The position numbers and the translations under genes are program-made. From a virus, in the IMG/VR virus record IMGVR_UViG_3300034105_002232: a stretch of 64,000 nt of DNA. The stretch is one strand, 5' to 3'. Positions 1 through 64,000 of the stretch are shown one piece after another (position 1 is the stretch's first letter; the number at the start of each line of letters is the position of its first letter). The notes under the pieces were generated by a model. The model did not search any database and had not been told where the DNA came from. It saw nothing but the letters and a program-made list of their open reading frames with translations.

Positions 1-321
1 TACTAGCAGCTGATCAAATGCATACTCTGCAGCTTCAGCTGTGAAGCTCATCATGACCTGCTCTTGATCATGCGCCATTTCGTGTGACAAATACTCATGT
101 ACTGTACGCAAATAGTCATTTGCTAGAGTGATCTTTTCGCTTACCCAGCCATCCAGGCCTTGCTGTTCGCTAACTTCTTTAAGCATACGGTGCAGTTCAA
201 TTGCATATTTGGCTGCACTATAGCAATCACTGCGGGCCATTTGTACTTCATGGTCAGAATGCATGTCATCTGCTTCTTGTGCAATTTGACTAGTTTCTAC
301 AATAAATTCTGTTGGTTTCAT
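1..321 (-). CDS. hypothetical phage protein, truncated by the window edge (MKPTEFIVETSQIAQEADD...)
   Basis: Manually translated open frame from ATG at 319-321 to the window start; late-promoter-like TAAATA about 25 nt upstream. Confidence 0.7.
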   Translation of the reverse strand, partial: MKPTEFIVETSQIAQEADDMHSDHEVQMARSDCYSAAKYAIELHRMLKEVSEQQGLDGWVSEKITLANDYLRTVHEYLSHEMAHDQEQVMMSFTAEAAEYAFDQLLV

Positions 322-350
322 GTTGGTTACCTATTAGTAATATGTATTTA

Positions 351-650
351 TTAGCTTACGACAAAGGTCAGTTGTTTGCTGCCTGGGTCAATGTGATTGG
401 GGTGTAATGCGCCGGGATTGCCTTCAACAACCAGATTTTCTAATTTAAAATCGCCATGGCACGAACAATTCTCAACTCTCACAGTGTGAATGCCAGGATC
501 TAAATTGCAAACCATATGCTCACGAATATAAATTTGATAACCTGCCCAACTAAACGTGCGTTCTGTCAGCAGGTCGTTATCAACATAAATTCTATAACTT
601 GGAGGTGCTTCGCTCCAATGACAATGCACATCGGCTGACATGTGTATCAC
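351..650 (-). CDS. hypothetical protein
   Basis: ORF track; start overlaps the stop of the upstream gene. Confidence 0.65.
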   Translation of the reverse strand: MIHMSADVHCHWSEAPPSYRIYVDNDLLTERTFSWAGYQIYIREHMVCNLDPGIHTVRVENCSCHGDFKLENLVVEGNPGALHPNHIDPGSKQLTFVVS

Positions 651-1492
651 GGCTGCCTGTTCTTTCTAGCGGCCAGTTGAGTATGAATCATGTCCATTTG
701 TTCTTTGAGCTTTTTATAGCGCTTGGTTAGATGGAGCCCAGCCATCATCTTGGGCAATGTGGCAGCAGTTACATCATTGTCGTTGCCCATGGTGGCCATG
801 CTGTAACGTGGGTCATTGCCATTTTTGACCACCCCTACTCCAGCTGCATCTTCGGCCATGGTTTGCGGAATCTTGTCTAGCACACGGCCCAGTTCTGCAT
901 CATCTCTGCCGTACATTTGCAGCAAAAATGCACTACGCTGCTTGGGGTCGTTGCGTACTAGATTCCAGGCCTGTCTGGTTTGAGTACCATGACTGACATC
1001 TACTGATTGTCCGTTGATATCAATTACTTTGTGTCTTTCGTCTGCTATTATAACATAGCCGTGTTGATCTGCTGTGGCACATTCTTTTAAATTTTTGAAG
1101 GTTTTAAAGTACCCAGGATTGCCATCTTTTTTGACACTGTCTGGCGCTAGACGCTGTGCATCCGGTGCACCCACTGCTGCTACAAAGATGGTATTTGCAG
1201 CATTAAACTGTGCAGGCAGTTTATACGGACTTGCGACTTCTAATATACGGTCACTGGGAATGCCCGCAGCATGCATCAGTATACTTTTGTCTGTAAAATT
1301 GAATGGGCTTTTTGGAGGTTCGGTCTTGTTACTGGTTGCAATAAACACACTGTCACGACCAAATTTACCTTGCAGGCTTTGAAATACTTCCCGATGCCCC
1401 AAATGAAAAGGCTGGAACCGACCTGGATATAATACCACCAGTTGCGGTGCAGCCTCGTCTAAATACCTCTCAAATAAATTAGCAATAAACAT
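647..1492 (-). CDS. HIGH-family nucleotidyltransferase (cytidyltransferase-like)
   Basis: YPGRFQPFHLGH motif; TAAATA upstream. Confidence 0.8.
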   Translation of the reverse strand: MFIANLFERYLDEAAPQLVVLYPGRFQPFHLGHREVFQSLQGKFGRDSVFIATSNKTEPPKSPFNFTDKSILMHAAGIPSDRILEVASPYKLPAQFNAANTIFVAAVGAPDAQRLAPDSVKKDGNPGYFKTFKNLKECATADQHGYVIIADERHKVIDINGQSVDVSHGTQTRQAWNLVRNDPKQRSAFLLQMYGRDDAELGRVLDKIPQTMAEDAAGVGVVKNGNDPRYSMATMGNDNDVTAATLPKMMAGLHLTKRYKKLKEQMDMIHTQLAARKNRQP

Positions 1493-1521
1493 AAAAAATC
1501 CGTTCTATTGCTATATTTAGT

Positions 1522-1986
1522 TTATAAGTTTTCTAATAGCCAAATGTAGAATGGACTAGCAAAAGGCAACTTCCAGGTGCCGTTCCACCCTAGATCCACA
1601 AACCCTTTGAGTTCCTTGATCTGCTTCTGTGTTTCATCCAGATACGAATCAGGATAGTCCGGAAAATAGCTGCTGGCAGTCCATTTTAGTGTTCCAATGT
1701 CAATTTCATCAATTTCAATGCTTTCAACATGCAGTAGCATATCCTCGACGATATTTCCGGAATCATCTGTTTTGGTATCAGTAGAAGTCTTATTTAAAAA
1801 ACAAATGTTCAAGCAATGATCGCCTTCAGACAGTTCCGCATCAAATTCAAAGTATTCAGTCAACGTGCTCGATAACGTTTCATGCACATGTTCTATGTCA
1901 TTGATTTTAATTTGAAACTCAGGGTATCGGGTTAACGACGCACTACTTAGTCCAATTTTAAAGTGCAACTTCTCTTTATCTTCCAT
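1522..1986 (-). CDS. hypothetical phage protein
   Basis: ORF with AGGAG RBS; C-terminal GWNGTWKLPFASPFYIWLLENL resembles the end of 19899..20495. Confidence 0.7.
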   Translation of the reverse strand: MEDKEKLHFKIGLSSASLTRYPEFQIKINDIEHVHETLSSTLTEYFEFDAELSEGDHCLNICFLNKTSTDTKTDDSGNIVEDMLLHVESIEIDEIDIGTLKWTASSYFPDYPDSYLDETQKQIKELKGFVDLGWNGTWKLPFASPFYIWLLENL

Positions 1987-1998
1987 TGGCAGACTCCT

Positions 1999-2949
1999 TT
2001 ATGCTGGTGCTTTTTGTGCCATCTTGATTGCATCTTGAAGCGCAGCTGGAGTACCTGGATCCATTTGAGGAGTATCACCTGTGGGACCAAATTGCGGCAT
2101 CTTGGCCAAGTCACCAACAAACTCATAGTGTCCAATGTGATTGAGCAGTACCTTGCCGTGAGCCCAGATCTCGCCACCAATTGCACTCCAGCGTCTGCAG
2201 AACAACCAGTCCTCGCTTAGATAATGACCTTTTTCGTCAATTTCACAATCAAAAATGCTGTACATGGTAGGCTCGTATTGTTTGCCCAAGCCCACATCGT
2301 CCACATACTTGCATTCAGGATGTACTTCGCATAATTTAGAGTACACATCACGCTTGAACAACAAGAAACCTGTTCCCATGGTATCTACTGTAAAGATATC
2401 ACCTTGTACTTTGGTTTCGCGCCTTAGGTTAATGACATAGTTAACTGGCAATGCTTTCTTGGGATACAGCCCGCCAATAACATCTTTGTCACAGGCCATC
2501 ATCTGCAGAATACTTTCTGGTTGGAAACGAATGTCTGCGTCGATGAACATGAAGTGTGTGGCAGCTTTATTGGTCATCATTTTAGCCATCAAGTTGTTAC
2601 GTGCTCTAGTGACCAAGCTCTCATTGACCATGGTATCCAGGCTCCAGTTTAGTCCTACCTGTTGCGCCATGAGAATGAACCGCAACAATGAAGTCATTGT
2701 TGGTTCACTGACCATGCCGCCGTAACATGGAATACCAATATGCAAATGGCATTTGGCAAAATCAAATGGTTGACCTTGCACTTGTTGCTGTGGTTGTTGT
2801 GTTTGCTGCGCTGCTGCTGCCTTGATCAGTGCAACTGCATCTGCAGGACTTGGCGCCGGGCTGGCAGGTCGGGCTGCTGCTGCCGCTTTGATTGCTGCCA
2901 CCGCGTCTGCCTGAGTGGAGGCCGTTTCTCCAATTACTTTTTTGGTCAT
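1999..2949 (-). CDS. GT-A fold glycosyltransferase-like protein with Ala/Pro/Gln-rich N-terminus
   Basis: IGIPCYGG, FMFIDADI (DxD), GTGFLLFKR and LSEDWLFC motifs. Confidence 0.75.
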   Translation of the reverse strand: MTKKVIGETASTQADAVAAIKAAAAARPASPAPSPADAVALIKAAAAQQTQQPQQQVQGQPFDFAKCHLHIGIPCYGGMVSEPTMTSLLRFILMAQQVGLNWSLDTMVNESLVTRARNNLMAKMMTNKAATHFMFIDADIRFQPESILQMMACDKDVIGGLYPKKALPVNYVINLRRETKVQGDIFTVDTMGTGFLLFKRDVYSKLCEVHPECKYVDDVGLGKQYEPTMYSIFDCEIDEKGHYLSEDWLFCRRWSAIGGEIWAHGKVLLNHIGHYEFVGDLAKMPQFGPTGDTPQMDPGTPAALQDAIKMAQKAPA

Positions 2950-2975
2950 TGATTTCTCTCTTGGTTAAATTTTGA

Positions 2976-3146
2976 TTAGGCTTTGTTTACTTCGACAACA
3001 ACACCGTTGCCAAATAATTCTTCTGCTACTGATCCTAAAGCTGCAATAATCTCCACATTGGCAAGATCGGGTGCATCTGCTGCATCGGAGTCTTTTACTA
3101 ATTTGCTAACTGTAATTACAATTACTTCTTCATGTACTTTCGCCAT
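2976..3146 (-). CDS. small hypothetical protein (56 aa, MAKVHEEVIVITVSKLVKD...), not in ORF track
   Basis: Manual translation; AGGAG RBS and TAAATA upstream; fills the intergenic gap. Confidence 0.75.
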   Translation of the reverse strand: MAKVHEEVIVITVSKLVKDSDAADAPDLANVEIIAALGSVAEELFGNGVVVEVNKA

Positions 3147-3173
3147 CCGGGGCTCCTTGAATTATAACAGTAT

Positions 3174-3896
3174 TTATTCCTGTATACACACCAGCTCACA
3201 AACTTCTCTTATGATGTCTGGACAGATAATACGTACCAAATTAGCTACACCAACATCGTTGGTGTAAAAATAACAATTCCACATCCAATCTCCATCTTTG
3301 ACCAACTGCTCTGTGGTATTTTTAGGCAGCTTGACCAAATCTCCCAGTTGCTGCAGATAGTTATGGACCTGCGTCCTTGATTTTATGTCAAACCGTTTCT
3401 CTTTAAGGTATATTCGATATCTAAATTTTGGTTGTCTATTTACTATTATTGCGTTGCCTTGCAACCACTGACTACTGACATCAGATTCTGGGCCTGTAGC
3501 AGACAGTATCTGATGTCGAAACTGGACACCAATGGCCAATGCTATGGATTGTAGTATTGATTCTGATTCGGCATAGAAGCTGATTTTTGGCTCTTCAATC
3601 CTGACCCTTATGTCAGCATGTTTGTGTATCAGTCTTTTGAGATCAATCAGCAGACCCAGATCAGCTTCTTTGAGTTGCTCTTTTAGCTTACGGTCCCACC
3701 ACGATCCGCCTCCCAGTGAATACGATCGAGCACATGATTGCCGGTGCTGTAGATTGGCCTTGATATCATCGTACCGGATACTCTTGCAACCAGGAGCGTA
3801 AATTTCTAATCGATAAAGATACTGTTTAAAATACTGTTTGGCAGTATATTGTATCTTTGTATCTTTAGACAGGTTCTGCCAGAACAATGTATCCAT
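3174..3896 (-). CDS. hypothetical phage protein
   Basis: 240-aa ORF overlapping the end of clpA. Confidence 0.7.
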   Translation of the reverse strand: MDTLFWQNLSKDTKIQYTAKQYFKQYLYRLEIYAPGCKSIRYDDIKANLQHRQSCARSYSLGGGSWWDRKLKEQLKEADLGLLIDLKRLIHKHADIRVRIEEPKISFYAESESILQSIALAIGVQFRHQILSATGPESDVSSQWLQGNAIIVNRQPKFRYRIYLKEKRFDIKSRTQVHNYLQQLGDLVKLPKNTTEQLVKDGDWMWNCYFYTNDVGVANLVRIICPDIIREVCELVCIQE

Positions 3897-6144
3897 TTTC
3901 GTCTATTCTATAGGTTGAATCGGTATTCGCGATTGGTTGAAATGTAAACTCTTTGTCATGAAAATCAATTATGATAGTGCTCACTGGCGCAATCTTGTCA
4001 AACAATATGCGTTTACTCAATGGCACTTTGATTAGATCGTTGATTTTTCTCTGCAAAGGTCTTGCACCCATTTTGGGATCAAATCCTGTGGTAATCAATT
4101 CATCAACAGCAGCTTCAGTTAGTCTTACACGTAACTGTTTGTCTATTAGAAGATCATTTAATTCTGCAATAAACTTGCTAACAATTTTACGCATACTTAG
4201 ATCATCTAATTTAGAAAATTTAACAATACCATCTAAACGATTTCGGAATTCAGGTTTAAAGAATTCTTTAACAGCACGATCATCTTCTTGATTTTTTTGT
4301 AACTCTTTACCAAAGCCAATGTTGTTTTTTTCGTTGTCTGCTGCACCAAGATTGCTGGTTAAAATAATCATGGCATTACGACAGTCAGCTTTCTTACCAT
4401 TGCTGCTGGTAATTGTGCCTTCGTCCATCATTTGCAGCAAAATGTTACTAACGTCGGGATGAGCTTTTTCAATTTCATCCATCAAGATAATGCAATTGGG
4501 ATTTTTTTCAATGTCACTGATCAGCAACCCACCACCCAGATTGCCATCCTCGTAGCCAACATAACCAGGGGGTGCACCAATAAGTTTAGCAACAGTATGT
4601 CGCTCTTGGTATTCACTCATGTCATACCGCAGCAGTTTCATACCAAGATTTTCTGCCAGCAACTTGGCCAGTTCTGTTTTGCCTGTGCCAGTTGGTCCCA
4701 AGAACAAGAAGTTACCAATTGGTTTGTTTAGGGCTTTTAATCCTGCACGGCTCACATAGATTTTTTCTAATACTGTATCTACTGCAGCATCTTGACCGTA
4801 CAGTCGATCCTTGATGCCAACTTCAAGATTTTCAATTCCTTTGGCACCTTCGGTGTTGCCAATTGATTCAATTGGCAATCTTGTCAACCGGCTGATGGTG
4901 TGTACAATATCGGCACCCGAAACAATCCAATTGGTATCTTTGATTTTGAGTCGAGCACACGACGCATCTATTAGGTCAATGGCTTTGTCGGGCAATTTTT
5001 TATCAGTTTGATAACGCACACTTAGATCAACTGCGGTGTTAATGGCATCATCAGTGATGGTGCCTCCGTGGAATTTTTCAAAGTGTAATCTTAACCCAAA
5101 CAAGATATCTTTGGCAACTTCAGCACTGGGCTCATCAATGGTGATCCGTTGGAATCTGCGCATCAGAGCACGATCTTTTTCAAAACTCTGGCTATATTCT
5201 TCCCAGGTAGTACTAGCAATAACTTTAATTCGGCCTTTGCTCAATGCAGGTTTGATCATGTTACTAAAGTCCACACTGCTTTGACTTCCTGCTCCTGCTC
5301 CACGCATCTGGTGTGCTTCATCGATGAACAAGATCGCTTTGCCTTTTACATTTAGTGCAGCCAGTACCTCGTGAATTTTTTCTTCAAAGTCGCCGCGATA
5401 CTTGCTACCTGCTAGCAAACTACTAATATCAAGATTGTACACTGTGTAGTCTAATAGATATTCTGGTACCGTTTTTAACACAATTGCCAAAGCCAATCCT
5501 TCTGCAATAGCAGTCTTACCAACGCCAGGATCGCCTACCATTAGTATATTGCTTTTGTTGCGGCGTGCAAGAATTTCTACTATTTCGTTGGTCTCGGCAG
5601 CACGTCCAATCACTGGGTCAATCTTGCCGTCCTCGGCCTGGGTGTTGAGATTGTCACAATACCGTTCAAGTATCTTGTCTGCCTGGCCGGCATTTGCAAC
5701 TGTCTTGCCTGCGTCTGATTTATACTCTTTGTTGTATGTCTCTATTAGTTTTGCACGATCAAGACCATACTTGACCATGAAATAATGTGCGTAGCTGTTG
5801 GATTCTGCATGTATGCTCAAGAATAAATCTAATATTTGAATATGCGTTCTTGCACTAAACAGGACCTGAGTAAATGCTCGATTAAACACCCGTTCCAGAG
5901 CATGGGTTTTTTTAGGATCACTGGTATCGTTGACAAGATATGTTTGATTGGCAAGATAATCTTCGATGTCGGTTTCTAATCCTTTGATATCTGTTCCGTA
6001 TCCGGATAGAAGCTCTTGGAAGGGAGTATATCGTATCATGCTTAAAAACACATGTTCAAGGGTCACATACTCATGACTTAAACTTTTAGCCAGTTCAGTG
6101 GCTTCAACTACAATGTAATCAATTTCAGGGTTGGTTTGTAACAT
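3865..6144 (-). CDS. clpA: ATP-dependent Clp protease ATP-binding subunit (ClpA family)
   Basis: Clp N-domain; two AAA+ modules (GDPGVGKT, GPTGTGKT); IGF ClpP-docking loop; GARPL. Confidence 0.92.
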   Translation of the reverse strand: MLQTNPEIDYIVVEATELAKSLSHEYVTLEHVFLSMIRYTPFQELLSGYGTDIKGLETDIEDYLANQTYLVNDTSDPKKTHALERVFNRAFTQVLFSARTHIQILDLFLSIHAESNSYAHYFMVKYGLDRAKLIETYNKEYKSDAGKTVANAGQADKILERYCDNLNTQAEDGKIDPVIGRAAETNEIVEILARRNKSNILMVGDPGVGKTAIAEGLALAIVLKTVPEYLLDYTVYNLDISSLLAGSKYRGDFEEKIHEVLAALNVKGKAILFIDEAHQMRGAGAGSQSSVDFSNMIKPALSKGRIKVIASTTWEEYSQSFEKDRALMRRFQRITIDEPSAEVAKDILFGLRLHFEKFHGGTITDDAINTAVDLSVRYQTDKKLPDKAIDLIDASCARLKIKDTNWIVSGADIVHTISRLTRLPIESIGNTEGAKGIENLEVGIKDRLYGQDAAVDTVLEKIYVSRAGLKALNKPIGNFLFLGPTGTGKTELAKLLAENLGMKLLRYDMSEYQERHTVAKLIGAPPGYVGYEDGNLGGGLLISDIEKNPNCIILMDEIEKAHPDVSNILLQMMDEGTITSSNGKKADCRNAMIILTSNLGAADNEKNNIGFGKELQKNQEDDRAVKEFFKPEFRNRLDGIVKFSKLDDLSMRKIVSKFIAELNDLLIDKQLRVRLTEAAVDELITTGFDPKMGARPLQRKINDLIKVPLSKRILFDKIAPVSTIIIDFHDKEFTFQPIANTDSTYRIDENGYIVLAEPV

Positions 6145-6152
6145 AATAATAT

Positions 6153-7022
6153 TTATTGGTTAGAGAGTAAATTTTTAATGGAAAGTTTCTGTGACTCATT
6201 TAAATCAGTAGGTACTATGATGTTAATAACAATTATTAAATTTCCTCTATGTGATTGATTCATTGCATACAAACCCTGTTGCTGTATTCTAAATCTTGAT
6301 CCTGGTTGAGTACCTGCAGGAACAGCCAGATCAAATTTACGACCGTCTAATCCTTGTAATTGAATAGTGGCACCCACAATGGCATCTAAGCAATTTAGAT
6401 CCACAGCTTTAATTAGATCTAAATTGTCAACATTAAAACCTGACGCACCTTCAACATGCAGTCTAACATACAAGTCGCCGCGTGTTAAACTAGGAAAAAA
6501 GTTATCACCTAGTCCAGGATACTTGATTGTGCTGTTGGGTGTAACACCTCGGGGTATCTGGACCTCAACAGTGACACGCTCACCGTTTGTGGTTTGAACA
6601 CTAATAGTCTTTGTTTGAATGTCCAAGGTACTAACCAGGCTGACCACTACATCAACCTGGATGTCTTTGTTTTTTCTTGGTTGCCTAAATTGCGAAAATG
6701 GATCGCTGTGTGCTGCAAATCCTGGGCCAAAACTGAACCCAAAATTTCTCAGCATGTCTTCCATGTGTGATGGTATGTCACCGTTGGTATCGTGCCCATT
6801 CACAGTAAATCTGAATCCACCGTGATGTCCTTGTCGTTCAGCATCATACTGTGCCCGAGTCTGATCTGTGCCTATTGTGTCGTAGGCATGTTGTATTTTC
6901 TGGAAGTGGGTAGTATCCCCACCTTTGTCAGGATGGTGTTGATTGGCCAACTTACGATATGCTTTTTTAATTTCATCCAGACTGGCAGACTCAGGAACTC
7001 CCAAGGTATCATAATGTGTCAT
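6153..7022 (-). CDS. DnaJ/CbpA-type co-chaperone (J domain plus C-terminal domain, no Zn finger)
   Basis: HYDTLGV...HHPDKGG J-domain; GDLYV C-domain. Confidence 0.9.
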   Translation of the reverse strand: MTHYDTLGVPESASLDEIKKAYRKLANQHHPDKGGDTTHFQKIQHAYDTIGTDQTRAQYDAERQGHHGGFRFTVNGHDTNGDIPSHMEDMLRNFGFSFGPGFAAHSDPFSQFRQPRKNKDIQVDVVVSLVSTLDIQTKTISVQTTNGERVTVEVQIPRGVTPNSTIKYPGLGDNFFPSLTRGDLYVRLHVEGASGFNVDNLDLIKAVDLNCLDAIVGATIQLQGLDGRKFDLAVPAGTQPGSRFRIQQQGLYAMNQSHRGNLIIVINIIVPTDLNESQKLSIKNLLSNQ

Positions 7023-7028
7023 AGTAAT

Positions 7029-7057
7029 ATTATATAGTATAAATGAAATACGGTCAA
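7029..7057 (-). promoter_or_regulatory. sigma70-type promoter for dnaJ-clpA
   Basis: TTGACC-17nt-TATAAT on the minus strand. Confidence 0.7.
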
Positions 7058-7077
7058 TACTTTTGGCATTGACCGTA
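7049..7077 (-). terminator. 10-bp inverted repeat, probable terminator of the lysis cassette, overlapping the -35 of the dnaJ promoter
   Basis: TACGGTCAAT-N9-ATTGACCGTA followed by TTTCATTT on the minus strand. Confidence 0.55.
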
Positions 7078-7095
7078 CAATTGAGTTACAGAGGA

Positions 7096-7287
7096 TTACT
7101 TCTTTTTACCATCTGGAATGGCAGTACCTTCAAGTTTCTTGTGAACCTTGATAGTCTTGCAAACTTCTTTTTCCTTCTTGGTTTTTGGATCCATTTGTTT
7201 TACACATGCCTTTTTAGTTTCTGCTTCGGCATGTACTGCTGTAGTTGCAAATAAACCAATTGTTAAAGCTAATAGATATTTTGTCAT
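7096..7287 (-). CDS. small secreted protein
   Basis: Signal peptide (..AVHA), two Cys, Lys-rich. Confidence 0.65.
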   Translation of the reverse strand: MTKYLLALTIGLFATTAVHAEAETKKACVKQMDPKTKKEKEVCKTIKVHKKLEGTAIPDGKKK

Positions 7288-7508
7288 TTTGTACCCTTTT
7301 TAGTAAATTTTTCAGACGCTGTAAGTCCCAACCCGCCTAACACAATATACATCATTGCATCAAATGTGGTAGCACTTACTTTTTTTTCAAAAAACAACTC
7401 TGTAACGAAACCAATTGCTACCAGTACAAAAGCTAGTAATGTAATTACTCTCTTACTACTTGGATTGATTTCGCCTTCTGCTTTTAACATATCAGTTAAA
7501 AAACTCAT
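7284..7508 (-). CDS. small two-TM membrane protein, holin candidate
   Basis: Two hydrophobic helices, basic C-terminus, located in the lysis cassette. Confidence 0.5.
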   Translation of the reverse strand: MSFLTDMLKAEGEINPSSKRVITLLAFVLVAIGFVTELFFEKKVSATTFDAMMYIVLGGLGLTASEKFTKKGTK

Positions 7509-7520
7509 TTTACCTTTTCC

Positions 7521-7976
7521 TTAAATTTCTGGAAATGCTGGCTGTATTGGAGCTGGCTTACCATTTACCATTTGTATTGCGTCGCCAAATGGAGCTGCTG
7601 CCATTGGTGCTGCGCCAAAACTAGGTGCTGCGCCAAAACTAGGTGCAGCTACGGAAGGTGGTGGGGGTGGTGTGTACGGTTTAGTTGCAGCATCAATCGC
7701 TTTACCACGCAAATCTTTGTCGTCACCGGCCAACATAATGCCTGACAGGGTGCCTGTCAAGAATGTGGCAACAGGAATAATAAGCTCAAAGAACTTGTTA
7801 TCCACTGGACTCATCCCATTCATTGGTTGTGTAACAAAAATCAAACTAAACAAAACAACAAACACAATGCCAAACAAGGTTAAACCAAGAATGATGCCGA
7901 TAAAAAACTTTAATCGTGCATTTAGCTCATCTGTTGTGTATTTTTCTCCGGACCATAATTGTTGAATCATTTGCAA
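7521..7976 (-). CDS. two-TM membrane protein with Pro/Ala-rich tail (lysis-associated)
   Basis: Two TM helices, AAPSFG repeats, context. Confidence 0.6.
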   Translation of the reverse strand: MQMIQQLWSGEKYTTDELNARLKFFIGIILGLTLFGIVFVVLFSLIFVTQPMNGMSPVDNKFFELIIPVATFLTGTLSGIMLAGDDKDLRGKAIDAATKPYTPPPPPSVAAPSFGAAPSFGAAPMAAAPFGDAIQMVNGKPAPIQPAFPEI

Positions 7977-8212
7977 TCTCCTTTAGATGTATATTGTGGT
8001 GCAAGTGGTACCATAGATTGAATAGGTTTACCTGCTTTGTCTTTATTGTAGTGCTGTAGGTCTTCGGGACAAGTTCCGTTTGCACTACAGTACGGCTTCT
8101 TGCATTGCTGACTATCCCAGTTTTCGGGATCCTGACAGGGATACCGATAACGCTCGCCACAAGCAACGAGCAATGGTAGCAATAATACTGCCAGAGTATA
8201 TCTCATTGTCAT
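7967..8212 (-). CDS. Cys-rich lipoprotein
   Basis: Lipobox LVAC; RYPCQDP..CKKPYCSANGTCP. Confidence 0.7.
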   Translation of the reverse strand: MTMRYTLAVLLLPLLVACGERYRYPCQDPENWDSQQCKKPYCSANGTCPEDLQHYNKDKAGKPIQSMVPLAPQYTSKGDCK

Positions 8213-8823
8213 GCTCCTAGTACGTGCAACATGTGATTATAATGCTTGATGCGATCGTCTAAGCCAATATAACCACCATTGATCTTTTTGGTCATTTGTT
8301 TGATATCACCAGCATCAGCTTCTTTGTTTAAGTTATTACTTTCCCAAAACCAACAGGCACTTTGTGCAGCACCCTCGAATGTTTCTAGGTATGCACTGGC
8401 TTCTTCGGGATTGACTTCAATACTGGCTGCAAACCATTCATAGTTTGTTTTACCAGTCAATTGAATTAGTCCACGTCCACGATACTTAAAGCCATCGCCT
8501 GAGGCTTCGTCTCCGTTGCCCATACGATTTCCGTAAATTTTATTTGCAATCTTTGCAGGCTGCTTTTCATAAGCTTTTGCAGTGCCCATGTCTTGGAAGT
8601 ATTTTGGAAATACTTTCATTAAACTTTCTGCTTTATAATTCAAGTTCTCAGACAGAAACCTAAATCCTCCCGACTCATGAGCACACTGAGCAACAAATGC
8701 TGCTACTCGCTTGGGTGTGTTGATTTCATAATCAGGTAATAATTGATTCAGAGCTTTAACCCAATGGTCAGCATACAGAATACCGGGAACCATCTCTTTT
8801 AATTGACTTACCGTTAATTGCAT
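8209..8823 (-). CDS. glycoside hydrolase family 19 endolysin
   Basis: AQCAHESGG, ENLNY, YRGRGLIQLTGK and INGG motifs. Confidence 0.92.
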   Translation of the reverse strand: MQLTVSQLKEMVPGILYADHWVKALNQLLPDYEINTPKRVAAFVAQCAHESGGFRFLSENLNYKAESLMKVFPKYFQDMGTAKAYEKQPAKIANKIYGNRMGNGDEASGDGFKYRGRGLIQLTGKTNYEWFAASIEVNPEEASAYLETFEGAAQSACWFWESNNLNKEADAGDIKQMTKKINGGYIGLDDRIKHYNHMLHVLGA

Positions 8824-8835
8824 TTCATCTCCTTG

Positions 8836-8889
8836 TTATTTGTTGTGTTTGCCGCCACATACAGGACAGCTTTCTTGTTCTTGATTCAT
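8836..8889 (-). CDS. putative 17-aa micro-ORF MNQEQESCPVCGGKHNK
   Basis: ATGA-coupled to the o-spanin stop, ends just before the endolysin RBS; CxxC. Confidence 0.35.
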   Translation of the reverse strand: MNQEQESCPVCGGKHNK

Positions 8890-9158
8890 TTGACTTCCTC
8901 GAATATCTGTTTCTGCTTGGTGTACCAGTCATTCCAAAGTTCCACTTTGAGTTGACATTCTTTATACTGACCGTAGTTTTCTACCACCACTGACAAAGTT
9001 TTACTCAGCTCAGTGGTACCTTCGGGCACCATTTTTAAGTCAGGACAGGCTTGTTTTAATTCTTCGGGCACATCAGGAAACGTGCGTTTGACTGGAACAT
9101 GATTTACAGCACACGAGGTCAATAACAATACAGGAATTAAGGCCAATAATTGTTTCAC
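8886..9158 (-). CDS. outer-membrane spanin (Rz1-like lipoprotein)
   Basis: Lipobox LTSC, Pro-rich, additional Cys; adjacent to i-spanin. Confidence 0.75.
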   Translation of the reverse strand: MKQLLALIPVLLLTSCAVNHVPVKRTFPDVPEELKQACPDLKMVPEGTTELSKTLSVVVENYGQYKECQLKVELWNDWYTKQKQIFEEVK

Positions 9159-9637
9159 TGTGGATCCTCACGTTTTAGTGGCTGCACTTCCACTGTGGAC
9201 TTGCGTGACTTTGCTGCTTCATTTAGCAAATTGATTGCTTCCGGGGCAACGCGACAGTCTTGGTCAATGATCTTTTGTACTTCTCGTATCTTTTCTTGCA
9301 CAACAACCACGTCTTGTTTGACCACTTTGATTCGGTCAATGTAGACTTTCTTAATTACGGTGTTTGTTTCAACACTTTTCTTTTCAGAATCAGCAACTTG
9401 TTGTTGTAACGCAGCCACTTGCTCACGCCAGATCATTTCTGTAGTATAGCCGCCGTACCAGTATACTCCGCTGCAGAACAGCACAATTGAAACAATTTGT
9501 ATTGGGGTGCGATAGATATTGATCCAAGGGATGAATCTGATGAAAAAACCCAACAGAATGCCCAGAGCGCCTAGTCCCATGAGCGCATATACTATTAGTA
9601 AAATAAAACTATCTGGTAATAAATGTAGTAGCCACAT
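9155..9637 (-). CDS. inner-membrane spanin (Rz-like)
   Basis: N-terminal TM segments, then coiled coil and Cys; upstream of o-spanin and endolysin. Confidence 0.7.
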   Translation of the reverse strand: MWLLHLLPDSFILLIVYALMGLGALGILLGFFIRFIPWINIYRTPIQIVSIVLFCSGVYWYGGYTTEMIWREQVAALQQQVADSEKKSVETNTVIKKVYIDRIKVVKQDVVVVQEKIREVQKIIDQDCRVAPEAINLLNEAAKSRKSTVEVQPLKREDPQ

Positions 9638-9675
9638 AACCTATACTGTATAATTGATATACAGTATTTATGGTT
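9638..9675 (-). promoter_or_regulatory. late promoter (TAAATA) within a hairpin covering the lysis-operon RBS
   Basis: ATACTGTATA/TATACAGTAT perfect 10-bp inverted repeat plus AACC/GGTT extension. Confidence 0.6.
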
Positions 9676-9684
9676 TTGAGCGTT

Positions 9685-10236
9685 TTACAGGATGCCGGCC
9701 AGGCTGCGCAGGCTTTGTGTGTAGTCATTTTTGGGTGCTTTGGTGGTTACAGCAACACCAGCTGCATTACGCATCTCGTCTAATTCTTTAGTGCCAAACT
9801 TGCGTAGGTAGTCCTGCGTGGTCAACGGGACGTTTGTGCCAATAGAATCTGCAGTAAGCTCAAGTTCAGCTGGATTTGATCTAACAATCATGCGCCAATC
9901 ATCCAAGTCTTGATCCGTTAAATTCATTAGATCTTTCATCATGCTCATGACAAGATCGGGAATATCGCGAGTTCTGTCACATTCAACAAATACTATGTAG
10001 TCACCGTCATTCATTTCACCGGCGCTGATATCAGCGTCAATTACCCATTCATACCCTTTTTCAATGAAATTTACCAGATCTTCAGCTGGCTCACGGCCTG
10101 TTACTTTGAAACTCAGTACAATAATATCTTCATCGCGACCCATCTTGCTTTTGTATTCGTCAATGTGCAACTCAGGATGTACCAAGCGCATCAAATTGTT
10201 GGCTTCTAGCCCTTCGTTAATATTAGAATCCTGCAT
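9685..10236 (-). CDS. hypothetical phage protein (likely start MQDSNINEG)
   Basis: ORF track; start refined to ATG at 10234-10236. Confidence 0.7.
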   Translation of the reverse strand: MQDSNINEGLEANNLMRLVHPELHIDEYKSKMGRDEDIIVLSFKVTGREPAEDLVNFIEKGYEWVIDADISAGEMNDGDYIVFVECDRTRDIPDLVMSMMKDLMNLTDQDLDDWRMIVRSNPAELELTADSIGTNVPLTTQDYLRKFGTKELDEMRNAAGVAVTTKAPKNDYTQSLRSLAGIL

Positions 10237-10795
10237 TTTGTTGTCCTTGGGTAGTAGATTCAATTCCTTGCGCAGCATTTACCGGAGCAGCACTATCAGT
10301 CTTGTACATGTTATCTTCGGTACCAGTTTCGTAGCTTTGTTCGATGTCCTCAACGTCAATGGTGCCAGATTCCAGCTCTAGACTACCTTGATTGATTTCT
10401 TGCATCAGCTGTTTGGGCATAACAATTTCCACAAGCCAAATTGGTACTCGGGCTTGTTTGGGTACGTGGGTACCTGGCTTAAAATCCTTGGGATCCTTGA
10501 CTTTGACGGGATACTGTAAATGATCTTTTTTGTAGCGCACTTCGCACCCGTAATCTAGTAGTCTTTGCCCACCCCGCGGGTCCGGCATAAACTTATAGGG
10601 CCACATAAAAGTACAGGTTATAAAATACTTTTCATATTCAGGCCCTTGTACCAATTCGCCACGTTTCCAATTTTCAAACACATAAACATCTAGCTCGTCA
10701 ATTACTCGCTCAAAGTCCAACAGGCTGTTTACAGCACTGTCTGTCAATGAAATAGTCTTGATGTTTTCGATTATATCTTTAATATCTGTGGCCAT
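10223..10795 (-). CDS. hypothetical phage protein
   Basis: 190-aa ORF with RBS and TAAATA upstream. Confidence 0.75.
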   Translation of the reverse strand: MATDIKDIIENIKTISLTDSAVNSLLDFERVIDELDVYVFENWKRGELVQGPEYEKYFITCTFMWPYKFMPDPRGGQRLLDYGCEVRYKKDHLQYPVKVKDPKDFKPGTHVPKQARVPIWLVEIVMPKQLMQEINQGSLELESGTIDVEDIEQSYETGTEDNMYKTDSAAPVNAAQGIESTTQGQQNAGF

Positions 10796-10811
10796 ATTAA
10801 TTCCTGTTCAA

Positions 10812-11360
10812 TTATTTATCGAATAATTCAGCTATCTCATTGGGAATCCAGGGAACTAGCATACGCTCAGGATGCCATACTATGCCGGCCAAGTTACCAT
10901 CTATCCATGCTTCGCAGTTGCCTTGGTCGTCATTGACTAGCACTGTTGCTTTTGTATGTGGCCGTTTAATATACAACGTATGATAACTATTTACATGTTT
11001 GATTCCACTAAAATAACTAACGTTGTGAGTCACGTCAGCATGTCCACTAATATTGCCTATTTGCCCACCAAGTATATCAGTTAGTAAAAAACACCCATGA
11101 CAGATTCCGATTACTGGCTTTTGTAACACCATCATGGCATGAGCCAGTCTAATTTCAGTTAAACGCCTGATTGTGCTATCGTTGCCGCCAGTTATAACAA
11201 AACAATCCAATTGATGCGCAATTGATTCAAAATTTTGATTGGGCCTGTTTGCAATAGGAAAAAGCGTATGTGTGTTAAAGAAGGAATACCACCCTTGCTC
11301 TAATGCATCATACGCTCTTTTTTTATGTAACAGGACTCGTTGGCTGAGCCCAATATTCAT
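10812..11360 (-). CDS. class I glutamine amidotransferase / peptidase C26 (PuuD-like)
   Basis: ITGGND, GICHG nucleophile elbow, VNSYH, WHPE. Confidence 0.85.
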   Translation of the reverse strand: MNIGLSQRVLLHKKRAYDALEQGWYSFFNTHTLFPIANRPNQNFESIAHQLDCFVITGGNDSTIRRLTEIRLAHAMMVLQKPVIGICHGCFLLTDILGGQIGNISGHADVTHNVSYFSGIKHVNSYHTLYIKRPHTKATVLVNDDQGNCEAWIDGNLAGIVWHPERMLVPWIPNEIAELFDK

Positions 11361-12056
11361 TTACCAACCGTAAGCATCTGCAACAAGTTGTCGTCCGTCA
11401 ACATTGGCAGTAGTGTTACGGCAGCTAATGTCATATAGATCCTTGCGCATCAAATTGACTAAAGATTCAATTCGTGTTTGCTCCTCGGCACTACTAACTA
11501 ACTTCTCTAATGCCATTGCACCAATCTTACTATGGAAGCCTTCATCTTTGGCAATCTTGGCATAGGCATTACTAACAAATTCATCTTCAATGCAATCAGC
11601 CATTTGATTCCATACTGCTTCGGCACGGCCTTCGGCAACCAATTGATAAGCGGCTAGTGCTGCCGGGTCAGTTTCTGCACAGTATTTTTGTAATAGACTA
11701 GCACCTTTTGCTGTTGGGTTGGCAGCTTCAGCAGCAATAGCAGCAGCAACATTAACTGGGGAACCTTGGATATGTTCAATTACTTCCTTGACCAGGCGAA
11801 AATGCACTGCTTCGTCGTGTGCTTGTTGGGTCAACAGTTGTAGTTCAACAGGATCTGCATCTGCAGGCATATTAGCCACTTGTTGAGCAATTTCTACCAT
11901 GTTCATACGCTCGTTGATCATGCGACCGATAAAATGTGTAATCAATTCCTCTTGCGGGGGTTTACTATCAAAGTATGCTTTTACATTGATTTGACTTGCT
12001 TTAAACAATGCTTGATTTTCATCACGCAATTTGTTTACAAATTGTTTTGCGTTCAC
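11361..12056 (-). CDS. ferritin-like diiron protein
   Basis: Helical protein with paired ExxH motifs (DEAVH, DEGFH) and upstream Glu ligands; GTG start. Confidence 0.75.
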   Translation of the reverse strand: MNAKQFVNKLRDENQALFKASQINVKAYFDSKPPQEELITHFIGRMINERMNMVEIAQQVANMPADADPVELQLLTQQAHDEAVHFRLVKEVIEHIQGSPVNVAAAIAAEAANPTAKGASLLQKYCAETDPAALAAYQLVAEGRAEAVWNQMADCIEDEFVSNAYAKIAKDEGFHSKIGAMALEKLVSSAEEQTRIESLVNLMRKDLYDISCRNTTANVDGRQLVADAYGW

Positions 12057-12095
12057 GGGGATTCTCCTTGTGTATATACCCTAATATTTATCAAT

Positions 12096-12770
12096 TTAAC
12101 CGGTTGTTGGTCCATTTATGTTTCTTTCTTTATAAGTTCGACGACCTGCACGAATATGTTCATCCAACCAATGAGTTTCAATTGGAGTTACGTACTTGTG
12201 ATTGGCGTCTTTGTCAATGAACGCATTAATTGAATCGTTGTCCCATGCAATAGGAAAATCTAATATACCTGACAACCATTTGAGATAATACTTACCATGT
12301 AGGAAAAAAGCTTCATGATCTACAAAATGTACAGCATGCTCGCCGGGTAATATGTTTTCGTAATAATATTGTTGTGCAAGTGATAATGAACTGAACCCAT
12401 TCATTAACCGTTGTTGTTGTACAGTATTGATATTCTTATCACGTACAATAATAGCAATGGTTACACGAATTCCCAATTCTGCTGCACGGTCGGCAACTTC
12501 GCGTATCTTAGGGACAATACGTACTCCGTCCATGTACACCGGACAACTTACATTGGCTAAAAAGTACTGACTGTTAGCAAACTTGTCTGCAGTTAATCGT
12601 TCAGGATATTGCCAGTACTCTGCAAAGGGCTCAATATCGCTAGGAACCCAATATTGAGATTTTAAATCTTCCCAACCTTTAACATCCGGATGTTGACTCA
12701 AAATCCTACTAAAAAAATGATTGCCGGACCCTTGTGGTCCAGTGACAATCAATAGATGTTTTTCCTGCAT
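12096..12770 (-). CDS. P-loop / sulfotransferase-like protein
   Basis: N-terminal LIVTGPQGSGNH. Confidence 0.55.
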   Translation of the reverse strand: MQEKHLLIVTGPQGSGNHFFSRILSQHPDVKGWEDLKSQYWVPSDIEPFAEYWQYPERLTADKFANSQYFLANVSCPVYMDGVRIVPKIREVADRAAELGIRVTIAIIVRDKNINTVQQQRLMNGFSSLSLAQQYYYENILPGEHAVHFVDHEAFFLHGKYYLKWLSGILDFPIAWDNDSINAFIDKDANHKYVTPIETHWLDEHIRAGRRTYKERNINGPTTG

Positions 12771-12778
12771 AATTTTTC

Positions 12779-13012
12779 CTATTTAAAAAAGTATATGTAA
12801 ATTAGGCCCGGGATGATAATAAAGTATTGCGGAATAAAATTAAGCATCAATGCTTTCTCATTCCATCGCCATCCCACATAAATCCAGCCTGCTGCTCCTA
12901 CCATTTGCAGTAAACTATTCCACGGAGTTAACCCTAGTACATGAAATACCATTGCAACTAAAATTGTGCATGCACTTGCATACTTAATATACCAAACGTG
13001 ATCGTGTTTCAT
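12779..13012 (-). CDS. small three-TM membrane protein
   Basis: Hydrophobic 77-aa ORF coupled to its neighbours. Confidence 0.65.
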   Translation of the reverse strand: MKHDHVWYIKYASACTILVAMVFHVLGLTPWNSLLQMVGAAGWIYVGWRWNEKALMLNFIPQYFIIIPGLIYIYFFK

Positions 13013-13593
13013 TTAATCAATGCTACTAGCACATCGGGATAAGTTCTGTCTACTGTAACAGTTTGGCCCATATTTGTTAACACCCAATTGGCTGTAAAGT
13101 ATTCCCACGTGACATTGTTCTTACACCCATATTCTAATATCTGTTGGTTTGATCTTGATATCTCGTACAACATGTTAGTACTATCTTTGTACCATTTATA
13201 ATCTGGGTACTGAATTTGAAAGCCACCAGCTTCGTGCCACCAGGAGTAACTGGTCAGGTCAGGACGATACACCAGCATTATCCAGTCATCTGAATAACAT
13301 TTTTCTATTTCGTCAAACTTGTCAGGCCAGTTATGACTCTTAACTAAACGACAACCACCTGGGTTTGCCCATGCTTGATCAATATAATTATGATCTGACC
13401 ACAAGATCAATGGTTCAAACTCCATACCCCACCCAAAATAAGCACCAAGATGGCCAGTATAGGCATGATGTGTATAGGTTCTGCTAGGTAAGCGATCACT
13501 GGTATTAAATCCTGCACCAGATTCTAATGCCTGAGCAATACCGCTCCATCGGCTTCCCGGAACACCAGTAAAAAAGATCCTATTGGGTAACAT
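13009..13593 (-). CDS. sulfotransferase-like P-loop protein
   Basis: IFFTGVPGSRWS, LVKSH and LVYR resemble sulfotransferase 5'PSB, KsH and 3'PB elements. Confidence 0.5.
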   Translation of the reverse strand: MLPNRIFFTGVPGSRWSGIAQALESGAGFNTSDRLPSRTYTHHAYTGHLGAYFGWGMEFEPLILWSDHNYIDQAWANPGGCRLVKSHNWPDKFDEIEKCYSDDWIMLVYRPDLTSYSWWHEAGGFQIQYPDYKWYKDSTNMLYEISRSNQQILEYGCKNNVTWEYFTANWVLTNMGQTVTVDRTYPDVLVALIK

Positions 13594-13607
13594 GTATAAC
13601 TATAGTT

Positions 13608-14135
13608 ATGCATACTCAACAATCGCTTAATAATTATTTCAGCAATCACTGGCGAGGCTACTTGAATCTATATCAGTATTCTGGAGTTAATCTTGCCAAA
13701 AAGATTCAACACAATGAATATGTTTTAGACGTAGGATGTGGATTAAACGCTTTTAAATCACTAGTGCCCAATTTGATAGGTATTGATCCTGCGTTCCCGC
13801 AAGCAGATCATCAGATTGCTATAGAAGATTTTAGAACAACTCAATTATTTGATGTTGCTTTTTGTTTAGGAAGTATTAACTTTGGTAATGAAACCAAGAT
13901 TAAAAATCAGATTCAGCGTGTAATAAGTTTGCTCAAACCTGCTGCTAGGATATACTGGCGTTGTAACCCCGGACGACAGGATCACGGTAATACAGAATGT
14001 AAGTCAATTGAATTTTTTCCGTGGAGCCCGGAGTTATTAATAGAATATGCAACTCAATTTGGTTTTGAGGTACTGGATATTAAGAATGACCTAAACAACA
14101 GGATCTATTGTGAGTGGGCACGGTCTATTACTTAG
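13608..14135 (+). CDS. class I SAM-dependent methyltransferase
   Basis: VLDVGCG motif I; FDVAFCLGSI. Confidence 0.8.
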   Translation: MHTQQSLNNYFSNHWRGYLNLYQYSGVNLAKKIQHNEYVLDVGCGLNAFKSLVPNLIGIDPAFPQADHQIAIEDFRTTQLFDVAFCLGSINFGNETKIKNQIQRVISLLKPAARIYWRCNPGRQDHGNTECKSIEFFPWSPELLIEYATQFGFEVLDIKNDLNNRIYCEWARSIT

Positions 14136-14232
14136 TTTATAAAAATATTTTATCTATAGTGTTTAAATGAACAATTCAAACTCTTAAATATTTGAGTAGA
14201 CGTTGAGTCTACACCATAACCAGGAGGCAGTC

Positions 14233-14970
14233 TTGAGCAAACGCCGTCGCAGCGAAGTAGCACAATTAACCGTAGTAAGCAACAATAACACAACTAGTTT
14301 TGATACCTACCAAAAGCAACGTAAACCAATAGCATTAACCCCTAAAAGTCGTAACCAAGAAACCTACATAGATTTACTAGAAAATCCACAACGCTTAATA
14401 GTATTTGCATCAGGCCCGGCAGGCACAGGCAAAACTATGCTGGCTGTGTTGGCTGCATTAAAAGCATTTAGAGCTGGAGAATGCTCTCGAATTGTTATTA
14501 CCAGGCCCGCAGTAGGCGTTGATGACGAGCAACATGGATTTTTGCCGGGTACACTAAATCAAAAGATGGAGCCGTGGACACGCCCCATATTTGATATTAT
14601 AGAAGAGTATTATAAACCACAGGAAGTGGCTCGTTTGCTAGACGAAAAATATATAGAGATTGCTCCACTAGCTTACATGCGTGGGCGGACATTTAAAAAC
14701 TCGTGGATCATTGCTGATGAAATGCAGAATGCCACACCTTCTCAGATGAAAATGCTGCTCACTAGACTAGGAGAAAATTCCAAGATGGTTGTAACCGGGG
14801 ACACCCAGCAGGCCGACCGTAAGGCCAAGGACAACGGATTGCTAGATTTTCAGCGGCTATTAGCCAACTTTGGAAACAGCCAATACATTGCTGGTGTTGA
14901 ATTTGCTATCAAAGATGTTCGTAGACATCCAGCTGTAGCAGAAGTTCTTAAATTGTACGGGGAGGAATAG
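14233..14970 (+). CDS. phoH: PhoH-family ATPase
   Basis: GPAGTGKT, ITRPAV, GFLPG, YMRGRTF, DEMQN, GDTQQ; TTG start after AGGAGG. Confidence 0.93.
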   Translation: MSKRRRSEVAQLTVVSNNNTTSFDTYQKQRKPIALTPKSRNQETYIDLLENPQRLIVFASGPAGTGKTMLAVLAALKAFRAGECSRIVITRPAVGVDDEQHGFLPGTLNQKMEPWTRPIFDIIEEYYKPQEVARLLDEKYIEIAPLAYMRGRTFKNSWIIADEMQNATPSQMKMLLTRLGENSKMVVTGDTQQADRKAKDNGLLDFQRLLANFGNSQYIAGVEFAIKDVRRHPAVAEVLKLYGEE

Positions 14971-14987
14971 GTTATCGTAAATACTGG

Positions 14988-15989
14988 ATGCTGAACTACA
15001 AAGATATACGCCGCGTACACCTTGAGATAAGCACCAGGTGTAATGCGGCGTGCCCTGAATGTCCACGAAATTTTCGTGGTGTTGACATAGTAGACACCTA
15101 TCCCATATGTGATATGAGTTTAGATCAGGCAAAAAAGATCTTTACAACTTCTTTTTTATTACAATTAGATCAAATTCTCATCAATGGCAATTACGGTGAT
15201 TTTATCACTGCACATGATGGTCTGGAGATTGTGGAATATTTTTTAACAGTCAATCCCAACATAAAAATCATAATCAGCACAAATGCCAGCGGCCGTCCAC
15301 ATATATGGCGTCAATTAGGTGAGCTTGGGGTAGAAGTTCAGTTTAGAATTGATGGACTAGCAGATACTCATCATCTGTATAGACAATATACAAACTTTGA
15401 ATTAATATTGGAGAATGCATTAAAGTTTATACAAGCAGGAGGCTATGCCATATGGGCAATGATTAAATTTGATCATAACAAACATCAGATATCTCAGGCT
15501 GAAATATTATCTAAAGCAATGGGATTTAAAAGATTTGAATTGGTTGATGCTGGTAGGGACACCACTGTGGTCTTTACTAGAGATAAACAACTTAGTCACG
15601 TAATAGGCAATTATCAAGGACCAACAGACTATGATTTATTATATGATCAATATCAACAGTATATTAGCAATCCTGACATTACTTTAAAAAAAGTACAAAT
15701 ACAAGAACGAACCATTAAATGTTATTCAAAAGAAAATAAAGAAGTATATGTGTCTGCCAATGGAGAAATATATCCTTGTTGTTGGTTAGGATTTTATCCT
15801 CTTAGTAAACAAGGAAATCCTAGTACGTTTCAGTTACGGCCGTTAATTAAAGAAAATAATGCACTTGAATATAGCATAGAACATGCAATCGCATGGTTTA
15901 ATCAAATTGAGTCTACGTGGAGTAAAACAGTACTAGATGGAAAAATCTATACTTGCAATGAGACCTGCGGGAGTAGAGCTGTAAGTTGA
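14988..15989 (+). CDS. radical SAM protein with C-terminal SPASM/twitch domain
   Basis: CNAACPEC; C-terminal C...GEIYPCC...CxxxC. Confidence 0.88.
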   Translation: MLNYKDIRRVHLEISTRCNAACPECPRNFRGVDIVDTYPICDMSLDQAKKIFTTSFLLQLDQILINGNYGDFITAHDGLEIVEYFLTVNPNIKIIISTNASGRPHIWRQLGELGVEVQFRIDGLADTHHLYRQYTNFELILENALKFIQAGGYAIWAMIKFDHNKHQISQAEILSKAMGFKRFELVDAGRDTTVVFTRDKQLSHVIGNYQGPTDYDLLYDQYQQYISNPDITLKKVQIQERTIKCYSKENKEVYVSANGEIYPCCWLGFYPLSKQGNPSTFQLRPLIKENNALEYSIEHAIAWFNQIESTWSKTVLDGKIYTCNETCGSRAVS

Positions 15990-16450
15990 TTAACAGTATC
16001 CTCATAATCTTTATGCAATATACCTATACCACCAGAGACACGCCATTCTTCAATGTTGCTTCTCCGATCATCAATTAGTATATCCCCAGGCTGACAATGT
16101 TGATGTTTGTCCTTGCTAAAAGGACCAAACATAACAGGTATGGTTGCAAAGTAATTACGTGCCCAATACACTTTATCATTGAAAGCCCAGGGCACATCAT
16201 TACCTTTTGGTACTGCAGTTAGAAATTTAAGATCGTAGTGTGTTTGTTTGCAAAACTGTTCACACTGATAAACCAATTGGGTTGCATAAGGAGTTGTTAT
16301 TAGATCACGATAAAGTCTAGCATTGGTTGCTAGTTTGTACCAAATTTCGTCAGGATAGATTCCTTGGCTTGGTGGAACACTCAGGGTGCGAGCAGCGTAT
16401 TCGTCGAAGTCGGCGACTACGCCGTCCATGTCTAAGTAAAGTGTTGGCAT
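15947..16450 (-). CDS. HAD-family 5'(3')-deoxyribonucleotidase-like
   Basis: YLDMDGVVADF and ILIDD motifs. Confidence 0.85.
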   Translation of the reverse strand: MPTLYLDMDGVVADFDEYAARTLSVPPSQGIYPDEIWYKLATNARLYRDLITTPYATQLVYQCEQFCKQTHYDLKFLTAVPKGNDVPWAFNDKVYWARNYFATIPVMFGPFSKDKHQHCQPGDILIDDRRSNIEEWRVSGGIGILHKDYEDTVNQLTALLPQVSLQV

Positions 16451-16687
16451 TTATTTTTTAAGTTTTGAATGTAATGCTTGTAGATAATTGGTTTGATTGT
16501 TTAACTTATTCTCAAGACGCTGTACTGTGTCTTTTAGTCTATGTACATCACTGGACAACATATTAATAACTGTTTCTTGGTCACGCAATTTCACTTGATG
16601 AGTCATTAGATTAGGGCGCGGTGGTGCGTTAGGATCAACAGCACGTTTTTTCTTAGACCGCATGGCCTTAAACAATTTTGGGTTCAT
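16451..16687 (-). CDS. hypothetical coiled-coil protein
   Basis: ORF with TAAATA upstream. Confidence 0.65.
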   Translation of the reverse strand: MNPKLFKAMRSKKKRAVDPNAPPRPNLMTHQVKLRDQETVINMLSSDVHRLKDTVQRLENKLNNQTNYLQALHSKLKK

Positions 16688-16696
16688 ATATAGTAT

Positions 16697-17836
16697 TTAC
16701 TCCTTTAACAAAGCCGTTAGTTTTGGTAAGTAATCATTTATGTTCAAATTTCTAAACTCCTTTGTAAGATTGATTTCTTCAAAAAATTTATTCCGCATAG
16801 ACGATGAGTAATTTACTGTTTTAATATAATCAACTAAAAATGATAAATTAAAGTTTATTTCCTGCAAATATGTAATTATACTATGCTTTTCTTTATCATT
16901 GAATATTTGTAGAGAGTAATGCAACGGATATTCGCAAAATATCCATGCAGGTTCAATTTTTAGTTCTTGCACTAATTCGATAACAGGATCCAAATACAAT
17001 ATGTTTAACGCACTTATTACAGTATGAGTATTAAAACTGATGTTAGATTCACGCAAAAATTTAATATTATTTAAAACAGCATCCCAACTACCTGTAGTTC
17101 TAATGTAATAAAATTGCTCTTTGGTGGCATCTAAGCTTAATGTGATATGTACTTTTTTAAATTTCTTAAGTGTATCGTGCATTTTACCATGAATTTCTAC
17201 AGTTCCGTTAGAAGTGTAATATAAGGTACAATTTGATGAGTTGCCGTCACTAATAATCTTTTCTAATATCTTCAGATGACTTAAATTTAAGAAAGGTTCA
17301 CCGCCCATAATAGATACTTTTTCGACTGAACTAAAATCTTCGTTACAAACATTCTCTAATAGAGATTGTGTGTATCCGGCACCTGTATATTTTTTATTTG
17401 GGAATAATTTCTTATGCTTCCATTCATCCTCAATCCAATGACTAGAACTTGACCATGATCCGCAGGTCCTGCAGGCCAAGTTACAATTGATCCCGCTATT
17501 AATTACTAAATTTTTTATTTTCTTATCAACGATCTGTTTGTTGTATGTGTCATGTAATTGTTCCAAGGTTGGATTATCATCTTGAAATAGCGCATATTGC
17601 CGTAAACTTGTTATTCCGTTGTTCTCATCGTCCCAGCACCCGCTACATTCAACACTTTTTATTCCTTTTAAAATATTTTTTTGGATATTCACAACTGTAG
17701 GAGAATTAATTAGGTTATGGAACGTTATGTTTTTTTGTCCTGGTATCGAAACCTCGCAACAAATGTTTGATAATCGATGATCAAATCCACCAAAGGCATT
17801 GGTGCAATAGGTGTTAAGATTTAATTTGTCTGTCAT
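16697..17836 (-). CDS. radical SAM protein with N-terminal twitch-like Cys cluster (AT-rich)
   Basis: CNLACRTC, GGEPF, N-terminal C..CC...CxxC. Confidence 0.88.
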   Translation of the reverse strand: MTDKLNLNTYCTNAFGGFDHRLSNICCEVSIPGQKNITFHNLINSPTVVNIQKNILKGIKSVECSGCWDDENNGITSLRQYALFQDDNPTLEQLHDTYNKQIVDKKIKNLVINSGINCNLACRTCGSWSSSSHWIEDEWKHKKLFPNKKYTGAGYTQSLLENVCNEDFSSVEKVSIMGGEPFLNLSHLKILEKIISDGNSSNCTLYYTSNGTVEIHGKMHDTLKKFKKVHITLSLDATKEQFYYIRTTGSWDAVLNNIKFLRESNISFNTHTVISALNILYLDPVIELVQELKIEPAWIFCEYPLHYSLQIFNDKEKHSIITYLQEINFNLSFLVDYIKTVNYSSSMRNKFFEEINLTKEFRNLNINDYLPKLTALLKE

Positions 17837-18156
17837 ATGTAATACTTATCACTGGGTATGCTAGGAAACTTGATTGCAACTACGCTGGTATCTTCTAGAT
17901 ATTCAGCATAATAATGTTCTCCAGGCTCGGACATATAAATATCGCCAGCAGCAAACTCTACATTGTTGATAATCATACGACCACTGGTAATCAGCTGCAA
18001 CTCTGTTATCACACGGTGGTAGTGAGGAGTGTCCTTTGTACCGGCAGCATTGCTCTGCCAACACACTTCAAAGTCTTTGGTTCTAACAGCAGCACCATCA
18101 AAATCTCCAACGAACCAACCTCTAGCACCCAACTCACTGAGTTTCAATTTCTTCAT
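17833..18156 (-). CDS. cupin-fold protein
   Basis: RGWFVGDF, HYH...E; start refined to MKKLKL. Confidence 0.7.
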   Translation of the reverse strand: MKKLKLSELGARGWFVGDFDGAAVRTKDFEVCWQSNAAGTKDTPHYHRVITELQLITSGRMIINNVEFAAGDIYMSEPGEHYYAEYLEDTSVVAIKFPSIPSDKYYI

Positions 18157-18508
18157 GCCGGCCTGCGTCAACTTCTGATTGCATTTCATCCAACATCCGA
18201 TTAAAGTATTTGGCATCCAAATTGGTCATCACTTCGGTCACGTACTTGTGATAACCCTTGAAGAAATATTTAAACATCTCATTGAAGTCCTTGTTGTTGT
18301 TAAACCCGTTACGCTCAACTGTTTTTGTTGATAGGTTTAACACAACTTTGGCACTGACATCTTTGTTGCGCAGTTTGGTTTGTATTGCCACTTGCTCGTC
18401 ATATTGATGATTGGCCGGATCTTTCATATACCCTGGAATATAAGTTTTCTTGGGATCTCGCGGCTTTGTTACATAGTTGGCTACAAGGTAAATTGATTTT
18501 GTCTTCAT
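18134..18508 (-). CDS. hypothetical phage protein
   Basis: ORF track. Confidence 0.7.
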   Translation of the reverse strand: MKTKSIYLVANYVTKPRDPKKTYIPGYMKDPANHQYDEQVAIQTKLRNKDVSAKVVLNLSTKTVERNGFNNNKDFNEMFKYFFKGYHKYVTEVMTNLDAKYFNRMLDEMQSEVDAGRHEEIETQ

Positions 18509-18511
18509 AGA

Positions 18512-19942
18512 TTATTTAAGATAAGTTTTAAGATTTTCGTTCCACTCAATAAGTTTTGTTTCTAGTCTATCTAGTGGCCATTTTTGCCTTCTTGCTTCGG
18601 TTAATATGTTTATTGTTCGCTGGTAGCGTTCTGCTACAGTAAAATCTTTATTTTTTTTGCTACGATAAAATAATACTTTGTTTGCAGTTTGATTTTTAAC
18701 ATCGTCTGTATAATACAAATTGGGGTCAGCAGACAGTCTAGTATCAGCTAGTAGTCCTGGGTGTCCGTTTATTGCTGCAGATGAGATAGTGCCATCTGCA
18801 ACATATGGCCGCCATCTTTTAAAAATTTCAAGATATTCTAAATGTTCTTGACTGGTTTCGGACGGCCATGTGGTCATTAACTGAAATTGATTTGTTAACC
18901 CTACTCTGCTGCAGTTTTCTAGATGCCAATCTACGTCTTCGTTAGTAAATTTTTTATCCATTTCAAATCTTATACGATCAACGCCAGTCTCTATGCCTAC
19001 ATTAAGAAAGAAACCACCGGAGTTCTTAATCATATCAAACACCTCTTTGCTATGACTGGCACTAGGTCTTATGATAAAGAATCCGCTCCATTTAAAATTA
19101 CGTGCATCAGGGTAATTATTCAAAGTTGCGCAAAATTTGCTAAATTCTTTTAGACTACCGTTAAGTAAACTATCTGCAAAATAGAAATTTTTAGTGCCAT
19201 GAGTTTCGTAGTATCTAATCATTTCCTGCGCTATGCTACTACCTTTTCTATAACGATATTTAGGCCAATATTTTTCTATATCACAAAACGTACATTTCTT
19301 AACGCACCCCCTGCTGCCATAAACATAAAAATCGCGCTCGTTATTGGGATAATCGTACATATCTAGGTTATAATAGTTATAGTTTGGTAGCGGTAAAACC
19401 TCAATATCTTCAATTTGCTTGGCTGGGATCCCATTAATACCGGGGTATTTGGTATTACCTTTAAATAATTCTACTAAACATATTTCGCCCTCGCCTTGTA
19501 TGTAATAGTCTACTAAATTCTTATTATACAATAACTCACCGCAAGTTTCCAGATTAAATTTAAATTCAGTGCCTGGCCCACCTACAACAATTTTTGCTCT
19601 AGTTTTTCCTTTTAGCCACTTACACAAATCATAGAGACTAGCAAAGTCAAACATTGTCAACTGTGACAACAAGATCCAGTCAACGTCTAGAGTACTAGCA
19701 GTAAGATTATATTCATACAGATATTCTGGTACTATGTCAATATCGTACACAAATGAATATGTTTTCTTTTTATTTTGCCACCATAAATTTTCATTATCGC
19801 GAAATAAATTTATATTTAAGTCTATAGCATGAACTTCGTGCCCGTTCTGTCTGGCTACCTCGCAGAGAATTGCTCCAGCAATTGGTGGCCGATGGGGTTC
19901 AAGGTAAGGTGTGTTTATTACTAGCGTCTTTGTTTTTTGCAT
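18512..19942 (-). CDS. B12-binding-domain radical SAM protein
   Basis: VVGGPG, GEGE, SRGCVKKCTFC, GIETG. Confidence 0.88.
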   Translation of the reverse strand: MQKTKTLVINTPYLEPHRPPIAGAILCEVARQNGHEVHAIDLNINLFRDNENLWWQNKKKTYSFVYDIDIVPEYLYEYNLTASTLDVDWILLSQLTMFDFASLYDLCKWLKGKTRAKIVVGGPGTEFKFNLETCGELLYNKNLVDYYIQGEGEICLVELFKGNTKYPGINGIPAKQIEDIEVLPLPNYNYYNLDMYDYPNNERDFYVYGSRGCVKKCTFCDIEKYWPKYRYRKGSSIAQEMIRYYETHGTKNFYFADSLLNGSLKEFSKFCATLNNYPDARNFKWSGFFIIRPSASHSKEVFDMIKNSGGFFLNVGIETGVDRIRFEMDKKFTNEDVDWHLENCSRVGLTNQFQLMTTWPSETSQEHLEYLEIFKRWRPYVADGTISSAAINGHPGLLADTRLSADPNLYYTDDVKNQTANKVLFYRSKKNKDFTVAERYQRTINILTEARRQKWPLDRLETKLIEWNENLKTYLK

Positions 19943-20495
19943 TATCTACCAATTGCTGTAGTTGGTCTAATAGAACATCAATATTTATATCATCATATTT
20001 GTAAACATAGTTATTAATAAAAGGAAGACCACTTTGTTTATCTTTGGACGTAGTTACTATATCCGCTTCTCGTAAATTCTGCACCCAATCGTAAAATGGT
20101 TCAGAGTATGTAATTTTAATAACTCCATTAACACCCATAAATCCATGGGTTAATTCATGTGGACTACCATCATACTTCTGTAAAGCTAATTTTCTAATTA
20201 AAAAATTTAGATTGCATTTATTAATACCCACACCAGTTATTTTTATATATTGATCTCTAAGAATGGTACCGCGATCATCAATTAATGTGTCCCATATTTT
20301 TGGACCAAATCTTTTGTTAGTGTAATGTAATTCAATTTGATTATGATCCAACGAGTCAAAGCTTAAATTAATAATTTGAGAATCTTGAACAAATTCTTCA
20401 AATAATTTTTTTTTGTTTATTATTATTTGTAATAAAGGCCATTGATGATCATAGGCACATCTGGCTTCAATGGCCAATATCAAATTAGATTGCAT
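19899..20495 (-). CDS. hypothetical protein (AT-rich; distant similarity to 1522..1986)
   Basis: P.LQI.IN...NK...T..DD.G.I..D...I pattern shared with 1522..1986. Confidence 0.6.
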   Translation of the reverse strand: MQSNLILAIEARCAYDHQWPLLQIIINKKKLFEEFVQDSQIINLSFDSLDHNQIELHYTNKRFGPKIWDTLIDDRGTILRDQYIKITGVGINKCNLNFLIRKLALQKYDGSPHELTHGFMGVNGVIKITYSEPFYDWVQNLREADIVTTSKDKQSGLPFINNYVYKYDDINIDVLLDQLQQLVDNAKNKDASNKHTLP

Positions 20496-21418
20496 TACAC
20501 AATTTGACTAAGTTCTACTAAGGTTGCTGATAGGTTGATTTCAGGGTCAGCAACCAATGGTGCAGTTGCTAGTCCTTTACGAATAATTTTAATTGCTTCG
20601 TCTTGTTGCTCTGGAGTTTTACCCCATAGTTCCAGATTATGATACATCCAGGTAAACACTTCTTCCATCTCCTCGGGAGAAGTATGTGTGCATAACATGG
20701 TACGTGCTTCACGCACTTTACCTGTTTTGAACAAATCTACCACGGCCAATTTATGATCGGCTGTACCAGCATCGCCGCTGCTTTTTGACACAGTCAACGT
20801 ACCACTCACACTATTTCCTTGCAGTAGCTTTAAACAACTACGTAAATCAGGATACGTGGCACGAACATAACTGTCAATGGTATCTAAGTCAAACTCAACA
20901 CTTTCGTGCACCAGCACTGTGGCCGCTCTTGCAGTAAATTCATTCATATCAGTTTTGTCAATCACAAATTGCTGACAACGACTTTTCAACGGCGTAATAA
21001 TTTTATGTGCAAGATTACATGTCAAAATAAATCTGGCTTGAGCAGCATAAGTTTCCATTAATCCGCGCAACAAGGCCTGTGCATTATGCGACAAATAATC
21101 TGCTTCATCCAACAACACAATCTTTAACTCACCAAATGGCATAGTACTAACAAAGCCTTCGATTTGTTTTTTTAAGAAATCGACTCCGTTGTCTCTTGAT
21201 GCATTGACCTGTAAGAAATCATATGGATCAATGTCTAGACTGTTTACTAGAATTTTTGCTAGAGTGGTTTTACCTGTGCCAGCTGGCCCAACAAACAACA
21301 GATGCGGAATACTCTTTTCCTTGATAAAATACTCAATCTGTTCCCGTTGTCCGGGATCAGTGAATACATACCCATCTATTGTTTTAGGGCGATACTTTTC
21401 AGTCCAAAGTTCTTTCAT
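20495..21418 (-). CDS. clamp loader AAA+ subunit (RFC small subunit / T4 gp44-like)
   Basis: WTEKYRP, GPAGTGKT, NAS, LDEAD, SRC motifs. Confidence 0.92.
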   Translation of the reverse strand: MKELWTEKYRPKTIDGYVFTDPGQREQIEYFIKEKSIPHLLFVGPAGTGKTTLAKILVNSLDIDPYDFLQVNASRDNGVDFLKKQIEGFVSTMPFGELKIVLLDEADYLSHNAQALLRGLMETYAAQARFILTCNLAHKIITPLKSRCQQFVIDKTDMNEFTARAATVLVHESVEFDLDTIDSYVRATYPDLRSCLKLLQGNSVSGTLTVSKSSGDAGTADHKLAVVDLFKTGKVREARTMLCTHTSPEEMEEVFTWMYHNLELWGKTPEQQDEAIKIIRKGLATAPLVADPEINLSATLVELSQIV

Positions 21419-22203
21419 AGATTATCTCGATGTACGCAGACTAAATCCTCGCTACGAATGCTAGGGTCTGCAGGTTCCATTGTTTCTGGGTCAAATGCTT
21501 GGTATCCGGCTTCGTCAATCACTTGAAATAATTCTGCAGTATCTGCAGCACTATATGCACCAAACCATTCCGTAAACAACACTGGTTTATATTTTTGCAA
21601 AAATGCTCGGCTGTTACGTATAATTTCAATATCGTGCCCTTCTGTATCTGTTTTCACAAACCCAATATTGGCAATTTCTTCTGCTGTCAGATACTTGTTG
21701 CACATTGATTCCAAGGTCATTCCTGACACAGTAATACTTTCACCGCTCATTCCTGCCACACGTTGGGTTGTTTCAGCATCCCAAGTTTCACCAACAAGAC
21801 CGCCGTTGCACATGGCATTCTGATGATCTTTGAATGTGAGTCCTTCAGCGTTCTGATTTGTCACTGCTTCAGTGGCAATTACAAAATTTCCTAGATGACT
21901 GTTAACCGCACAGTTAAACTGCAAGTAAGGTAGTATAACAGGATTAGGCTCAACTGTCAACACAGTAGCACGACACTGTGACATCATTGGGATGGCAGTA
22001 TCGCCACTGTGCCCTCCAATGTCAATCACAGTCATACCGGGTTTGATCCAGGTTGACCAATGATTTTTTACCATATAATAGTCAAATATTGTTTGAAAGT
22101 CTGGTACACGTTCTCTTGGATGATCCATTTCAAACCAAAAACAACTCTCGCCGTCGGCAAGGTCTAATTTGTATCCTGTGCGTAATTTAACTGATGTTTG
22201 CAT
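21415..22203 (-). CDS. FkbM-family methyltransferase
   Basis: IDIGGHSG, VEPNP, KTDTEGHD. Confidence 0.85.
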   Translation of the reverse strand: MQTSVKLRTGYKLDLADGESCFWFEMDHPRERVPDFQTIFDYYMVKNHWSTWIKPGMTVIDIGGHSGDTAIPMMSQCRATVLTVEPNPVILPYLQFNCAVNSHLGNFVIATEAVTNQNAEGLTFKDHQNAMCNGGLVGETWDAETTQRVAGMSGESITVSGMTLESMCNKYLTAEEIANIGFVKTDTEGHDIEIIRNSRAFLQKYKPVLFTEWFGAYSAADTAELFQVIDEAGYQAFDPETMEPADPSIRSEDLVCVHRDNL

Positions 22204-22466
22204 TATACTATCTCCTCAATGATTCCTAGAACTTCTGCTACCACAATACACACACCAGCTAACCAAAAGTTACCGGTCATTAGCACACCGCCGGCAAATA
22301 TTCTAATTGCACTTTTGGCTAGGCTGACACGAAAATGTCCCAGACTGGGATCTTTGGGTTGAACAGCCAACAGTGGCGGATGGTGCGGGCATCTGCCCTG
22401 GTTAAAATCGCATGTTGGACTGTAAGGTTTACGACAAATAGCGCATTTGGATGATTTGGTGCTCAC
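22203..22466 (-). CDS. hypothetical membrane protein with Cys-rich N-terminus
   Basis: CAIC..C..CPHH followed by hydrophobic helices. Confidence 0.6.
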   Translation of the reverse strand: MSTKSSKCAICRKPYSPTCDFNQGRCPHHPPLLAVQPKDPSLGHFRVSLAKSAIRIFAGGVLMTGNFWLAGVCIVVAEVLGIIEEIV

Positions 22467-22873
22467 AATGATTTACGCTCCGCTGGCACAGCGGTTGAGA
22501 TTGTTTCATCAGTGTCAGGTTGTTCGTCGCTGACAAATATAATTGCCGTTGGATCTGCTCTGCGTATTACAAATTCTTCATGGTCTTTTTCAATTTTAAG
22601 ACCACGGCTCCAGCGCCCATGTTCTACCAGAATCCACTGCCCAACTTTGACATCATGTTGGGTAGGACCAACAGCGTACACTTGACCCCAACGTGGACGA
22701 ATACCATCGGTCTTTCCGTCGTCTCCGAGTAAAATAACTCCACTGCTTAATTTGCGTCCGGTAAAGTCCATGTCTTTTACAATGACTGAATCTCTTAACG
22801 GTGTAATTTTACCATCTATTTCAATGGTATGTTGATATCCACGTTTTTGATCAAACGGATTTGTGACTGCCAT
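22463..22873 (-). CDS. GroES-like co-chaperonin
   Basis: PLRDSVIV, SSGVIL, VYAVGP, VKVGQ. Confidence 0.85.
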   Translation of the reverse strand: MAVTNPFDQKRGYQHTIEIDGKITPLRDSVIVKDMDFTGRKLSSGVILLGDDGKTDGIRPRWGQVYAVGPTQHDVKVGQWILVEHGRWSRGLKIEKDHEEFVIRRADPTAIIFVSDEQPDTDETISTAVPAERKSL

Positions 22874-22885
22874 TTTTTCCTCTTT

Positions 22886-23296
22886 TTAAATTCGTTGTGG
22901 TCCAGGTTCTACAGGTTGTTCTTGTTCGGCTGGTTTGTTTTTTGCTACCGAGTCTGCTAGGCTGCCTCTCAACGGTCTTTTTTGTGTATCAGTTGGGGGT
23001 GCAGGATCAGTGTTCTCGTCAACGTCTGCTGCAACTTCGACCCAGTCATCGGTAAGATCCTTCTTGGGTACTCGCTTGTGCGATTCTGGCACATAGTCTG
23101 TTGCTACTGGAGTGTTTAATTTGTAATAATCTGCCATGGCCTTGTGCTTGGGCACTTCAACTGTGCCGCCAGGTCCCAATTGATCGCCTTTGGCGTTCAC
23201 TTTCATGTTTCCCACTGCAATTGTGCTTTCGTTTTGAGCAATAATTGCGTCAATATTTACACGTTTTCCATTTGCTGTAGTATATACTCTTTTCAT
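22886..23296 (-). CDS. hypothetical phage protein
   Basis: ORF with AGGAG RBS and TAAATA. Confidence 0.7.
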   Translation of the reverse strand: MKRVYTTANGKRVNIDAIIAQNESTIAVGNMKVNAKGDQLGPGGTVEVPKHKAMADYYKLNTPVATDYVPESHKRVPKKDLTDDWVEVAADVDENTDPAPPTDTQKRPLRGSLADSVAKNKPAEQEQPVEPGPQRI

Positions 23297-23320
23297 AGTG
23301 TTTCTCCTTGTTAGCGGTAT

Positions 23321-23839
23321 TTACCGTAAAAACTCACTGACATCTAAATCATAATACATGCTGTTAATTCGATGAACACCTATTAGGTACAGCACATAAC
23401 TTGCCACGCTTGATCCACGGCCTACACCCCAGACAATATTATTGGTACGCCAGGTATCCACTACGTATTTTAATTGTCGTAGTAAGTCAAATAAATTTCT
23501 TTCTTGGTACAATAGTAGTTCTTGGCCCACACGTTGTAATTCTTCTTGTGTTTTACATTGACCCAACACCCACTGTGCAATATCTAAACTCAAATATTCT
23601 TCGGGCATGTGCCACAAACTTTGTTGAGTTTGATGAAACACATCAACATCGTAATCGGGTGGACAAGGGTGATATTCTCCAACCAATGGAAGATCAGCAT
23701 AGGTACTCTTAACTGCACTGTTGTACTGATCCCAATCTTGTACTAGAAATTTACTAACATCAACTTCTGGCCGTTGGTACAATATCTCGCATAGTGTGTT
23801 GCTGGTAGCGTAGGCCTGACCAAATTGATCATAATTCAT
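23321..23839 (-). CDS. stand-alone DNA polymerase III alpha (DnaE) fragment
   Basis: RVGQEL...WGVGRGSSVASYVLYLIGVH..Y.L..FL; ends before the catalytic DID motif. Confidence 0.82.
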   Translation of the reverse strand: MNYDQFGQAYATSNTLCEILYQRPEVDVSKFLVQDWDQYNSAVKSTYADLPLVGEYHPCPPDYDVDVFHQTQQSLWHMPEEYLSLDIAQWVLGQCKTQEELQRVGQELLLYQERNLFDLLRQLKYVVDTWRTNNIVWGVGRGSSVASYVLYLIGVHRINSMYYDLDVSEFLR

Positions 23840-24072
23840 TTGATATCAATGATGCCTTTGAATTTGTCGCCCTTGGCCTCCATTTCCTCTAGCGTTTTAC
23901 GATTACGATTGTCCATCTCGTAACGATAATTTTCCAGAATCATTTGCATTTGTGGAATAATACTAGTAGGACCTGATCTATAAGCCTGATTCATTTTGGA
24001 CATAAGGTCGTTGTATTTTTTATGAAGATCTTCGTTAGAAAGCCCAGACAAGTCAGTAACAAGTGGGTGCAT
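23836..24072 (-). CDS. hypothetical protein
   Basis: ORF coupled to its neighbours. Confidence 0.65.
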   Translation of the reverse strand: MHPLVTDLSGLSNEDLHKKYNDLMSKMNQAYRSGPTSIIPQMQMILENYRYEMDNRNRKTLEEMEAKGDKFKGIIDIK

Positions 24073-24506
24073 CAGATATCTCCTTGTTGTCTATTTTCCG
24101 ATGAATGTACGTTAAACGTGCCGCCGGGATAACGGCTCATGAGTTTGTTTACATTTTCTTCAATTACCGCGTTGGGATCTAGGTTCAAGGCACGACATGC
24201 ATTGACCCAGTACCACATGACGTCACCCAGTTCACGTTTCATATGGAACAAGCTTTCTTCCGTAAGTGGCTTACCTTGGAACAACATTTTCTTTGGAATT
24301 TCACAGAACTCGCCGGTCTCTGCTGCCAGTCCCAGCGCCGCAGTGATCAACAGTGGCACATTAACGTCTGGGCCGTGTGTGTCAGTCTCAAAATTAAAAT
24401 TTCCATCCAGCTGATCTAGACGATCCATGAATGTGGTTAGGTCTTTGCTGGGTTCACTGGTAACTGCACCAACAAACTCGCTGTAACGATTTAAATTTAC
24501 GGTCAT
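24072..24506 (-). CDS. MazG-like NTP pyrophosphohydrolase
   Basis: GLAAETGE, ELGDVMWY, NVNKL..RY. Confidence 0.88.
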   Translation of the reverse strand: MTVNLNRYSEFVGAVTSEPSKDLTTFMDRLDQLDGNFNFETDTHGPDVNVPLLITAALGLAAETGEFCEIPKKMLFQGKPLTEESLFHMKRELGDVMWYWVNACRALNLDPNAVIEENVNKLMSRYPGGTFNVHSSENRQQGDI

Positions 24507-24556
24507 AAAAAACTCCTAGTTTGCATAATTATACACTATGCCCATCTAGGAGTCAA
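24507..24556 (-). promoter_or_regulatory. overlapping sigma70 promoter, hairpin (terminator-like) and mazG RBS
   Basis: TTGACT-17-TATAAT inside an ACTCCTAG..GCATA/TATGC..CTAGGAGT stem followed by TTTT. Confidence 0.65.
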
Positions 24557-24577
24557 TTATTTTGGATTAGATATTTG

Positions 24578-25762
24578 TTAAACGTTAAACCAACGTCCAA
24601 CGGCGGCACTATACATTAGTTTAATTGAAACAGAACTAGTAATACTAGCTGAATTTGCCCAAGTATTGGCCAATCCATAAACTGAAGTTACACCAGGAGT
24701 CATGTTTGAAACAAAACAACTGGTAATTGCTGTCATTGTTGTAAATTGTAATTCTCTACCATCTTCAACTGAATTAGGTAGTGTAATAAACAAGTTGGCT
24801 ACAGTTCCAGTAGGACTTGCGTTAGCAATAAATCTGTTGTAATCTACGTTTGCACGAAGATTCTGCCCAGTAACTACGTTGGCCAAGAAATAATCTGGGT
24901 TAATAATTCCGCCATTGGTAATTAAATTACCATTAACAAAAATGTTACCGGCCACACCAACACCGCCCGCAACTACCAGTGCACCAGTAGTAGTACTGGT
25001 TGAGCCTACATTTGAGCGTACTACAACGTTGCTACCAGTAGTGTCGTTGATGGCCGAACCCAATGATACATTGCTTGCAATGGTTGAATTGTAAGTTGAA
25101 ACAGTTAATCCATCTAATGTTAAATTACCAGTGATACTCATGCCTGACAGATCAATGTCTCTGTTTCTAATTAGATCCTTGATACCAATTGTGGTGCCAC
25201 CATCAACTGTGAAGAATTCAAAAAGATAGTCTGTGTTGTTGGCGATTTCTGCACTGCTAAAGGTTATAATTGGTGGACTGGTACCTGCCAACCCAGCAAT
25301 TGAATCTGGATCGCCTAAAGTACATGCAGTTGGTAACGTCAATGTATAACTGGCGTTTGTGTTGTTGACCCACAGCTTGATGCTTGCATACTGATTGCTG
25401 GTATTGGTAGGAAAGCTAAATGCAAGAGTGGTTGATCCGCTCATGGTAATTTTTTGGAAATTGCCATTTGTAAAATTAACTGTAACACTGCCACTCGCAC
25501 TACCTATGTTGTTGTAGTTTTGTCTCCAGGCAGATAAGCTTGGGTTACTAATGGTGTTTCCGGAGAAATCATTGTCTAATACTGTATTGGTCAATGCACT
25601 CTTCAAGACTGCTTTGTTCTGCAGATCCTCAACTTCGGCTTTGACATATACTAAATTGTTTCGAATATTGGTAAAATTGTCACGAAAACCTTGACTGTCA
25701 TTGTCTTGGCCTGCAACAGGATATGTACCATCAATATTATTTGGATTTACTTGGCTTGTCAT
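24578..25762 (-). CDS. virion structural protein (baseplate/tail-fibre-like)
   Basis: YPVAGQDNDSQGFRDNF N-terminus; STSTTTGALVVAGGVGV fibre repeat. Confidence 0.7.
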   Translation of the reverse strand: MTSQVNPNNIDGTYPVAGQDNDSQGFRDNFTNIRNNLVYVKAEVEDLQNKAVLKSALTNTVLDNDFSGNTISNPSLSAWRQNYNNIGSASGSVTVNFTNGNFQKITMSGSTTLAFSFPTNTSNQYASIKLWVNNTNASYTLTLPTACTLGDPDSIAGLAGTSPPIITFSSAEIANNTDYLFEFFTVDGGTTIGIKDLIRNRDIDLSGMSITGNLTLDGLTVSTYNSTIASNVSLGSAINDTTGSNVVVRSNVGSTSTTTGALVVAGGVGVAGNIFVNGNLITNGGIINPDYFLANVVTGQNLRANVDYNRFIANASPTGTVANLFITLPNSVEDGRELQFTTMTAITSCFVSNMTPGVTSVYGLANTWANSASITSSVSIKLMYSAAVGRWFNV

Positions 25763-28700
25763 TTATACGAATACTCCATTTTGTGGGAACTTGATATATT
25801 TATCCTTACTTTCGGGTTTGATATATTTGTCTCTATTGGTACTAAACGCTGTTCCACCGCGTATACCACGACGACCTGCTTGAATGTCTTTTTCACGTAC
25901 ACAGCAACTACCACCGTCAAATGTGGTTTCTGCTGTTCTAATTGTGGTAGCAGTTGGTATAAAGTACGGAACTGAACCAAAATCTCCAGTGGTATAGCTC
26001 AATATACTGGCCGGATAACTCTTACCTGTTCTAATAGACACTGACTGATTAAACAACACTTCGGACACAAATACCAGTTGAAGTTCGCTGTTGTCGCCTT
26101 GATCAAATCGACTGTAATATAGATCCGGACTTTCACTGTCAAACCCAACGTTGTCGTCGTCAAATCCCAAGACTGGCAGTGCTCTAAACACCATTCTCCA
26201 TAATCCGCTTCTAAGGTTAACAGTTGATGTCTGACTAATTTTATCTAAATAGCCTGGAATTACAGTGCCGTCACTGTAGACCCATCCATCGTAATCTTCA
26301 CCCGCAAATCCAAATTGTGTTTTAAAAATAATTACTTCGTTGTTTAGGAAACTGTATACTCCGTCAATCCATAAATTATCTCTTACCACAGTCAACAAAG
26401 AACCATCAATGGTGTTAAAGGATTGACTCACTGCATAGTCTGCCTTGGCTTCGCCAATGATTCTAATTTCTGCATTGATGTCAGAATTGACATCGTTTGA
26501 CAAATAAAGTTGATCGTTGACAACATTAGTTACCACGGTATTGGCTGGTATTTCGCTGGCAGCGTCTCTACTTTCAACCACCCACCCAAGACCAACTACA
26601 ACACTGTCGGGTATACTGATCACGTTAGAATTAGTAACAGCTTGGGTCACAGTTGTTATTACAATATCTCCACTGGATTCATTGGTATACTTGTCAAAGG
26701 TAGTGTCTCTACTTGGCTCAAATTGTCCTGTTGTGGGATCATAAAAGGTTGAAAGATAATTGTCCCATTGATATCTGTCGGCTATAAAAGTAAAATTGCC
26801 TGAGTTTTCTTCTAGACTTTTTTGCAATCTATATTTGATCAGTTTAGAAGAGCCAACTTTGACATAGGCCAAAATAATAGCTCGGGTCAATCCCAACACT
26901 AGCCCGTTTTCTTGAACACTGGTCATCCACTTGGGCAATGCGCCACGATTGGTGTACCCAACAGTGTTTTCGAATCTGGTCTGCATGTTGTTAAAACTGT
27001 TGGGATAGATTGTTTTGTATTCAGTACCATTAAAATAAAATCCATACTGAACATCCAGTGCTGTTGATATTTCTGGGCCAATGGTATTGTATGCTTGATT
27101 GTCCTGGGCATCTACATAGACCACTTCGTATACTGGTACACCTTGAGGATCTTTGGCCACGGCCGTTTTTAATGTGCCAAAATTAATAACTTTATTGTAA
27201 TGATTGTACTGTATCGCGTCTACAAAAGTGGCAGCTGCCGATGGACTTAGGCCTGGCAGGAATAAGAATTTAAATGACTTTGCAACACCAAAGTTTGGAT
27301 CATCAGGTCTATAGATCAAGTTTGGTGGGAACACAGACACATCTGTGGTAATGGCCTTTAACAAGTTACGTTGTTCTATAGATGGCAGTGATTTCAAGTA
27401 AACATTTTCGTAAGGGGCCAAATTGTATGGTACGACCTTGACAGTAAAAGTTTTTTTACTAGATATAGATTTGTCAATGGCTTCGGCCTTGACAGTAAAC
27501 GAACTCAGTTGGTCAAATGTGGTTGCTCCGCCATCAACTGCAGTTGAAATAGAATTGGATGTGGTACTAACAACCTTGGTTACGGTGATATTGGTAAATG
27601 TTAACAGTGTGCCTTGGCTGACATAAATGGCTGGACGAACTTCAATGGTGTTGCTGTCTACAATGGCAGATATTTTACAACCGGATGTTACCCCAGGCCC
27701 TTGCACCAACATTCCTACTTCTAAGTCTGTGGTTGACACAATGTTTAATTTTGCCGAGGTTCCATCCAGGGAAAAATATCTAAATGTGGTTCTTCCGGTG
27801 AATCTGCCAGATCTTAAAAATTTTAAACCTTGTGGCGTTTTACGATAGTTTTCAAATACTATGGTATAATCTAGCTCTTTGCCCAGGGTGTTATAAGCAT
27901 CAACATAAAGTTCGCTGATTGCTCCGTTATCCATTTCTCCTAGATCTGCAGGCGAAGTCCAGATGATCTCTTCGTTTAATGTTCGTTTGACTGTGATGCT
28001 AAACGTAATTTCATCGCTGGCCAGACCTGGTTGCAGTGTGCGATATGCACGAATTTTAAATTCGTAAGTATTGGTCTCGGCAGTAAACGTTGGATCTTGC
28101 TGCGGTGTAGGCAACGTTCCTATTGCCCAGCCAGTGTCTGAGTTGATAGACAGGCCTATAGGCAAGCCAAATGCACCTTGATCAAACAACAAGGTATCAA
28201 AGCCATAATTTACTTCAATAAACGTTACTTCTATATTGTTTGTTGCACCAGGAACTGCAGACACAAAGGTCAATTGGTCGCCTGTCACAGTATAACCTGT
28301 TGTGGCAGTCAATAGTACGGTGTCAAGCCGGACAGTAATTCTTCCAGCATTTAAAGGAGTTTGATTCAGAGTGTAAGGACCAGCTGTACCGTTGCCGACA
28401 AATTCTTGAACCTGGAGGTCTTCATTGAGATCAAGGTCGTCCATGCCACTAAAGGCCAATTCGTCAATGGACCAAGAAATGTCTGCATCTTCGGGGTCAA
28501 ATGCTAAAAATCTATAAGCAAAGGTGGAGCCTGATACCAATGTTGGTAAACTGTCCGGAGCATTGAGTATGATAGGCCGATATTTGTCATCTGCGTCAAT
28601 TGATATAAATGTATTGTTAATAAAAGTGAGATCATTGTCTGACGTGAAACTGCTCTTGCTCACAACCAGGATTCTAACATTCAGTGTGTCAAATTTAATA

Positions 28701-29302
28701 CCATCGCTGACCTGCAATGTAAAATTGTAGTACCTGTCACGACTTTTAATCAATGGATCGTAGATCTCGTAATCAACTGGAACAGCATCAAAACCCAGTA
28801 GATCAGGATTGGCAGCAATAATGTCAACAAATCCAGACAGTCTACCTGCTGTGGACAAGCTGGTACCCGGCGGTAATTGCCCGTCTACGATTTTCCATTC
28901 TATTGTGCCTGTAGAGCTTTCGTTGGCCGCTTCAAATTGGTAATCTAGATAAGTACCGTCAAACCATGCACCTACTAGGGTGTTATCTAATAATATCTGT
29001 GGACCAGTTACATTGCTGACAGTGACAGCAAAAGATCTGTCTGCCACTACTCCGTCGGGATTGGTGGCTCGTACCACAAAGGCAGATATTTCATTTTTTT
29101 GATATTGATCTGTGATTGACGGAGTACCTTGCAGCCTTCCGTCCCTGGTCAGATACATGCCGCCAGGCAATTGACCACTCAAGAAACTGTAGAATAGTTC
29201 TTGCTCGGCACTGTCAACAGCCACAAGCTGGTAAGAGTAATATTGTAACTCCGGGATCACTCCCACTGTTCCGGACTTAGTTGACCAAGATACCACGCTC
29301 AT
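25763..29302 (-). CDS. large baseplate wedge-like protein with putative Ig-like domains
   Basis: Repeated GQLPxG..L...G.L.G.P Ig-like motifs, TTFDG repeats, structural gene context. Confidence 0.7.
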   Translation of the reverse strand: MSVVSWSTKSGTVGVIPELQYYSYQLVAVDSAEQELFYSFLSGQLPGGMYLTRDGRLQGTPSITDQYQKNEISAFVVRATNPDGVVADRSFAVTVSNVTGPQILLDNTLVGAWFDGTYLDYQFEAANESSTGTIEWKIVDGQLPPGTSLSTAGRLSGFVDIIAANPDLLGFDAVPVDYEIYDPLIKSRDRYYNFTLQVSDGIKFDTLNVRILVVSKSSFTSDNDLTFINNTFISIDADDKYRPIILNAPDSLPTLVSGSTFAYRFLAFDPEDADISWSIDELAFSGMDDLDLNEDLQVQEFVGNGTAGPYTLNQTPLNAGRITVRLDTVLLTATTGYTVTGDQLTFVSAVPGATNNIEVTFIEVNYGFDTLLFDQGAFGLPIGLSINSDTGWAIGTLPTPQQDPTFTAETNTYEFKIRAYRTLQPGLASDEITFSITVKRTLNEEIIWTSPADLGEMDNGAISELYVDAYNTLGKELDYTIVFENYRKTPQGLKFLRSGRFTGRTTFRYFSLDGTSAKLNIVSTTDLEVGMLVQGPGVTSGCKISAIVDSNTIEVRPAIYVSQGTLLTFTNITVTKVVSTTSNSISTAVDGGATTFDQLSSFTVKAEAIDKSISSKKTFTVKVVPYNLAPYENVYLKSLPSIEQRNLLKAITTDVSVFPPNLIYRPDDPNFGVAKSFKFLFLPGLSPSAAATFVDAIQYNHYNKVINFGTLKTAVAKDPQGVPVYEVVYVDAQDNQAYNTIGPEISTALDVQYGFYFNGTEYKTIYPNSFNNMQTRFENTVGYTNRGALPKWMTSVQENGLVLGLTRAIILAYVKVGSSKLIKYRLQKSLEENSGNFTFIADRYQWDNYLSTFYDPTTGQFEPSRDTTFDKYTNESSGDIVITTVTQAVTNSNVISIPDSVVVGLGWVVESRDAASEIPANTVVTNVVNDQLYLSNDVNSDINAEIRIIGEAKADYAVSQSFNTIDGSLLTVVRDNLWIDGVYSFLNNEVIIFKTQFGFAGEDYDGWVYSDGTVIPGYLDKISQTSTVNLRSGLWRMVFRALPVLGFDDDNVGFDSESPDLYYSRFDQGDNSELQLVFVSEVLFNQSVSIRTGKSYPASILSYTTGDFGSVPYFIPTATTIRTAETTFDGGSCCVREKDIQAGRRGIRGGTAFSTNRDKYIKPESKDKYIKFPQNGVFV

Positions 29303-31509
29303 TATAGGATCACTGCCTCAATTATGTTTGTGCCGTTGTTGGTGTTTACTTCAAGACTCTTGGCAAAAATTCTAACACCAAATCCAGTGTCTGAGCCAAC
29401 ACTTCTGGCATAGCCTGGAGTGGTTGAGGTCACCAGCAAATCACCTTTGGCCACTGGTCCGGAAACTCTAACTAATACTCGGCCTCTCAAGGCCACTGGC
29501 AATCCACTCACAGCAGCATTCATAAGATATGCTGGATTGGCACTGATTACACCAGCCACACGATGATCGGCAAATTCATTTGTGACTGTAATTTCGGCAT
29601 CACCGCCAAATACCACCACAGTACCAATTTCGTAGTTATCATCTGCTACATAGTTTTCTGCCAAGTCAGCATATTGTGCCTGAGTTGACACGCCGTACAG
29701 CGTACCCCACCAGTTGGTAGTAGATCCTAAGTCCTGGGTAGTGTTAGCGCTGGGTATAATCCATCCTGCTGTGTAAACATTTCCGGTTATGCCAGCGCCA
29801 CCTTTGATAATCAATGCACCAGTAGAATCTGATGTTGCAGAAGCAGTATTGCTCACAATCACTGCACCGTTTGATACTATCCTAAGTCCAGCTGCATAAT
29901 CAGCCCACGGCGTAATAGTTAAGTTTGCATTGTTGCTACCACCGTTGCCTGAAAAATAAATTAACGAATCACCAATTCTTGTAGACGGATTGTATGCACC
30001 GGCAGAAGCATTTGCAACAAAACTAAAAAATCCAGTGCTGTTATACAATGACAAATCAGGTGAACTGCTTGATACTGCCGATGAGTTAGTTATTTTTACC
30101 GCACCTGTCGCATCAATGGACTTGCCAGCACTACCGCCAATGTACAAATTACCAGTAGCAACACTGATACCACCAGTCACTTGTACTGCACCAGTTGTGG
30201 TGCTAGTGGCCTTGGTATTATTTCCAAATTGCGTTACAGCGTCGCCACCAATCCTGACAGTGGTTGCGGTTGTATTGAATAATTCACCAACTGCGGTAGT
30301 GGTCGTCACAGCAGCAGCAGTGCCGGTATTAATAGCAATGTTTGCAGTGGTTGTTAATACACCAGCCAAGGTCATTGCACCGCTAAAGTCTGTGTCGAAT
30401 GCCCAAATCTTACTATAACGAGTGCTAGTACTAGAACCAATTGTGTAGGTCAGATTTGTTTCTGGTACAATGTTTCTGGAATTAATTTGTCCTTGGACTG
30501 AAAGCCCAGTTAATGTGCCCAGGCTGGTGATGTATGGTTGTGCAGCAGTAAAAATATTACCCTGCACGTTGGCACGTACATTGCCACCAATGTTGGCCTG
30601 AAGATTACCAGCCCAGACGTTACCTGCAACACCAATGCCGCCTTTGACCGTTACAGCACCAGTCACTGCAGATGTAGATTGTGTAGTATCGTTAAAGATA
30701 GTGGCCAACCCAATGGTGCCACCATCAAATGCTTGTGCAGCAGTTTGTACCGGACTGCCGTTGATATAAATGGTATCTGCACCGGCAAAGTTCATGTTGC
30801 CAATATGGTATCCAGTAATTGCAAGGTTACCAATGTTGGCAAAAGTGGAAACAACATTGCCTGCTACATACAGGTTACCAGCAACACTGGCTCCACCTGA
30901 TACCTTTAATGCACCGGTCACGTTGCTGATTGACGATGTGGTGTTACTGAGCAATAAAGATCCAAACTGCACATTGCCTGGAGTACCAGCGGTGATAATG
31001 TTCGCTGAATCGGTTATGTCATCAAGATAAACCAAACTTCTAGTGGAGTTCTGCCATCCCAGGAATGACTTGAACTCGGCTCCTTCGTAATATTGCCATT
31101 CAAGTCCGATGTCTTTGGCGTCGTCAGTGACCAATGGTGTAGCAGAATAGTGTATTTGTAAAATTGGCGAACTGGAATTTTGCGAGGTTTGGGCCAGCTG
31201 AGTCCCGGACACTGTCAAGTTACCAAAGATTGTAACATTACCAAAAATTAATGCGCCGTTACTTTGGACTGTTAAGTTGCCTGCACTAGTGATAGTATTG
31301 GACACAATTGAGTTGGCATTTACCCAGGTGTTTGAATAGATGTATCCTGCAGTGACGCTGACTGCACTGATAATACTAGATTGTGTTCCAGCAAACAATC
31401 CACCGTTGATAAAGTCAAAATTGTCATTGACTGTGTCAAAGGCATTCCTGATTACATCGCCGGTACCGTCATTTGCTGTTGCTCCTGTATTAATTAAATT
31501 AATTGCCAT
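29302..31509 (-). CDS. tail fibre protein with C-terminal chaperone-like domain
   Basis: ANDGTGD..R.AF N-terminus, STxxTGAxxVxGG repeats, AQYADLAENY domain. Confidence 0.78.
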   Translation of the reverse strand: MAINLINTGATANDGTGDVIRNAFDTVNDNFDFINGGLFAGTQSSIISAVSVTAGYIYSNTWVNANSIVSNTITSAGNLTVQSNGALIFGNVTIFGNLTVSGTQLAQTSQNSSSPILQIHYSATPLVTDDAKDIGLEWQYYEGAEFKSFLGWQNSTRSLVYLDDITDSANIITAGTPGNVQFGSLLLSNTTSSISNVTGALKVSGGASVAGNLYVAGNVVSTFANIGNLAITGYHIGNMNFAGADTIYINGSPVQTAAQAFDGGTIGLATIFNDTTQSTSAVTGAVTVKGGIGVAGNVWAGNLQANIGGNVRANVQGNIFTAAQPYITSLGTLTGLSVQGQINSRNIVPETNLTYTIGSSTSTRYSKIWAFDTDFSGAMTLAGVLTTTANIAINTGTAAAVTTTTAVGELFNTTATTVRIGGDAVTQFGNNTKATSTTTGAVQVTGGISVATGNLYIGGSAGKSIDATGAVKITNSSAVSSSSPDLSLYNSTGFFSFVANASAGAYNPSTRIGDSLIYFSGNGGSNNANLTITPWADYAAGLRIVSNGAVIVSNTASATSDSTGALIIKGGAGITGNVYTAGWIIPSANTTQDLGSTTNWWGTLYGVSTQAQYADLAENYVADDNYEIGTVVVFGGDAEITVTNEFADHRVAGVISANPAYLMNAAVSGLPVALRGRVLVRVSGPVAKGDLLVTSTTPGYARSVGSDTGFGVRIFAKSLEVNTNNGTNIIEAVIL

Positions 31510-31529
31510 GTTTTATCCATTTTACTTAT

Positions 31530-34163
31530 TTAACCACCCAACAACTTCAATCTTTCTGCCAGCTGATCCAATGCATTGCCTATAGTACTCACGTTGCTAG
31601 TCCAATTTTGGTAATTGCCCATGGTGTATCCAACTGCGCCTAAACTGATATTACCTATATTGGCATCAAGCACAGGGATAGTAATACTAACAATATTACC
31701 TATATTGGCATCAAGCACAGGGATAGTAATACTAACGATATTACCTATATTGGCATCAATGGTAGGAATAGTAACACTAACAATATTACCTATATTGGCA
31801 TCTAGTCCTTGAACACTTGACGCTCCGTTATTATAAAAAACATCACCAACAGTGAAAATGCCCTGAGCAGCAACGTAAAAAGGACCATCTTTAGTCAGAC
31901 CTGCTACAGAAGTGTTAGCGACAAACCATACATTGCCGTCGGTCCTAATAGCGGCATTACCACCTATTACAGTCAAGTATCCGTCGTGTGCATATTCGGC
32001 TGTGCCAGTGTCACCAGCCGGCACAACAAAATTGCCGGACCAGTTACTGGAATTCATTCCAATGTTTAAATAATTTGCAGTATCACTGCCATCATCGGCT
32101 GTGATCACAATGTCGCCCGAAGCGTCAGCTCCAGAATTGGTGTTTTGTACCACCAATTGATAATAGCCGTTGACATTACCAGTAAACACACCGGCCTGAT
32201 TAGGATACACAATTGGGGACGGCGCACCAACTATTAACGATCCAGTGGCTGTGATATTTGCATTAGCTGTAATATTTTCTGCCTGTACATTGCCGTTAAA
32301 AATTTGTCCGGAAATATTTGCAGAGTAGGTCTGTAAGGTTAGTATATCTGCAGTGTTTAAACCGGTATCATAAAGAAGCGTACTTATATTGGATTGTTGA
32401 GTGGCTGCATTTGCAGTTAACGTGGTGATACTGGCTGCCTGGGTTGCTGCGTTTGCAGTCAACGTGGTGATGTTTGTAGTAGCAGTACCTAGGTTTGCAT
32501 CAATTGTTGTCAACGATGTTGCCTGGGCTGCTGCATTGGCAATCAAGGTGTTTAATATACCCGACTGTGATCCTGCGTTTGCATACAGAGCATCAATATC
32601 CAATGCTTGGGCTGCAGCATTTGCAGTCAACGTGGTAAGTGTAGTTGCCTGGGTTGCTGCGTTTGCATACAGAGCATCAATATCCAATGCTTGGGCTGCA
32701 GCATTTGCAGTCAACGTGGTAAGTGTAGTTGCCTGGGCGGCTGCGTTTGCAGTCAACGTGGTGATGCTGGTTGCTTGAGTGGCTGCATTTGCAGTCAATG
32801 TAGATGCTTGTGTTGCCGCGTTTGTCCGTAAACTATCAATATCTAATGCCTGGGCTGCTGCGTTTGCAGTCAACGTGGTTAATGTAGATGCTTGTGTTGC
32901 TGCATTTGCAGTCAACGTGGTGATGCTGGCTGCCTGTGTTGCTGCATTTGCAGTTAATGCATCAATTGCTAACGCTTGTGTTGCTGCGTTTGCAGTCAAC
33001 GTGGTAAGTGTAGTTGCCTGGGTCGCTGCATTTGCAGTCAATGTTGATAAGTTTGCGTACTGGGCGGCTGCGTTTGCATACAGAGCATCAATTTCTAATG
33101 TCTGACTGGCTGCGTTTGCAGTCAACGTGGTAAGTGTAGTTGCCTGGGCGGCTGCGTTTGCAATCAATGTGGTAAGCGTAGTTGCCTGAGCTGCTGCATT
33201 ACTGAATAACGTAGTAATGTTGGCTGATAATATGCCAATGTCAGCAGCCTGGGCTGCTGCGTTTGCAGTCAATGTGTTTAGTGTACCCGACTGTGATCCT
33301 GCATTAGATAACAGGCTGTTAATATCCAATGCTTGACTGGCTGCATTAGATTGTAATAAAGATATTGCAACATTAGCTGCAGACACATTGGCCCGTAAGG
33401 CCACCATCTCTGTAGATTGGCTTGCTGCATTGGCAATCAAGGTGTTTAATGTGCTGCCTTGCGTTCCTGCATTGGCTTGTAACGCAACTATATCACTAGT
33501 CTGACTAGCTGCATTGGCCGTTAAAGTGGTCAACGTGGTAGCCTGACTGGCAGCATTTGACAACAAAGAGGATATGTTGGCAGACTGAGTAGCTGCATTG
33601 GCAACCAGGGTGTTTAGTGTAACTGCCTGACTGGCAGCGTTTGCCTGTAATACCGCAATAGCAGCGTTGGCAGCAGTGATGTTTGCATTGATTACTGTCA
33701 AGTTTGAAGCAATTGCAGAATTTGATAATGCGCTAGTGATGCTGGAATCAACATAAGTCACATTGGCTTTGACACTGACCAGGCTGTTTATCTGGGTAGC
33801 CTGAGCAGCAGAATTGCTTTCAAGTGTGGTTATTCTTGCTGAATGATTACTTATAACTGCATTAGCAGCGGCAACATTTGCATTAATTGAGTTGTATGTT
33901 GCGCCCGACACATTGGCTATATTTGCAGCAATTGCAGCATTTACATAGGCTTTACTAACGCCGCCAGTAATATCATTTACAGTTAGTACTACATTTCCAA
34001 CACGTCCGGCTACAGAATGTACCAATACATTAGCGGCCGTAACTTCAACGTTGCCGCTGTAAAGTTCGGTGAAATTATCATTAATTTTTGTAAATGCAAC
34101 ACGTAAGTCGTCGCCAGTTCCGTCACTAGCCGAGGTACCTACTTCAACAGTTTGTTTTGCCAT
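31530..34163 (-). CDS. long coiled-coil tail fibre/whisker protein
   Basis: SDGTGDDLRVAF N-terminus; extensive 14-residue TLTANAAxQA repeats. Confidence 0.78.
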   Translation of the reverse strand: MAKQTVEVGTSASDGTGDDLRVAFTKINDNFTELYSGNVEVTAANVLVHSVAGRVGNVVLTVNDITGGVSKAYVNAAIAANIANVSGATYNSINANVAAANAVISNHSARITTLESNSAAQATQINSLVSVKANVTYVDSSITSALSNSAIASNLTVINANITAANAAIAVLQANAASQAVTLNTLVANAATQSANISSLLSNAASQATTLTTLTANAASQTSDIVALQANAGTQGSTLNTLIANAASQSTEMVALRANVSAANVAISLLQSNAASQALDINSLLSNAGSQSGTLNTLTANAAAQAADIGILSANITTLFSNAAAQATTLTTLIANAAAQATTLTTLTANAASQTLEIDALYANAAAQYANLSTLTANAATQATTLTTLTANAATQALAIDALTANAATQAASITTLTANAATQASTLTTLTANAAAQALDIDSLRTNAATQASTLTANAATQATSITTLTANAAAQATTLTTLTANAAAQALDIDALYANAATQATTLTTLTANAAAQALDIDALYANAGSQSGILNTLIANAAAQATSLTTIDANLGTATTNITTLTANAATQAASITTLTANAATQQSNISTLLYDTGLNTADILTLQTYSANISGQIFNGNVQAENITANANITATGSLIVGAPSPIVYPNQAGVFTGNVNGYYQLVVQNTNSGADASGDIVITADDGSDTANYLNIGMNSSNWSGNFVVPAGDTGTAEYAHDGYLTVIGGNAAIRTDGNVWFVANTSVAGLTKDGPFYVAAQGIFTVGDVFYNNGASSVQGLDANIGNIVSVTIPTIDANIGNIVSITIPVLDANIGNIVSITIPVLDANIGNISLGAVGYTMGNYQNWTSNVSTIGNALDQLAERLKLLGG
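31647..31803. repeat. 42-bp tandem repeat (about 3.5 copies; DANIGNIVSITIPV)
   Basis: ATATTACCTATATTGGCATC recurs every 42 nt. Confidence 0.85.
32400..33650. repeat. degenerate 42-bp coding repeats (ANAAxQAxxLxxLT)
   Basis: Repeated GCTGCGTTTGCAGTCAACGTGGT units. Confidence 0.85.
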
Positions 34164-34192
34164 AAATCATCCTTGTACAAGGTATTTATGGC
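34159..34192 (-). promoter_or_regulatory. late promoter in a hairpin that sequesters the RBS and ATG of the tail-fibre operon
   Basis: GCCATAAAT/ATTTATGGC 9-bp inverted repeat plus inner CCTT/AAGG; TAAATA in the 5' arm. Confidence 0.7.
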
Positions 34193-34219
34193 TTTTGTAG
34201 AGATTGGTTGTTTGGGCAA

Positions 34220-34543
34220 CTACACGCTGAAGCTGCTGCCGCATCCGCATGAAGTTACAGCCTGGGGATTGTCAATGACAAAACTGGCCCCCATTGTGTC
34301 TTCTTTGTAATTGACTTTGGCATTTTGTAGGTATTGCGCACTCATGCTGTCAACCAGCAAAGATACGCCATCAAAGTCCATGGTAAAATCATCCTCGCCG
34401 GTTTCTTCGTCAAAGGTGAACCCATATTGCATACCTGAGCATCCGCCGCCCTGCACAAATACACGCAGTTTAAGATTGGGATTATCTTCTTCTGCAATCA
34501 GTTGTTTGATCTTGCTCACTGCACTTTCGTTTAGTTCTATCAT
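34220..34543 (-). CDS. erpA: A-type Fe-S carrier (ErpA/IscA)
   Basis: [17 protein letters not shown] and SCGCGSSF; start refined to MIELNE. Confidence 0.9.
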
Positions 34544-35091
34544 GCTCGGTCTCCGGCGTAAATTCTGCGATTGACGTATTCCCAATTTATAATACGCCAT
34601 ATGTTGGTTAGGTATTTCTTTTTATCAGCGCCATAATCTTGTATGTATGAGTGTTCCCACCAATCTACCAGTAAAGCAATATCTGTGCGCTTGGCATGAT
34701 TTTTGATGGTTTTTATCTGTCCACCACGGCTAAGATAAATCCAGTTTGATCCCTGCAGCTTCATTGCTTGTTCTGCAAATTCTTTCTTGAAATCAGTAAA
34801 TGTGCCAAAATGCCTGTTTATCAATGCTAGGCTTGCACCACTTGGGCTGTTTCCATTTTTTGGTGCTCTAAGTTGTGGAAAAAAGATGTTGTGCAAATAC
34901 GCACCTGCTTCGTTAAAACTAGCATCGCCCTCACCGCGATTATAACGATCAACGTAACCACGAGCCAGTTTACCATAGTGATTGTCTAGAGTAGTTTTGC
35001 TCATAACTGGCGCAAGACTGGTCATGCTGTAGGGCAATTTCCTAAGCTCTAGTTTTGGTTTATCTTCTGTAAGATCAATAATTTCACGCAT
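34540..35091 (-). CDS. Fe/Mn superoxide dismutase
   Basis: LPY..LAPVMS..T...H, LHNIFF, GSNW, DWWEHSY. Confidence 0.85.
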
Positions 35092-35095
35092 ACTG

Positions 35096-35314
35096 CTATT
35101 TATTACGATACACTATACGCCCGCGACTTAAATCGTATGGGCTCATTTCTATATCAACACTGTCCCCGGCCAGTATGCGTATATTATTCTTACGCAAACG
35201 ACCACTAATTGTGGCAATTATTGGGTGGTTATTTTCCAATACAACTCTGAACATGGCATTGGGCAGCAATTCCTCTACCACGCCTGTCATTCTGATTAGG
35301 TCTTCTTTACTCAC
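35096..35314 (-). CDS. infA: translation initiation factor IF-1
   Basis: KED.I...[15 protein letters not shown]...[27 protein letters not shown]. Confidence 0.95.
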
Positions 35315-35336
35315 ACATTCCTTAAAAAACTATTTA

Positions 35337-35834
35337 TTAAATAGCTAGTGCCATTTCTTCGAATGTTTTGCATTTGTGATTCCACATGTTATTACTAATT
35401 TTAGGTGCACCTGTGTCTTTGTCAAACGGGATGGTATGTTCTTTTAGTATAGCAGGAAACGAAAAATAGTAAAATTTCTCCTGGATTCCTTCGTACACAC
35501 AGGCAAGAATATGTTCTTTGTTATCACATCCTGCTATGCCAGCAGCATAGCTGGCACCCCGGTTATACCGTCTTGCTATGCTAAATTTAGCATCTGCACC
35601 ATTGTCAAAATCAGACCCTACGCCTAATGTAATTGAAATCTTTTTATTAACTGTAGCGATTGCAATTTCAAGTAAATCTTCATAACCAAGGCAATAAAGT
35701 TTTTTAATTTCAAACGGAAAATAAGCACCTTTATGCTTTTCTATTATCAAAATTAAATGTTTTTGAATTTTGGTATTTTGTTTAATTTTTTTGTCGTACC
35801 AATCTGCTTTAAATCTATCTCTAGTAACTGACAC
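35337..35834 (-). CDS. hypothetical protein (AT-rich, possibly PD-(D/E)xK nuclease-like)
   Basis: ORF; SDFDNGADAK is weakly nuclease-like. Confidence 0.5.
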   Translation of the reverse strand: MSVTRDRFKADWYDKKIKQNTKIQKHLILIIEKHKGAYFPFEIKKLYCLGYEDLLEIAIATVNKKISITLGVGSDFDNGADAKFSIARRYNRGASYAAGIAGCDNKEHILACVYEGIQEKFYYFSFPAILKEHTIPFDKDTGAPKISNNMWNHKCKTFEEMALAI

Positions 35835-35836
35835 AA

Positions 35837-36238
35837 TTATCTCCTCATTGAACTGATGTCTTTGGCTTCTTGGTCGCTAAAAATAGGCACTGCATTACTT
35901 TTATGCATGGTACCAATGCCCACAATCTTATCGCCGGTATATTGCGGAGTTTGTTTGATGGTGACTGCGCCAGTGTGGCCGGTATCCAGGCTGGGCAATG
36001 ATCTCAATTCGGCCAGACGTGGATTAACTGGTGCCTTGTATGGCGCTGCACGGAGTCCACGAATACGACGTTTCTCATCAGCATCAACACCCCATTTGGC
36101 CTGTAGCTGTTTCCAATCTTGATCCAATTGTTCGGCTTGTTGTTTTTGGGCAGCACTGGACCATTTTTGCTTACCCTTGCGTTTGCCATTTGTGGATAAC
36201 CACGGACCTTCCATGTGCATTGACATAATTAATCCCAA
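35837..36238 (-). CDS. hypothetical phage protein (YTG..GIGTMHKSNAVP motif)
   Basis: ORF downstream of a sigma70 promoter. Confidence 0.7.
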   Translation of the reverse strand: MGLIMSMHMEGPWLSTNGKRKGKQKWSSAAQKQQAEQLDQDWKQLQAKWGVDADEKRRIRGLRAAPYKAPVNPRLAELRSLPSLDTGHTGAVTIKQTPQYTGDKIVGIGTMHKSNAVPIFSDQEAKDISSMRR

Positions 36239-36257
36239 AATAAGTGTATAGAGTTAC

Positions 36258-36286
36258 AGTATAGCAGAGTTGGTATTTTAGGTCAA
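36258..36286 (-). promoter_or_regulatory. sigma70 promoter
   Basis: TTGACC-17-TATACT with TG extension. Confidence 0.7.
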
Positions 36287-36724
36287 CGGTCCAACCACTT
36301 CAAACCCGTCTATTTGTTGCTTGTACGCATCGTCGAGTCCCAAATATAGGTATCTAAATCCACGAGCCCGATACACTGCGCACTCGTTTTTTAGGCTGTG
36401 TATGCCCAATCTCAGTTCAGGATCAACATAATCCCATGCAAATTGCACACATTCGGCATTTTGTGTATCGTAGCGTTTGATCAAGCTAAAAGCTATTAAC
36501 TGTTTGTTGTGATAGTATCCAATTACATCTGTGCCAGGATCTTGGTATTGACTGTCAAATATGGGCATCACACTGACAAATTTTTTGTATTCGCAATAGC
36601 GGCGGTAGATTTGATTCAATTGATCAATAGGCGGTGTGGTCAGGTACTGCCAATTGTTCAGGATACTGTAGTTTGTTTGATCAAGAACAATTCTAGAAAA
36701 CTTCATGTTTGTATATATCGCCAA
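36278..36724 (-). CDS. aminoacyl-tRNA-protein transferase C-terminal-like (ATE/Bpt, GNAT fold)
   Basis: YYHNKQLIAFS...FAWDY.DP.LRLGIHSL..E....RARGFRYLYLG resembles ATE_C. Confidence 0.6.
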   Translation of the reverse strand: MAIYTNMKFSRIVLDQTNYSILNNWQYLTTPPIDQLNQIYRRYCEYKKFVSVMPIFDSQYQDPGTDVIGYYHNKQLIAFSLIKRYDTQNAECVQFAWDYVDPELRLGIHSLKNECAVYRARGFRYLYLGLDDAYKQQIDGFEVVGPLT

Positions 36725-37191
36725 TCAACCACTTGGGCTAAATTTTCTTCACTCCAACCATCATAATAGCCTTTGGCTCGCAGCAGATCTGCAGACTCAT
36801 TGATCTTGGTCAACTTCTGTAATACCATGAGTCCACAGTGACCAAAATTCATGCAAACTCCTGATATCATTTCTTCAGCGTCAGGATGATCTTCTAGCAC
36901 CACGTAATCTTTATACATCAGGATACTGTTTATGTGTTTGGTGAATAATTCTATCTGACTAGCGGAAAATTTTGTGTGATCAAAACATAACACCACAACA
37001 TCATAATCATCCAAAAAGGTGACATAATTAGCAATCTCTAAAGGGTTGTCAAATACCACGTGGATTTTATTGGCAATCCTGGCCTGCCGTGCATAAGGAC
37101 AAGGAGCCCAGTTAGCAAGTAACGGATTTGGGTTTTCAACAAAGTTGATCAACCATTGAGTCAGTTGTTGTCTGATTTGATCTTGATCCAT
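36703..37191 (-). CDS. hypothetical protein (DUF1415-like CPYA/HP motifs)
   Basis: W..NFVE...CPYA...DHPD. Confidence 0.55.
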   Translation of the reverse strand: MDQDQIRQQLTQWLINFVENPNPLLANWAPCPYARQARIANKIHVVFDNPLEIANYVTFLDDYDVVVLCFDHTKFSASQIELFTKHINSILMYKDYVVLEDHPDAEEMISGVCMNFGHCGLMVLQKLTKINESADLLRAKGYYDGWSEENLAQVVDWRYIQT

Positions 37192-37478
37192 TGCAGTTCT
37201 TCATTTTTGTATGTTGATATATTGATCTTAGGGTAACGCTGTTGTGCCAACGCAATTACCTGTTCTTTGGTATCGGCCTGGGCAACAAAATTGTTATCAA
37301 CATCGTAACAAAGAACAACATTGTGGCCGTTTTGCTCAACTTGCTCAAAAACCACCATCTTGTGATGTTGCTCAATGGATTCCGCAGTTGAAGACTTGAT
37401 ATTGTGTACAGTTAGCCATACCGTGACCACACGATACAGAAACCAGATAGTTATTGCATAACCAAGCAATTCAAACAT
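37161..37478 (-). CDS. hypothetical membrane-anchored protein
   Basis: N-terminal TM. Confidence 0.6.
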   Translation of the reverse strand: MFELLGYAITIWFLYRVVTVWLTVHNIKSSTAESIEQHHKMVVFEQVEQNGHNVVLCYDVDNNFVAQADTKEQVIALAQQRYPKINISTYKNEELQWIKIKSDNN

Positions 37479-37486
37479 GTTTGATC

Positions 37487-37618
37487 CTAGGCATAATCAC
37501 GAATAATTTGTTCAACTTGCTCAAGGTCCACGCCCAGTGCCCGAGCAATTTTGATTGCTGGGTGTCCTTCTTTGTGCATCTCTAACACATCAAGTATTAG
37601 TCCTTTGTATGCTGCCAT
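37487..37618 (-). CDS. small HTH-like protein (43 aa), not in ORF track
   Basis: MAAYKGLILDVLEMHKEGHPAIKIARALGVDLEQVEQIIRDYA; AAGGA RBS. Confidence 0.6.
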   Translation of the reverse strand: MAAYKGLILDVLEMHKEGHPAIKIARALGVDLEQVEQIIRDYA

Positions 37619-37628
37619 CACGTTTCCT

Positions 37629-38459
37629 TTACGTCCAAAGTGCATCTCTAATTTTGATCAGGCGAATCATCATGGCCTCATCCTCCGTGCTGTACTTATC
37701 TTCTAGCTCACGCATTTTCTCATGCATGGCGTCAGTGTTAACTGCATCATCACCGTAGTCATCTAGATCGTCTAATATACCTCGACCATTACCCCATCTT
37801 GTCTCGCAGTAGGCTGTCCATCCGCTGGCTTCCATGGGCTCTACACGCATGGGTCGATACACAGTCCACCAGTAATACAGGTCAAGTATTTCCTGTGCGC
37901 GAACAGCTTGATAAGTGGGTTTGCCATACTCGGGATTATCTTTGTCCGTCCACTCATCATCTTGTTTGAGACCACGTGCCCAGTCAAGACTGGCTATACC
38001 AGCAGCCGGGCTGCGCCAAGTGCGCCAACGAAACCATCCAGTAGTATACCAAGGTGCAGCAAATTGCTTGTAGGCATCCTGGTTCCAGGCCACATGACTC
38101 CAGGCCTGTTCTACTTCTACAAAATCAACAAGCTCATTGAACAGGCAATAAAGAAACCGGTTACCAACGTCCAGCCAACTACCGGGTTTGATATCTCGTG
38201 GATGGGCAGTAAGAGCATGAGTGCGAGTAACCCAACGGTTATTAACATAATACTTAATATCATACAATTTGTCCGGGATGTAAAAAATAAAGTTCTGCAG
38301 ATAAGTTAGCCCATCGTCGGCCAACCAGTAACGAACAGGATGTGCCTGTTTGGCTCGGGCTGTCCACTCACGCCAACCTTTACTGGTCTCTGCAGCGGGG
38401 CTTGCTGTGCCACGCAGCCAGTCGGCAAATTTACTGCAACTCCAATAGTGATTTCTCAT
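37629..38459 (-). CDS. Trp-rich hypothetical phage protein
   Basis: ORF; start refined to MRNHYW. Confidence 0.75.
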   Translation of the reverse strand: MRNHYWSCSKFADWLRGTASPAAETSKGWREWTARAKQAHPVRYWLADDGLTYLQNFIFYIPDKLYDIKYYVNNRWVTRTHALTAHPRDIKPGSWLDVGNRFLYCLFNELVDFVEVEQAWSHVAWNQDAYKQFAAPWYTTGWFRWRTWRSPAAGIASLDWARGLKQDDEWTDKDNPEYGKPTYQAVRAQEILDLYYWWTVYRPMRVEPMEASGWTAYCETRWGNGRGILDDLDDYGDDAVNTDAMHEKMRELEDKYSTEDEAMMIRLIKIRDALWT

Positions 38460-38743
38460 TGTTTGATCTCTTTCTGTACAGCCGGATCTGTTTGTTTTTC
38501 GTTCACACAATAGCCGCCTTTGAACTGATAAACTGTTGATTCCACAGACATTCTTTCATAAATTTCATTGTTGAAACACTTGTACGGGTCTTTGTATATG
38601 TTTATACCATAATAATACACGCCATATCCGATACCACCCAGTACACCCAGTACCAATACCAAAATCACAATGCTTTTGAGGTTGCCCATGAGACTGGGTA
38701 TAAACGCCAGTATCTGCGGCAAGAACTTTAATATGTCTTTCAT
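38456..38743 (-). CDS. hypothetical membrane protein
   Basis: TM helix; ATGA coupling at both ends. Confidence 0.6.
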   Translation of the reverse strand: MKDILKFLPQILAFIPSLMGNLKSIVILVLVLGVLGGIGYGVYYYGINIYKDPYKCFNNEIYERMSVESTVYQFKGGYCVNEKQTDPAVQKEIKQ

Positions 38744-38958
38744 TCAGCAATCCCAAAATGTTTTTTGATTTCGTACTCTAGTATACTTGAACTCTTGGCT
38801 TGTGTAAACCCTTGTGGGGTATTTTCTGCATCTTTGATTACCTGAATGCATTCTGCTATCAGCCTGTTTGCGAAACGTTGCCCGGTTGAATTCCACATAG
38901 GGCTAAGGTAAATGTTAAAATGCGACTGTTCGGCTAGTTCTTTAAAAGGATCATCCAT
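38740..38958 (-). CDS. paralog-array member (diverged)
   Basis: ELAEQ...RFA..LIAECI...IKKHFGIAE. Confidence 0.7.
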   Translation of the reverse strand: MDDPFKELAEQSHFNIYLSPMWNSTGQRFANRLIAECIQVIKDAENTPQGFTQAKSSSILEYEIKKHFGIAE

Positions 38959-38975
38959 TGTTCAATTCCAAAAGG

Positions 38976-39362
38976 TCAAGGTGTGTCTTGATTGGATAGG
39001 TCAGCCCCATCCTTGAATGCTTGTTTTATATTCTTTTTAAAATCTTCTTGCTTACTACTATTTTCAATCCTGGCACGGCGATCATATTGTGATTCTGCGC
39101 TGTTAATATCGGAAGGAGGATAATAACGACCTATACCTTCCACGGTAGGTTCGGCTATACCAAACTTCTTTCTTAGATTGGATTGATCTGTTTGGCTACC
39201 CAAAGAATTAATACATTCCCGCACAATCAACTCGGCGAACTTTTGTTCAAACATTTCATTATAATACTTTGTAGACCATTCAGTAGGGTCTTGAGTGAGT
39301 TCTACTTTCGCAAAAGCATACTGCCTAGCCTGTTCAGCAAGTAGTCGAATTCGTTCGTTCAT
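38976..39362 (-). CDS. paralog-array member with C-terminal extension
   Basis: MNERIRLLAEQA...KFAELIVRECI...KKFGIAE. Confidence 0.75.
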   Translation of the reverse strand: MNERIRLLAEQARQYAFAKVELTQDPTEWSTKYYNEMFEQKFAELIVRECINSLGSQTDQSNLRKKFGIAEPTVEGIGRYYPPSDINSAESQYDRRARIENSSKQEDFKKNIKQAFKDGADLSNQDTP

Positions 39363-39457
39363 AGTCCAAGCCTTCCTAAAATATTGCCCAACCACATCAT
39401 TCCAACTCCAAGCATAATGGTGCCAACGATTAATATTTTGATTTCAGTTCTATTCAT
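39359..39457 (-). CDS. 32-aa single-TM micro-protein, not in ORF track
   Basis: MNRTEIKILIVGTIMLGVGMMWLGNILGRLGL; ATGA-coupled at both ends. Confidence 0.55.
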   Translation of the reverse strand: MNRTEIKILIVGTIMLGVGMMWLGNILGRLGL

Positions 39458-39672
39458 TCTTCTACTCCGAAATGTAATATACCACCTGTGCCGTTGTCAA
39501 AGTGTTGTTCAATACGCTGGGCATAATGGTCGCCTTCTTTGGTGCCATCCATTACAGCATTAGTACATTCAAATACGATCAACTCGGCGAACTTTTCTAT
39601 AATATCTTCAAAATCATCGCCATACTTATAAAACCCTGCTTGTTTAGCAAATTCTTTAATTCGTTCGTTCAT
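39454..39672 (-). CDS. paralog-array member
   Basis: MNERIKEFAKQA...KFAELIVFEC...HFGVEE. Confidence 0.75.
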   Translation of the reverse strand: MNERIKEFAKQAGFYKYGDDFEDIIEKFAELIVFECTNAVMDGTKEGDHYAQRIEQHFDNGTGGILHFGVEE

Positions 39673-39878
39673 CGCCATTCTCCTGATCTACGGATTTCTT
39701 CGTCAGTAAACTGTCCGCCCATACGGTCTGGATTCTCAATCCAATCACGGGTAGATTTAGTTTGGTCAATGACCATTTTAAGTTGCTGGATTTCTTTGTC
39801 TTTCATCGTCAACATGACCTTGGCCATCTCTAATCGTTCTTCAACGGGAAATGCCTCATTGTCTAAAATCTTGTTCAT
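39669..39878 (-). CDS. hypothetical protein (W..NPDRMGGQF), inserted in the array
   Basis: Coupled ORF. Confidence 0.65.
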   Translation of the reverse strand: MNKILDNEAFPVEERLEMAKVMLTMKDKEIQQLKMVIDQTKSTRDWIENPDRMGGQFTDEEIRRSGEWR

Positions 39879-40114
39879 TCTTCAACTCCGAAATGTTCTG
39901 CGATACGGTTGACTGCTAAATCAACATAATAAACACAATCCTCTGGTGTACTTGTATAACTGTCGCCTGCAACTTCCATACACTCACGCACAATCAACTG
40001 GGCGAACTTTTCTATATGTTCCTCTACCGCCAACTCATGACCTTTATAGTCAACTGGCATATATGCTCCAAGACCAGAGCGATCATATAGTGCTAGTAAA
40101 AGTCTTTTGTTCAT
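39875..40114 (-). CDS. paralog-array member
   Basis: KFAQLIVRECM...HFGVEE. Confidence 0.75.
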   Translation of the reverse strand: MNKRLLLALYDRSGLGAYMPVDYKGHELAVEEHIEKFAQLIVRECMEVAGDSYTSTPEDCVYYVDLAVNRIAEHFGVEE

Positions 40115-40323
40115 TCTTCAACTCCGAAATGTTCTTTAATCGCTTTGTGGATCATGTGACTTCTATCTGCTTTTTCCAAGTTATGTTGTCTAGCAAATTC
40201 AGCACATTCTCTAACAATCAACTCGGCGAACTTTTTACATTCTGGCATATCCCAGTGCCCAATACCAAACATATCTTTTTCGTACCCAGCCTGTTCAGCA
40301 AGTAGTCGAATTCGTTCGTTCAT
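40111..40323 (-). CDS. paralog-array member
   Basis: MNERIRLLAEQA...KFAELIVRECA...HFGVEE. Confidence 0.75.
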   Translation of the reverse strand: MNERIRLLAEQAGYEKDMFGIGHWDMPECKKFAELIVRECAEFARQHNLEKADRSHMIHKAIKEHFGVEE

Positions 40324-40550
40324 TCTTCAACTCCAAAATGTCGTGCTATTGCTAATCCTACCCACGCTACACCTGTTTTTTCTTTATTATCATCAAGCAT
40401 AGCATCTACTTTATCAACCTGTGCCAAGCATTCCTTAACAATCAACTCGGCGAACTTTTGTGCATCAAAATGTAGATGCCCATCAATCAGTACTCCGTTG
40501 ACGTAATGGCTCCAGCATTGCTTTTCAAATTCTCGAATTTGTTCGTTCAT
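40320..40550 (-). CDS. paralog-array member
   Basis: MNEQIREF...KFAELIVKECL...HFGVEE. Confidence 0.75.
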   Translation of the reverse strand: MNEQIREFEKQCWSHYVNGVLIDGHLHFDAQKFAELIVKECLAQVDKVDAMLDDNKEKTGVAWVGLAIARHFGVEE

Positions 40551-40810
40551 TCTTTTTCTCCTACCTGGATATTGATCCCAAAATGCTTCTTGATTGCATC
40601 AGCATACTCATGCCCAGTCCTGGCAGTCTTGTTCTTCCTGATCACAATACAGGCTTCTAACAACAACAGGTGAGCCAGAACCTCTGCGTACAATGTTACA
40701 TCTGTATATATTCCAAAAGGACAATATATCTTACCATCTCTACCAGGGTACACCAATTTGGATTGCCGTAGTAGTTGCAATATGTGTTTGTTAATATCTG
40801 ACATGATCAA
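40547..40810 (-). CDS. paralog-array member (diverged)
   Basis: LAHLLLLEAC...AIKKHFGI. Confidence 0.6.
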   Translation of the reverse strand: MIMSDINKHILQLLRQSKLVYPGRDGKIYCPFGIYTDVTLYAEVLAHLLLLEACIVIRKNKTARTGHEYADAIKKHFGINIQVGEKE

Positions 40811-41646
40811 ACCTCTAGGTATTTAAGTTGAAAATGATCTGCCTGCTCTTCCTGTCCATCGTAACCCCTGGGATTACATACCACACGGCAAGTACCAATC
40901 ATGTAATCAAACTCGTGATGGGTATGACCGTGTGTCCATAGCTTGATATTGCGATTATCTAAGATAAACTCATCTAGATTGGTACTGTAGGCTCCGTTCA
41001 TGATGTGCTCATGTTTGTAGCGAGGATGCGTACTGGCCTTGCTGGGGGCGTGATGCCCCACCACCACGGTCTTCTGTGTGGGATACACTGCCAGTACCTT
41101 TCTGAGTACCTCCAAGAACTTCTTGTGATCCTGTACAGAGTCTTCAGGCAAGAATTTTCTAGTATAGAACCCTTCACGCTTGGTGGTATTCTTCACAGAT
41201 TGATAGTCATTCATCATGAAACGAATCTGTTGCATAGTAACAGGATCTTCACCGTTCATGTCTGTCCACAGTGTACCACCATAAAACAACACACCGTTGA
41301 TGATACGCCATTCTTTGTCTAAAAAATGTACATTGTGCAAGTCACCAAAGGTGCCACGAATCGTTTTGGCAGTAGCGGCATAGTCACCGTGGTAGTGTTC
41401 GTGATTGCCCATGATCAAGATCACCTGCGGGAATCGTTTACTGCAACGTTCAACAAAATCAAAATAACGGCGAGCACGTAGATTCATACGAGTGGGCATC
41501 AACACATCATTAAATGGTTCAAGATAGTTTAAGTCTTCAACCACAAAGATATCACCACCCAGGATCAAAACATCCGCATCTTGATCATTGACCAGATCAA
41601 GATCACCAAATTCCAAATGCAAATCACTGCACACTGCAATTTTCAT
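40807..41646 (-). CDS. calcineurin-like metallophosphoesterase
   Basis: SDLHLE, GDI, GNHE, HHAP, HGHTH. Confidence 0.9.
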   Translation of the reverse strand: MKIAVCSDLHLEFGDLDLVNDQDADVLILGGDIFVVEDLNYLEPFNDVLMPTRMNLRARRYFDFVERCSKRFPQVILIMGNHEHYHGDYAATAKTIRGTFGDLHNVHFLDKEWRIINGVLFYGGTLWTDMNGEDPVTMQQIRFMMNDYQSVKNTTKREGFYTRKFLPEDSVQDHKKFLEVLRKVLAVYPTQKTVVVGHHAPSKASTHPRYKHEHIMNGAYSTNLDEFILDNRNIKLWTHGHTHHEFDYMIGTCRVVCNPRGYDGQEEQADHFQLKYLEV

Positions 41647-41647
41647 A

Positions 41648-41836
41648 TCATTTCCATTTTAGTGCAAAATGCGATGCTGCTGCATTACTGGTGAATCCAA
41701 AGGTATAAATGGCACGTATATGTGTATCCATGTCCAACTGCCAATCGTAATCTTGACTTTGTAACCACGTGGCTGCTTGTGTAGCAGCATCAGTTCCGGT
41801 AATTGTTATTTTATACATATACACATTATAACACAC
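41648..41836 (-). CDS. small hypothetical protein (F.LKW C-terminus)
   Basis: ORF track; true start probably the downstream Met. Confidence 0.5.
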   Translation of the reverse strand: MCYNVYMYKITITGTDAATQAATWLQSQDYDWQLDMDTHIRAIYTFGFTSNAAASHFALKWK

Positions 41837-41850
41837 TTACAATTTTAGGT

Positions 41851-42294
41851 CTACTTGTTTTTGAGGATGTCAAATATCCGTTGTTGTTCCAACAACTTTT
41901 GTTCCAGTGCTCGATACTGGTCGCCTAGTGTTTTCAGTTGCTGGTAGTCTTGTTCCAGTGCTGGATTGGGTTCAAGCATGCCCAGTCGGGATTCTACTGC
42001 GGTCAACCAGTCGGACAAGTTCCTGCCTTGCAGTATCACGTTGCCTTCAAATTCTGCTGTTCCGCTGACCTTGAGTGATCCTGGGTTTAGATCAGTGAGA
42101 TTTGTGTTCCATGATGTGCCTTGGTTTGCCCAGACTGAACTAGGTATGGTAGTACCACCACCTTTTATAGCATATGTAGGACTCAGCGGCGCAGTTACTG
42201 ATCGGGCCGGTCCTTGCGGGATAGCAACATCGTCGACAATTATTGGCACTATACCGTCCCATGTAGATGTACTGCGTTTTGATGGTGCGGACAT
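41851..42294 (-). CDS. hypothetical phage protein
   Basis: Start refined to MSAPSK. Confidence 0.65.
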   Translation of the reverse strand: MSAPSKRSTSTWDGIVPIIVDDVAIPQGPARSVTAPLSPTYAIKGGGTTIPSSVWANQGTSWNTNLTDLNPGSLKVSGTAEFEGNVILQGRNLSDWLTAVESRLGMLEPNPALEQDYQQLKTLGDQYRALEQKLLEQQRIFDILKNK

Positions 42295-42485
42295 GTTGTA
42301 GTTTCTGTCAATTTTGTATTTTTTATTTGTTTGTGCATAATGATTATATTGTAAACATAAATATAACAGTAATGTATTTATTTGCGGATATATCATGTAA
42401 AATTTAGATTATTAGCAGGTGTAATTGTACTAAGAATTACTGATTACGAGAATAAATAGTTAAAATACGTTAATAGGAATTAAAA

Positions 42486-42830
42486 ATGATAGAGCTAATT
42501 GATACCTTTATAAAACCAGATTCAGCTGAATGGTATGAATATGCTAGTCCACAAGGGTTAGCGGATATTAAAATAATAGAGGCAGCAATTGATAATTTTA
42601 TCTCTCTTTCTTTGGGAGAATCCCGGATAAAGATGTACAACGGTAATACAGGCACCGCTACCATTGTTCTTGCAGATTGGGATAGAGAAAACGAATGGTA
42701 CAATTATGTAGACGAGAACCCAGATTTCTTAAATAGTCTAATAAATTGGTTGGTGTACAATAGAGATAACGGGATCAGTCAAAGTGAGTCACAGCAAAGA
42801 TTGCTAGATGAACATGTTGACCATGGTTAA
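42486..42830 (+). CDS. hypothetical protein
   Basis: AGGA RBS and TAAATA upstream. Confidence 0.6.
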   Translation: MIELIDTFIKPDSAEWYEYASPQGLADIKIIEAAIDNFISLSLGESRIKMYNGNTGTATIVLADWDRENEWYNYVDENPDFLNSLINWLVYNRDNGISQSESQQRLLDEHVDHG

Positions 42831-42847
42831 AAATTACTAAGTGATTT

Positions 42848-42921
42848 TGGTTGCAGGACCAGGAATCGAACCTGGGACTGTAGCTTATGAGACTACCGTT
42901 TTACCGCTTCACTATCCTGCG
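42848..42921 (-). tRNA. tRNA-Met(CAU), initiator-like C1xA72 mismatch
   Basis: Cloverleaf, CTCATAA loop, TTCGATT, encoded CCA. Confidence 0.88.
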
Positions 42922-42967
42922 ATTGTTCTTACACCAATTTAAAACGCTTTAATACTTGTTCGATTCT

Positions 42968-43162
42968 TTAAATGGAATTACTGGCACGCTTGGCCTCTTT
43001 TGCATTGTAATGCTCCTCAATTGCTAGTATTGCCCAGGCCACCAATGCAGACATATTGGCATACACCGCAGCCGGGTTATCTGCGCCGTAGCAGACAATC
43101 AAGTTAAACACAGTGATGATGCAAATAGTGGCCGGGAACCATCGTTTGAAAAATATAATCAT
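42968..43162 (-). CDS. small two-TM membrane protein
   Basis: Start refined to MIIFFK (the longer ORF overlaps tRNA-Trp); AGGAG RBS. Confidence 0.6.
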   Translation of the reverse strand: MIIFFKRWFPATICIITVFNLIVCYGADNPAAVYANMSALVAWAILAIEEHYNAKEAKRASNSI

Positions 43163-43186
43163 TGCCAACTCCTTGATAGAAAAATA

Positions 43187-43260
43187 TGGCTCCGGTGGAG
43201 AGAATCGAACTCCCACCAGCGGTTTTGGAGACCGCTGCGCTGCCATTACGCCACACCGGA
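43187..43260 (-). tRNA. tRNA-Trp(CCA)
   Basis: Cloverleaf, CTCCAAA loop, G73, CCA end. Confidence 0.92.
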
Positions 43261-43274
43261 ATTTACTGTACTAA

Positions 43275-43514
43275 TTACTTTTGAAGAACTTTGTTCAGTC
43301 GTTGAACGCTCTCGTCAATCTGCTCTTCCAGTTTCAATTGATTCAGCATGGCTCGATACATGGTCCAGATCAAGCATACAATTACACCTGCTGCAAAGAC
43401 CCACATGAACATTTCAGGATTGAGTTGAAACAACATAACGGTCAATGCTGGGGAAACGATACACAATGCAAAAAATCCAGCTGTACGTGCTGCTGCACGA
43501 ATTCGTATATCCAT
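43275..43514 (-). CDS. two-TM membrane protein
   Basis: Hydrophobic ORF with AGGAG RBS. Confidence 0.65.
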   Translation of the reverse strand: MDIRIRAAARTAGFFALCIVSPALTVMLFQLNPEMFMWVFAAGVIVCLIWTMYRAMLNQLKLEEQIDESVQRLNKVLQK

Positions 43515-43536
43515 TCTGTTACTCCTTGATAAAAAA

Positions 43537-43713
43537 TTATTTTAGTTTACGCAAATACTCGATACCATACAGGCCTTTTTCAAATTCATTGAGTGCTGTT
43601 ACACAATCACGGTTGGCAGTACCCACAGTACTTTTGTGTCCGTTACGCAATTCGCGTACTCTGACACTGGCCATCAGTACTAAATTAAATCTATTTTCAA
43701 TTGGTTTATGCAT
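43537..43713 (-). CDS. rpoZ: RNA polymerase omega-subunit-like protein (58 aa), not in ORF track
   Basis: IENRFNLVLMASVRVRELRNG...VTALNEFEKGL matches the RpoZ pattern NRFxLVLxAxxRAR.L..G...ALxEIxxG. Confidence 0.72.
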   Translation of the reverse strand: MHKPIENRFNLVLMASVRVRELRNGHKSTVGTANRDCVTALNEFEKGLYGIEYLRKLK

Positions 43714-43763
43714 ATTTCTTTCATGTGTGTTTGCTTACTTAGCTAACGAACTTGTATTTAAGG

Positions 43764-44093
43764 TCAATGAAAACTTCCCTGAAAACAATGCCGCATTTCG
43801 TGTCCAATTTCATGCATGGTGCTGTGTTGTCCGGTTATCACAATGCATGAATTGCCTTCCCAAAACGAGCAAGCATCTACACCAAATCCAAACCCACCAA
43901 GCCCACGACGTCGACTTTCTGCTTCGCAAGCCTTTTGCACGTTATCGGCAACAACCCATTTTATTGTGCTGGTGTTGGTAAAATTCTTGTTGGTGTTAAA
44001 TCGTGCTTCGGGATCTTTCCACGATCCCGCAAAACTTGAAGTTGCAAAAATAGCAATTACAACAAAAGCAATAACGTTTTTCATAGTCAACAC
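43764..44093 (-). CDS. secreted protein with HExxH zinc-peptidase-like motif
   Basis: Signal peptide; HEIGHEMRHC. Confidence 0.6.
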   Translation of the reverse strand: MLTMKNVIAFVVIAIFATSSFAGSWKDPEARFNTNKNFTNTSTIKWVVADNVQKACEAESRRRGLGGFGFGVDACSFWEGNSCIVITGQHSTMHEIGHEMRHCFQGSFH

Positions 44094-44114
44094 CTTATTA
44101 ATTACTGTACAACT

Positions 44115-44143
44115 ATTATAGCAAAATGGGTATTTAAAGTCAA
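44115..44143 (-). promoter_or_regulatory. sigma70 promoter
   Basis: TTGACT-17-TATAAT with TG extension. Confidence 0.75.
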
Positions 44144-44427
44144 CCTGATTTTTCGTTGCTATCTTTGTAATACTTTTGCTGCTTGTGCTTGCGTTCCTGC
44201 ATGGTTTCTTGGCCCAGGGCTCGTCGCGGATTCATGCACATGTAACATCGGGGATCACCGCAGTTCAGTATTGCGGTTTTGTGGTTTCTATGTGGCTGTT
44301 CAATGTATTTCCACTTGGTGCCTTGATGCATGGCATAGGATTTGGCAATACCAACTTGGCGTTGTATCTTGGTTTCGTCGTTGAATCTACGACGACTGTT
44401 GCGAAACTTATCTTCCTCATGAGACAT
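44140..44427 (-). CDS. basic hypothetical protein with CGxxxCxMC motif
   Basis: Start refined to MSHEED (the longer ORF overlaps tRNA-Ser); AGGAG RBS. Confidence 0.7.
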   Translation of the reverse strand: MSHEEDKFRNSRRRFNDETKIQRQVGIAKSYAMHQGTKWKYIEQPHRNHKTAILNCGDPRCYMCMNPRRALGQETMQERKHKQQKYYKDSNEKSG

Positions 44428-44443
44428 AGCTTGCTCCTTAAAT

Positions 44444-44533
44444 TGGCGGAAGCGGTGAGATTCGAACTCACGGACCCATCTCTGAATCACTAGTTTTCAA
44501 GACTAGAGCAATCGTCCACTCTGCCACACTTCC
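44444..44533 (-). tRNA. tRNA-Ser(UGA)
   Basis: Long variable arm, CTTGAAA loop, G73, CCA. Confidence 0.92.
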
Positions 44534-44551
44534 TTGCATTACTATTTAACC

Positions 44552-44629
44552 TGGAGCAACGGGCGTGATTCGAACACGCGGTTTTAGGGATTTGCAGTCC
44601 CTTGCATTGGGCCGCTCTGCCACCGTTGC
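44552..44629 (-). tRNA. tRNA-Cys(GCA)
   Basis: CTGCAAA loop, U73, CCA. Confidence 0.92.
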
Positions 44630-44639
44630 ATAAACTTTT

Positions 44640-44714
44640 TGGTCCGGCTAGCAGGAATCGAACCCACATTAAAGGAGTAGAAATCCTCTGTATTATCCAT
44701 TATACTATAGCCAG
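44640..44714 (-). tRNA. tRNA-Arg(UCU)
   Basis: TTTCTAC loop, cloverleaf, CCA. Confidence 0.88.
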
Positions 44715-45052
44715 ACTAAACCTGCATGTACTTCGGCGTGACAATTAGCACACAATAAAGTACATTTATTAATTTCTTTTCTTAACTGCTCTATAGGAGC
44801 ACCTCTTTTACCACTAATACCAAATTCTTTTATTGATGGATCAATGTGGTGCCACTGTAATGCCGCAAAAGATTTATCATACTTGCATCTTTCGCACTTG
44901 CCGCCACGCTCAATAATTAACTGGTCTAATTTATCTCTAGCAACTTTATAGGTTCGTTTATTCCAGCATTTTTTGCATTGATAACGATACCCCTTTGCAT
45001 AGAAATGCGATGCTCCTTCGATGCCGCAATCTTTACAGACATACTCTTTCAT
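44705..45052 (-). CDS. HNH endonuclease (free-standing, homing-type) in the tRNA cluster
   Basis: CKDC..CKKC, GGKCERC..ALQWHH.DP...C.LLCANCHAEVH; start refined to MKEYVC. Confidence 0.85.
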   Translation of the reverse strand: MKEYVCKDCGIEGASHFYAKGYRYQCKKCWNKRTYKVARDKLDQLIIERGGKCERCKYDKSFAALQWHHIDPSIKEFGISGKRGAPIEQLRKEINKCTLLCANCHAEVHAGLVWL

Positions 45053-45062
45053 TTTGCTCTCC

Positions 45063-45087
45063 TGGTTAGAGTATTTATCTCTAACCA
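45063..45087 (-). promoter_or_regulatory. hairpin with late-promoter loop abutting the HNH RBS
   Basis: TGGTTAGAG-ATAAATA-CTCTAACCA followed directly by GGAG. Confidence 0.65.
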
Positions 45088-45094
45088 AAGATCA

Positions 45095-45171
45095 TGGTGG
45101 GCCGGGTGAGACTCGAACTCACTGTCACCCGATTATGAGTCGGACGCTTATACCAGTTAAGCTTCCGGCCC
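45095..45171 (-). tRNA. tRNA-CAU, probably Ile2 (lysidine type)
   Basis: GGGCC 5' end, CCGAC-TCATAA-TCGG arm, CCA. Confidence 0.85.
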
Positions 45172-45224
45172 ACGAGTGCCCGCTTGATTACTAGAACTTA
45201 ATCTAGACCGCGCTACACAAAACT

Positions 45225-45307
45225 TGGTACCCGGAGCCGGACTTGAACCGGCACGCCATGAGCGGGAGATTTTAAGTCTCCTGTGTCTACCATTCCACCA
45301 CCCGGGC
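45225..45307 (-). tRNA. tRNA-Leu(UAA)
   Basis: CTTAAAA loop, variable arm, CCA. Confidence 0.92.
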
Positions 45308-45322
45308 AAAACTTTTAAAACT

Positions 45323-45396
45323 TGGTGCCCCTTGACAGAATCGAACTGCCAATTGATGATTACAAATCAACTGTTATACCATTTAACTAAAAGGGC
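45323..45396 (-). tRNA. tRNA-Thr(UGU)
   Basis: TTTGTAA loop, CCA. Confidence 0.9.
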
Positions 45397-45402
45397 AAAT
45401 CT

Positions 45403-45490
45403 TGGCGGAGAGTATAGGAATCGAACCTATCCACCGGTTACCCAGTGACAGTTTAGCAAACTGTTGCCTTAACCGCTCGGCCAACTCTCC
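45403..45490 (-). tRNA. tRNA-Ser(GCU)
   Basis: TTGCTAA loop, long variable arm, G73, CCA. Confidence 0.92.
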
Positions 45491-45502
45491 TAACTTGTTA
45501 CT

Positions 45503-45531
45503 ATTATATAGTGTAGTACCTTTAATGTCAA
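45503..45531 (-). promoter_or_regulatory. consensus sigma70 promoter of the tRNA operon
   Basis: TTGACA-17-TATAAT. Confidence 0.8.
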
Positions 45532-46241
45532 GCAGTTTGTATATATGGATAGATTCTACGTAAGTCTTTACCAGCTAGACTCACTAGCTCATCTTTCTGA
45601 GTGCTTCTGTTAACGGCTAAACACGGGTGTATAACGGTTCCAGATTTTAGGGTCAATCCTTCTCCAAACACTTGACAGCTAAGACCCACATAAACATTAT
45701 CTTCTAATGTGTTATAAACGTGAATACCTGCTTGCCGTTGTATTATACAATTTTTTCCAATAATGTTATGATGTCCAATTGCTGCATATGAAAAAATACC
45801 AGTAAAATCTCCAATGGTGTTATATCCAGAAATATAAACAAAAGAATCAATCAAAACATTTTTTCCAATAGAAACTGTTTTATGTACACAGGCAGTAGGA
45901 TCAACCACTGATATACATTCTAAATTATACATTTCTATCAGGTCTATGAACTTTTTTTTCTTTTGTCTATCCCTGGCTTGAATTGGATTTTTTTCACTGG
46001 TCCAGTTTACTACTAAAAAAAAGTTAAAGTTTGATTTGTAAAATTCAAGTAAATTACTATCTTTAAAATTCTCTTCTGTATCAATGACACTAATACCTTC
46101 AATGTTGTTGGTATTACCGTAATAATCATTGTCTATCAGACCGTGTACCTTGATATCTAATTTTTCAAATAGATCTTTATAATACCACAAAGCTGCATTA
46201 GATCCTAAAAATATTACAGGTTTACTATTATCGTTAATCAT
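45528..46241 (-). CDS. NeuD/PglD-like hexapeptide-repeat O-acetyltransferase
   Basis: N-terminal Rossmann-like domain, VDPTA.V...IG, IGH...IG left-handed beta-helix. Confidence 0.8.
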   Translation of the reverse strand: MINDNSKPVIFLGSNAALWYYKDLFEKLDIKVHGLIDNDYYGNTNNIEGISVIDTEENFKDSNLLEFYKSNFNFFLVVNWTSEKNPIQARDRQKKKKFIDLIEMYNLECISVVDPTACVHKTVSIGKNVLIDSFVYISGYNTIGDFTGIFSYAAIGHHNIIGKNCIIQRQAGIHVYNTLEDNVYVGLSCQVFGEGLTLKSGTVIHPCLAVNRSTQKDELVSLAGKDLRRIYPYIQTA

Positions 46242-46816
46242 TGATTAATAAAATAAGGTTTAAAAAAATTAACAGTTTCTTGCCAAGACGAAAAGGTAGA
46301 TGATTGAAATCTAAGACTAAACGTCCATCTATGTTGATTGCTATTATTTAAAATTCTATGAGGAATTGCTGCATTAATTAATGTTGGTTTTAAAATTTGA
46401 CAACGTTCAATTTCAGTTACTTCGTTGTCATCCCATTGCTGATATTCCATGTTGCTAAAATTCTTTTTAGATTGCGTAATCATGTCATGATTATTGGGCT
46501 GGTACCAAATCATATATGAATCTAGCCCACTTAATACCCAATTAACACCAATTTGGTTAGTACCAGGTGGCCCATCACGATGTATAATGCTGTTCATGTT
46601 GGGTGGACCACAAAAAAGATGACAATTGTTAATTTTTAATTTATGTTCGGCCGCCCAGTGTTGTATATCTAGATGCACTACTTCCAAATTTTTATCTTCA
46701 ACATAATGCCAGAGATACCATTTTTGTTGGTCAAAATTTTCTTGCTCGAGCGCAGGAAAAACAAAATTGTCTTTTAACGGATTAGTAAAAAAGTTCAATT
46801 CATGATAATTTTTCAT
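46238..46816 (-). CDS. cupin / 2OG-Fe(II)-oxygenase-like protein
   Basis: IHRD...PHRI...R facial-triad-like motif. Confidence 0.5.
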   Translation of the reverse strand: MKNYHELNFFTNPLKDNFVFPALEQENFDQQKWYLWHYVEDKNLEVVHLDIQHWAAEHKLKINNCHLFCGPPNMNSIIHRDGPPGTNQIGVNWVLSGLDSYMIWYQPNNHDMITQSKKNFSNMEYQQWDDNEVTEIERCQILKPTLINAAIPHRILNNSNQHRWTFSLRFQSSTFSSWQETVNFFKPYFINQ

Positions 46817-47873
46817 CTTGTACTGTATATTTTTCATACTTTGCTTTTTCGTTAAAAATATGTTCTCTATCTTTGTCAACTAGCCTAGCAAAATCATCTA
46901 GACTATATAATAACCCATTGTGTCTAATCTGAGAAGCTCTAAATGTCTGTGGAGTATTAAAAATTTTATTTAGATAACAAATGGTTCTTGCCATGGTACG
47001 TTTATCGCCATCTTTGACATTGGTAGGTCTTTTATGCAACGTTATTTCTTGATCCATGAATACAATTTGGCCATCTTGCCAATTTTGAGTATGCACATAT
47101 TCTTCTTTGTACACAACTTTTTTTAATTCGTCCATTATACGATTACTTTCTGCAATAGACATACCAACGAATCCGTCAAAACTATGACTAGGAATCTTCA
47201 TACCCGATAACCCAGTTGCTGTTTCTCTATACAGCCGAGTCTCCATGCCATCAATAGGAACCATGTTATAATGTATAATCAATGTTTGTACAGGATTCAA
47301 TCCAGGGGCCATCACATGATCAACCCACTTGTGTTTTACAAACAATTCTTTAACTGTGCTGCGCATGTCTGAGCTCAATGATTCATATGCATCGTGTGTG
47401 CATAAAAACTGCGTTTGACTGTTTACAGTATCGCTTATGCTTTTGAGACCAATGATCCGTTGCCCATCATCAAATGCACACTGATCGCTGTGCCAATCCA
47501 ATTCTCCATTTTGGAAGATTCCGGATGGTCTACCCTTGGGGCCTTTTTTATAACTCACCATGCTTACTGCCTTATGCATGTCGTTTCCTGCTGAATTACT
47601 GACGTAACCCAAGTTTACAAGAATTTCTCTCCAATGGCGGCCTTCAATTTTCTTTTCAGTCACATACTCGTGAATTAACGCTCTACTTGGATCACCCCAT
47701 TCTAACATACTTTTATACAACATTTCTGTGGTAATATCTTGTTCAACAACTACTATACACTGTGATGCACACAATTTACCCAATTCTGTAATCTCGTCCG
47801 GCGACGCCCAATCAATATCGTATGCCTCGAGGCCAACACTGGCCCCATAATTTTTCAATGGTCTGGTTTTCAT
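46800..47873 (-). CDS. TauD/TfdA-family 2OG-dependent dioxygenase
   Basis: WHSD, TQF...AY..L, WQDGQIVFMD...LHKR. Confidence 0.85.
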   Translation of the reverse strand: MKTRPLKNYGASVGLEAYDIDWASPDEITELGKLCASQCIVVVEQDITTEMLYKSMLEWGDPSRALIHEYVTEKKIEGRHWREILVNLGYVSNSAGNDMHKAVSMVSYKKGPKGRPSGIFQNGELDWHSDQCAFDDGQRIIGLKSISDTVNSQTQFLCTHDAYESLSSDMRSTVKELFVKHKWVDHVMAPGLNPVQTLIIHYNMVPIDGMETRLYRETATGLSGMKIPSHSFDGFVGMSIAESNRIMDELKKVVYKEEYVHTQNWQDGQIVFMDQEITLHKRPTNVKDGDKRTMARTICYLNKIFNTPQTFRASQIRHNGLLYSLDDFARLVDKDREHIFNEKAKYEKYTVQDEKLS

Positions 47874-47897
47874 TTTTATCCTTTAGTAAATATATTG

Positions 47898-48005
47898 CTA
47901 GTAGAAGTTCTACTCACGGACGGCGTTCCGCATAATCTAATGCGGTAAAGAGGTAGCTCCCCAAGCGTCTAATAGACCGACGTCAACACTATGTTGGCGC
48001 TGCAC
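47898..48005 (-). ncRNA. candidate structured 5' leader / ncRNA
   Basis: Four hairpins in a GC-rich 110-nt gap directly after TATAAATA. Confidence 0.4.
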
Positions 48006-48040
48006 TACTATTTATATTAGCGTAACAGTCCTGTCAACCT

Positions 48041-48604
48041 TTACATTGTAGGACCGTTACCGTTTTTAAATCCTACTTCACCACCTTCTGCAACGATACG
48101 CTTGATCACATCTTCAAACAGCACGGGTGCAAAGTCAGTTTGTTCTACGCAGACGCAATGGTATCTAGTATCAACCGCACCATCTTTCATTACTCTGTTA
48201 CTGTGCAGATGTCCATGTATATTAGTACCAAAACGGCCTAGGCTGTCCGAGTGAATAGGAATATGACTCAGTATCATTCCGTTCATCACGTGGTAGGCAC
48301 GTAATTCTCTAAAGTATTCGCGGTACTCGTCGTCACGGAAGATATCGTGATTACCACGTATCAGCACCTTGTCCCCGTTTAGGCGAGCCAATGTACTCAA
48401 TGCTCTACGATTGATCACAACATCACCCAGGTGATAAACTTTATCGTTGGGCCCAACACGCTCGTTCCAGGCCTTGACCATAAACTCATCCATTTCTTCT
48501 GGATCGTCCCAAGGACGCAGTTTGGTCACACCATCGTTGCGTAGGAATCTACATACGCCAGCATGACCAAAATGCGTGTCACTTACTAAAAATACTGCTG
48601 GCAT
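48041..48604 (-). CDS. calcineurin-like phosphoesterase
   Basis: SDTHFGH, HLGD, GNHD, HGHLH. Confidence 0.88.
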   Translation of the reverse strand: MPAVFLVSDTHFGHAGVCRFLRNDGVTKLRPWDDPEEMDEFMVKAWNERVGPNDKVYHLGDVVINRRALSTLARLNGDKVLIRGNHDIFRDDEYREYFRELRAYHVMNGMILSHIPIHSDSLGRFGTNIHGHLHSNRVMKDGAVDTRYHCVCVEQTDFAPVLFEDVIKRIVAEGGEVGFKNGNGPTM

Positions 48605-48620
48605 ATTCAACTCCTTTCTA

Positions 48621-48857
48621 TTATCCAAATATTGCTTTTATTACACGATAGTTTTTATCAGTGCCACGAACTTCTACCCGAGTCTTGTCAATTTCAGCTA
48701 GTTCTTGTGCTACCCCTTTAGCCCAGGGCAAAGGTAATTCTACTCGTTCATTGTCATGATCGGGATAGCGTAGCGGCATCCACTGTGCATACCCACCAAA
48801 TCCCTCAGCATTAGTTTCTGTTTGGGGATTGGCAAGCCAAATTTCATATAATGCCAT
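48621..48857 (-). CDS. hypothetical protein
   Basis: ORF with RBS. Confidence 0.6.
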   Translation of the reverse strand: MALYEIWLANPQTETNAEGFGGYAQWMPLRYPDHDNERVELPLPWAKGVAQELAEIDKTRVEVRGTDKNYRVIKAIFG

Positions 48858-48870
48858 AATACTTTCCTTT

Positions 48871-49176
48871 CTATGCTGTTATCCAACGTTCTTGTTCTTT
48901 TAAATATATTGATTCATTACCATCGTATTCATCTACACGAAACACAGTTCCCTCTGGTAACCATAGTATGGACAAATCTTTGAGCCCGCCTACGTAGGCA
49001 TCGGGATACTTCAGTGTTACGTAACTTAGAATTTTATCCGTTTCTTCGGCTTCTAGCCACGCCACAATGCTTGGATCAAAAAGCAATTCTTCAATCTGGT
49101 GACAACTATACCATCCGACACCATACTCGGGGCTATAAAGCACTGCCACTTGTCCGTCACGAATTACACGTTCCAT
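48871..49176 (-). CDS. hypothetical phage protein (VAVLYSP.YG.GW...EYDG.E)
   Basis: ORF with AGGAGG RBS. Confidence 0.75.
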   Translation of the reverse strand: MERVIRDGQVAVLYSPEYGVGWYSCHQIEELLFDPSIVAWLEAEETDKILSYVTLKYPDAYVGGLKDLSILWLPEGTVFRVDEYDGNESIYLKEQERWITA

Positions 49177-49199
49177 TATGCCCTCCTTTCTAAATATTT

Positions 49200-49291
49200 T
49201 GGTACCAGCGGAGGGAATCGAACCCTCTCAAGAACGCTAATCTGGCGCTAAAAGGTTTATAAAACCTCTCTGACTACCAAGTCTCGCTGGC
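49200..49291 (-). tRNA. non-canonical tRNA with UAU anticodon, minimal D-arm and long variable arm
   Basis: GCCAGCG/CGCTGGT-A-CCA; GACT-TGGT-AGTC; TTTATAA loop; GAGGG-TTCGATT-CCCTC. Confidence 0.75.
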
Positions 49292-49300
49292 AATTGTTTT

Positions 49301-49374
49301 TGGAGCGGGGTAGGAGAATCGAACTCCTCGCTTTAGCTTGGAAGGCTAAGGTATTACCACTATACGAACCCCGC
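49301..49374 (-). tRNA. tRNA-Gly(UCC)
   Basis: CTTCCAA loop, U73, CCA. Confidence 0.92.
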
Positions 49375-49383
49375 TTTAAAACT

Positions 49384-49458
49384 TGGTACACCGTAGGAGA
49401 ATCGAACTCCTCTTACCTGCGTGAAAGGGATGTGTCCTAACCAATAGACGAACGGTGC
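49384..49458 (-). tRNA. tRNA-Glu(UUC), anticodon stem with two mismatches
   Basis: CATCC-CTTTCAC-GCAGG. Confidence 0.75.
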
Positions 49459-49462
49459 ATAA

Positions 49463-49546
49463 ACCATATTGAAGCACACTTTAGATAAGCCCTATGCGTC
49501 CGACACGAATGCCACGCATCCAAGGCAAAATGTGTTTCAATATGGT
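49463..49546 (-). ncRNA. long hairpin RNA in the Leu-Glu tRNA spacer
   Basis: ACCATATTGAAACACA/TGTGCTTCAATATGGT outer stem, ATGCGT/ACGCAT, GGCA-TTCG-TGTC tip. Confidence 0.55.
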
Positions 49547-49626
49547 GCCTGGGGCGAGACTCGAACTCGCACGTCTCTCGACACTGGCTTCTAAGACCAG
49601 CATGGCTACCATTACATCACCCAGGC
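49543..49626 (-). tRNA. tRNA-Leu(UAG)
   Basis: CTTAGAA loop, variable arm, CCA. Confidence 0.92.
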
Positions 49627-49742
49627 ATTACTTGTTAAATTGTTAAAGAGTACTCATGTCAGCACACTGTTTGGTGCTTGCTGCTTACTGCTTGATTCAA
49701 TACACATATTATAGCAAACTACTGATTTTTGTGTCTACCGTT

Positions 49743-49940
49743 TTATGCAATTTGTTTTTCGTTTGCTTCAATTTCATTTGCAATGGTATTCACTACTACC
49801 ATGACTGCGGTCCAAACTGCTGCCGGGTTGTCGCTTCCGCGGGCTATCTGATCCACGTACTCCATGGCTAGATCAAATGTTGCACGATCAGCAAACATGC
49901 CGTTACGCATGTTTTTGGCCAACTGAAGATTGCTGTTCAT
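49743..49940 (-). CDS. small hypothetical protein
   Basis: AGGAG RBS; sigma70 promoter upstream. Confidence 0.65.
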   Translation of the reverse strand: MNSNLQLAKNMRNGMFADRATFDLAMEYVDQIARGSDNPAAVWTAVMVVVNTIANEIEANEKQIA

Positions 49941-49970
49941 TTAGTTCTCCTTGTTGTTTACTGTACATAC

Positions 49971-49999
49971 ATTATAGCAAAATGGGCTTTTATGAGCAA
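49971..49999 (-). promoter_or_regulatory. sigma70 promoter
   Basis: TTGCTC-17-TATAAT; spacer CCCATTTTGC shared with the promoter at 44115. Confidence 0.65.
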
Positions 50000-50000
50000 C

Positions 50001-50726
50001 CTAAATTTCACGCAAAAAAGTTAACTCTTTTATAATCTTTTCATTAAATCCTGAGGTTAAATCTAAAGCAACATTGGTGGTTATGGTATCAACAACTTTT
50101 TTTGCTAATATTGCATGATTACTACGACGCAAATGGTTAGGTCTTGGGTCAGGCCATCTCTGCTCGTCAAATTGAGTAGCTAGTTCCGTTGTTGCAAATT
50201 CAGCAGCTGATACACTGTCAAGTGATCCGTCAGACATAATTAAATTTGTGTACCTGGCACAATCAATCACAGTGTCCGATACTGCATTAATAATTACGAT
50301 TTTTATTTTTAATTCTGCAGCCAGACTATCAACACTATGTAAAAAATTTACAACATGCAGTTTCATTTTAGTTGTGTGTATATCTGAAAAATTTGTTTGA
50401 TAATATTTTATTGCCAACATCTCGTCTCTAGATATTTTTTTTCTTGACTCGGGCGGTACATAGTTTATTAACTCTGCCGAGGATAACACAGGAAAATCTT
50501 TAAAGAAATATCCTCTTCCTTCGTGGGTCAAACAAACTATAACTAAGTCATGTTTGGTTATATATTTTCTGCATTGTTCAAACTGTTCAAAAGTGTATTC
50601 AAGCCCGGACCCGCCACGACCAAAGTTTCTCTGGTCGTGTCCTAGCGTAGCAGCCACCAAATATGTCCATGACCAATCAACATTATTTGAATTATCTGCA
50701 AAACTGTCGCCAAATATGTAAAGCAT
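50001..50726 (-). CDS. SGNH/GDSL-like hydrolase-fold protein
   Basis: IFGDSF, N.G.GG, NH....H..LA. Confidence 0.65.
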   Translation of the reverse strand: MLYIFGDSFADNSNNVDWSWTYLVAATLGHDQRNFGRGGSGLEYTFEQFEQCRKYITKHDLVIVCLTHEGRGYFFKDFPVLSSAELINYVPPESRKKISRDEMLAIKYYQTNFSDIHTTKMKLHVVNFLHSVDSLAAELKIKIVIINAVSDTVIDCARYTNLIMSDGSLDSVSAAEFATTELATQFDEQRWPDPRPNHLRRSNHAILAKKVVDTITTNVALDLTSGFNEKIIKELTFLREI

Positions 50727-50749
50727 TATATAATTGTTCCTTGCGTAAT

Positions 50750-51493
50750 TTAGTTGTACCTGACTAACAAATGCGAGCAGGTCTCTGTGCTATTAGTTGT
50801 ACTCTGTTGTTTTTCTGTCAGAGAAAACAGCGCTCTTGAGCGACTATTAAAATCCTTAACAGTATCCTCTAGGTAATAAACTGCTAGACTCTTTCTATAT
50901 ACTCCATTGGGCTGAGTTAACGGCCTGCTCAAGCCATGCCATGAATTTTGCGTAGTATCAAAAATTACTGCTCGATTAAACACAGGTGCAATCTCTTTTA
51001 CTAATTCTTCGGGCTGTGTGGACCCACGCCACAACCCTAAATGCCCACCGTGGTGTTCCTTAAGATCTTGCGAAACATATATTACAATATTTAATTTTCT
51101 CTGTTTATGCAACTTTGGGTGCATGGCGTAGTCCAGATGCGCATTTAGCACACCACCAACTCCGTGTATATGGCACCCACCACTGTGCAGCCCAGGATCA
51201 CTATACAGCTGGGTGCCAACTAACTTAGATAACTTGTTCACAAAATCAGGTGAGTTTAAGTAATCAAACAGCTGGTAGGTGTTTTCTTGAAACAAATACC
51301 AATCGTTGTTTTGTTTTTTTACTTGTACTTCATTGTTATAAGTTAACCAATGACTTGAATGATAGTCTAAAAATTCACTTTCAATTACAGCCGCCAGGTT
51401 GTTGGGTAAAAAGCCATCAATAACACAATGATCAAACGGTGCTTGATTTTTATAATGATCAAATGCTTGTGTAAAGTTATCTAGATTAATCAC
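50750..51493 (-). CDS. 2OG-Fe(II) oxygenase (prolyl-hydroxylase-like)
   Basis: PFDH..IDGFL, HLDY, FNRAVIF...SWHG...RKSLA. Confidence 0.88.
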   Translation of the reverse strand: MINLDNFTQAFDHYKNQAPFDHCVIDGFLPNNLAAVIESEFLDYHSSHWLTYNNEVQVKKQNNDWYLFQENTYQLFDYLNSPDFVNKLSKLVGTQLYSDPGLHSGGCHIHGVGGVLNAHLDYAMHPKLHKQRKLNIVIYVSQDLKEHHGGHLGLWRGSTQPEELVKEIAPVFNRAVIFDTTQNSWHGLSRPLTQPNGVYRKSLAVYYLEDTVKDFNSRSRALFSLTEKQQSTTNSTETCSHLLVRYN

Positions 51494-52089
51494 TATTTGA
51501 TAGAACTCCTGTTAACAATAACTTGATCTGCTAGCCCGTAAGCCACTGCTTCTCCGGCACTCATAAAGTTGTCGCGCTCCATGTCTGCATACAGATCTGC
51601 ATACTGCTTGTCTGCACTGTTGTGAGCGACGTAAATTTCAGTTAATGACTTCTTCATGGCCAAAATCTCATTCACTTGGATCAACATGTCTGTGGCCTGC
51701 CCCCTTGCACCGCCACTTGGTTGGTGGATCATGTGTCTGGCATTAGGCAGTATAAATCGCTTGCCCCGAGCACCGGCTTGTGCCAACAACGATCCCATGC
51801 TGCAGGCCTGCCCCATCACAATGGTGTTCACATCAGGTGCCACAAACTGCATGGCATCGTAAATGGCCATTCCAGCAGTTACACTTCCTCCGGGACTGTT
51901 GATCCAAAGATTGATGTCTTTGTCGGGGTTTTCACTTTCCAGAAACAACAACTGTGCCACAATCAGATTGGCCATTTGGTCGTGTACTTCGCCTTCCAGC
52001 AGAATGATACGCTCTCGGAGCAGTCGGCTGTAAATATCATAACTGCGTTCACCTTTGCTGGTGCTTTCGATTACCATTGGAACTAGCAT
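51493..52089 (-). CDS. clpP: ATP-dependent Clp protease proteolytic subunit
   Basis: [19 protein letters not shown] (Ser), MIHQP (His), ATD (Asp). Confidence 0.95.
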
Positions 52090-52327
52090 ACATCTCCTTG
52101 AAAAATACATTATACTACTTAATTGAAATCATTGCAATGGTAGTAGAAATGAAACTTGAACTTGTGATGAATTGGCCACTCTACCAATCAGACCGATCAG
52201 TATTGTTCAATTGAAATAACATTGCATCATCAATAATATTCAACTCAAAACCTTGTCGAAGATCAATTTTTGTTTATAATCGTTAATAAACGTAAATCTA
52301 ACTTCAGTTCATGATGGTAATTTAATA

Positions 52328-52876
52328 CTAATCAACTGCAAATTTTTTACTCAATTCCTCGAATGAAGGGTTACCTTTAAATCTGATAGTAGCTAAAACT
52401 AAATTAGAATCAGTTGAAAAAACACCGTGTGGTATATCTGTTCTGACTACTATAGGAGTAAACACATCAACTTGATAGCAAATACTGTGTTCCGAGTTCC
52501 ATTTTATTTCAAGATATGTCACATCTTTGTCTGTAGCTAGTGTTACTTTGGTCAAGTCAAAATTACCATGTTCCCAATATACAGAATACCCATTTTTGCA
52601 CACCCACGGTAATACCAAAGATCCGTGACACGGACTGTCACTGCTGACAAAGTAATCCACGTGAGAATCTATAGGGGTAGATGGGGGATAGCCAAATACT
52701 AGCACATGTTCTATTAATAGATCGTATTTTTCTAGTTCTTTGTTTATTTCTTTTCTTAAATTATCAATTGGTAGTAATTTTACTGCAGTATTGATTATTT
52801 TATTGTCTATCATTCTTTGCAGTTGATAGGTTACTTGTTCGCTTAACGGATTGTGCGCAATAGATGAGTATTTCAT
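52328..52876 (-). CDS. cupin/oxygenase-like hypothetical (distantly similar to 46238..46816)
   Basis: HVD...P.VVRTDIPH.V...TIRF. Confidence 0.5.
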   Translation of the reverse strand: MKYSSIAHNPLSEQVTYQLQRMIDNKIINTAVKLLPIDNLRKEINKELEKYDLLIEHVLVFGYPPSTPIDSHVDYFVSSDSPCHGSLVLPWVCKNGYSVYWEHGNFDLTKVTLATDKDVTYLEIKWNSEHSICYQVDVFTPIVVRTDIPHGVFSTDSNLVLATIRFKGNPSFEELSKKFAVD

Positions 52877-52929
52877 ATTAGTATTTAAGCACATATTTGT
52901 TAATCCGTTAAAATTAAATAAGTACAGTT

Positions 52930-54030
52930 ATGACAAACTACTGCCCTGAACTTTTCCAAACAATGTATGTGCAAAAACTCAATGAAAACGAAGTTAAGCT
53001 AGGTCATTGCTGTAACTCAGCAAGATCTGATCCAGTCTCAACAGTTGACATGCATCATGAATTCTTAAAGAAAGGAAGAGTGTTCTACTTAGAACACAAC
53101 AAGTTACCACCTGCCTGCAATATCTGCGTTGATTTAGAAAATAAAGGAATTTATACTCTTAGGCTACTTAGTTTAGAAAAAATTACACAAGAAGTAACAG
53201 TACCAAAACTTGAACTGTTGTTTTATAATTGTGATCCTATATGCAATCTAAAATGTATCATGTGCAACAGCGAATGGAGTTCGGCCTGGATCGATGACGA
53301 AATAAAACTTGGTATTCGATCAGATTTAAAAATAAATCGCACAAAAAATAACAATCTGTATCATGACATGGATCTTTCAAATTTGACTGCAATTCATTTT
53401 AATGGCGGCGAACCATTTATGACTCGGGATCATTTAAATTTATTAGCATTTGTCTGTCAAACCAGATCATCAAAAGACATAAGCGTAACCTACAACACCA
53501 ACGCCACGTGGCCAATTACTCAAGAGATAATTGACATGTGGGCCAAGTTTGGTGGAGTTACTGTGTTTTGCAGCATTGATGGTACCCATGAAGTATTTGA
53601 CTATGTTAGATACGGAGATTCTTGGCAAAATGTAGAGGCAAATATTAAAAGCTATCAGAATATAAAACTAGAACATTTTCAAATTGAAATACATGCTGCA
53701 ATAGGATTACATAATATTTTATACATTGATGAACTGTATTCGTGGGCTGATCAAAATAATCTTGAGTTGAAATTAGGATGTGTAACACATCCTTTAGAAA
53801 TTAAAAATTTTCCTTTTGCAGCAAAACAACAATTGATCAGTTACCTACATAGTCTGCCTAGTACAACAAACACACAAATAATTCTTAACGCTGCCAATGC
53901 CATAGACGAAAATTCAGATATTGGTTGGCTTTACTGGATTAAAAATCTTGACCGTATCAGAGGCAACAACTGGAAGCAGAGTCTGCATAAGTTGTACGAG
54001 CTGGATCCAGAATATTTTGATTCTATTTGA
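52930..54030 (+). CDS. radical SAM protein with N-terminal twitch-like domain
   Basis: CNLKCIMC, GGEPF, N-terminal CP..CC..CNIC. Confidence 0.88.
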   Translation: MTNYCPELFQTMYVQKLNENEVKLGHCCNSARSDPVSTVDMHHEFLKKGRVFYLEHNKLPPACNICVDLENKGIYTLRLLSLEKITQEVTVPKLELLFYNCDPICNLKCIMCNSEWSSAWIDDEIKLGIRSDLKINRTKNNNLYHDMDLSNLTAIHFNGGEPFMTRDHLNLLAFVCQTRSSKDISVTYNTNATWPITQEIIDMWAKFGGVTVFCSIDGTHEVFDYVRYGDSWQNVEANIKSYQNIKLEHFQIEIHAAIGLHNILYIDELYSWADQNNLELKLGCVTHPLEIKNFPFAAKQQLISYLHSLPSTTNTQIILNAANAIDENSDIGWLYWIKNLDRIRGNNWKQSLHKLYELDPEYFDSI

Positions 54031-54040
54031 AGCTCAAATC

Positions 54041-54124
54041 TGGTAGTAGACCAGGGATGAGGACCTCATCCTGCACCGGTCTCCGGGAATTATAAGGCCC
54101 CGCCGCATACCAATGCTGTCTACC
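54041..54124 (-). ncRNA. tRNA-like RNA (UAU loop, minimal D-arm, aberrant T-arm, encoded CCA)
   Basis: GGTAGAC/GTCTACT-A-CCA; GCAT-TGGT-ATGC; CTTATAA loop; T-arm replaced by a CAGGATGAG-GTC-CTCATCCCTG hairpin. Confidence 0.6.
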
Positions 54125-54154
54125 AATTTTGTAACACCTGCTGAAACTAGAGAC

Positions 54155-54179
54155 AAAAAGAAAGCCCTACAAGAGGGCT
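54155..54179 (-). terminator. intrinsic terminator after pqqA
   Basis: AGCCCT/AGGGCT stem followed by TTCTTTTT. Confidence 0.7.
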
Positions 54180-54199
54180 AACTTTTAGTTCTTTGTATA

Positions 54200-54274
54200 T
54201 TAGCGATTAGCAATGTACATTGTAATTTCAAAACCAAAACGTAAATCAATTGCTGCTGGTGTGGTCCATGCCAT
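54200..54274 (-). CDS. pqqA: pyrroloquinoline quinone precursor peptide PqqA ([24 protein letters not shown]), not in ORF track
   Basis: W..P...DLRFGFE-xxx-Y-xxNR signature; AGGAGA RBS 6 nt upstream; own terminator. Confidence 0.93.
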
Positions 54275-54398
54275 TTTAAATCTCCTTGTAAGTTTACATA
54301 CTGCATTAGTATGTATGATTATAATACACTAAAATACCGTATAATAACATCCTGGCGATCATGATTTTGCACTACGTCAATTCATTAGACAGCGCGAA

Positions 54399-55037
54399 CT
54401 ATTTCTGCATTAATTTGTCAACAAATTCAAGCAGCAGGTGATGCTGACCACCTGTCCATTTGTTTTGCATCCAGGAATAGCTGTTGTACCAGTGGCGATC
54501 TGCTTCGGGATGGCATCCAATCAAGCCTACACGATCTTGCATGACAGCCATTGGTGCTCCGTTGGGGTAACTGGCCACTGTGTCGTACTGGCCATCACCC
54601 ATATAGGTGCAACCATCGTAAAAGTACATGTGGGTTGGGTGGTTGTTCCAGGTCACTGGCATATGTTTGGCATGCGGTCTATGCGTGTCTGTGCCAGGGC
54701 TTCGAATGTACTGTATTGCTCTAACACGGTCAAGCAAGCCAAAGTAATTGGTATCGGCCCAATATGCCCCCATGCAAATGCCAAGATACCTACCACCGTT
54801 GGCTACAAAATTACGTATACGTTGCCCATTAACTTGCATCAATTGATCAAATGAATCTGAGTCACCAAAGCCGCCGGGGACGCAGACCAGATCTACGTCA
54901 TCAAAGAAATCGTTTTCTAATTCATGTCGGGTAAAAATTTTAAAATCGTAGTGTGCGCTCAAGGCTCGGATTATGCCATTGCCGCTTTGCACTGAACATT
55001 TGGGTTGATGCAAGAACAGTGCTATCTTGGGTTTCAT
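54399..55037 (-). CDS. GATase-like protein (BPL_N family)
   Basis: VPGG, GGRYLGICMGAY, GCHPE. Confidence 0.8.
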   Translation of the reverse strand: MKPKIALFLHQPKCSVQSGNGIIRALSAHYDFKIFTRHELENDFFDDVDLVCVPGGFGDSDSFDQLMQVNGQRIRNFVANGGRYLGICMGAYWADTNYFGLLDRVRAIQYIRSPGTDTHRPHAKHMPVTWNNHPTHMYFYDGCTYMGDGQYDTVASYPNGAPMAVMQDRVGLIGCHPEADRHWYNSYSWMQNKWTGGQHHLLLEFVDKLMQK

Positions 55038-55052
55038 TTATGTACTTATGTC

Positions 55053-55076
55053 AAAACAAAGCCCCTAAGGGCTTTT
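55053..55076 (-). terminator. intrinsic terminator after the plcP-GT unit
   Basis: AAAGCCC/GGGCTTT stem plus GTTTT. Confidence 0.7.
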
Positions 55077-55132
55077 GTATGGTAACTGGTTACGAGTTCC
55101 AGCGGTGCTCTATCGTTGCACCCGATTTAAAC

Positions 55133-55843
55133 CTAATTCCAGTATTTGGTATGATCCAATCTATCCCAATATTGTTTATTATTGCGATTAACAAAGTTTC
55201 TAATTAGATACGTTGCCATTCCAAAATAACCCATTTTTTTAAATCTTCTTGAGTCTTGTCCAAAATAGTGATCAACAATTCTAAATTTTTTTGTACTGTA
55301 CATTCTTGAAAGAAAGAAATCCTCAGAGGTTACATAGCGTTCAGAAAACCCACTATATTCCTCAAATTTAGTCTTACTAGTTAGCATAAATGCACCAACA
55401 GCAAATGGGACAAAATATTTAAATACTCCGTTCACAAAGTTAAAAATCATGAAACTTATATTGGCTCTGTGATCGTTGTCGTAACAATAAATTTTTGCCG
55501 TAATTAAATCTAAATTGTAAAACTCAATTTCATCTACAGTATCTTGAATTACTGTGTCTCTAAAAAATTGAACATCAGAATCGATGAACAAAATGTAAGG
55601 TGTCGTGGCCAACCGTGCACCGTTGTTCCTGGCTACAGAAACTGTGCCACCATTGATTATTTCTACATTTAAAAAAGCACTGTTGGCTTGTATAACCTGT
55701 CTTGTGTTATCGGTAGAACTATCAGCAATAATGATTCTAGTATCTCCAAGTTTTTGCAATCTCAGTGAGTCTAATAAATGATGAATATACGTTTCTTCAT
55801 TGCGACAAGGTACTACAATTGTAATTTTATCACTTAGTTTCAT
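55133..55843 (-). CDS. family 2 glycosyltransferase
   Basis: IVVPCRNEE, IIAD.STD.T, ARNNGA, FIDSD, SED. Confidence 0.9.
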   Translation of the reverse strand: MKLSDKITIVVPCRNEETYIHHLLDSLRLQKLGDTRIIIADSSTDNTRQVIQANSAFLNVEIINGGTVSVARNNGARLATTPYILFIDSDVQFFRDTVIQDTVDEIEFYNLDLITAKIYCYDNDHRANISFMIFNFVNGVFKYFVPFAVGAFMLTSKTKFEEYSGFSERYVTSEDFFLSRMYSTKKFRIVDHYFGQDSRRFKKMGYFGMATYLIRNFVNRNNKQYWDRLDHTKYWN

Positions 55844-56009
55844 TTTTAATACATTTTCCTTCTATTCGAAAAGAATCAAATTTTATCCAATATGTCATTG
55901 ATTGCAAACTAGTCTCGCAACTGAGTTGATCCGGAAATTCCAACATCACTCTGCCCGGAATGTCCTTTGGATCTTTTAGGTGCACCACTATCAATATCAT
56001 CAACCACAT
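55830..56009 (-). CDS. small secreted/membrane protein with two Cys
   Basis: Start refined to MWLMIL; overlaps the 3' end of the phosphoesterase gene. Confidence 0.5.
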   Translation of the reverse strand: MWLMILIVVHLKDPKDIPGRVMLEFPDQLSCETSLQSMTYWIKFDSFRIEGKCIKNETK

Positions 56010-56760
56010 TGTCTGTCTCCTGTGTCCAAGTAATAATTTCCCAACGGCCATCATGATGTTCCACTAGTGCAGTCATGCTTTCCACCCAATCGCCATCATT
56101 CATGTATATGATGCCATCTATTTCTTTTATTTCTGCATGATGAATATGACCACATATCACTCCATCAAAGCCACGCTTGCTGCAATAGCCAGCAAGATTA
56201 TGCTCAAACTGAAAAATAAAGTCCACGGCTTTTTTGACCTTATGCTTGAGATAAAAAGATAAACTCCAATAACCAAAGCCCATCCTACGACGAAGCCAAT
56301 TAAAACGGCTGTTAACACTGAGAATAACATCATATGCCTTGTCTCCCAAAAAACCCAACCAAGGAGCCAGTCTGGTAATGCCATCAAACAAGTCGCCGTG
56401 TGTGACCAAGTAATGCTTACCGTCCACTCCAATGTGTTCGGATTGATTTGCTATTTCTATTAGACCAAATCCTGGATCATATTGCATAAAGGGTCTGAGA
56501 AATTCATCATGATTGCCTGCCACATACACTACTCGGGTACCACGTTTGGCATGCCCCAGTACTCGACGAACTACATTGGTATGACTTTGTTTCCAACGCC
56601 ATTTGTTTTGTTTAATCTTCCATGCATCAATTATATCACCTACAAGATACAGTGTTTCGCATGAGTTATTTTTAAGGAAATTGTTAAGTGCTTCGGCCTT
56701 GCAATCTTTGGTCCCTAAATGAACATCTGAAATAAAGATAGTGCGATGTGTCTTGTTCAT
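55909..56760 (-). CDS. LpxH-like metallophosphoesterase, PlcP-type phospholipase C candidate
   Basis: RTIFISDVHLG, LYLVGDIID.W, GNHD, HGD.FD, DGVICGHIHHA, NDGDWVES.TALVE. Confidence 0.8.
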   Translation of the reverse strand: MNKTHRTIFISDVHLGTKDCKAEALNNFLKNNSCETLYLVGDIIDAWKIKQNKWRWKQSHTNVVRRVLGHAKRGTRVVYVAGNHDEFLRPFMQYDPGFGLIEIANQSEHIGVDGKHYLVTHGDLFDGITRLAPWLGFLGDKAYDVILSVNSRFNWLRRRMGFGYWSLSFYLKHKVKKAVDFIFQFEHNLAGYCSKRGFDGVICGHIHHAEIKEIDGIIYMNDGDWVESMTALVEHHDGRWEIITWTQETDNVVDDIDSGAPKRSKGHSGQSDVGISGSTQLRD

Positions 56761-56782
56761 AATAATATTTAAGGTCTTTAAG

Positions 56783-56800
56783 ATTACAAACCCATTACAA
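56783..56800 (-). promoter_or_regulatory. Pho box upstream of the plcP-like gene
   Basis: TTGTAAT-GGGT-TTGTAAT direct repeat with 11-bp period. Confidence 0.65.
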
Positions 56801-56804
56801 AGTC

Positions 56805-56834
56805 AAATAAAAAGCCCTTCCGGGCTTTTTATTT
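56805..56834. terminator. bidirectional intrinsic terminator after the porin
   Basis: AAATAAAAAGCCC-TTCC-GGGCTTTTTATTT. Confidence 0.8.
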
Positions 56835-56840
56835 TTGGTA

Positions 56841-58244
56841 CTAGAAACTTATTTGACTTCTTAGCATGACTGCTTTTTCACCAGTTACTCTACTGCCTGA
56901 CGCACCCACTGGGGCATTGAATTTGGTGTCTACATAATTGACCATGAATCGAACATTGTCATTCAAAAACCAAGTAATACCGTATGTGATCGCTGTGGCT
57001 TGATTGGCTTTGCCTGCTACTACGGCAATAGTTTCAGCATCGAACTCACTAGATCTAATACCTACCTGCCATGCTCCAGGACCACCACTGGTAAATGCAT
57101 TGTTTGGTTTGATCCAACCAAATGTGCCATCTTTGTAAGCATGACTTTCTCCGGTTAAATTGTATACCAACTGAACATAGTTACCTTTCACTTCTTGATT
57201 GGATCCTGTGGCTGGGTCGTATTTGTAATTAAACTGCTCGCCCTGTACTTTCAGGCCTTTCCAAGCAAACGCTGCCTCAATGCCTTGGCGTGTTCTTGCA
57301 GTGTCGCCGCTTAGAGCTGACCCTGTGAACCAGGCACTTTGTTGACGAGCTTCAGTACGACCACTGGAAGGAGTTACTCCAGTCTTTACATCACCAGTAC
57401 TGTACGCTGCACCCAAATGAGCCACAAAGTCTTTGTTCTGAATCAACTCAGCAAAGTTTGTGGTCACACGTCCAATAATATCTACACCATCTACAGTGGT
57501 AGTCTTGTTGGCACGACCACGACTTGCAGCCAGTGCATAAGTTATACCTGCTCTAGGCACACCGTGTAACATGATGCCTGTTTCTTTAGCTGGAATAAAC
57601 TCACCTTCAGTTTGTCCAATTAGGCTACGCTCCATGAAGTCAATGTTGTTGGAGCTGGTCAATTGCTCTAGACTGAACGGCATCTTGAAAGTACCAAACT
57701 GAAGTTGCATTACCGGATTGGCAGCATAATTGACCCAGAACTCATCTATTGTGGATGTGGTAGAACTGGCACCAACATCATTTCCAAAGTTTGCTAGCAA
57801 CTGATATTTGAAGTCTTTGGCAATCTGTCCTCTAACTCCAAAGCGACCACGTCTAACTTCTAATGCATCTTGATATGGGTCTGTGGTTTGACCTGCACCG
57901 TACACTGGACTATAACTTCTATAATCCATGTGAATTCTACCTGTGAATTGTGCAGTGGTATTTCCGTCTTTGGATTTGATTCCTAGTCCGTTTTCCATTA
58001 CAGCACCATCACTGGCTTTACTTAGTCTGTAGTTGTTGTTGTCTCGCAGGTCTTTGTCCACACGAGAAGAATTAAACTGTGCATTTTCTACTTTGTCTTT
58101 GTGTGCTTCCACTTTGGTAGCATGCTCTTCCTTGGTTAATATTCCTTTTTGCAAAAGAATATCCAAGGTGTCTGTGTAATCATCTGCCATTGCAGGTGAC
58201 GCAAAGCATAGTGCTAAGAGTGATATAATAGTAATTTTTTTCAT
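56841..58244 (-). CDS. phosphate-selective porin (OprO/OprP family)
   Basis: Signal peptide, GRIHMDY, RRGRFGV.G, G.FKMPFSLE.LTSS..IDFMERS, C-terminal F. Confidence 0.88.
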   Translation of the reverse strand: MKKITIISLLALCFASPAMADDYTDTLDILLQKGILTKEEHATKVEAHKDKVENAQFNSSRVDKDLRDNNNYRLSKASDGAVMENGLGIKSKDGNTTAQFTGRIHMDYRSYSPVYGAGQTTDPYQDALEVRRGRFGVRGQIAKDFKYQLLANFGNDVGASSTTSTIDEFWVNYAANPVMQLQFGTFKMPFSLEQLTSSNNIDFMERSLIGQTEGEFIPAKETGIMLHGVPRAGITYALAASRGRANKTTTVDGVDIIGRVTTNFAELIQNKDFVAHLGAAYSTGDVKTGVTPSSGRTEARQQSAWFTGSALSGDTARTRQGIEAAFAWKGLKVQGEQFNYKYDPATGSNQEVKGNYVQLVYNLTGESHAYKDGTFGWIKPNNAFTSGGPGAWQVGIRSSEFDAETIAVVAGKANQATAITYGITWFLNDNVRFMVNYVDTKFNAPVGASGSRVTGEKAVMLRSQISF

Positions 58245-58252
58245 AATATTCC

Positions 58253-59278
58253 TTATTTCCAGATTGCTTGACCGCTAGGGTCTTTAAGTTCTTTTTTCCA
58301 GTTGTCCTGCACCAGTTTAATCACTGAAGCTGGCATGTGTACGTACTCTAATTCCTCACTCATCTTGGAACCGTTTTTGTAGCTCCAGTCAAAGAATTTT
58401 AGTATTGCGCGGCCTGTTAGTAGATCGGCTTGTTGCTTGTGCATTATGATAAAGCTGGCACCTGTTGCTGGCCATGAATCTTTACCAATTTGATTTGTCA
58501 ACAACAAATACATGCCTGGAGCATTGTCCCAATCTGCATTGGCAGCTGCCGCTTTAAATGCTTCGTCGCTTGGCTGAACAAAGTTTCCATCACGATTCTT
58601 CAATTGAGCGTGAGCAATCTTGTTCTTTTTAGCATAGGCGTATTCCACATAACCAAATGCACCTTTGATTCTTTGTACCTGCGCTGCAACACCTTCGTTG
58701 CCCTTGCCGCCAATACCCACAGGCCACTTGACTGCTGTAGCAGCACCAATCACTTTACCAAATTCTGCATTAGTTTTGCTTAGATAATCACACCAGATGA
58801 ATGTTGTACCTGATCCATCAGCACGATGTACAACTGTGATTGGTAGTGCGGGTAAAGTAACGCCAGGATTCAAGCTGGTAATGGCCTGATCGTTCCATTT
58901 AGTAATTTTACCCAAATGGATATTGGCAATCACATCACTGGTAAGTTTCAATTGCCCTGGAGCAATACCGTCTAGATTTACTACTGGAACTACACCACCA
59001 ATAATAGCTGGGAATTGCATTAGACCTTCTTTTTCTAGGTCTTCTGGTTTCAATGGCATATCACTTGCGCCAAAGTCCACTGTCTTGGCTTTGATCTGTT
59101 TGATACCACCACCTGAACCGATGGATTGATAGTTGAGTCCGATGCCGGTTGCTGCTTTATACGCTTCTGCCCACTTTGAATAGATAGGATAAGGAAATGT
59201 TGCTCCTGCTCCTGTTAAGTCTGCTGCTGCTACTTGACCTGTTAATGCAATCAGTAACATTGCTAATAGTTTTTTCAT
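58253..59278 (-). CDS. pstS: phosphate ABC transporter substrate-binding protein
   Basis: GAGATFPYP, NYQSIGSGGG, DFGASD, RADGSGTT, KGNEGV, GYVEY. Confidence 0.96.
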   Translation of the reverse strand: MKKLLAMLLIALTGQVAAADLTGAGATFPYPIYSKWAEAYKAATGIGLNYQSIGSGGGIKQIKAKTVDFGASDMPLKPEDLEKEGLMQFPAIIGGVVPVVNLDGIAPGQLKLTSDVIANIHLGKITKWNDQAITSLNPGVTLPALPITVVHRADGSGTTFIWCDYLSKTNAEFGKVIGAATAVKWPVGIGGKGNEGVAAQVQRIKGAFGYVEYAYAKKNKIAHAQLKNRDGNFVQPSDEAFKAAAANADWDNAPGMYLLLTNQIGKDSWPATGASFIIMHKQQADLLTGRAILKFFDWSYKNGSKMSEELEYVHMPASVIKLVQDNWKKELKDPSGQAIWK

Positions 59279-59330
59279 TTTTTAATCTCCGTAAAATATG
59301 CGATGCATACTATTATTTAAACATACTAGT

Positions 59331-59348
59331 ATTACAAGCGTGTTACAA
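59331..59348 (-). promoter_or_regulatory. Pho box upstream of pstS
   Basis: TTGTAAC-ACGC-TTGTAAT, 11-bp period. Confidence 0.7.
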
Positions 59349-59390
59349 AACCAAGAATTTTTAAAATATTTGTAATATATTTTTGCCATA

Positions 59391-59415
59391 AAAAAAGGCA
59401 GCATTGCGCTGCCCT
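59391..59415 (-). terminator. intrinsic terminator insulating pstS
   Basis: AAGGCAGC/GCTGCCTT stem plus T tract. Confidence 0.75.
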
Positions 59416-59436
59416 TCCTACTCAGTTGAACTAGAA

Positions 59437-59706
59437 TTAGTCAACTAGACCCATTGCAATTGCCTTGTAACCAGCTGACACCAACGCACGACTGGCCTTA
59501 CCATGACGGTATTCAGTGACACGAACACCGTTACTTGCTTTGCGGGTGTTTGCATATACTGGAAATCCAGCATAACGAATTTCGCTAACGGTAGCACGTG
59601 GGTTCTTGATCCCAAATTTCTTTTGAATCTGGCTAGCAGTTAGTGCTTCTCCTTCAATGACGAGAGCTTGGAACAACTTACCTTGTTTTGTTTTTAAATC
59701 AAACAT
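59437..59706 (-). CDS. small winged-HTH DNA-binding protein
   Basis: LTASQIQKKFGIKNPRATVSEIR..G..V. Confidence 0.65.
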   Translation of the reverse strand: MFDLKTKQGKLFQALVIEGEALTASQIQKKFGIKNPRATVSEIRYAGFPVYANTRKASNGVRVTEYRHGKASRALVSAGYKAIAMGLVD

Positions 59707-59783
59707 TTATATCTCCTATGTGGTTGATAGCTGTACGACAGCATCATTACATTATATACAGTTGTTTTGGTAAATGCAACAAC

Positions 59784-59963
59784 TTATTTTACCGTTTTGT
59801 CTTTTTGTTTTTCCAAACTCCAAGAGCCGTCACCGCGATCAATCCATTTGAGAGTGTCACCTTCTGTCCAGCCGGCTTCGGCCAATAGGTCAGGTGGGAA
59901 TGGTAGGATAAGTTCTCCAGTATCAGGATCTTCCTCTAATGTTATAGTCCAGGTCTTATCCAA
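59784..59963 (-). CDS. AbrB/MazE/SpoVT-like small protein (59 aa), not in ORF track
   Basis: GELILPFPPDLLAEAGWTEGDTLKW; TTG start. Confidence 0.7.
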   Translation of the reverse strand: MDKTWTITLEEDPDTGELILPFPPDLLAEAGWTEGDTLKWIDRGDGSWSLEKQKDKTVK

Positions 59964-60216
59964 TTTGTTCTACCCGAGTAACATTGGCAACCTTGAAACT
60001 GCGCCATTCGTTTTTATCAGTGCACCAAACACTAAGATTGTCTGGGTTTTCTTTACGTGTGTTTTCTTCTCCTGGGTCTTTGACCGTAAAGGCCGGCAGC
60101 ACACCTGATTTGAGTGTACACGGCATGGTGCGAGTTTCACCGTTTACTTTGGTAAATGTAACTTCGCAGATGCTTTCACGCAACATGTTCACAATGTGTT
60201 CTCTATTCAACTCCAT
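59956..60216 (-). CDS. WYL-like SH3-fold phage protein
   Basis: V.FTKVNGETRTM.CTL...W....EWRSF. Confidence 0.75.
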   Translation of the reverse strand: MELNREHIVNMLRESICEVTFTKVNGETRTMPCTLKSGVLPAFTVKDPGEENTRKENPDNLSVWCTDKNEWRSFKVANVTRVEQIG

Positions 60217-60370
60217 CTGTATCTTCCTTTTTAATATAATTGTATTTGGTCAGCTGATGCAAGCGATCAGCACAGTTTCTAACATCTTCGCTCAATAGGC
60301 CGCGTCCCATGTGTTGTTCAATCAGGCGGGCTACATCGTGCAATTGCATTACTGCTTGTTCTAGTGTCAT
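60203..60370 (-). CDS. small hypothetical protein (MTLEQAVMQLHDVARLIEQ...), not in ORF track
   Basis: Manual translation; ATGA-coupled. Confidence 0.55.
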   Translation of the reverse strand: MTLEQAVMQLHDVARLIEQHMGRGLLSEDVRNCADRLHQLTKYNYIKKEDTDGVE

Positions 60371-60600
60371 GATTTAAGCTCCCGGAGTACCATGTCTCTG
60401 CTGCGTTGTTCATCTTCTGCTTGACGACATTTGTGCATTTCGCCAGCAACCATGTTTAAAAACTCAACAACATTTTCCTTGCCAAGGTCGGTCCAGTGAT
60501 TGTAATTTGAACCAATGCTGCTGTTGTAATACAGCTTGGGATTCTGTGACATTTCTTCAATGCCGCCATACACCAGGTCCTTGAGTGCTGCTCTGTTCAT
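60367..60600 (-). CDS. hypothetical protein
   Basis: Start refined to MNRAALK with GGAG RBS. Confidence 0.65.
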   Translation of the reverse strand: MNRAALKDLVYGGIEEMSQNPKLYYNSSIGSNYNHWTDLGKENVVEFLNMVAGEMHKCRQAEDEQRSRDMVLRELKS

Positions 60601-60619
60601 AAACCATCTCCAAAAAAAG

Positions 60620-61933
60620 TTAGATTTTTTCGCCGACTTCAAAACCACGGAAACGCAGGAATCTTGGAAAACGTAAAGAATAAGTGCCATCTTGATTTTG
60701 TGTAATAGCATCTGCTCTCACTTCAACCAGCCTATTGAGTACAGAATCACGATCATGATAGAACTGGTCTCTATCAGCATCGCTAAACCCACTACCAACA
60801 TTGACGGTAATAAACTTCCCGTCATCGGATCCGGAGCAAACGAGAGCTCCAAGTCGTCCCACGTTTCTTCCAGTACCCTCTTCAAGTTCAATAACATTTA
60901 GGCTGACCTCAATAAATGGTTTAAGTTTGAGCCAAGCCACACTGCGCTTGCACTCGTATGCTGCATCTGGATCTTTGAGCATGATGCCTTCGTATCCGCC
61001 TGCCACTGCCTGTTGATTGATTTCAAGATAGCGTGCCTGTCCTTCTTTGGTATCCAGGTCCACAAGCTCTTGCCCAACAACCTCAACATTGGGCAAGAAC
61101 GGTCTACTGACCTTGAACCAAATACTCAGTGCCTGACTACGCAGTTCTTGTGTTTTGTCAAAGCGTCCTTGTTCAAACGCCGCCAATGGTAGCCAATCAA
61201 ACAGGTGCAGTACCGCATCTGTAGACTTGATGTCACTTTTGCGATGTACCTGTTTCATTAAATCTTGAAAACTGCTGCTCATGATTTCACCATCAAACAC
61301 CCATGGTTCTGACAAGTGTTTTGCAACAACGGCAAATTGTTCACGAATGTGCGGAAAGTTTACCAGTTCCTTGCCATTACGGCTAAACTGATCCACACGA
61401 CCAGTGGGGTGGACAACAGTGATAACCCGAACGCCATCCAGCTTAACTTCAATAAGTTTACGTCCTGTGACTTTGCTTTCGTGATTGGCACTGTCGTGCG
61501 CCAGTTGACAGCCAAATACCGGAATACTGAATTCATTATGATTTTCCTCTACTGTTTTGTTGATGGTTTTTTCGCTAACACCGCAACGAAGGTCTTTGAT
61601 TAGAATACGTCGTACCCAACTGTTCCATTCATCTGGCGTGGCCAGCGCCATTGCTGCTTCAATCAAGTCACGTGCAGCATGTCCAGTGGCCTGCCGGGTA
61701 CTCAATTGACGACACAGTTCGTTGGTTGATTCCCAACCTAATCCGGCACCTGCGGTGTCTGTTTTCTCTGGCACCTGCTTGACACCAAATGTGGTCATTG
61801 AATCAAGTGCAAGTCTACAACCAGCAAAAAACTCTTGGTTGTTGTCCAGTGCTTCTCTATGCACAATGAGTTCTTTGTACAAACGTCCATTGCCTGCTTC
61901 CAGTTCTGCAACAACTTCCCAAGGTTTACGCAT
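60620..61933 (-). CDS. ATP-dependent DNA ligase
   Basis: EVKLDGVR motif I, FDGE, EGIMLK, WLKLK, VGSGFSD, SLRFPRF. Confidence 0.93.
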   Translation of the reverse strand: MRKPWEVVAELEAGNGRLYKELIVHREALDNNQEFFAGCRLALDSMTTFGVKQVPEKTDTAGAGLGWESTNELCRQLSTRQATGHAARDLIEAAMALATPDEWNSWVRRILIKDLRCGVSEKTINKTVEENHNEFSIPVFGCQLAHDSANHESKVTGRKLIEVKLDGVRVITVVHPTGRVDQFSRNGKELVNFPHIREQFAVVAKHLSEPWVFDGEIMSSSFQDLMKQVHRKSDIKSTDAVLHLFDWLPLAAFEQGRFDKTQELRSQALSIWFKVSRPFLPNVEVVGQELVDLDTKEGQARYLEINQQAVAGGYEGIMLKDPDAAYECKRSVAWLKLKPFIEVSLNVIELEEGTGRNVGRLGALVCSGSDDGKFITVNVGSGFSDADRDQFYHDRDSVLNRLVEVRADAITQNQDGTYSLRFPRFLRFRGFEVGEKI

Positions 61934-62333
61934 CTTGTGTTTCCTTTACATGACGACAACTTTTACGAAACTGGAATCCTGCACATGTACAAGTCCAGAC
62001 ATTTTTGGATCTTACCACAGTGTATTTAGAACCGCGACTGCCATCTACTGCCCAGGTCTGTGTATCATCGCGAACTGCTTCGCGGACTGCATCAGTACCA
62101 TCTGCGTATTCAATTGCAGTGATCCGATCAAGCGGAATTTCTCTAATACGTACAGGGCTGTCAAAATCTGTTACGATTCTAACAAAGTTGGCGGGAGTAA
62201 ATTTAGTTGCTGAATCAACAATACCAGTTATTGTTGTTTTGTTAACACCTTCGTGTCCGATAACATAACTATCAAACGCAAAAGTAATAGCAACTTTGCA
62301 ACCGGCTTTGGGTATTTGGTATTGAGTCTTCAT
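61926..62333 (-). CDS. SWIM zinc-finger protein
   Basis: GS..Y.V......CTCAGFQFRKSCRHV. Confidence 0.8.
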   Translation of the reverse strand: MKTQYQIPKAGCKVAITFAFDSYVIGHEGVNKTTITGIVDSATKFTPANFVRIVTDFDSPVRIREIPLDRITAIEYADGTDAVREAVRDDTQTWAVDGSRGSKYTVVRSKNVWTCTCAGFQFRKSCRHVKETQDA

Positions 62334-62339
62334 GCTCTA

Positions 62340-62368
62340 ATTATAGCAAATGATGAATTTATTGTCAA
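62340..62368 (-). promoter_or_regulatory. consensus sigma70 promoter
   Basis: TTGACA-17-TATAAT. Confidence 0.8.
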
Positions 62369-62369
62369 T

Positions 62370-62396
62370 AAAAATAGCACCCTAGGGTGCTATTTT
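62370..62396 (-). terminator. terminator of the tmRNA gene
   Basis: AAAATAGCACCCTAGGGTGCTATTTT palindrome. Confidence 0.8.
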
Positions 62397-62399
62397 AGC

Positions 62400-62776
62400 T
62401 ATTTGTTAACAAGGCGCCGCCCCCGGGTCTAGAGTTTCTTAGGCTGCTAGTAAAACTGCTGAGTCATTTGCAGCAACACGGCCAAAAAAGGCAGCTTTGC
62501 TTACAGTAACTTTTACAGTACCATTTGTATTTGCGTTTGCATTTACGAGTTTTGCTTGATTTACAGTCATCGCCTACTGTGCTGTCCATATCCTTACTTG
62601 ATGCCCAATCGAAACCTGGTCGCCCCCATCAGAAGTACTCTTGATCTCCAGTTTACCGGTGGGGATCAATCCACTTTCAACCTTCTCCGATCCGGCGTCC
62701 CGTTTAGAATACTTTTGGTGGAGGCGAGGGGAATCGAACCCCTGTCTTGAACACCTTTCATTCTACTTCATACAAC
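62400..62776 (-). ncRNA. ssrA: circularly permuted (two-piece) tmRNA
   Basis: Acceptor piece ...GACAGGGGTTCGATTCCCCTCGCCTCCACCA (CCA at 62716-62718) precedes the coding piece GGGGGCGACCAGGTTTCGA (G1 at 62627); G3-U70 pair; tag ORF 62439-62540 ends in LAA. Confidence 0.9.
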
Positions 62777-62782
62777 AATTCT

Positions 62783-62950
62783 TTACTTTACTTCTCTAAG
62801 TTCACATCTGGCTTTGATGGCGTTTTCTCTGTGATGCATGATTGCTCGCACAATTTCCTCACATTCAGTCCGGCGTGTATAACTGCGCCAATCTCGCTCA
62901 ACTCCATCGGCAACGACCAAAACCACCAAGACCCAAACCCAAATATCCAT
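62783..62950 (-). CDS. small protein with hydrophobic N-terminus and two Cys (55 aa), not in ORF track
   Basis: MDIWVWVLVVLVVADG...CEE...ARCELR; manual translation. Confidence 0.5.
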   Translation of the reverse strand: MDIWVWVLVVLVVADGVERDWRSYTRRTECEEIVRAIMHHRENAIKARCELREVK

Positions 62951-63106
62951 ACAGTTGTTCAATGCTGACTTTTATTGCACTTCTTTCCACAATATAAAGC
63001 ATGCACCTAGAATACATCCTGTTATCAAAACCCCAAATAGGAACCCTATTACAAAATATGATGATCCGGTGCTCATCTAGTATTTATAATACTAGCAGCT
63101 ACAACG

Positions 63107-63970
63107 TCAGTCAAATTTGATATTTTTAAAATCAAAAGTAAGTCGATGCAACAACCGATTGGCCATACCGTCAAATTCCCATCGTTTATGTATGCCTAGC
63201 CATTGCTCTGCGATTACCACATCGCCGTCTTGCCAGTCATGATGATAGATATATTTTTCTTGCAATACATGAGATTTAAGACGCTCCACAATTTCTAAAC
63301 TTTGTTCTTGGGTCATGCCTACAAAGTTTTTAAACTGTAGGAATGGAAAAAACAATCCAGTTTTACCTGCAATGTTAGTATGCACCAAGTTGGGCGTGTA
63401 CTGTTCATTAAAATTGTTATCGCTACCAAAATCAAATTCTGAATAATTTCCACGTTTAAATCCGCAAACCATTTTAAGATCTTTAACTTCTTCTTTGGTG
63501 TCTAGGTCCAGATCATCCCAGGCAGCAATGTTGTTGGTCCAACTTGTTTTGGAACCAACGGTACCGTGAACCCCCAGTAGCCAAACCAATGGTTTACGAG
63601 TTGGCATTGCAGGTTGATTGCAATGCCAATCTAAATCGCTAACATGTCCAAACAACCCAGGATTGCCATGTTCATCTAATGCTCCGGTTACTCTTTGTGC
63701 CTTGTTCTGACCACCGGACACAAAAATACTAGGAAGATGTTTCATGTTGTCAGGAATAACATCCGGAAATATTACTTGTTCAGTGTCACCAAACATTTCA
63801 ACAATTCTTACTTCATCATCAATGCCAAGATGCCCTTGATTTTTAATTACTACTAAAGTGTTGGTAGCTAAAAATTTACCAATGGTATTGATATCTTGTG
63901 TAGTGGCCTGTAACAGGTCAAAATTGTCAATGACCCCGGTCCAGTTGTTTGTGTGTAAAGGAATTTTCAT
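63107..63970 (-). CDS. TauD/TfdA-family dioxygenase
   Basis: LDWHCN, YHHDWQDGDVVI....IHKR...RLLHR. Confidence 0.82.
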   Translation of the reverse strand: MKIPLHTNNWTGVIDNFDLLQATTQDINTIGKFLATNTLVVIKNQGHLGIDDEVRIVEMFGDTEQVIFPDVIPDNMKHLPSIFVSGGQNKAQRVTGALDEHGNPGLFGHVSDLDWHCNQPAMPTRKPLVWLLGVHGTVGSKTSWTNNIAAWDDLDLDTKEEVKDLKMVCGFKRGNYSEFDFGSDNNFNEQYTPNLVHTNIAGKTGLFFPFLQFKNFVGMTQEQSLEIVERLKSHVLQEKYIYHHDWQDGDVVIAEQWLGIHKRWEFDGMANRLLHRLTFDFKNIKFD

Positions 63971-64000
63971 GTGTGTTATTTATAAAGCCAAGAAAGGGCA

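Follow-up and report, generated by a model that had tools for sequence, protein, structure and literature searches.

The array of small genes at positions 38740-40810 (minus strand) of the viral DNA analysed here, a stretch of 64,000 nucleotides from IMG/VR record IMGVR_UViG_3300034105_002232 that we call the window, is most likely a hyperplastic region in the genome of a large, uncultured tailed phage, stocked with members of a three-helix protein family that recombine at constant DNA blocks. It holds seven small genes of this family (g1 to g7) together with two small genes unrelated to it. A first-pass annotation, made from the letters alone, had described a tandem array of about seven mini-genes and read it as a recombination-driven cassette array shuffling hypervariable loops on a small helical scaffold. 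The observation itself was confirmed, with all seven family genes recovered on the minus strand, and the interpretation was partly supported.

All genes described below lie on the minus strand. The upstream anchor, which we used to fetch the syntenic loci of relatives, is a calcineurin-like phosphoesterase gene (40807-41646), and the hyperplastic interval is bounded downstream by a conserved gene of 293 aa with no family match (37629-38510). Next to the phosphoesterase gene lies g1 (40547-40804, 85 aa counted from its ATG), a divergent member without the constant DNA blocks whose counterpart is stable in the related loci L001 and L004 (77% amino acid identity). It is followed by g2 (40320-40550, 76 aa), g3 (40111-40323, 70 aa), g4 (39875-40114, 79 aa), g5 (39454-39672, 72 aa) and g6 (38976-39362, 128 aa including a 56-aa tail), all family members with three blocks, and by the divergent last member g7 (38740-38958, 72 aa), whose counterparts are the final members in L030 and L083. 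Three protein blocks had been proposed as common to the ORFs; this holds for g2-g6 and fails for g1 and g7, which were recognized as divergent members by alignment (HMM E-values 1e-16 to 2e-21), have none of the DNA blocks and give no sign of shuffling. A 95-aa membrane (TM) protein gene (38456-38743) is ATGA-coupled to g7; it is conserved and in most relatives is located upstream of the phosphoesterase gene.

The two unrelated genes, which we refer to as cargo, each start in an ATGA overlap after a family gene, in agreement with the earlier reading that they begin at the same junction. One (39669-39878, 69 aa) starts in this way after g4 and ends in an ATGA overlap with g5. The other, a hydrophobic mini-gene of 32 aa (39359-39457) between g5 and g6, recurs in L001 and L030 with 100% amino acid and 96.7% nucleotide identity, there too after a family gene. 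From g1 to the TM gene, ATGA overlaps occur at 7 of 9 gene junctions. The junctions of other types are a 2-nt gap between the phosphoesterase gene and g1 and a 17-nt gap between g6 and g7, the latter with a decayed junction-like copy (38951-38976, minus strand; 73% identity; repeat family D4). An ATGA overlap terminates 284 of 418 family genes, and the next ORF is a non-family one in 257 of 352 cases.

The genes are laid out as block A, N-module, block B, C-module and C-terminal block. Block A consists of the start codon and the first ~12 codons (helix 1), block B of the core codons of helix 2, and the C-terminal block also carries the GGAG ribosome-binding site and the ATGA stop/start overlap for the next gene. 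Block B, a mid-gene 19-mer, is present on the minus strand at 40441-40459 (in g2), 40217-40235, 39993-40011, 39578-39596 and 39226-39244, i.e. in five copies for 0 expected (100 shuffles). The 22-nt junction block, comprising C-terminal codons, the GGAG Shine-Dalgarno sequence, the ATGA overlap and the start of the following gene, occurs on the same strand at 40319-40340, 40110-40131, 39874-39895 and 39453-39474 (four copies, 0 expected by chance), and g3 and g6 are identical over their first 36 nt (40288-40323 and 39327-39362). The repeated DNA listed in the first-pass annotation (the 36-nt duplicate, the five mid-gene 19-mers and the four junctions) was thus recovered in full.

These blocks are conserved as DNA, at silent sites as well, and with minor codons. 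In block B, five codons with a background frequency of 0.21-0.30 are chosen in 27 to 32 of 32 genes, and the Val codon adjoining them varies freely. Same-codon fractions in the block codon analysis were 0.65 for Ala, 0.84 for Leu and 0.87 for Ile (expected 0.33, 0.22 and 0.43, respectively). A short conserved DNA site of this kind recurs in at least 119 viral contig stretches, 171 of its 174 matches being in frame within family genes. We rejected intragenomic gene conversion as the source of block identity: identity within and between loci is equal (0.63 vs 0.62 for block A; 0.82 vs 0.82 for block B).

An RNA-level or regulatory role, such as translational control, mRNA structure, or targeting by a nuclease or sRNA, could also account for the conserved silent sites, recombination then being a by-product of identity. 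Such a role is clear for the C-terminal block, in which a GGA codon present in 39 of 40 genes gives the GGAG located 7 nt ahead of the next ATG, and in 3 of 4 window genes blocks A and B are paired with each other in the minimum-energy fold. Against it, the z-scores of the folds are weak (-0.6 to -1.9), and 23% of all synonymous recodings of the two blocks pair equally well or better; with the natural codons only at the 23rd percentile of these recodings, we rejected pairing of the two blocks as the cause of codon conservation. An Rfam search of the array gave no match, and neither promoter-like sites (19 vs 15.8 expected) nor terminator-like sites (4 vs 4.2 expected) were enriched in it. We therefore consider this explanation unlikely.

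The DNA between the blocks is a mosaic. We compared the array with the arrays of other phages by blastn, requiring at least 85% identity over at least 60 nt, and seven patches passed. A patch of 77 nt (40349-40273) spans the g2/g3 junction and matches L198 at 88%, L260 being similar. The others are 40338-40200 (L205, 86%; L229, 87%), 40141-39990 (L001, 90%; L004, 89%; L252, 92%), 39716-39560 (L001, 94%), 39596-39454 (L030, 89%), 39475-39353 (L001 and L030, 96.7%; L238, 88%) and 39362-39208 (L030 and L001, 88%); these six patches of 120-157 nt each extend between neighbouring constant blocks. The closest DNA relatives of the array patches (86-97%) sit at different places in other phages, and the flanking phosphoesterase gene of the patch-sharing phages is only ~68% identical at the nucleotide level. 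A metagenome scan for close relatives of the window gave 78% amino acid identity at best.

Single genes are composite in the same way. The N-half of g4 is 90% identical in nucleotides to L001:8715-8866, and its C-half is unrelated; the N-half of g5 is ~94-100% identical to L001:1-156 and its C-half 89% identical to L030:7883-8025. From its N-module into block B, g6 shares ~60 nt at 100% identity with L030:7750-8025 (88% over the 155-nt patch), and the end of its tail is found again in L001/L004:4199-4468 and in P0106. L030:7750-8025 is itself a chimera: its N-module is that of g6 and its C-module that of g5, with block B as the crossover site. Between the near-identical relatives L001 and L004, a syntenic block of 97.8% identity (3725-6953) is bounded by block B inside family genes, another of 99.1% starts at the C-terminal junction, and in L004:6826-7068 sequences of L001:6826 and L001:1390 are joined in a chimera. 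At the blocks, 100% nucleotide identity drops sharply to no similarity. Breakpoints thus map to the constant blocks in the window and in its relatives, and these alignments place the crossovers between phages, and between positions in one genome, in the blocks.

To follow the modules beyond these loci, 408 proteins were resolved into 227 N-modules and 259 C-modules, found in 356 combinations that include one complete four-gamete square. Two or more C-partners were found for 41 N-modules, and two or more N-partners for 56 C-modules. The N-module of g3 is paired with at least 75 different C-modules in metagenomes, and its C-module with other N-modules in P0043, P0048 and P0106. Crossovers in block B yield in-frame chimeras of N- and C-modules; those in the junction or in block A insert, delete or replace whole genes, cargo included, and shift copy number. 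Each product keeps its reading frame and its translational coupling. Relatives differ widely in the number and order of the genes: the same anchors enclose no member in L081, L082, L003 and L084, three in L083 and seven in L030 and the window, while L001 holds 16 members within 12.8 kb. Across relatives, the anchor-to-anchor interval contains 1 to 14 small ORFs, of which 0 to 7 are family members.

The alternative of ordinary tandem paralogs, in which local duplication was followed by fast point divergence in segments free of constraint and the blocks were kept by protein need only, is consistent with the arrangement of the genes, all in tandem on a single strand, and with blocks that coincide with the best-conserved residues and helices. 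It is already contradicted by the abrupt loss of nucleotide identity at the blocks, by the occurrence of one module beside different partners, and by minor codons fixed at silent sites next to a free Val codon. In addition, the array members are only 21-28% identical to one another, as distant mutually as from members in other phages, where their nearest relatives are found; modules are unequal in length (variable segments of 13-28 aa within the window), and the variable segments of g2-g6 align no better than chance (z of -1.3 to 2.7 against shuffles). Local duplication with point divergence is hardly credible on these grounds, and the array is not a set of local duplicates, which makes the earlier term "paralogous" misleading. 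Neither of the outcomes named beforehand as contrary to a shuffled array was found: order and content were not invariant, and variable segments did not align simply as point-diverged copies.

The first-pass annotation also suggested a diversifying library. Programmed diversification, with a dedicated recombinase, homing-type endonuclease or retroelement acting on block B or the junction during infection, would fit a short DNA site that is conserved far past coding need in so many viral contig stretches. Several features make it highly improbable. No recombinase or reverse transcriptase was noticed beside the arrays in the inspected loci. The repeats are all direct, so that site-specific exchange would delete rather than invert, and the position of the crossovers is variable, both inside the blocks and around them. 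The targets of diversity-generating retroelements (DGRs) are variable regions of fixed length that depart from a template repeat at adenines and lie near a reverse transcriptase; here, the variable segments are unequal in length and vary at every base, and no template repeat is present among the direct repeats. In a shufflon, inverted repeats flank the segments and a site-specific recombinase is present, whereas the repeat families here are all direct and the genes are all on one strand. In Neisseria, the pilE expression locus draws on silent pilS donors in the same genome. The array resembles pilin antigenic variation in that conserved DNA blocks flank in-frame variable mini-cassettes and would guide homologous exchange. 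It differs in that no copy lacks a start or a ribosome-binding site, which leaves no silent donor cassettes; all array copies are predicted to be expressed, and exchange would take place among phage genomes on an evolutionary scale. Nothing in these results shows a programmed or within-infection mechanism of diversification. Exchange between co-infecting phages at the blocks would instead proceed by ordinary homologous recombination, with no dedicated enzyme.

We then considered the proteins. They are predicted to be small acidic three-helix bundles (AF2 pLDDT of 85 for g3 and 81 for g5; family median pI of 4.9), in line with the small helical scaffold proposed initially, and the blocks match the best-conserved residues and fall on helix 1, helix 2 and the last part of helix 3. 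A Cys in helix 2 and a His in the C-terminal block are invariant. Between the blocks lie not hypervariable loops but discrete, reusable modules, helix segments included, on which purifying selection acts: for shared modules dN/dS is 0.13-0.14 at a dS of ~0.75. This ratio is biased towards low values, since the grouping of modules required at least 60% amino acid identity. In the gp38 tail-fibre adhesins of T2/T6-type phages, likewise, conserved motifs rich in glycine separate hypervariable segments (Trojet et al., 2011, PMC3157838). The likeness lies in a single protein that alternates conserved structural segments with independently interchangeable variable ones. However, gp38 is an adhesin of the virion, encoded once and with glycine-rich spacers, whereas the present family is multi-copy, helical and non-structural-looking; its blocks are helical, lack a glycine-rich motif and have no tail-fibre link or Pfam/PHROG match.

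The family is unnamed and without annotation, although it amounts to 7,477 clusters at 50% identity. Searches of Pfam, PHROGs, NCBIfam and the ESM Atlas returned no informative match; the best match of a PDB profile search had E = 0.2, that of Foldseek against the PDB E = 2.4, and that of VIA-align Z = 5.1, a generic helical match. Matches in BFVD were only to uncharacterised proteins from uncultured phages, and longer homologues offered only tandem fusion, zinc-ribbon-like or other tails, with no informative domain. In 50,697 deposited phage genomes, neither DNA nor tblastn searches with g3 and the array gave a match, and the motif strings appeared in no paper that we found. At the search sensitivity used, the family seems absent from cultured phages, and it probably occurs widely in the genomes of uncultured lake phages.

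Its small size, acidity and hyperplastic-region location are circumstantial hints that make an anti-defence or host-binding role a candidate. The modules could form two exchangeable surfaces on a constant core, binding variable host or defence targets. Another possible function is that of internal proteins packaged in the capsid and injected, with block A as a targeting and cleavage peptide like that of T4 IPI-III and diversity countering restriction. The family is small, acidic and multi-copy, and its consensus N-terminus has consecutive (I/L)-x-E motifs (residues 5-7 and 8-10), (I/L)-x-E being the form of the T4 prohead-protease site, with which the ~10 N-terminal residues common to the T4 proteins end. 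The T4 internal proteins are described as highly diverse defence proteins with only a conserved targeting sequence in common (Rao and Black, 2010, PMC3012670). IPI-III, thought to counter host defences and encoded at a polymorphic locus, are similarly small and highly diverse with a constant N-terminal stretch. Here, in contrast, the N-terminal helix is integral to the modelled bundle (pLDDT 85-91 for residues 1-10) and so looks structural, and the family has three constant blocks, two more than the T4 proteins. We regard this function as quite improbable; it concerns function only and would be compatible with recombination at the blocks.

The closest precedent among the systems compared is the modular shuffling mediated by PeSLs in T4-type phages (Arbiol et al., 2010, PMC2839356; Comeau et al., 2014, PMC4122927). 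A PeSL is a conserved intergenic unit of ~100 bp that combines a stem-loop terminator with a sigma-70 early promoter. In both cases, short conserved motifs among small non-essential genes of a hyperplastic region are preferred crossover sites, crossovers insert, delete and replace genes and carry expression signals along, and direct repeats would permit excision as circles. As in PeSL-bearing phages, differences between related phages start and stop at the motif, and the hyperplastic region is rich in small orphan genes. Unlike PeSLs, the motifs of the array lie within coding sequence or the ATGA overlap and bring a ribosome-binding site rather than a promoter and terminator; one of them is mid-gene, so that exchange also makes chimeric proteins.

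We propose that silent-site conservation lasts because cassettes with intact blocks keep spreading; direct selection on block DNA for another reason may be the cause instead. More tentatively, the blocks could themselves be the selected units of a "plug-and-play" system of cassettes that serves the accessory genes of phages and needs no enzyme. In such a system, any downstream gene would be captured by the junction block with a ready ribosome-binding site and coupling, the two binding surfaces would be recombined in frame through block B, and silent-site identity would be kept across phages that have otherwise diverged, for cassette exchange in a gene pool common to freshwater phages.

The shuffling of modules at conserved linkers is already known from phage intergenic regulatory cassettes and from one adhesin. 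Unlike in these earlier cases, the linkers here are found within a tiny gene as well as at its ends, so that one architecture explains gene gain and loss, cargo capture and in-frame domain swaps, and would have every recombinant expressed immediately. The conserved silent sites would be a clean case of selection or recombination dynamics preserving DNA identity for exchangeability. The module repertoire may serve as a natural library of three-helix proteins, screenable for host or defence targets and, if the blocks are indeed selected as cassette linkers, would constitute a population-wide combinatorial library of small binders for the arms race with the host.

The first-pass annotation had described about seven small genes built from three protein blocks and DNA repeats with unrelated variable segments between them. 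An iteratively built HMM picked exactly seven members (g1 to g7) in the 64 kb, all three protein blocks and the DNA repeats were found in the array (38740-40810), and the stretches between blocks aligned no better than chance. We refer to the start codon and first ~12 codons as block A, to a 19-nt mid-gene block as block B (5 copies in the window vs 0 in shuffles), and to a 22-nt junction with the RBS and an ATGA overlap as the C-terminal block (4 copies vs 0); the variable segments between them are the N-module and the C-module. The genes g3 and g6 are identical over their first 36 nt. On the plus strand the array also holds antisense ORFs of 53-136 aa (39183-39344, 39502-39912 and 39946-40305); in each of them the reverse complement of block B encodes one and the same short peptide, probably a by-product of block conservation.

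The source of the window is a large uncultured tailed phage, with two clusters totalling 13 tRNA genes, a tmRNA-like gene whose tag is 33 residues long (42848-49626 and 62348-62809, minus strand), and genes for ClpA/B-like, DnaJ, radical-SAM, DNA ligase, clamp-loader-like, PstS and porin proteins. The array lies downstream of a phosphoesterase gene (40807-41646, minus strand) that has hundreds of relatives among IMG/VR viral contigs; the other anchor encodes a 293-aa protein (37629-38510, minus strand), 55-75% identical in amino acids across many related phages and without a match in Pfam or NCBIfam. The minus-strand chain after the phosphoesterase gene comprises g1 to g7, unrelated 69-aa (39669-39878) and 32-aa cargo genes and, at its end, the gene of a 95-aa membrane protein (38456-38743, minus strand). 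Between g1 and the membrane-protein gene, 7 of the 9 gene junctions are ATGA stop/start overlaps; the phosphoesterase gene and g1 are 2 nt apart, and g6 is separated from g7 by 17 nt in which a decayed junction copy lies. Most relatives have the membrane-protein gene immediately upstream of the phosphoesterase gene (e.g. L001:5750-6004, a related-phage locus), and it is downstream in the window, L081 and L082; this changed position marks local rearrangement around the array.

The first-pass annotation had suggested mapping recombination breakpoints to the constant blocks, and this is where they fall, both in the switch points between two mutually near-identical relatives, the loci L001 and L004, and in the patch ends of the window. 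A syntenic block shared by L001 and L004 (97.8% identical) both starts and stops within family genes, precisely at block B, and a second (99.1% identical) starts at the C-terminal junction. In base-level alignments, unrelated sequence switches to 100% identity at block B, and one gene of L004 joins parts of two L001 genes into a chimera. Using a cut-off of at least 85% identity, seven patches of the window array match other phages' arrays at differing positions (86% to 97% identity), the six long ones (120-157 nt) each spanning one constant block to the next; the phosphoesterase gene of the phages sharing them is only ~68% identical to the window's. L030:7750-8025 combines the g6 N-module with the g5 C-module, and in g6 itself a g3-type block A and an N-module common to L030 and L001 are followed by a C-module of its own and by a tail (38976-39143, minus strand). 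The last ~14 residues of this tail also end otherwise different members in L001/L004:4199-4468 and in the family protein P0106, which suggests that a third module open to exchange follows the C-terminal block.

Parsing 408 proteins yielded 227 N-module clusters, 259 C-module clusters and 356 combinations, including a complete four-gamete square. At least two C-partners were found for 41 N-modules (75 for one of them, a count inflated by the many proteins found via similarity to g3) and at least two N-partners for 56 C-modules; this reciprocal sharing is free of the g3 ascertainment effect. Family members were nearby in only 32 of 160 phosphoesterase-anchored loci. Between the same two anchors there are none in L081, L082, L003 and L084, three in L083, and seven in L030 and the window, so that array order and content are far from invariant; in L001, 12.8 kb are home to 16 members, and L004 has 8. 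The hypervariable loops of the first-pass annotation did not hold up: the modules are conserved functional units and not hypermutating, with a dN/dS of 0.13-0.14 at dS ~0.75 for shared modules, a ratio biased downward by the 60% clustering threshold.

The blocks are also conserved at silent sites. Codons were compared in genes ascertained through the anchor, a set without bias for codon choice. Minor codons (background frequency 0.21-0.30) are used in block B by 27-32 of 32 genes, and the Val codon next to them varies freely. At Ala, Leu and Ile, the fraction of genes with the same codon is two- to fourfold the expected one. Block A and the C-terminal block show similar codon conservation; in the latter, 39 of 40 genes have a GGA codon that forms a GGAG site 7 nt ahead of the following start. 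At least 119 viral contig stretches (4-355 kb) carry the 17-nt core of block B, which, among the matches listed, lies in frame inside family genes in 171 of 174 cases. Since block likeness is no higher within a genome than between genomes, local gene conversion does not explain the conservation, and local duplication is rejected as the origin of the array, which was therefore built from a shared pool. Pairing of block A with block B in RNA was negative as a cause. We infer that silent-site conservation is maintained by exchangeability.

Of 418 family genes, 284 finish in an ATGA overlap with the ORF behind them, and in 257 of 352 cases the ORF that follows does not belong to the family; the 3' end thus appears to serve cargo genes as a general adaptor for expression. 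The 32-aa hydrophobic cargo gene (39359-39457, minus strand; L001:481-579; L030:7483-7581) is 100% identical in amino acids and 96.7% in nucleotides in these three phages, directly behind a family gene in each, and is likely to be a genuine micro-gene that spread recently. The core gene of its three carriers is only ~68% identical in nucleotides.

The family matched no curated family or solved structure and was not found in deposited phage genomes at the sensitivity used. It is huge in metagenomes: a word search listed more than 2,286 matches, and searching 1.84 billion representatives with a profile gave 7,477 clusters at 50% identity. Members are small and acidic (medians of 79 aa and pI 4.9, net charge -5). 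AlphaFold models of g3 (pLDDT 85, pTM 0.74) and g5 (pLDDT 81) share a three-helix layout in which block A forms helix 1, helix 2 extends from the N-module end across block B into the C-module, and helix 3 finishes at the C-terminal block. Conservation in family alignments is highest at one Cys ending block B and at the C-terminal block's His-Phe-Gly, and many C-modules have one or two extra cysteines, so these residues might form a metal or redox site. Among longer relatives (P0121, P0122, P0125, P0123 and P0128) are two family units fused head to tail in a single protein, and other members of this set with cysteine-rich (zinc-ribbon-like) tails or a common 60-aa tail.

Homologous exchange at the three short constant blocks is the best-supported mechanism, and the L001/L004 switch points, the window mosaic and the module network support the recombination-driven cassette array originally suggested. 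PeSL-mediated modular shuffling (PMC2839356) is the closest concept, but its linkers are promoter/terminator units, whereas those of the array are coding or translational and one is intragenic; at the protein level, the HVS/GRM design of gp38 (PMC3157838) is the nearest analogue. Block A contains (I/L)xE motifs which, together with an analogy to the T4 IPs (PMC3012670), hint faintly that the family may comprise internal proteins. Exchange at the blocks, presumably performed by general recombination in co-infection, creates in-frame chimeras, adds and removes cassettes and captures unrelated genes, with all products expressed immediately. As a tentative working guess, the family might provide the phage with small proteins that bind variable host or defence proteins.

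Follow-up and report, generated by a model that had tools for sequence, protein, structure and literature searches.

The 92-nt RNA encoded at positions 49200-49291 of IMG/VR virus record IMGVR_UViG_3300034105_002232 is a real and strongly conserved phage tRNA, with a structure far beyond what chance would produce. It carries the anticodon UAU, a miniature D-arm and a long extra arm that displays a second, invariant triplet, GAU. With five helices, all supported by covariation, it represents a structural class of tRNA specific to phages. It probably serves as a functional phage tRNA-Ile(UAU) that allows AUA codons to be decoded without TilS, a reading to which a probability of about 0.7 is given. 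All coordinates below refer to the 64,000-nt stretch of DNA that was analysed (the window) unless a contig is named.

Structure of the tRNA gene

The gene lies on the minus strand, and its parts are listed in the 5′ to 3′ direction of the RNA, with the basis of each assignment in brackets.

49200-49291, minus strand: whole gene, a 92-nt non-canonical tRNA(UAU) with encoded CCA (ARAGORN; fold z = -4.2; 107 bits with covariance model R1)
49285-49291, minus strand: 5′ strand of the acceptor stem, GCCAGCG, which pairs with 49204-49210, the first pair being G1:U72 (covariation)
49272-49284, minus strand: lone linker A8 followed by the mini D-arm GACU-UGGU-AGUC, with 4 bp, a 4-nt loop and G18 G19 kept (fold)
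49250-49270, minus strand: anticodon arm with the 7-bp stem GAGAGGU/ACCUUUU and the loop UUUAUAA (ARAGORN, fold)
49259-49261, minus strand: anticodon UAU, flanked by U33, A37 and A38 (ARAGORN, fold)
49233-49249, minus strand: extra arm with the 5-bp stem AGCGC/GCGUU and the 7-nt loop CAGAUUA (fold, covariation)
49240-49242, minus strand: GAU of the extra loop, loop positions 3-5 (invariant in the family)
49228-49232, minus strand: 5-nt linker CUUGA from the extra arm to the T arm (family consensus YUYGA)
49211-49227, minus strand: T arm GAGGG-UUCGAUU-CCCUC, with 5 bp and a canonical T-loop (fold)
49200-49210, minus strand: 3′ strand of the acceptor stem, CGCUGGU, discriminator A73 and encoded CCA (sequence; A73 in 19/19 sequences)

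ARAGORN calls the gene at exactly 49200-49291 as tRNA-Ile(tat), with the anticodon at position 31. The minimum free energy (MFE) fold is a five-helix cloverleaf of -35 kcal/mol (z = -4.2), and none of 200 shuffled sequences was equally stable. In this fold a single A separates the D arm from the anticodon stem, the extra hairpin abuts the anticodon stem with 0 nt between them, and the acceptor/T branch has the 7/5 arrangement, giving a 12-bp acceptor-T stack. The features of a functional tRNA are present: a 7-bp acceptor stem, A73-CCA, the T-loop, a 7-nt anticodon loop with U33 and a purine at 37, and G18G19. The gene nevertheless does not reach the gathering score of RF00005, the general Rfam tRNA model, and its best Rfam match in a permissive search is tRNA-Sec (RF01852), at 35.7 bits against a cut-off of 47. 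U8, A14, R15 and position 9 are absent, so the core must be built differently.

The initial annotation had described most of this architecture from the letters alone, and the description held up well. The 7-bp acceptor stem, A73, encoded CCA and normal T-arm are all found on the minus strand at the positions listed; the single nucleotide before a 4-bp D-stem closed by UGGU is seen both in the sequence and in the MFE fold; and the anticodon stem that it called extended, with its UUUAUAA loop, measures 7 bp. The ARAGORN run and the covariance model from phage homologues that it proposed likewise bear the assignment out. Its long variable arm (AGCGC/GCGTT) is present as well, whereas the class-II-like character ascribed to that arm does not stand: the anticodon is UAU, and AUA sites are not Leu- or Ser-like. 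Left out of that earlier reading was the 7-nt loop of the variable arm, with its central GAU that is invariant in the family.

A conserved phage family

Homologues were collected with structural patterns in which nothing but the three loops of the D, anticodon and T arms was fixed, by which diverged members were also recovered. The family comprises at least 71 distinct sequences from well over 150 IMG/VR contigs, divided into 19 distinct sequences with U32 and at least 52 distinct sequences with C32, the latter from more than 120 further contigs. The anticodon UAU is invariant in all family members among the matches listed. An anticodon-free scan returned no member with a mini D-arm and another anticodon; its extra matches were ordinary tRNA-Ser(UGA).

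The five helices are all supported by covariation in an alignment of 19 distinct homologues, where 99% of cells pair and 18 of the 28 pairs show compensatory changes. None of 500 shuffles was as good, and pairing fell to 39-49% of cells in register-shift controls. All seven acceptor pairs are kept in 19/19 sequences, with compensatory changes in six of them. The two inner pairs of the D-stem covary (AU/UA/CG and CG/GC/AU), as do three of the five pairs of the T arm and the lower four pairs of the anticodon stem, the upper three of which are rich in G:U. The U, G and A of the linker before the T arm are invariant in the 19-sequence alignment, with the variants UUUGA, CUUGA and CUCGA among the matches listed. 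With a covariance model built from the family (R1), members reach 81-107 bits and ordinary tRNAs no more than 36 bits. Divergence of the D-arm, variable arm or anticodon among homologues had been named at the outset as grounds for abandoning the assignment; all three are kept, and the helices covary.

An exact search of IMG/VR with a 38-nt query returned 16 contigs and a looser search three more. Across these 19 contigs the 92 nt are 99-100% identical, while the counterparts of the window's other tRNAs are far less similar, the array neighbours of the UAU tRNA differ from contig to contig, and the protein-coding DNA gives no blastn alignment to the window, almost nothing else being alignable. 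A near-identical tRNA in otherwise diverged contigs points to very strong constraint, to recent exchange between phages, or to both.

The family also occurs in cultured phages, namely Sinorhizobium phage Phosso and Synechococcus phages S-SRM01 and S-SKS1. The gene is annotated as tRNA-Ile(tat) in Phosso and is unannotated in the other two. A host origin was considered by scanning one genome from each of 185,579 prokaryote species with a relaxed structural pattern. The 11 matches were all due to chance and lacked the shape of a tRNA, which makes recent capture of the gene from a host unlikely on these sequence comparisons.

Genomic setting

By its gene content the window seems to belong to a large, uncultured phage: it has a ClpA-like ATPase, a clamp loader, DNA ligase, PstS, radical-SAM enzymes, and tail and baseplate proteins, together with 13 tRNAs and a permuted tmRNA. 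No near relative was found among 50,697 phage records. The UAU tRNA is the last gene of a four-tRNA cluster with 9-nt spacers, upstream of which lies a promoter-like sequence.

49301-49626, minus strand: upstream tRNAs Leu(UAG), Glu(UUC) and Gly(UCC) of the same cluster, separated from the UAU tRNA by a 9-nt spacer
49708-49737, minus strand: promoter-like TAGACA-18-TATAAT upstream of the four-tRNA cluster, 11/12 and with TG (a consensus match only)

There is no terminator-like site between the UAU tRNA and the next ORF (start 49176). Neither PHROG nor Pfam gave a match for the 101-aa ORF immediately downstream, and no link to the UAU tRNA was found for the nearby metallophosphoesterase, TauD-like and radical SAM genes. 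Throughout the family the gene always lies inside a phage tRNA array and is co-oriented with its neighbours. The UAU tRNA would be co-transcribed with these neighbours from a phage tRNA operon and processed in the same way. CCA is encoded by 13/13 tRNAs of the window, and eight have U34 and read A-ending codons.

Several further features of these loci were recorded. In cyanophage-type members (L031, L033, L034, L038, L039, L043, L055, L061, L083 and L084) a tRNA(CAU) follows the UAU tRNA, mostly directly and in S-SRM01 (L083) about 460 nt downstream, and is itself usually followed by Leu(UAA) or Val(UAC). This CAU gene may be an extra tRNA-Met that limits misreading of AUG by U34, or a tRNA-Ile2. 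Apart from the tRNA-Leu of S-SKS1 (L084), the records of S-SKS1 and S-SRM01 carry no annotation for the tRNAs of these cyanophage arrays. In Phosso (L082, 1814-2356) and S-SRM01 (L083, 1636-2055) the UAU tRNA is closely followed by an HNH endonuclease gene, and in the window an HNH endonuclease gene at 44705-45088 overlaps a tRNA-Arg of the array; homing could be a cause of the identical tRNA in otherwise diverged phages. The permuted tmRNA of the window is at 62348-62809 on the minus strand (RF04321, 120.7 bits). A related contig, L058, has a permuted tmRNA at 4193-4573 with the tag ANDNAPLVMALAA, which hints at an alphaproteobacterial or similar host.

Amino acid meaning of AUA

AUA makes up 18.1 per 1000 codons of the window and 26% of its Ile codons. 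Its use is uneven: five genes (60620-61933, 1999-2949, 40807-41646, 8209-8823 and 11361-11921), the DNA ligase among them, have no AUA, and at the other extreme 16 occur in the 334 codons of 14988-15989. This may reflect a split by time of expression or by gene origin.

The residue that AUA stands for was assessed from protein-level columns across phages, because contigs with an identical tRNA share almost no other DNA that blastn can align. ORFs of diverged family-carrying phages were aligned with one another (789 HSPs, mean identity 51%), and AUA in the partner was ignored. The residue frequencies were as follows.

AUA columns, 540 sites: Ile 0.31, Val 0.18, Leu 0.17, Met 0.04, Ser 0.03
AUU columns, 1538 sites: Ile 0.44, Val 0.19, Leu 0.13
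Leu-codon columns, 2892 sites: Ile 0.10, Leu 0.54
Ser-codon columns, 2797 sites: Ser 0.43

Over its 540 sites AUA thus has a residue profile that resembles that of AUU/AUC and is unlike that of Leu or Ser codons. The same Ile-like picture emerges at 11 AUA sites of ClpA compared with 136 distant homologues. As its AUA columns are Ile-like, the UAU tRNA is best read as a TilS-independent tRNA-Ile(UAU), and to judge from these comparisons its charge is most likely isoleucine. A small share of ambiguous AUA decoding may occur.

Among the roles that the initial annotation had put forward, TilS-independent reading of AUA is the most likely: the tRNA takes the place of the AUA reader in phage tRNA arrays with as many as 32 genes, its anticodon loop is canonical and AUA is heavily used. 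In arrays of 29-32 tRNAs the family member is the sole UAU tRNA. A UAU anticodon, independent of any unmodified C, would read AUA as isoleucine without TilS. The host IleRS, an enzyme that in tilS-bearing bacteria handles UAU poorly, would be the most likely charging partner.

Counting against a working tRNA(UAU) is a tRNA-Ile2-like CAU gene in the same window, which would make the UAU tRNA redundant here. This CAU tRNA (45095-45171, minus strand) has C4:G69, C5:G68, U12:A23, C29:G41 and A73 and is plausibly, on these sequence features, a lysidine-type tRNA-Ile2. The phage may have two AUA decoders. A second CAU tRNA, at 42848-42921 on the minus strand, has a C1-A72 mismatch and is initiator-like.

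The GAU-bearing extra arm

The extra loop follows the consensus [C/U][A/C/G]GAU[U/G/C][A/G], on a stem that covaries while the loop stays fixed. GAU is found in 71/71 distinct sequences among the matches listed, and none of the patterns that yielded these sequences required it. Within the same 71 sequences among the matches listed, loop position 2 (~33) is never U, position 6 (~37) is never A and the last position (~38) is A in 64; the stem pair ~29:41 is C:G in 69. For comparison, ordinary phage tRNA-Ile(GAU) genes in the same DNA have C29:G41 in 10 of 21 cases, and other tRNAs in only 11%. Inspection of the alignment revealed no conserved complement to the GAU loop in the D-stem, T-loop positions 59-61 or the 3′ linker.

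A GAU loop is never present in the long arms of Leu, Ser(GCU) and Tyr tRNAs at any of the loci examined, and other long-arm tRNAs in the same DNA have GNRA or UUCG loops. Contig L071 (344 kb) offers a close comparison, as its tRNA(UAU) has a normal D-arm and bears the same CAGAUUA arm, while GAU is absent from five other long-armed tRNAs of that contig. These five (Ile(GAU), Met(CAU), Lys(UUU), Glu(UUC) and Thr(UGU), each of 86-88 nt) belong to a jumbo-phage array at 6630-11473; tRNAs of these kinds normally have short arms, and here their extra hairpin is short with a small GAAA, UAAU or UAA loop. Free-standing phage tRNA-Ile(GAU) genes in L071 (11306-11379) and in L063 have the anticodon loops CCGAUUA or CUGAUUA (C33 and/or U37), the same unusual letters as the extra arm of the UAU family.

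The identity set of bacterial tRNA-Ile comprises A73, C4-G69, U12-A23, C29-G41, G/L34, A35, U36, t6A37 and A38, of which t6A37 is a strong determinant for bacterial IleRS (PMC9976931). A tRNA with the anticodon UAU is a poor substrate for IleRS of the E. coli type, which has a Trp conserved among species with tilS (PMC3575796). At its canonical sites the UAU tRNA of the window has A73, A35, U36, A37 and A38, with A:U at 4:69, C:G at 12:23 and G:C at 29:41. The extra arm carries G34-A35-U36, A38 and the C29:G41-type pair, all identity elements for bacterial IleRS, and only there in the UAU tRNA do C29:G41 and G34 occur together.

These letters raise the tentative idea, still doubtful, that the two arms divide the work: the UAU arm would be read by the ribosome, and the GAU arm would be shown to the host IleRS, or to another Ile-specific enzyme, for charging with Ile. 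The extra arm would supply a recognition surface of the GAU type, so that an otherwise rejected UAU tRNA receives Ile, and it would itself be disabled for decoding, having neither U33 nor A37. Several points count against such a surrogate arm. The lack of A37 in the extra loop holds for all 71 sequences among the matches listed, and the tip of a variable arm is far from the anticodon-binding site of IleRS unless the helices re-stack. Other phages have canonical tRNA(UAU) genes of 74-75 nt, which shows that the extra arm is not generally required, and a related "type B" tRNA(UAU) of contig L044 lacks GAU.

A second tRNA-like gene in the window

A further gene with affinities to the UAU tRNA was recovered by descriptor scan.

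54041-54124, minus strand: second related tRNA-like gene (descriptor scan; 34.5 bits with R1)

It has G1:U72, the A8 linker, a mini D-arm (GCAU-UGGU-AUGC), a UAU-type loop (CUUAUAA) and A73-CCA. A 7-bp hairpin replaces the T arm, and a GAU loop is lacking. In its ends and D arm the gene agrees with the "type B" tRNA(UAU) of L044, and it is flanked by a small pqqA-like ORF and a radical-SAM gene. The 5′ half of the gene has no exact match in IMG/VR, and no other copy without a T arm was found in 204 loci.

Alternative explanations

An unlikely alternative is a tRNA-like RNA that the ribosome does not use: a decoy or sponge for a tRNA-targeting nuclease or a tRNA-binding defence protein, or an aminoacyl donor. 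There is precedent for phage tRNAs that counter anticodon nucleases (PMC10264068), and most allo-tRNA(UAU) species seem unused in translation (PMC5389517). The failure of RF00005, the conserved tertiary nucleotides missing from the core, the loss of the T-loop in the relative within the same window, and 99-100% identity across 19 contigs that are otherwise diverged in tRNAs and genes would all suit such a role, as would an extra loop that looks like the anticodon loop of tRNA-Ile(GAU). A decoy should, however, mimic the host loop CUGAUAA, yet among the matches listed position 33 is never U and position 37 never A. The anticodon loop proper is fully canonical, with UAU invariant among the matches listed; the acceptor-T branch, T-loop and G18G19 are those required by RNase P, EF-Tu and the ribosome; and the UAU tRNA fills the AUA slot of near-complete phage tRNA sets.

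Recoding of AUA is less probable still. In this view a class-II-type tRNA would receive Leu or Ser by virtue of its long arm and A73, and AUA would be recoded or deliberately mistranslated as one of these residues, a role that the initial annotation had also entertained. The long extra arm and A73 are Leu-type features, a nematode nev-tRNA-Ile(UAU) is charged with Leu (PMC3333845), and allo-tRNAs can be serylated (PMC5389517). The codon columns speak against it: AUA sites are Ile-like, with Leu at 0.17 and Ser at 0.03 beside Ile at 0.31 and Val at 0.18, whereas Leu codons show Leu at 0.54 and Ser codons Ser at 0.43, and ClpA agrees. Moreover, bacterial LeuRS depends on the D-loop and on tertiary elements missing here, the G73 typical of tRNA-Ser is absent, and at 18 AUA per 1000 codons mistranslation would be costly. 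Hardly credible at all is a two-anticodon tRNA that offers either hairpin to the ribosome, UAU for AUA and GAU for AUU/AUC, even though the extra hairpin has the exact size of an anticodon arm (5 bp and a 7-nt loop), is followed by a 5-nt linker of variable-loop length, and resembles the CCGAUUA loop of the free-standing tRNA-Ile(GAU) in L071. U33, and hence the U-turn, occurs in 0/71 extra loops among the matches listed, and there is no purine-37 pattern. In some members positions 32-38 and 33-37 can pair, shrinking the loop to 3-5 nt, and a normal tRNA-Ile(GAU) is also present in many arrays.

Significance

The literature searched yielded no account of a tRNA(UAU) whose extra arm bears GAU, and publication elsewhere is possible. 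If the reading as a TilS-independent tRNA-Ile(UAU) is true, many phages of cyanobacteria and alphaproteobacteria decode AUA with an architecture that standard tRNA models miss. Phage tRNA inventories and analyses of codon supply are incomplete, as the gene is unannotated in the records of S-SKS1 and S-SRM01. If the extra arm does act as a surrogate, it would embody a new principle of tRNA identity in which recognition and decoding sit on separate arms: a "two-headed" tRNA found in nature, in which an identity element has been moved to the extra arm. Such a tRNA would also be a ready-made scaffold for the engineering of orthogonal tRNAs. With three phage-host pairs in culture, the function of the GAU arm is accessible to experiment.

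Comparison with known systems

The long arm recalls the class II tRNAs for Leu, Ser and Tyr, an identity set aside on the grounds of the UAU anticodon and of AUA sites that are not Leu- or Ser-like. The placement of the arm also differs, since in the phage tRNA no nucleotide separates it from the anticodon stem and 5 nt come after it, a position not taken by the long arms of Leu, Ser and Tyr tRNAs. With tRNA-Sec (RF01852) the phage tRNA has a 4-nt D-loop and a long arm in common. It was rejected as a tRNA-Sec because it scores 35.7 bits, below 47, has UAU instead of UCA, a 7/5 instead of an 8/5 branch, and a D-stem of 4 bp, not 6. In tRNA-Pyl and mammalian mt-tRNA-Ser(UCN), a single nucleotide connects the acceptor and D stems, the D-loop is small, the anticodon stem is lengthened and the variable loops are short. 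The first three of these traits are common to the phage tRNA, whereas its extra arm is long and its anticodon is not CUA.

Nematode nev-tRNA-Ile(UAU) also combines a class-II-like long arm with UAU (Hamashima et al., 2012; PMC3333845). It is, however, eukaryotic and charged with Leu (PMC3333845), whereas the AUA codons of the phages behave as Ile. Another parallel is offered by the allo-tRNA(UAU) species, in which the D-arm ends in a tetraloop, the anticodon stem is lengthened, the extra arm is long and the anticodon is UAU, and which are detected with tRNA-Sec models (PMC5389517). Their acceptor/T branches are 8/4 or 9/3 and their D-stem is long (PMC5389517), in contrast to the 7/5 branch and 4-bp D-stem of the phage tRNA. 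Membership of this group was rejected, as all members of the phage family have the 7/5 branch and refolding to 8/4 or 9/3 fails, with A8 facing C. Allo-tRNAs come mostly from acidobacteria, where their links are with toxin-antitoxin loci or transposons and not with the tRNA arrays of phages; a GAU loop that is conserved has not been reported for them. Mukai et al. (2017; PMC5389517) found allo-tRNA(UAU) species to be inactive in translation in E. coli, a point against the phage RNA as a working tRNA.

The nearest functional parallel is tRNA-Ile2(UAU) of Mycoplasma mobile, whose UAU anticodon reads AUA without lysidine and which likewise has A73 and A37/A38 (Taniguchi et al., 2013; PMC3575796). 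Both tRNAs face the same two problems, recognition of U34 by IleRS and possible misreading of AUG. In M. mobile the tRNA is an ordinary class I cloverleaf, and the solution lies on the side of the enzyme, in Arg865 of IleRS (PMC3575796). The phage tRNA differs in its mini D-arm, its 7-bp anticodon stem, its extra GAU hairpin and its being encoded by a phage.

Follow-up and report, generated by a model that had tools for sequence, protein, structure and literature searches.

The window, as the term is used here, is the whole stretch of 64,000 nucleotides of viral DNA (IMG/VR record IMGVR_UViG_3300034105_002232). An 84-base element on its minus strand, called B, lies between a pqqA-like gene and a convergent radical SAM gene. 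A second, intact tRNA gene of the same family, called A, lies elsewhere in the window. The features are given one per line, where R1 is a covariance model of 31 distinct relatives from which B was left out.

49200-49291, minus strand: A, an intact tRNA(UAU) gene of the sister subfamily (ARAGORN tRNA-Ile(tat); 69.2 bits against R1)
52930-54030, plus strand: convergent radical SAM gene (PF04055), with 10 bases between its stop codon and the CCA of B
54041-54124, minus strand: B, a degenerate tRNA(UAU) gene of 84 bases in the GCAT-TGGT-ATGC subfamily (covariance model and alignment)
54041-54051, minus strand: acceptor 3′ strand GTCTACT, discriminator A and encoded CCA of B, identical to the relative L125
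54052-54073, minus strand: long hairpin replacing the T-arm of B (palindrome at 54055-54071; pair probability 0.92-0.97)
54074-54083, minus strand: remnant of the extra (variable) arm of B, 5′ strand only (alignment gap over columns 51-61)
54084-54124, minus strand: intact 5′ half of B, with the acceptor 5′ strand (54118-54124), the A linker, the D-arm (54105-54116), GG and the anticodon arm (54084-54102)
54163-54179, both strands: two-way intrinsic terminator between pqqA and B (terminator scan)
54200-54274, minus strand: pqqA-like gene of 24 codons, upstream of B (PF08042, E 4e-10)

By their Pfam matches (PF08042 and PF04055) both neighbours of B are real genes, so the earlier note placed the element correctly between pqqA and a convergent radical SAM gene. 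The terminator at 54163-54179 is predicted to end the pqqA transcript just before B and, from the other side, to stop the radical SAM transcript once this has run through B in antisense. The promoter scan found no consensus promoter between this terminator and B. A candidate picked by hand ahead of B, with TTGTCT and TACAAA 17 bases apart, does not satisfy the criteria of the scan.

The window's radical SAM gene is probably unrelated to the neighbouring pqqA, to judge from comparative sequence data, since its orthologs sit in the tRNA arrays of related phages, where the stretch examined holds no pqqA. Orphan pqqA-like genes of 24 codons with their own terminator recur at L124:6329-6400, L197:4218-4289 and L214:6579-6650, and no pqqB-E genes were seen near the orphan pqqA-like genes.

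Read on the minus strand, the acceptor stem of B has 7 bp (GGTAGAC/GTCTACT with a G1-U72 wobble), followed by A73 and an encoded CCA. A single A links it to the D-arm GCAT-TGGT-ATGC, after which comes GG. The anticodon loop is CTTATAA with TAT at 54092-54094, and its stem has 5 bp plus a C-U mismatch at the loop-closing position, which is also unpaired in 6/31 relatives in the alignment. Ten bases, GAGACCGGTG, stand between the anticodon arm and the long hairpin. The acceptor, the anticodon loop and the likeness of the D-arm to that of A (the two share one layout) had all been described correctly in the earlier note, and so had the long hairpin without a T-loop. A perfect palindrome stands there in place of the T-arm.

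The same note expected standard tRNA finders to miss B, and neither of the two used here calls it. Rfam gave no RF00005 match over 53900-54350 even at E up to 10, and ARAGORN left B uncalled, though its calls for the window comprise 13 tRNAs and a permuted tmRNA.

A pattern search with the 5′ half of B gave as the first relative a 95-base tRNA-Ile(tat) in a viral contig, having the D-arm of B, a long extra arm and a normal T-arm. A looser pattern (TTGGTA followed by YTTATAA and, at a distance of more than 25 bases, by a T-loop) was searched in viral contigs and matched at least 119 of them. What unites the members is the UAU anticodon on a long stem, a D-stem of 4 bp closed by UGGU after a one-base linker, and an extra hairpin that is conserved. 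ARAGORN labels the members tRNA-Ile(tat). They fall into two main subfamilies, GACT-TGGT-AGTC with the extra-arm loop CAGATTA and GCAT-TGGT-ATGC with the loop mostly CAGATGG, to which A and B belong, respectively.

The combined D-arm and anticodon-loop pattern of B occurs in 12 viral and 51 metagenome contigs, giving 63 subfamily copies. One of them is cut by a contig end, and the 62 full-length copies were compared. The subfamily pattern had no match in prokaryote genome contigs. Thus, the phage tRNA-like family of odd architecture that the earlier note supposed from two sequences is real and large.

The one-base linker, the GCAU/AUGC D-stem and the UGGU loop are invariant in 31/31 distinct relatives, and B has them all. 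B also conforms to the subfamily in its anticodon arm (a 5-6-bp stem with the loop YUUAUAA) and in its acceptor (7 bp and A73, with CCA usually encoded). It fails in the extra arm, which is kept in 62/62 full-length relatives and has a stem of 5 bp and a loop of 7 bases that mostly reads CAGAUGG. The T-arm of all 62 is a 5-bp stem with a 7-base loop, which reads TTCRAAT in 61 and ATCGTAA in L160. The earlier note held that B would be a pseudogene if all its homologs had a normal T-arm, and a normal T-arm is what they have.

In the alignment of the 31 distinct sequences, the five-helix structure has 99.2% of its cells paired and 16 pairs changed on both sides. When the partners were slid by one to three columns as a control, 28-46% were paired. 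The cloverleaf of the family is supported by this covariation among aligned sequences.

Against R1, intact members of the subfamily score 106-116 bits, the sister subfamily 58-71 and ordinary tRNAs less than 40. B scores 59.8 bits (E 6.7e-14) over model positions 1-92. This is an end-to-end match to a model built only from relatives elsewhere; hence B is no chance look-alike.

One element of the earlier description survives in its letters only. The CCGG-AGA-CCGG stretch is present in B, but it is not a conserved arm, because the family covariation assigns its bases to two other helices. We rejected it as a conserved helix: one half serves as the 3′ strand in the anticodon stem and the other as the 5′ strand in the extra arm, each covarying with a partner elsewhere.

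The damage to B was located against its relatives, of which L125 is the closest intact one. The two are identical in the first 26 bases, and L125 has the acceptor stem and the T-stem 3′ strand as in B. The first lesion is the absence of 11 extra-arm columns (51-61), which hold the loop and the 3′ strand. The second is a rewritten T-arm region, still of 17 bases, that reads UGAGG-UCCUCAU-CCCUG with an altered 5′ stem strand. In the aligned T-loop, UCCUCAU, both U55 and A58 are replaced, and the T-stem is left with one mismatch and two wobbles.

The lesions are confined to these two modules. Among the invariant columns, B breaks 0/28 in columns 1-50 (to 54075) versus 9/16 in columns 51-85 (Fisher p 1.6e-5). 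Its pair 6-67 is A-U, versus G-C in the syntenic L142, L163 and L181, a change on both sides.

The two genes also differ in predicted folding. The minimum-energy fold of L125 is the family cloverleaf, its arms having pair probabilities of 0.87-0.99. That of B has a broken acceptor stem; its D-arm reaches 0.34 and its anticodon stem 0.64, while the new hairpin has the 0.92-0.97 given above.

This hairpin holds the perfect 17-base palindrome (8+8 pairing) at 54055-54071, which about six changes in the T-arm have yielded. Random substitution would rarely give a perfect 8+8 palindrome. An origin by one template switch or one deletion was tried by hand and rejected, both possible alignments requiring several events. 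The palindrome reflects either a recent complex lesion or selection on the hairpin or the whole RNA.

A technical origin has also to be weighed. The odd 3′ half might be an assembly or sequencing artefact of the source contig, and chimeric reads can indeed produce palindromes. We find this extremely improbable, as the flanking sequence is coherent, the two acceptor strands match each other exactly and the neighbouring gene ends cleanly 10 bases away.

Selection on the hairpin would mean that a relic has been reused, the hairpin being kept as an RNA 3′-end, stability or roadblock element between the convergent transcripts and the tRNA-like remainder being passive. The perfection and strong pairing of the palindrome suit such a role, and so does its position, for it starts 25 bases past the radical SAM stop, within the 3′ untranslated stretch and ahead of the terminator at 54163-54179. 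Yet the hairpin at 54052-54073 is not called as an intrinsic terminator by the scan, a U-run is absent on either side and on either strand, and the true terminator is 90 bases on. Furthermore, the radical SAM ortholog of L163 has no comparable hairpin after its stop. The palindrome occurs only once in the window, and its two matches in viral contigs are both inside coding sequence and were judged to be chance. We therefore consider the reuse unlikely.

The relatives show what the locus holds when the tRNA gene is intact. The proteins of window 54399-59278 are 66-84% identical to those of a block in L181, the closest phage compared having about 84% protein identity, and L143 and L142 have counterparts of the 54399-55037 protein at 66-70% identity. 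In L163, L161, L142, L181, L126 and L150, a long tRNA array opens with an intact subfamily gene. Next to it comes tRNA-Gly(GCC) in 4/6 of these contigs, and this tRNA-Gly is missing downstream of B.

In L163, the order is tRNA(UAU) (5145-5239), tRNA-Gly(GCC), a small ORF and a convergent radical SAM gene (3727-4866). The window's radical SAM gene is 43% identical to L163:3727-4866 over the full length (E 2e-106). Such orthologs were located by tblastn in loci collected around the tRNA, and a protein-pattern scan with the window gene gave no viral relatives. As the relatives' tRNA(UAU) stands at the array head and, in L163, is convergent with the orthologous radical SAM gene, B is by gene order the positional counterpart of their intact tRNA(UAU) gene.

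Homology between the window and the relatives starts and stops where the tRNA does. Upstream of B, the conserved leader of the relatives' intact tRNA is absent. The family tRNA lies within 4 kb in 0/80 loci around homologs of the 54399-55037 gene, and neither 52900-55900 nor B had a match among GenBank phages.

The leader occupies about 110 bases upstream of tRNA(UAU) in L142, L163, L181, L126, L150, L130, L148, L153 and L140. It directly precedes the first tRNA of the array. In it, ACACTTTGG and CCAGAGTGT pair and enclose a variable hairpin, and the box CAATCAT, which is conserved, stands before them.

Within the window, A supplies what B has lost. It folds as a cloverleaf (z -4.2), has identical copies in several viral contigs and is called by ARAGORN, yet it falls below the Rfam tRNA gathering score. 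Among the contigs checked, this window is the only one with two family members, A intact and B damaged. All the others have a single member, including five contigs of 62-92 kb (two B-type, three A-type). Thus, A makes B redundant.

We infer that B is probably a relic, the pseudogene of a redundant and recently disabled phage tRNA(UAU) gene. Where freshwater phages related to this one have the intact subfamily gene, it heads the long tRNA array, and tRNA-Gly(GCC) and the convergent radical SAM gene follow. This lineage would have gained or kept a second AUA-reading tRNA, A of the sister subfamily, and the old AUA-reading copy, B, would then have become dispensable. It would have been disabled by changes confined to two modules, in which about 11 extra-arm bases were lost and the T-loop and the T-stem 5′ strand were rewritten into the perfect hairpin, with U55 and A58 gone. 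The damage is probably recent, since the rest of B is still intact.

The earlier note offered decay as one of its two alternatives, and decay fits the retention of the extra arm and the 5-bp/7-base T-arm in 62/62 full-length relatives. Two observations sit less easily with a relic. The changes are not scattered evenly as in long neutral decay, for A73, CCA and the pairing of the acceptor are perfect, as is the 5′ half. In addition, the T-arm changes give the perfect 8+8 palindrome, for which no simple derivation by a single event was found.

Going by established tRNA structure, the RNA of B should be non-functional in translation. U55 and A58 build the elbow of a tRNA; in B the D-loop GG has no U55-C56 partner and T54 no longer pairs with A58. 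The acceptor/T helix is of the wrong length, and the universally kept extra arm is missing. Moreover, a terminator lies directly upstream, and both a consensus promoter and the relatives' leader are absent.

It might nevertheless be held that B still works as an AUA-decoding tRNA with an aberrant T-arm. The anticodon loop, acceptor stem, A73 and CCA are intact, and a non-standard T-loop is tolerated in L160. That member (L160:745-836), however, is otherwise complete. Its T-loop is ATCGTAA instead of TTCGAAT, but the 5-bp stem is paired around 7 loop bases and the extra arm is there, whereas B has lost U55, A58 and an arm that every full-length relative keeps. Bacterial EF-Tu, RNase P and the ribosome depend on the length of the acceptor/T-arm helix and on the elbow. 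To our knowledge, T-armless tRNAs occur only with specialised factors, in nematode mitochondria. A working B is hardly credible.

The other alternative of the earlier note is a non-translational tRNA mimic, and the confinement of the damage speaks for it. B would be maintained as a non-translating mimic that has no elbow but keeps the acceptor stem, CCA, the D-arm and the UAU anticodon arm, and it might, for instance, lure away a host defence enzyme that cuts tRNA, or a protein that binds it. No invariant column of the 5′ half is broken, the acceptor is fully paired even at pair 6-67, where both sides changed relative to L142, L163 and L181, and a stable helix rather than disorder took the place of the T-arm. 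A recent lesion accounts equally well for the intact parts, though, and the predicted cloverleaf is unstable. The damaged form is a single instance with no conserved counterpart, as it occurs in none of the 63 subfamily copies nor in about 170 loci of relatives. Besides, it stands directly behind a strong terminator, with neither leader nor consensus promoter. We rate the mimic as quite improbable.

A more specific version is that B is a maintained tRNA-derived RNA in which the elbow and the extra arm have been traded for a rigid helix. It could then serve as a decoy or regulator, directed for example at a host enzyme by which AUA-reading tRNA is cut or bound, and A would do the decoding. This we take to be very unlikely. 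What positive support the hairpin reuse and the mimic have is the damage pattern itself.

As a relic, B can be set beside several known systems. The intact subfamily genes, such as L125:383-474 and L163:5145-5239, equal B in the 5′ half, A73, CCA and the array-head position near a radical SAM gene. Unlike them, B is without the extra-arm loop and 3′ strand and has a hairpin where their UUCGAAU T-arm stands, and its score is lower by about 50 bits. The nematode T-armless mitochondrial tRNAs, in which a short loop replaces the arm and dedicated elongation factors are used, share with B the absence of a canonical T-loop, but B has a longer helix instead. For B, there is no sign of specialised factors such as these tRNAs have.

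Pseudogenes of tRNAs are routine beside phage tRNA arrays, such as those called "Pseudo" in T4-like phages (PMC1524935). Like them, B is derived from a tRNA, falls below tRNA requirements and lies beside working tRNA genes. It differs from them (PMC1524935) in that its intact ortholog, its replacement and its exact lesions can be named, and in that the decay lies in two modules.

The family to which B belongs, rather than B itself, resembles two further kinds of tRNA. The allo-tRNA(UAU) (Mukai et al., PMC5389517) likewise combines a UAU anticodon with a long variable arm, but the acceptor/T stacks of allo-tRNAs are 8/4 or 9/3 (PMC5389517) versus 7/5 in the family. The nematode nev-tRNA-Ile(UAU) (Hamashima et al., PMC3333845) also has a UAU anticodon and a long arm. 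The nev-tRNAs, however, are eukaryotic and derived from tRNA-Leu (PMC3333845), and B has lost the long arm altogether.

Taken alone, B would be an unremarkable case of a redundant tRNA gene falling into disuse. Its interest lies in the family, a little-described phage tRNA(UAU) family in which every working copy keeps the extra arm and the T-loop. The only copy without the two is the one with a replacement nearby.

Two other contigs have the locus in altered form. L214 has the order pqqA, terminator and tRNA(CAU). In L197, pqqA and the leader are followed by a fragment of the subfamily tRNA, its first 33 bases, which breaks off after U34 of the anticodon loop. At L197:4969-5751 (IMGVR_UViG_3300033571_007756), this truncated tRNA(UAU) is followed by a 223-residue ORF and a different, complete tRNA(UAU), and the contig ends before any 3′ half of the split tRNA gene. 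The ORF (5031-5702) has zinc fingers and a PD...DPK motif, by which it is probably a homing endonuclease, and also weak matches to HNH_5 and DUF7487. A tRNA(UAU) comes about 700 bases after pqqA in this contig, and the replacement tRNA(UAU) lies at 5666-5753. The arrangement looks like a cassette of an endonuclease and a replacement tRNA inserted into the tRNA gene.

The split gene of L197 and the tRNA(CAU) after pqqA in L214 indicate that the locus turns over repeatedly. Together with B, they mark it as a place where freshwater phages repeatedly replace their AUA-reading tRNA genes.

Several minor observations concern the family and the tRNA arrays. The centre of the extra-arm loop is GAC, not GAU, in 8/63 subfamily copies (L126, L140, L150, L151, L153, L170, L181 and L183). 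Copies related to A are present but unannotated in Synechococcus phages S-SRM01 and S-SKS1, and one is annotated as tRNA-Ile in Sinorhizobium phage Phosso. Three relatives carry a CUA-anticodon tRNA, labelled "Pyl" by ARAGORN (L142:9718-9793, L181:7464-7539 and L214:3557-3631), that is possibly an amber suppressor, and the window has none. The permuted tmRNA gene of the window, encoded in two pieces at 62348-62809 on the minus strand (RF04321, 120.7 bits), is also found in the relatives L124 and L272.

Follow-up and report, generated by a model that had tools for sequence, protein, structure and literature searches.

An orphan pqqA gene in a large T4-like freshwater phage

The window, which is the whole 64,000-nucleotide stretch of DNA that was analysed (IMG/VR record IMGVR_UViG_3300034105_002232), belongs to a large T4-like freshwater phage and holds on its minus strand a coding sequence of 24 codons plus stop (54200..54274) that a first-pass annotation had proposed to encode the PQQ precursor peptide PqqA. 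The ORF reads as claimed, and a search with the family profiles placed it above both curated cut-offs: the Pfam model PF08042 was matched over its whole length (positions 1-19 of 19) with 39.9 bits against a cut-off of 21.1 (E 4e-10), and the NCBIfam equivalog TIGR02107 with 39.3 bits against a cut-off of 20 (positions 1-21 of 21). Because 64 kb holds only ~2,000 short ORFs, this match lies far beyond chance; no second PqqA-like ORF was found in the 64-kb window. The peptide has 24 residues, within the family range of ~20-40, and carries the leader motif W-x-x-P, while its RFGFEITMY segment contains the E-x3-Y pair, Glu16 and Tyr20, the residues from which PQQ gets built. At the level of sequence, these matches confirm the ORF as a genuine PqqA, and the gene is very probably functional. 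PqqA ORFs are so short that most gene callers exclude them by length.

Phage genes flank pqqA on both sides. The window encodes a T4-type clamp loader, baseplate-wedge and fibre-like proteins and an ATP-dependent DNA ligase as phage markers, along with an endonuclease V-like protein, ClpP, a large ATP-dependent protease and pstS, the last being a classic phage auxiliary gene. Directly upstream of pqqA and on the same minus strand lies a phosphate-starvation island (55133-59278) composed of pstS (58253-59278), an OprO/P-type phosphate porin (56841-58244) which the protein atlas placed no lower than phylum, an LpxH/PlcP-like metallophosphoesterase (55909-56760) and a GT2 glycosyltransferase (55133-55843). 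The run continues on this strand with a GATase-like protein of 212 residues (54399-55037), which has a BPL_N/class-I glutamine amidotransferase-like N-terminus (PF09825, E 2.6e-11), found no PHROG match and is conserved in seven related viral loci at 56-73% identity; pqqA ends the run. From the other side, a radical SAM gene on the plus strand (52930-54030) converges on pqqA, and the terminator region is common to both.

A compact cassette with its own expression signals

Read from its sequence, pqqA is a self-contained cassette of ~250 bp made up of a palindromic box, a -10 element, a leader hairpin, a Shine-Dalgarno sequence, the 24 codons and a terminator, all on the minus strand. The AGGAGA ribosome-binding site claimed for the gene was recovered as AAGGAGA (54281..54287), 7 nt ahead of the ATG, and an SD-like motif is present in all 120 distinct viral pqqA contexts among the matches listed. 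Upstream of it, an inverted repeat (ACATAC ... GTATGT, 54295..54315) folds as a leader hairpin at -7.2 kcal/mol (z -2.2) and is retained in alignments of viral relatives, with loci L025 and L269 carrying a stem of different sequence at the equivalent site. Since covariation is weak (a double change in one of seven pairs, most copies having the same sequence), the repeat could equally well be an RNA hairpin or a protein operator; Rfam recognised no known RNA family in 53950-54450.

A TATAAT box at 54318..54323 was read from the sequence as a -10 element, and a TAtAAT-like box occupies the equivalent site in relatives; no convincing -35 element was seen upstream of pqqA, and a consensus scan called no full sigma-70 promoter there. 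Some 30-45 nt upstream of the -10 box, alignments identified a palindromic box with the core AATCATGAT (54352..54368) that travels with pqqA. It is also present in L107, L268, L061 and L269 and stands ahead of pqqA even in relatives with a different upstream gene, and we regard it as a candidate regulator-binding site. About 125 nt 5' of the ATG are homologous among the relatives of the window, with the upstream gene varying.

The claim that the gene has its own terminator was borne out by an intrinsic terminator (54153..54179) with a 6-bp G+C-rich stem, a 5-nt loop and a T run, which folds at -14.9 kcal/mol (z -3.7); the terminator-like hairpin proper lies at 54179-54163, followed by the T run. 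Across 120 viral contexts, the 50 nt 3' of the pqqA stop fold much better than shuffles (median z -3.0). The Shine-Dalgarno sequence, -10 box, terminator and conserved leader speak for pqqA as its own transcription unit, as had been proposed, and this description appears well supported, with one qualification: the scan called no strong terminator separating the upstream gene from pqqA, and read-through from upstream may still contribute.

Residence in phage genomes, spread and selection

A megablast search with 50000-58300 returned no match among GenBank phages, and an exact 41-mer of the gene had no match in IMG/VR; the syntenic relatives of the locus come from IMG/VR. The pqqA-bearing locus L107 shares the PlcP/LpxH-like esterase (80% identity), the GATase-like protein (56%) and the ligase (56%) with the window; GT2 is followed directly by pqqA in L025 and L256; L269, L331 and L346 carry pstS and the porin, with pqqA 122-128 nt behind the latter; and a homologue of the window phosphoesterase encoded at 48041-48628 occurs in L010, L053, L038 and L061 at 76-79%. 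The window pqqA has a GC content of 0.37, in line with the local phage DNA (0.37-0.41), and a GC3 of 0.24; the bacterial copies closest to it have GC3 values of 0.50-0.77. A host-phage chimera, which the first-pass annotation had named as a danger to its reading, is thus excluded, as is a recent scrap of host DNA, because the synteny recurs in independent viral contigs and the codon composition is phage-like.

A tblastn search of 50,697 GenBank phage records with the window peptide matched 12 records, namely nine cultured Methylophilales phages, one uncultured podovirus and two that are bacterial. The cultured carriers are four Melnitz myoviruses, the siphoviruses P19250A, Venkman and MEP301, and the podoviruses MEP401 and MEP402. 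Each true phage among the 10 records has a complete pqqA ORF with a ribosome site, and the gene is unannotated in every GenBank phage record that carries it. An IMG/VR scan with a degenerate DNA pattern for the PqqA core yielded at least 120 contigs, all listed matches being complete PqqA ORFs; a second scan, with a pattern for the tail type of the window peptide, likewise yielded at least 120 contigs (111 of them new among the matches listed), with a complete ORF and full leader in all but four of those listed. Together the two scans identified at least 231 distinct pqqA contigs. Viral copies of pqqA are widespread and usually unannotated.

Among 116 distinct viral pqqA sequences, pN/pS was 0.19 (pS 0.60, pN 0.11), and the leader Trp and Pro, which the search left unconstrained, were invariant; the core positions, including the Glu/Tyr pair, were fixed by the search pattern, so that their invariance is uninformative. 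The gene therefore appears to be kept by selection across phages of several unrelated morphotypes, and two marks of a viral auxiliary gene, residence in a phage and maintenance by selection, were found.

Biosynthetic enzymes and the adjacent radical SAM gene

The absence of pqqBCDE from the window, as stated in the first-pass annotation, held up in tblastn searches with PqqB, C, D and E, whose best hit in the window had an E-value of 0.18; no PQQ dehydrogenase gene is encoded in the 64 kb either. Among the matches listed, the flanks of the 231 pqqA-bearing IMG/VR loci contained no pqqB-E, and pqqC, pqqE and PQQ alcohol dehydrogenase were absent from four large relatives (61-356 kb, the 356-kb one being 96% complete) and from the complete Melnitz genome. 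The phage gene thus stands apart from the pqqBCDE genes with which pqqA typically forms an operon, which is not disqualifying, because the nearest bacterial copies are unlinked and those of Methylophilaceae are dispersed (PMC4109929).

The convergent gene at 52930-54030 encodes a radical SAM protein of the N-terminal twitch-domain type (N_Twi_rSAM, NF033640; 182 bits, cut-off 170). Its assignment as PqqE (TIGR02109) was rejected, PqqE being outside its 25 best families; tblastn with PqqE gave an E-value of 1.8 or worse across the window, and no PqqD-like domain was found in the product. A functional link between the two neighbours was rejected as well, since the protein is not PqqE and, among the matches listed, a radical SAM homologue lies near pqqA in one of 231 viral loci (L275).

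Peptide type and probable host

The 13-residue tail of the window peptide occurs in at least 120 bacterial genomes, and those among the matches listed are nearly all betaproteobacteria, chiefly Burkholderiales with a few Rhodocyclales, as assigned by record title, a few titles being uninformative or evidently wrong. The closest bacterial peptides among the matches listed are identical at 23 of 24 residues and are encoded by MAGs of freshwater Oxalobacteraceae and Burkholderiaceae; their NCBI name is PqqA of 'Burkholderiaceae bacterium'. As judged from this tail distribution and from the nearest MAG peptides, the host is a betaproteobacterium, in agreement with the betaproteobacterial form that had been read from the peptide.

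In the MAGs with the 23/24 match, pqqA does not adjoin pqqB-E. When four MAGs of the nearest lineage were tested, pqqC and pqqE lay on a separate contig in all four, and three of them encode 3-4 PQQ alcohol dehydrogenases above cut-off, which indicates that pqqA stands alone there and that PQQ is in use. Four near-identical pqqA copies were found in the 401 genomes of the order searched. The exact window peptide has only one other occurrence, on a short metagenome contig, and it and nine frequent variants from related viral contigs were absent from named bacteria. The commonest viral peptides, with the tail EVTMYVMNK, are identical to PqqA of Ca. Methylopumilus, Methylotenera and Methylophilus, as would be expected for a substrate that needs recognition by host PqqD and PqqE.

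A probable supply of precursor to the host pathway

PqqA is the sole component of PQQ synthesis that gets consumed, and T4-like phages turn off host transcription. On this background, the reading that we consider probable is that the phage pqqA is an auxiliary gene feeding the stoichiometric precursor to host PqqB-E. The infected cell would translate the phage peptide, host PqqD would bind its leader, and host PqqE would cross-link Glu16 with Tyr20; host proteases would then trim the cross-linked peptide, and PqqB and PqqC of the host would complete PQQ, one PqqA peptide being destroyed per PQQ produced. Because one peptide is spent per PQQ and the phage brings no enzymes, its pqqA would top up the only consumable of the pathway. 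The top-up would take effect as host transcription fails, so that periplasmic PQQ-dependent dehydrogenases of the methanol/ethanol type might stay loaded and the energy supply persist during replication. We infer translation, processing by host enzymes and benefit to the phage, and we assume that the window peptide is compatible with host PqqD and PqqE.

Known bacterial systems fit such a role. Methylophilaceae carry 3-12 dispersed pqqA copies against a single pqqBCDE set (PMC4109929), and in an industrial PQQ producer that has five pqqA genes, one orphan ranks among the most highly expressed, its expression and the rate of PQQ synthesis peaking together (PMC9851590). Taken together, the copy number and the highly expressed orphan suggest that precursor dosage matters. 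PQQ is a reusable cofactor, and the gain within one latent period is therefore not obvious unless new apo-enzyme is made too.

Other roles for the peptide fit the same locus less well. It might serve as a decoy or regulator, titrating host PqqD/PqqE or signalling without raising PQQ, and the phage-specific variants in the window and its nearest viral relatives, uncatalogued in named bacteria, would be in keeping with this; however, the consumed Glu and Tyr and the conserved leader residues are intact, and the commonest viral peptides, being the same as host PqqA, look like substrates and not inhibitors, which makes such a role very unlikely. It is also highly improbable that the peptide is the substrate of the phage radical SAM protein and yields a product other than PQQ. 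The convergence of the two genes on a common terminator region and the fact that PqqE is likewise a radical SAM enzyme invite the idea, but the protein scores as N_Twi_rSAM with no PqqE among its best 25 families, has no PqqD-like domain, recurs near pqqA only in L275 of the 231 listed loci and is one of several radical SAM genes, the others lying in other contexts of the same phage. That pqqA arose by chimeric assembly, was captured recently as a scrap of host DNA or is a functionless attachment-site remnant, as its tiny size and host origin might suggest, is extremely improbable: the flanking genes are phage genes and the same cassette stands among the same phage genes elsewhere, its GC3 of 0.24 resembles that of the phage and not the 0.50-0.77 of the nearest bacteria, its coding frame is under purifying selection, and strictly lytic T4-like phages such as Melnitz carry pqqA (PMC9004378).

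A further alternative keeps the biochemistry of precursor supply and changes its payoff, making pqqA part of a phosphate-starvation programme of the phage, which we regard as unlikely. The acid products of the dehydrogenases or the proton-motive force would mobilise or import phosphate beside PstS, the porin and the PlcP-GT2 pair. In its favour, pqqA closes the pstS-porin-PlcP-GT2-GATase run in the window, follows the porin at 122-128 nt in the three loci named above and adjoins GT2 in L256 and, on the opposite strand, in L321; a phosphate-gene homologue lies near pqqA in 14 of 120 viral loci with the same peptide type, against three of 120 in the general set (matches listed), and pqq genes have been classed in the literature as phosphate-solubilisation genes (PMC13188868). 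Against it, auxiliary genes of T4-like phages form islands anyway, so that adjacency may mean little and this clustering could explain the phosphate neighbourhood equally well; moreover, pqqA adjoins unrelated genes or tRNAs in other relatives, no Pho-box-like repeat was seen in its leader, and it is implausible that plankton dissolve mineral phosphate with acid. A broader proposal, also rather unlikely though slightly less so, would treat pqqA in this clade of very large freshwater phages as a mobile, self-regulated ~250-bp cassette with a phage-specific PqqA that was repeatedly inserted directly behind pstS-porin or PlcP-GT2, such that PQQ supply belongs to a phosphorus-stress programme. If true, PQQ supply would be a controlled component of the phosphorus-stress response, beyond propping up methanol oxidation.

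Relation to known systems

Phage-borne pqqA has precedents. PqqA and methanol dehydrogenase were described on Lake Baikal methylotroph viruses (Coutinho et al. 2020, Microbiome 8:163; PMC7678222), and a 2026 survey includes virus-encoded pqqA among phosphorus genes (PMC13188868), so that the high novelty implied by the first-pass annotation is not justified; the paper on Melnitz leaves pqqA unmentioned. As the basic idea is already published, the value added here lies in breadth and in the anatomy of the cassette, and no new principle is involved.

Like the Baikal viral PqqA, the gene described here is a stand-alone gene of a freshwater phage and is read as auxiliary support for PQQ-dependent dehydrogenases. 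The Baikal virus has methanol dehydrogenase, whereas the window and its large relatives do not; the window peptide is of the general Burkholderiales type (EITMYIANR) and not of the Methylophilaceae type; and, unlike the Baikal gene, it lies within a phosphate-starvation island. With the cultured Methylophilales phages the window has in common an orphan pqqA (23-24 codons in this group) that has its own ribosome site, mostly a hairpin after it, and no pqqB-E, but the peptides of those phages carry the tail EVTMYVMNK or one very like it, and the window peptide is 59-68% identical to them. Stand-alone chromosomal pqqA genes of betaproteobacteria are of the same family and size and are similarly unlinked from pqqBCDE; unlike bacterial pqqA, the window copy belongs to a phage genome, resembles phage genes in its codon use and carries a leader conserved among phages. 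What sets the window apart is its peptide of Burkholderiales type, the very large size of the phage, the conservation of the cassette and the phosphate island beside it.

The window thereby widens a pattern seen in phages of methanol-eating Methylophilaceae, adding a large phage whose PqqA is of the Burkholderiales type, and it ties pqqA physically to phosphate-starvation genes. A 72-base gene alone would show how little DNA may suffice to prop up a host pathway. Because pqqA falls below the cut-offs of gene callers and is missing from GenBank records, surveys of viral auxiliary genes undercount it.

Additional observations

In two phage records, a hypothetical ORF on the opposite strand is annotated in place of pqqA, at 6001-6072 of L001 (Melnitz) and at 2122-2187 of L006 (Manatee Spring virus). 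The records named 'Acinetobacter phage MD-2021a' (CAKLQF020000010.1, L007, and CAKLQH020000055.1) were rejected as carriers, being bacterial contigs with fur, ppk and pqqABCDE, and they yield false phage matches for pqq genes.

Among the 120 listed betaproteobacterial loci with the tail (L128-L247), 24 have no pqqB-E within the locus, including all the closest matches, and Methyloversatilis sp. XJ19-49 accounts for three entries. Stand-alone or multiple pqqA copies are therefore not confined to Methylophilaceae.

Elsewhere on the minus strand, the window carries 13 clustered tRNA genes, one of them for an odd tRNA-Ile(UAU), and a permuted tmRNA (42848-49626 and 62348-62809), for which a tag of 33 residues is predicted. 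ClpP (51493-52110), assigned by profile (PF00574, E 1e-77), and a 759-residue ATP-dependent protease/AAA+ protein (3865-6144; phrog_4871, E 9e-239) are also on this strand. The combination of ClpP, AAA+ protease and tmRNA suggests that the phage may exert control over the degradation of tagged proteins.
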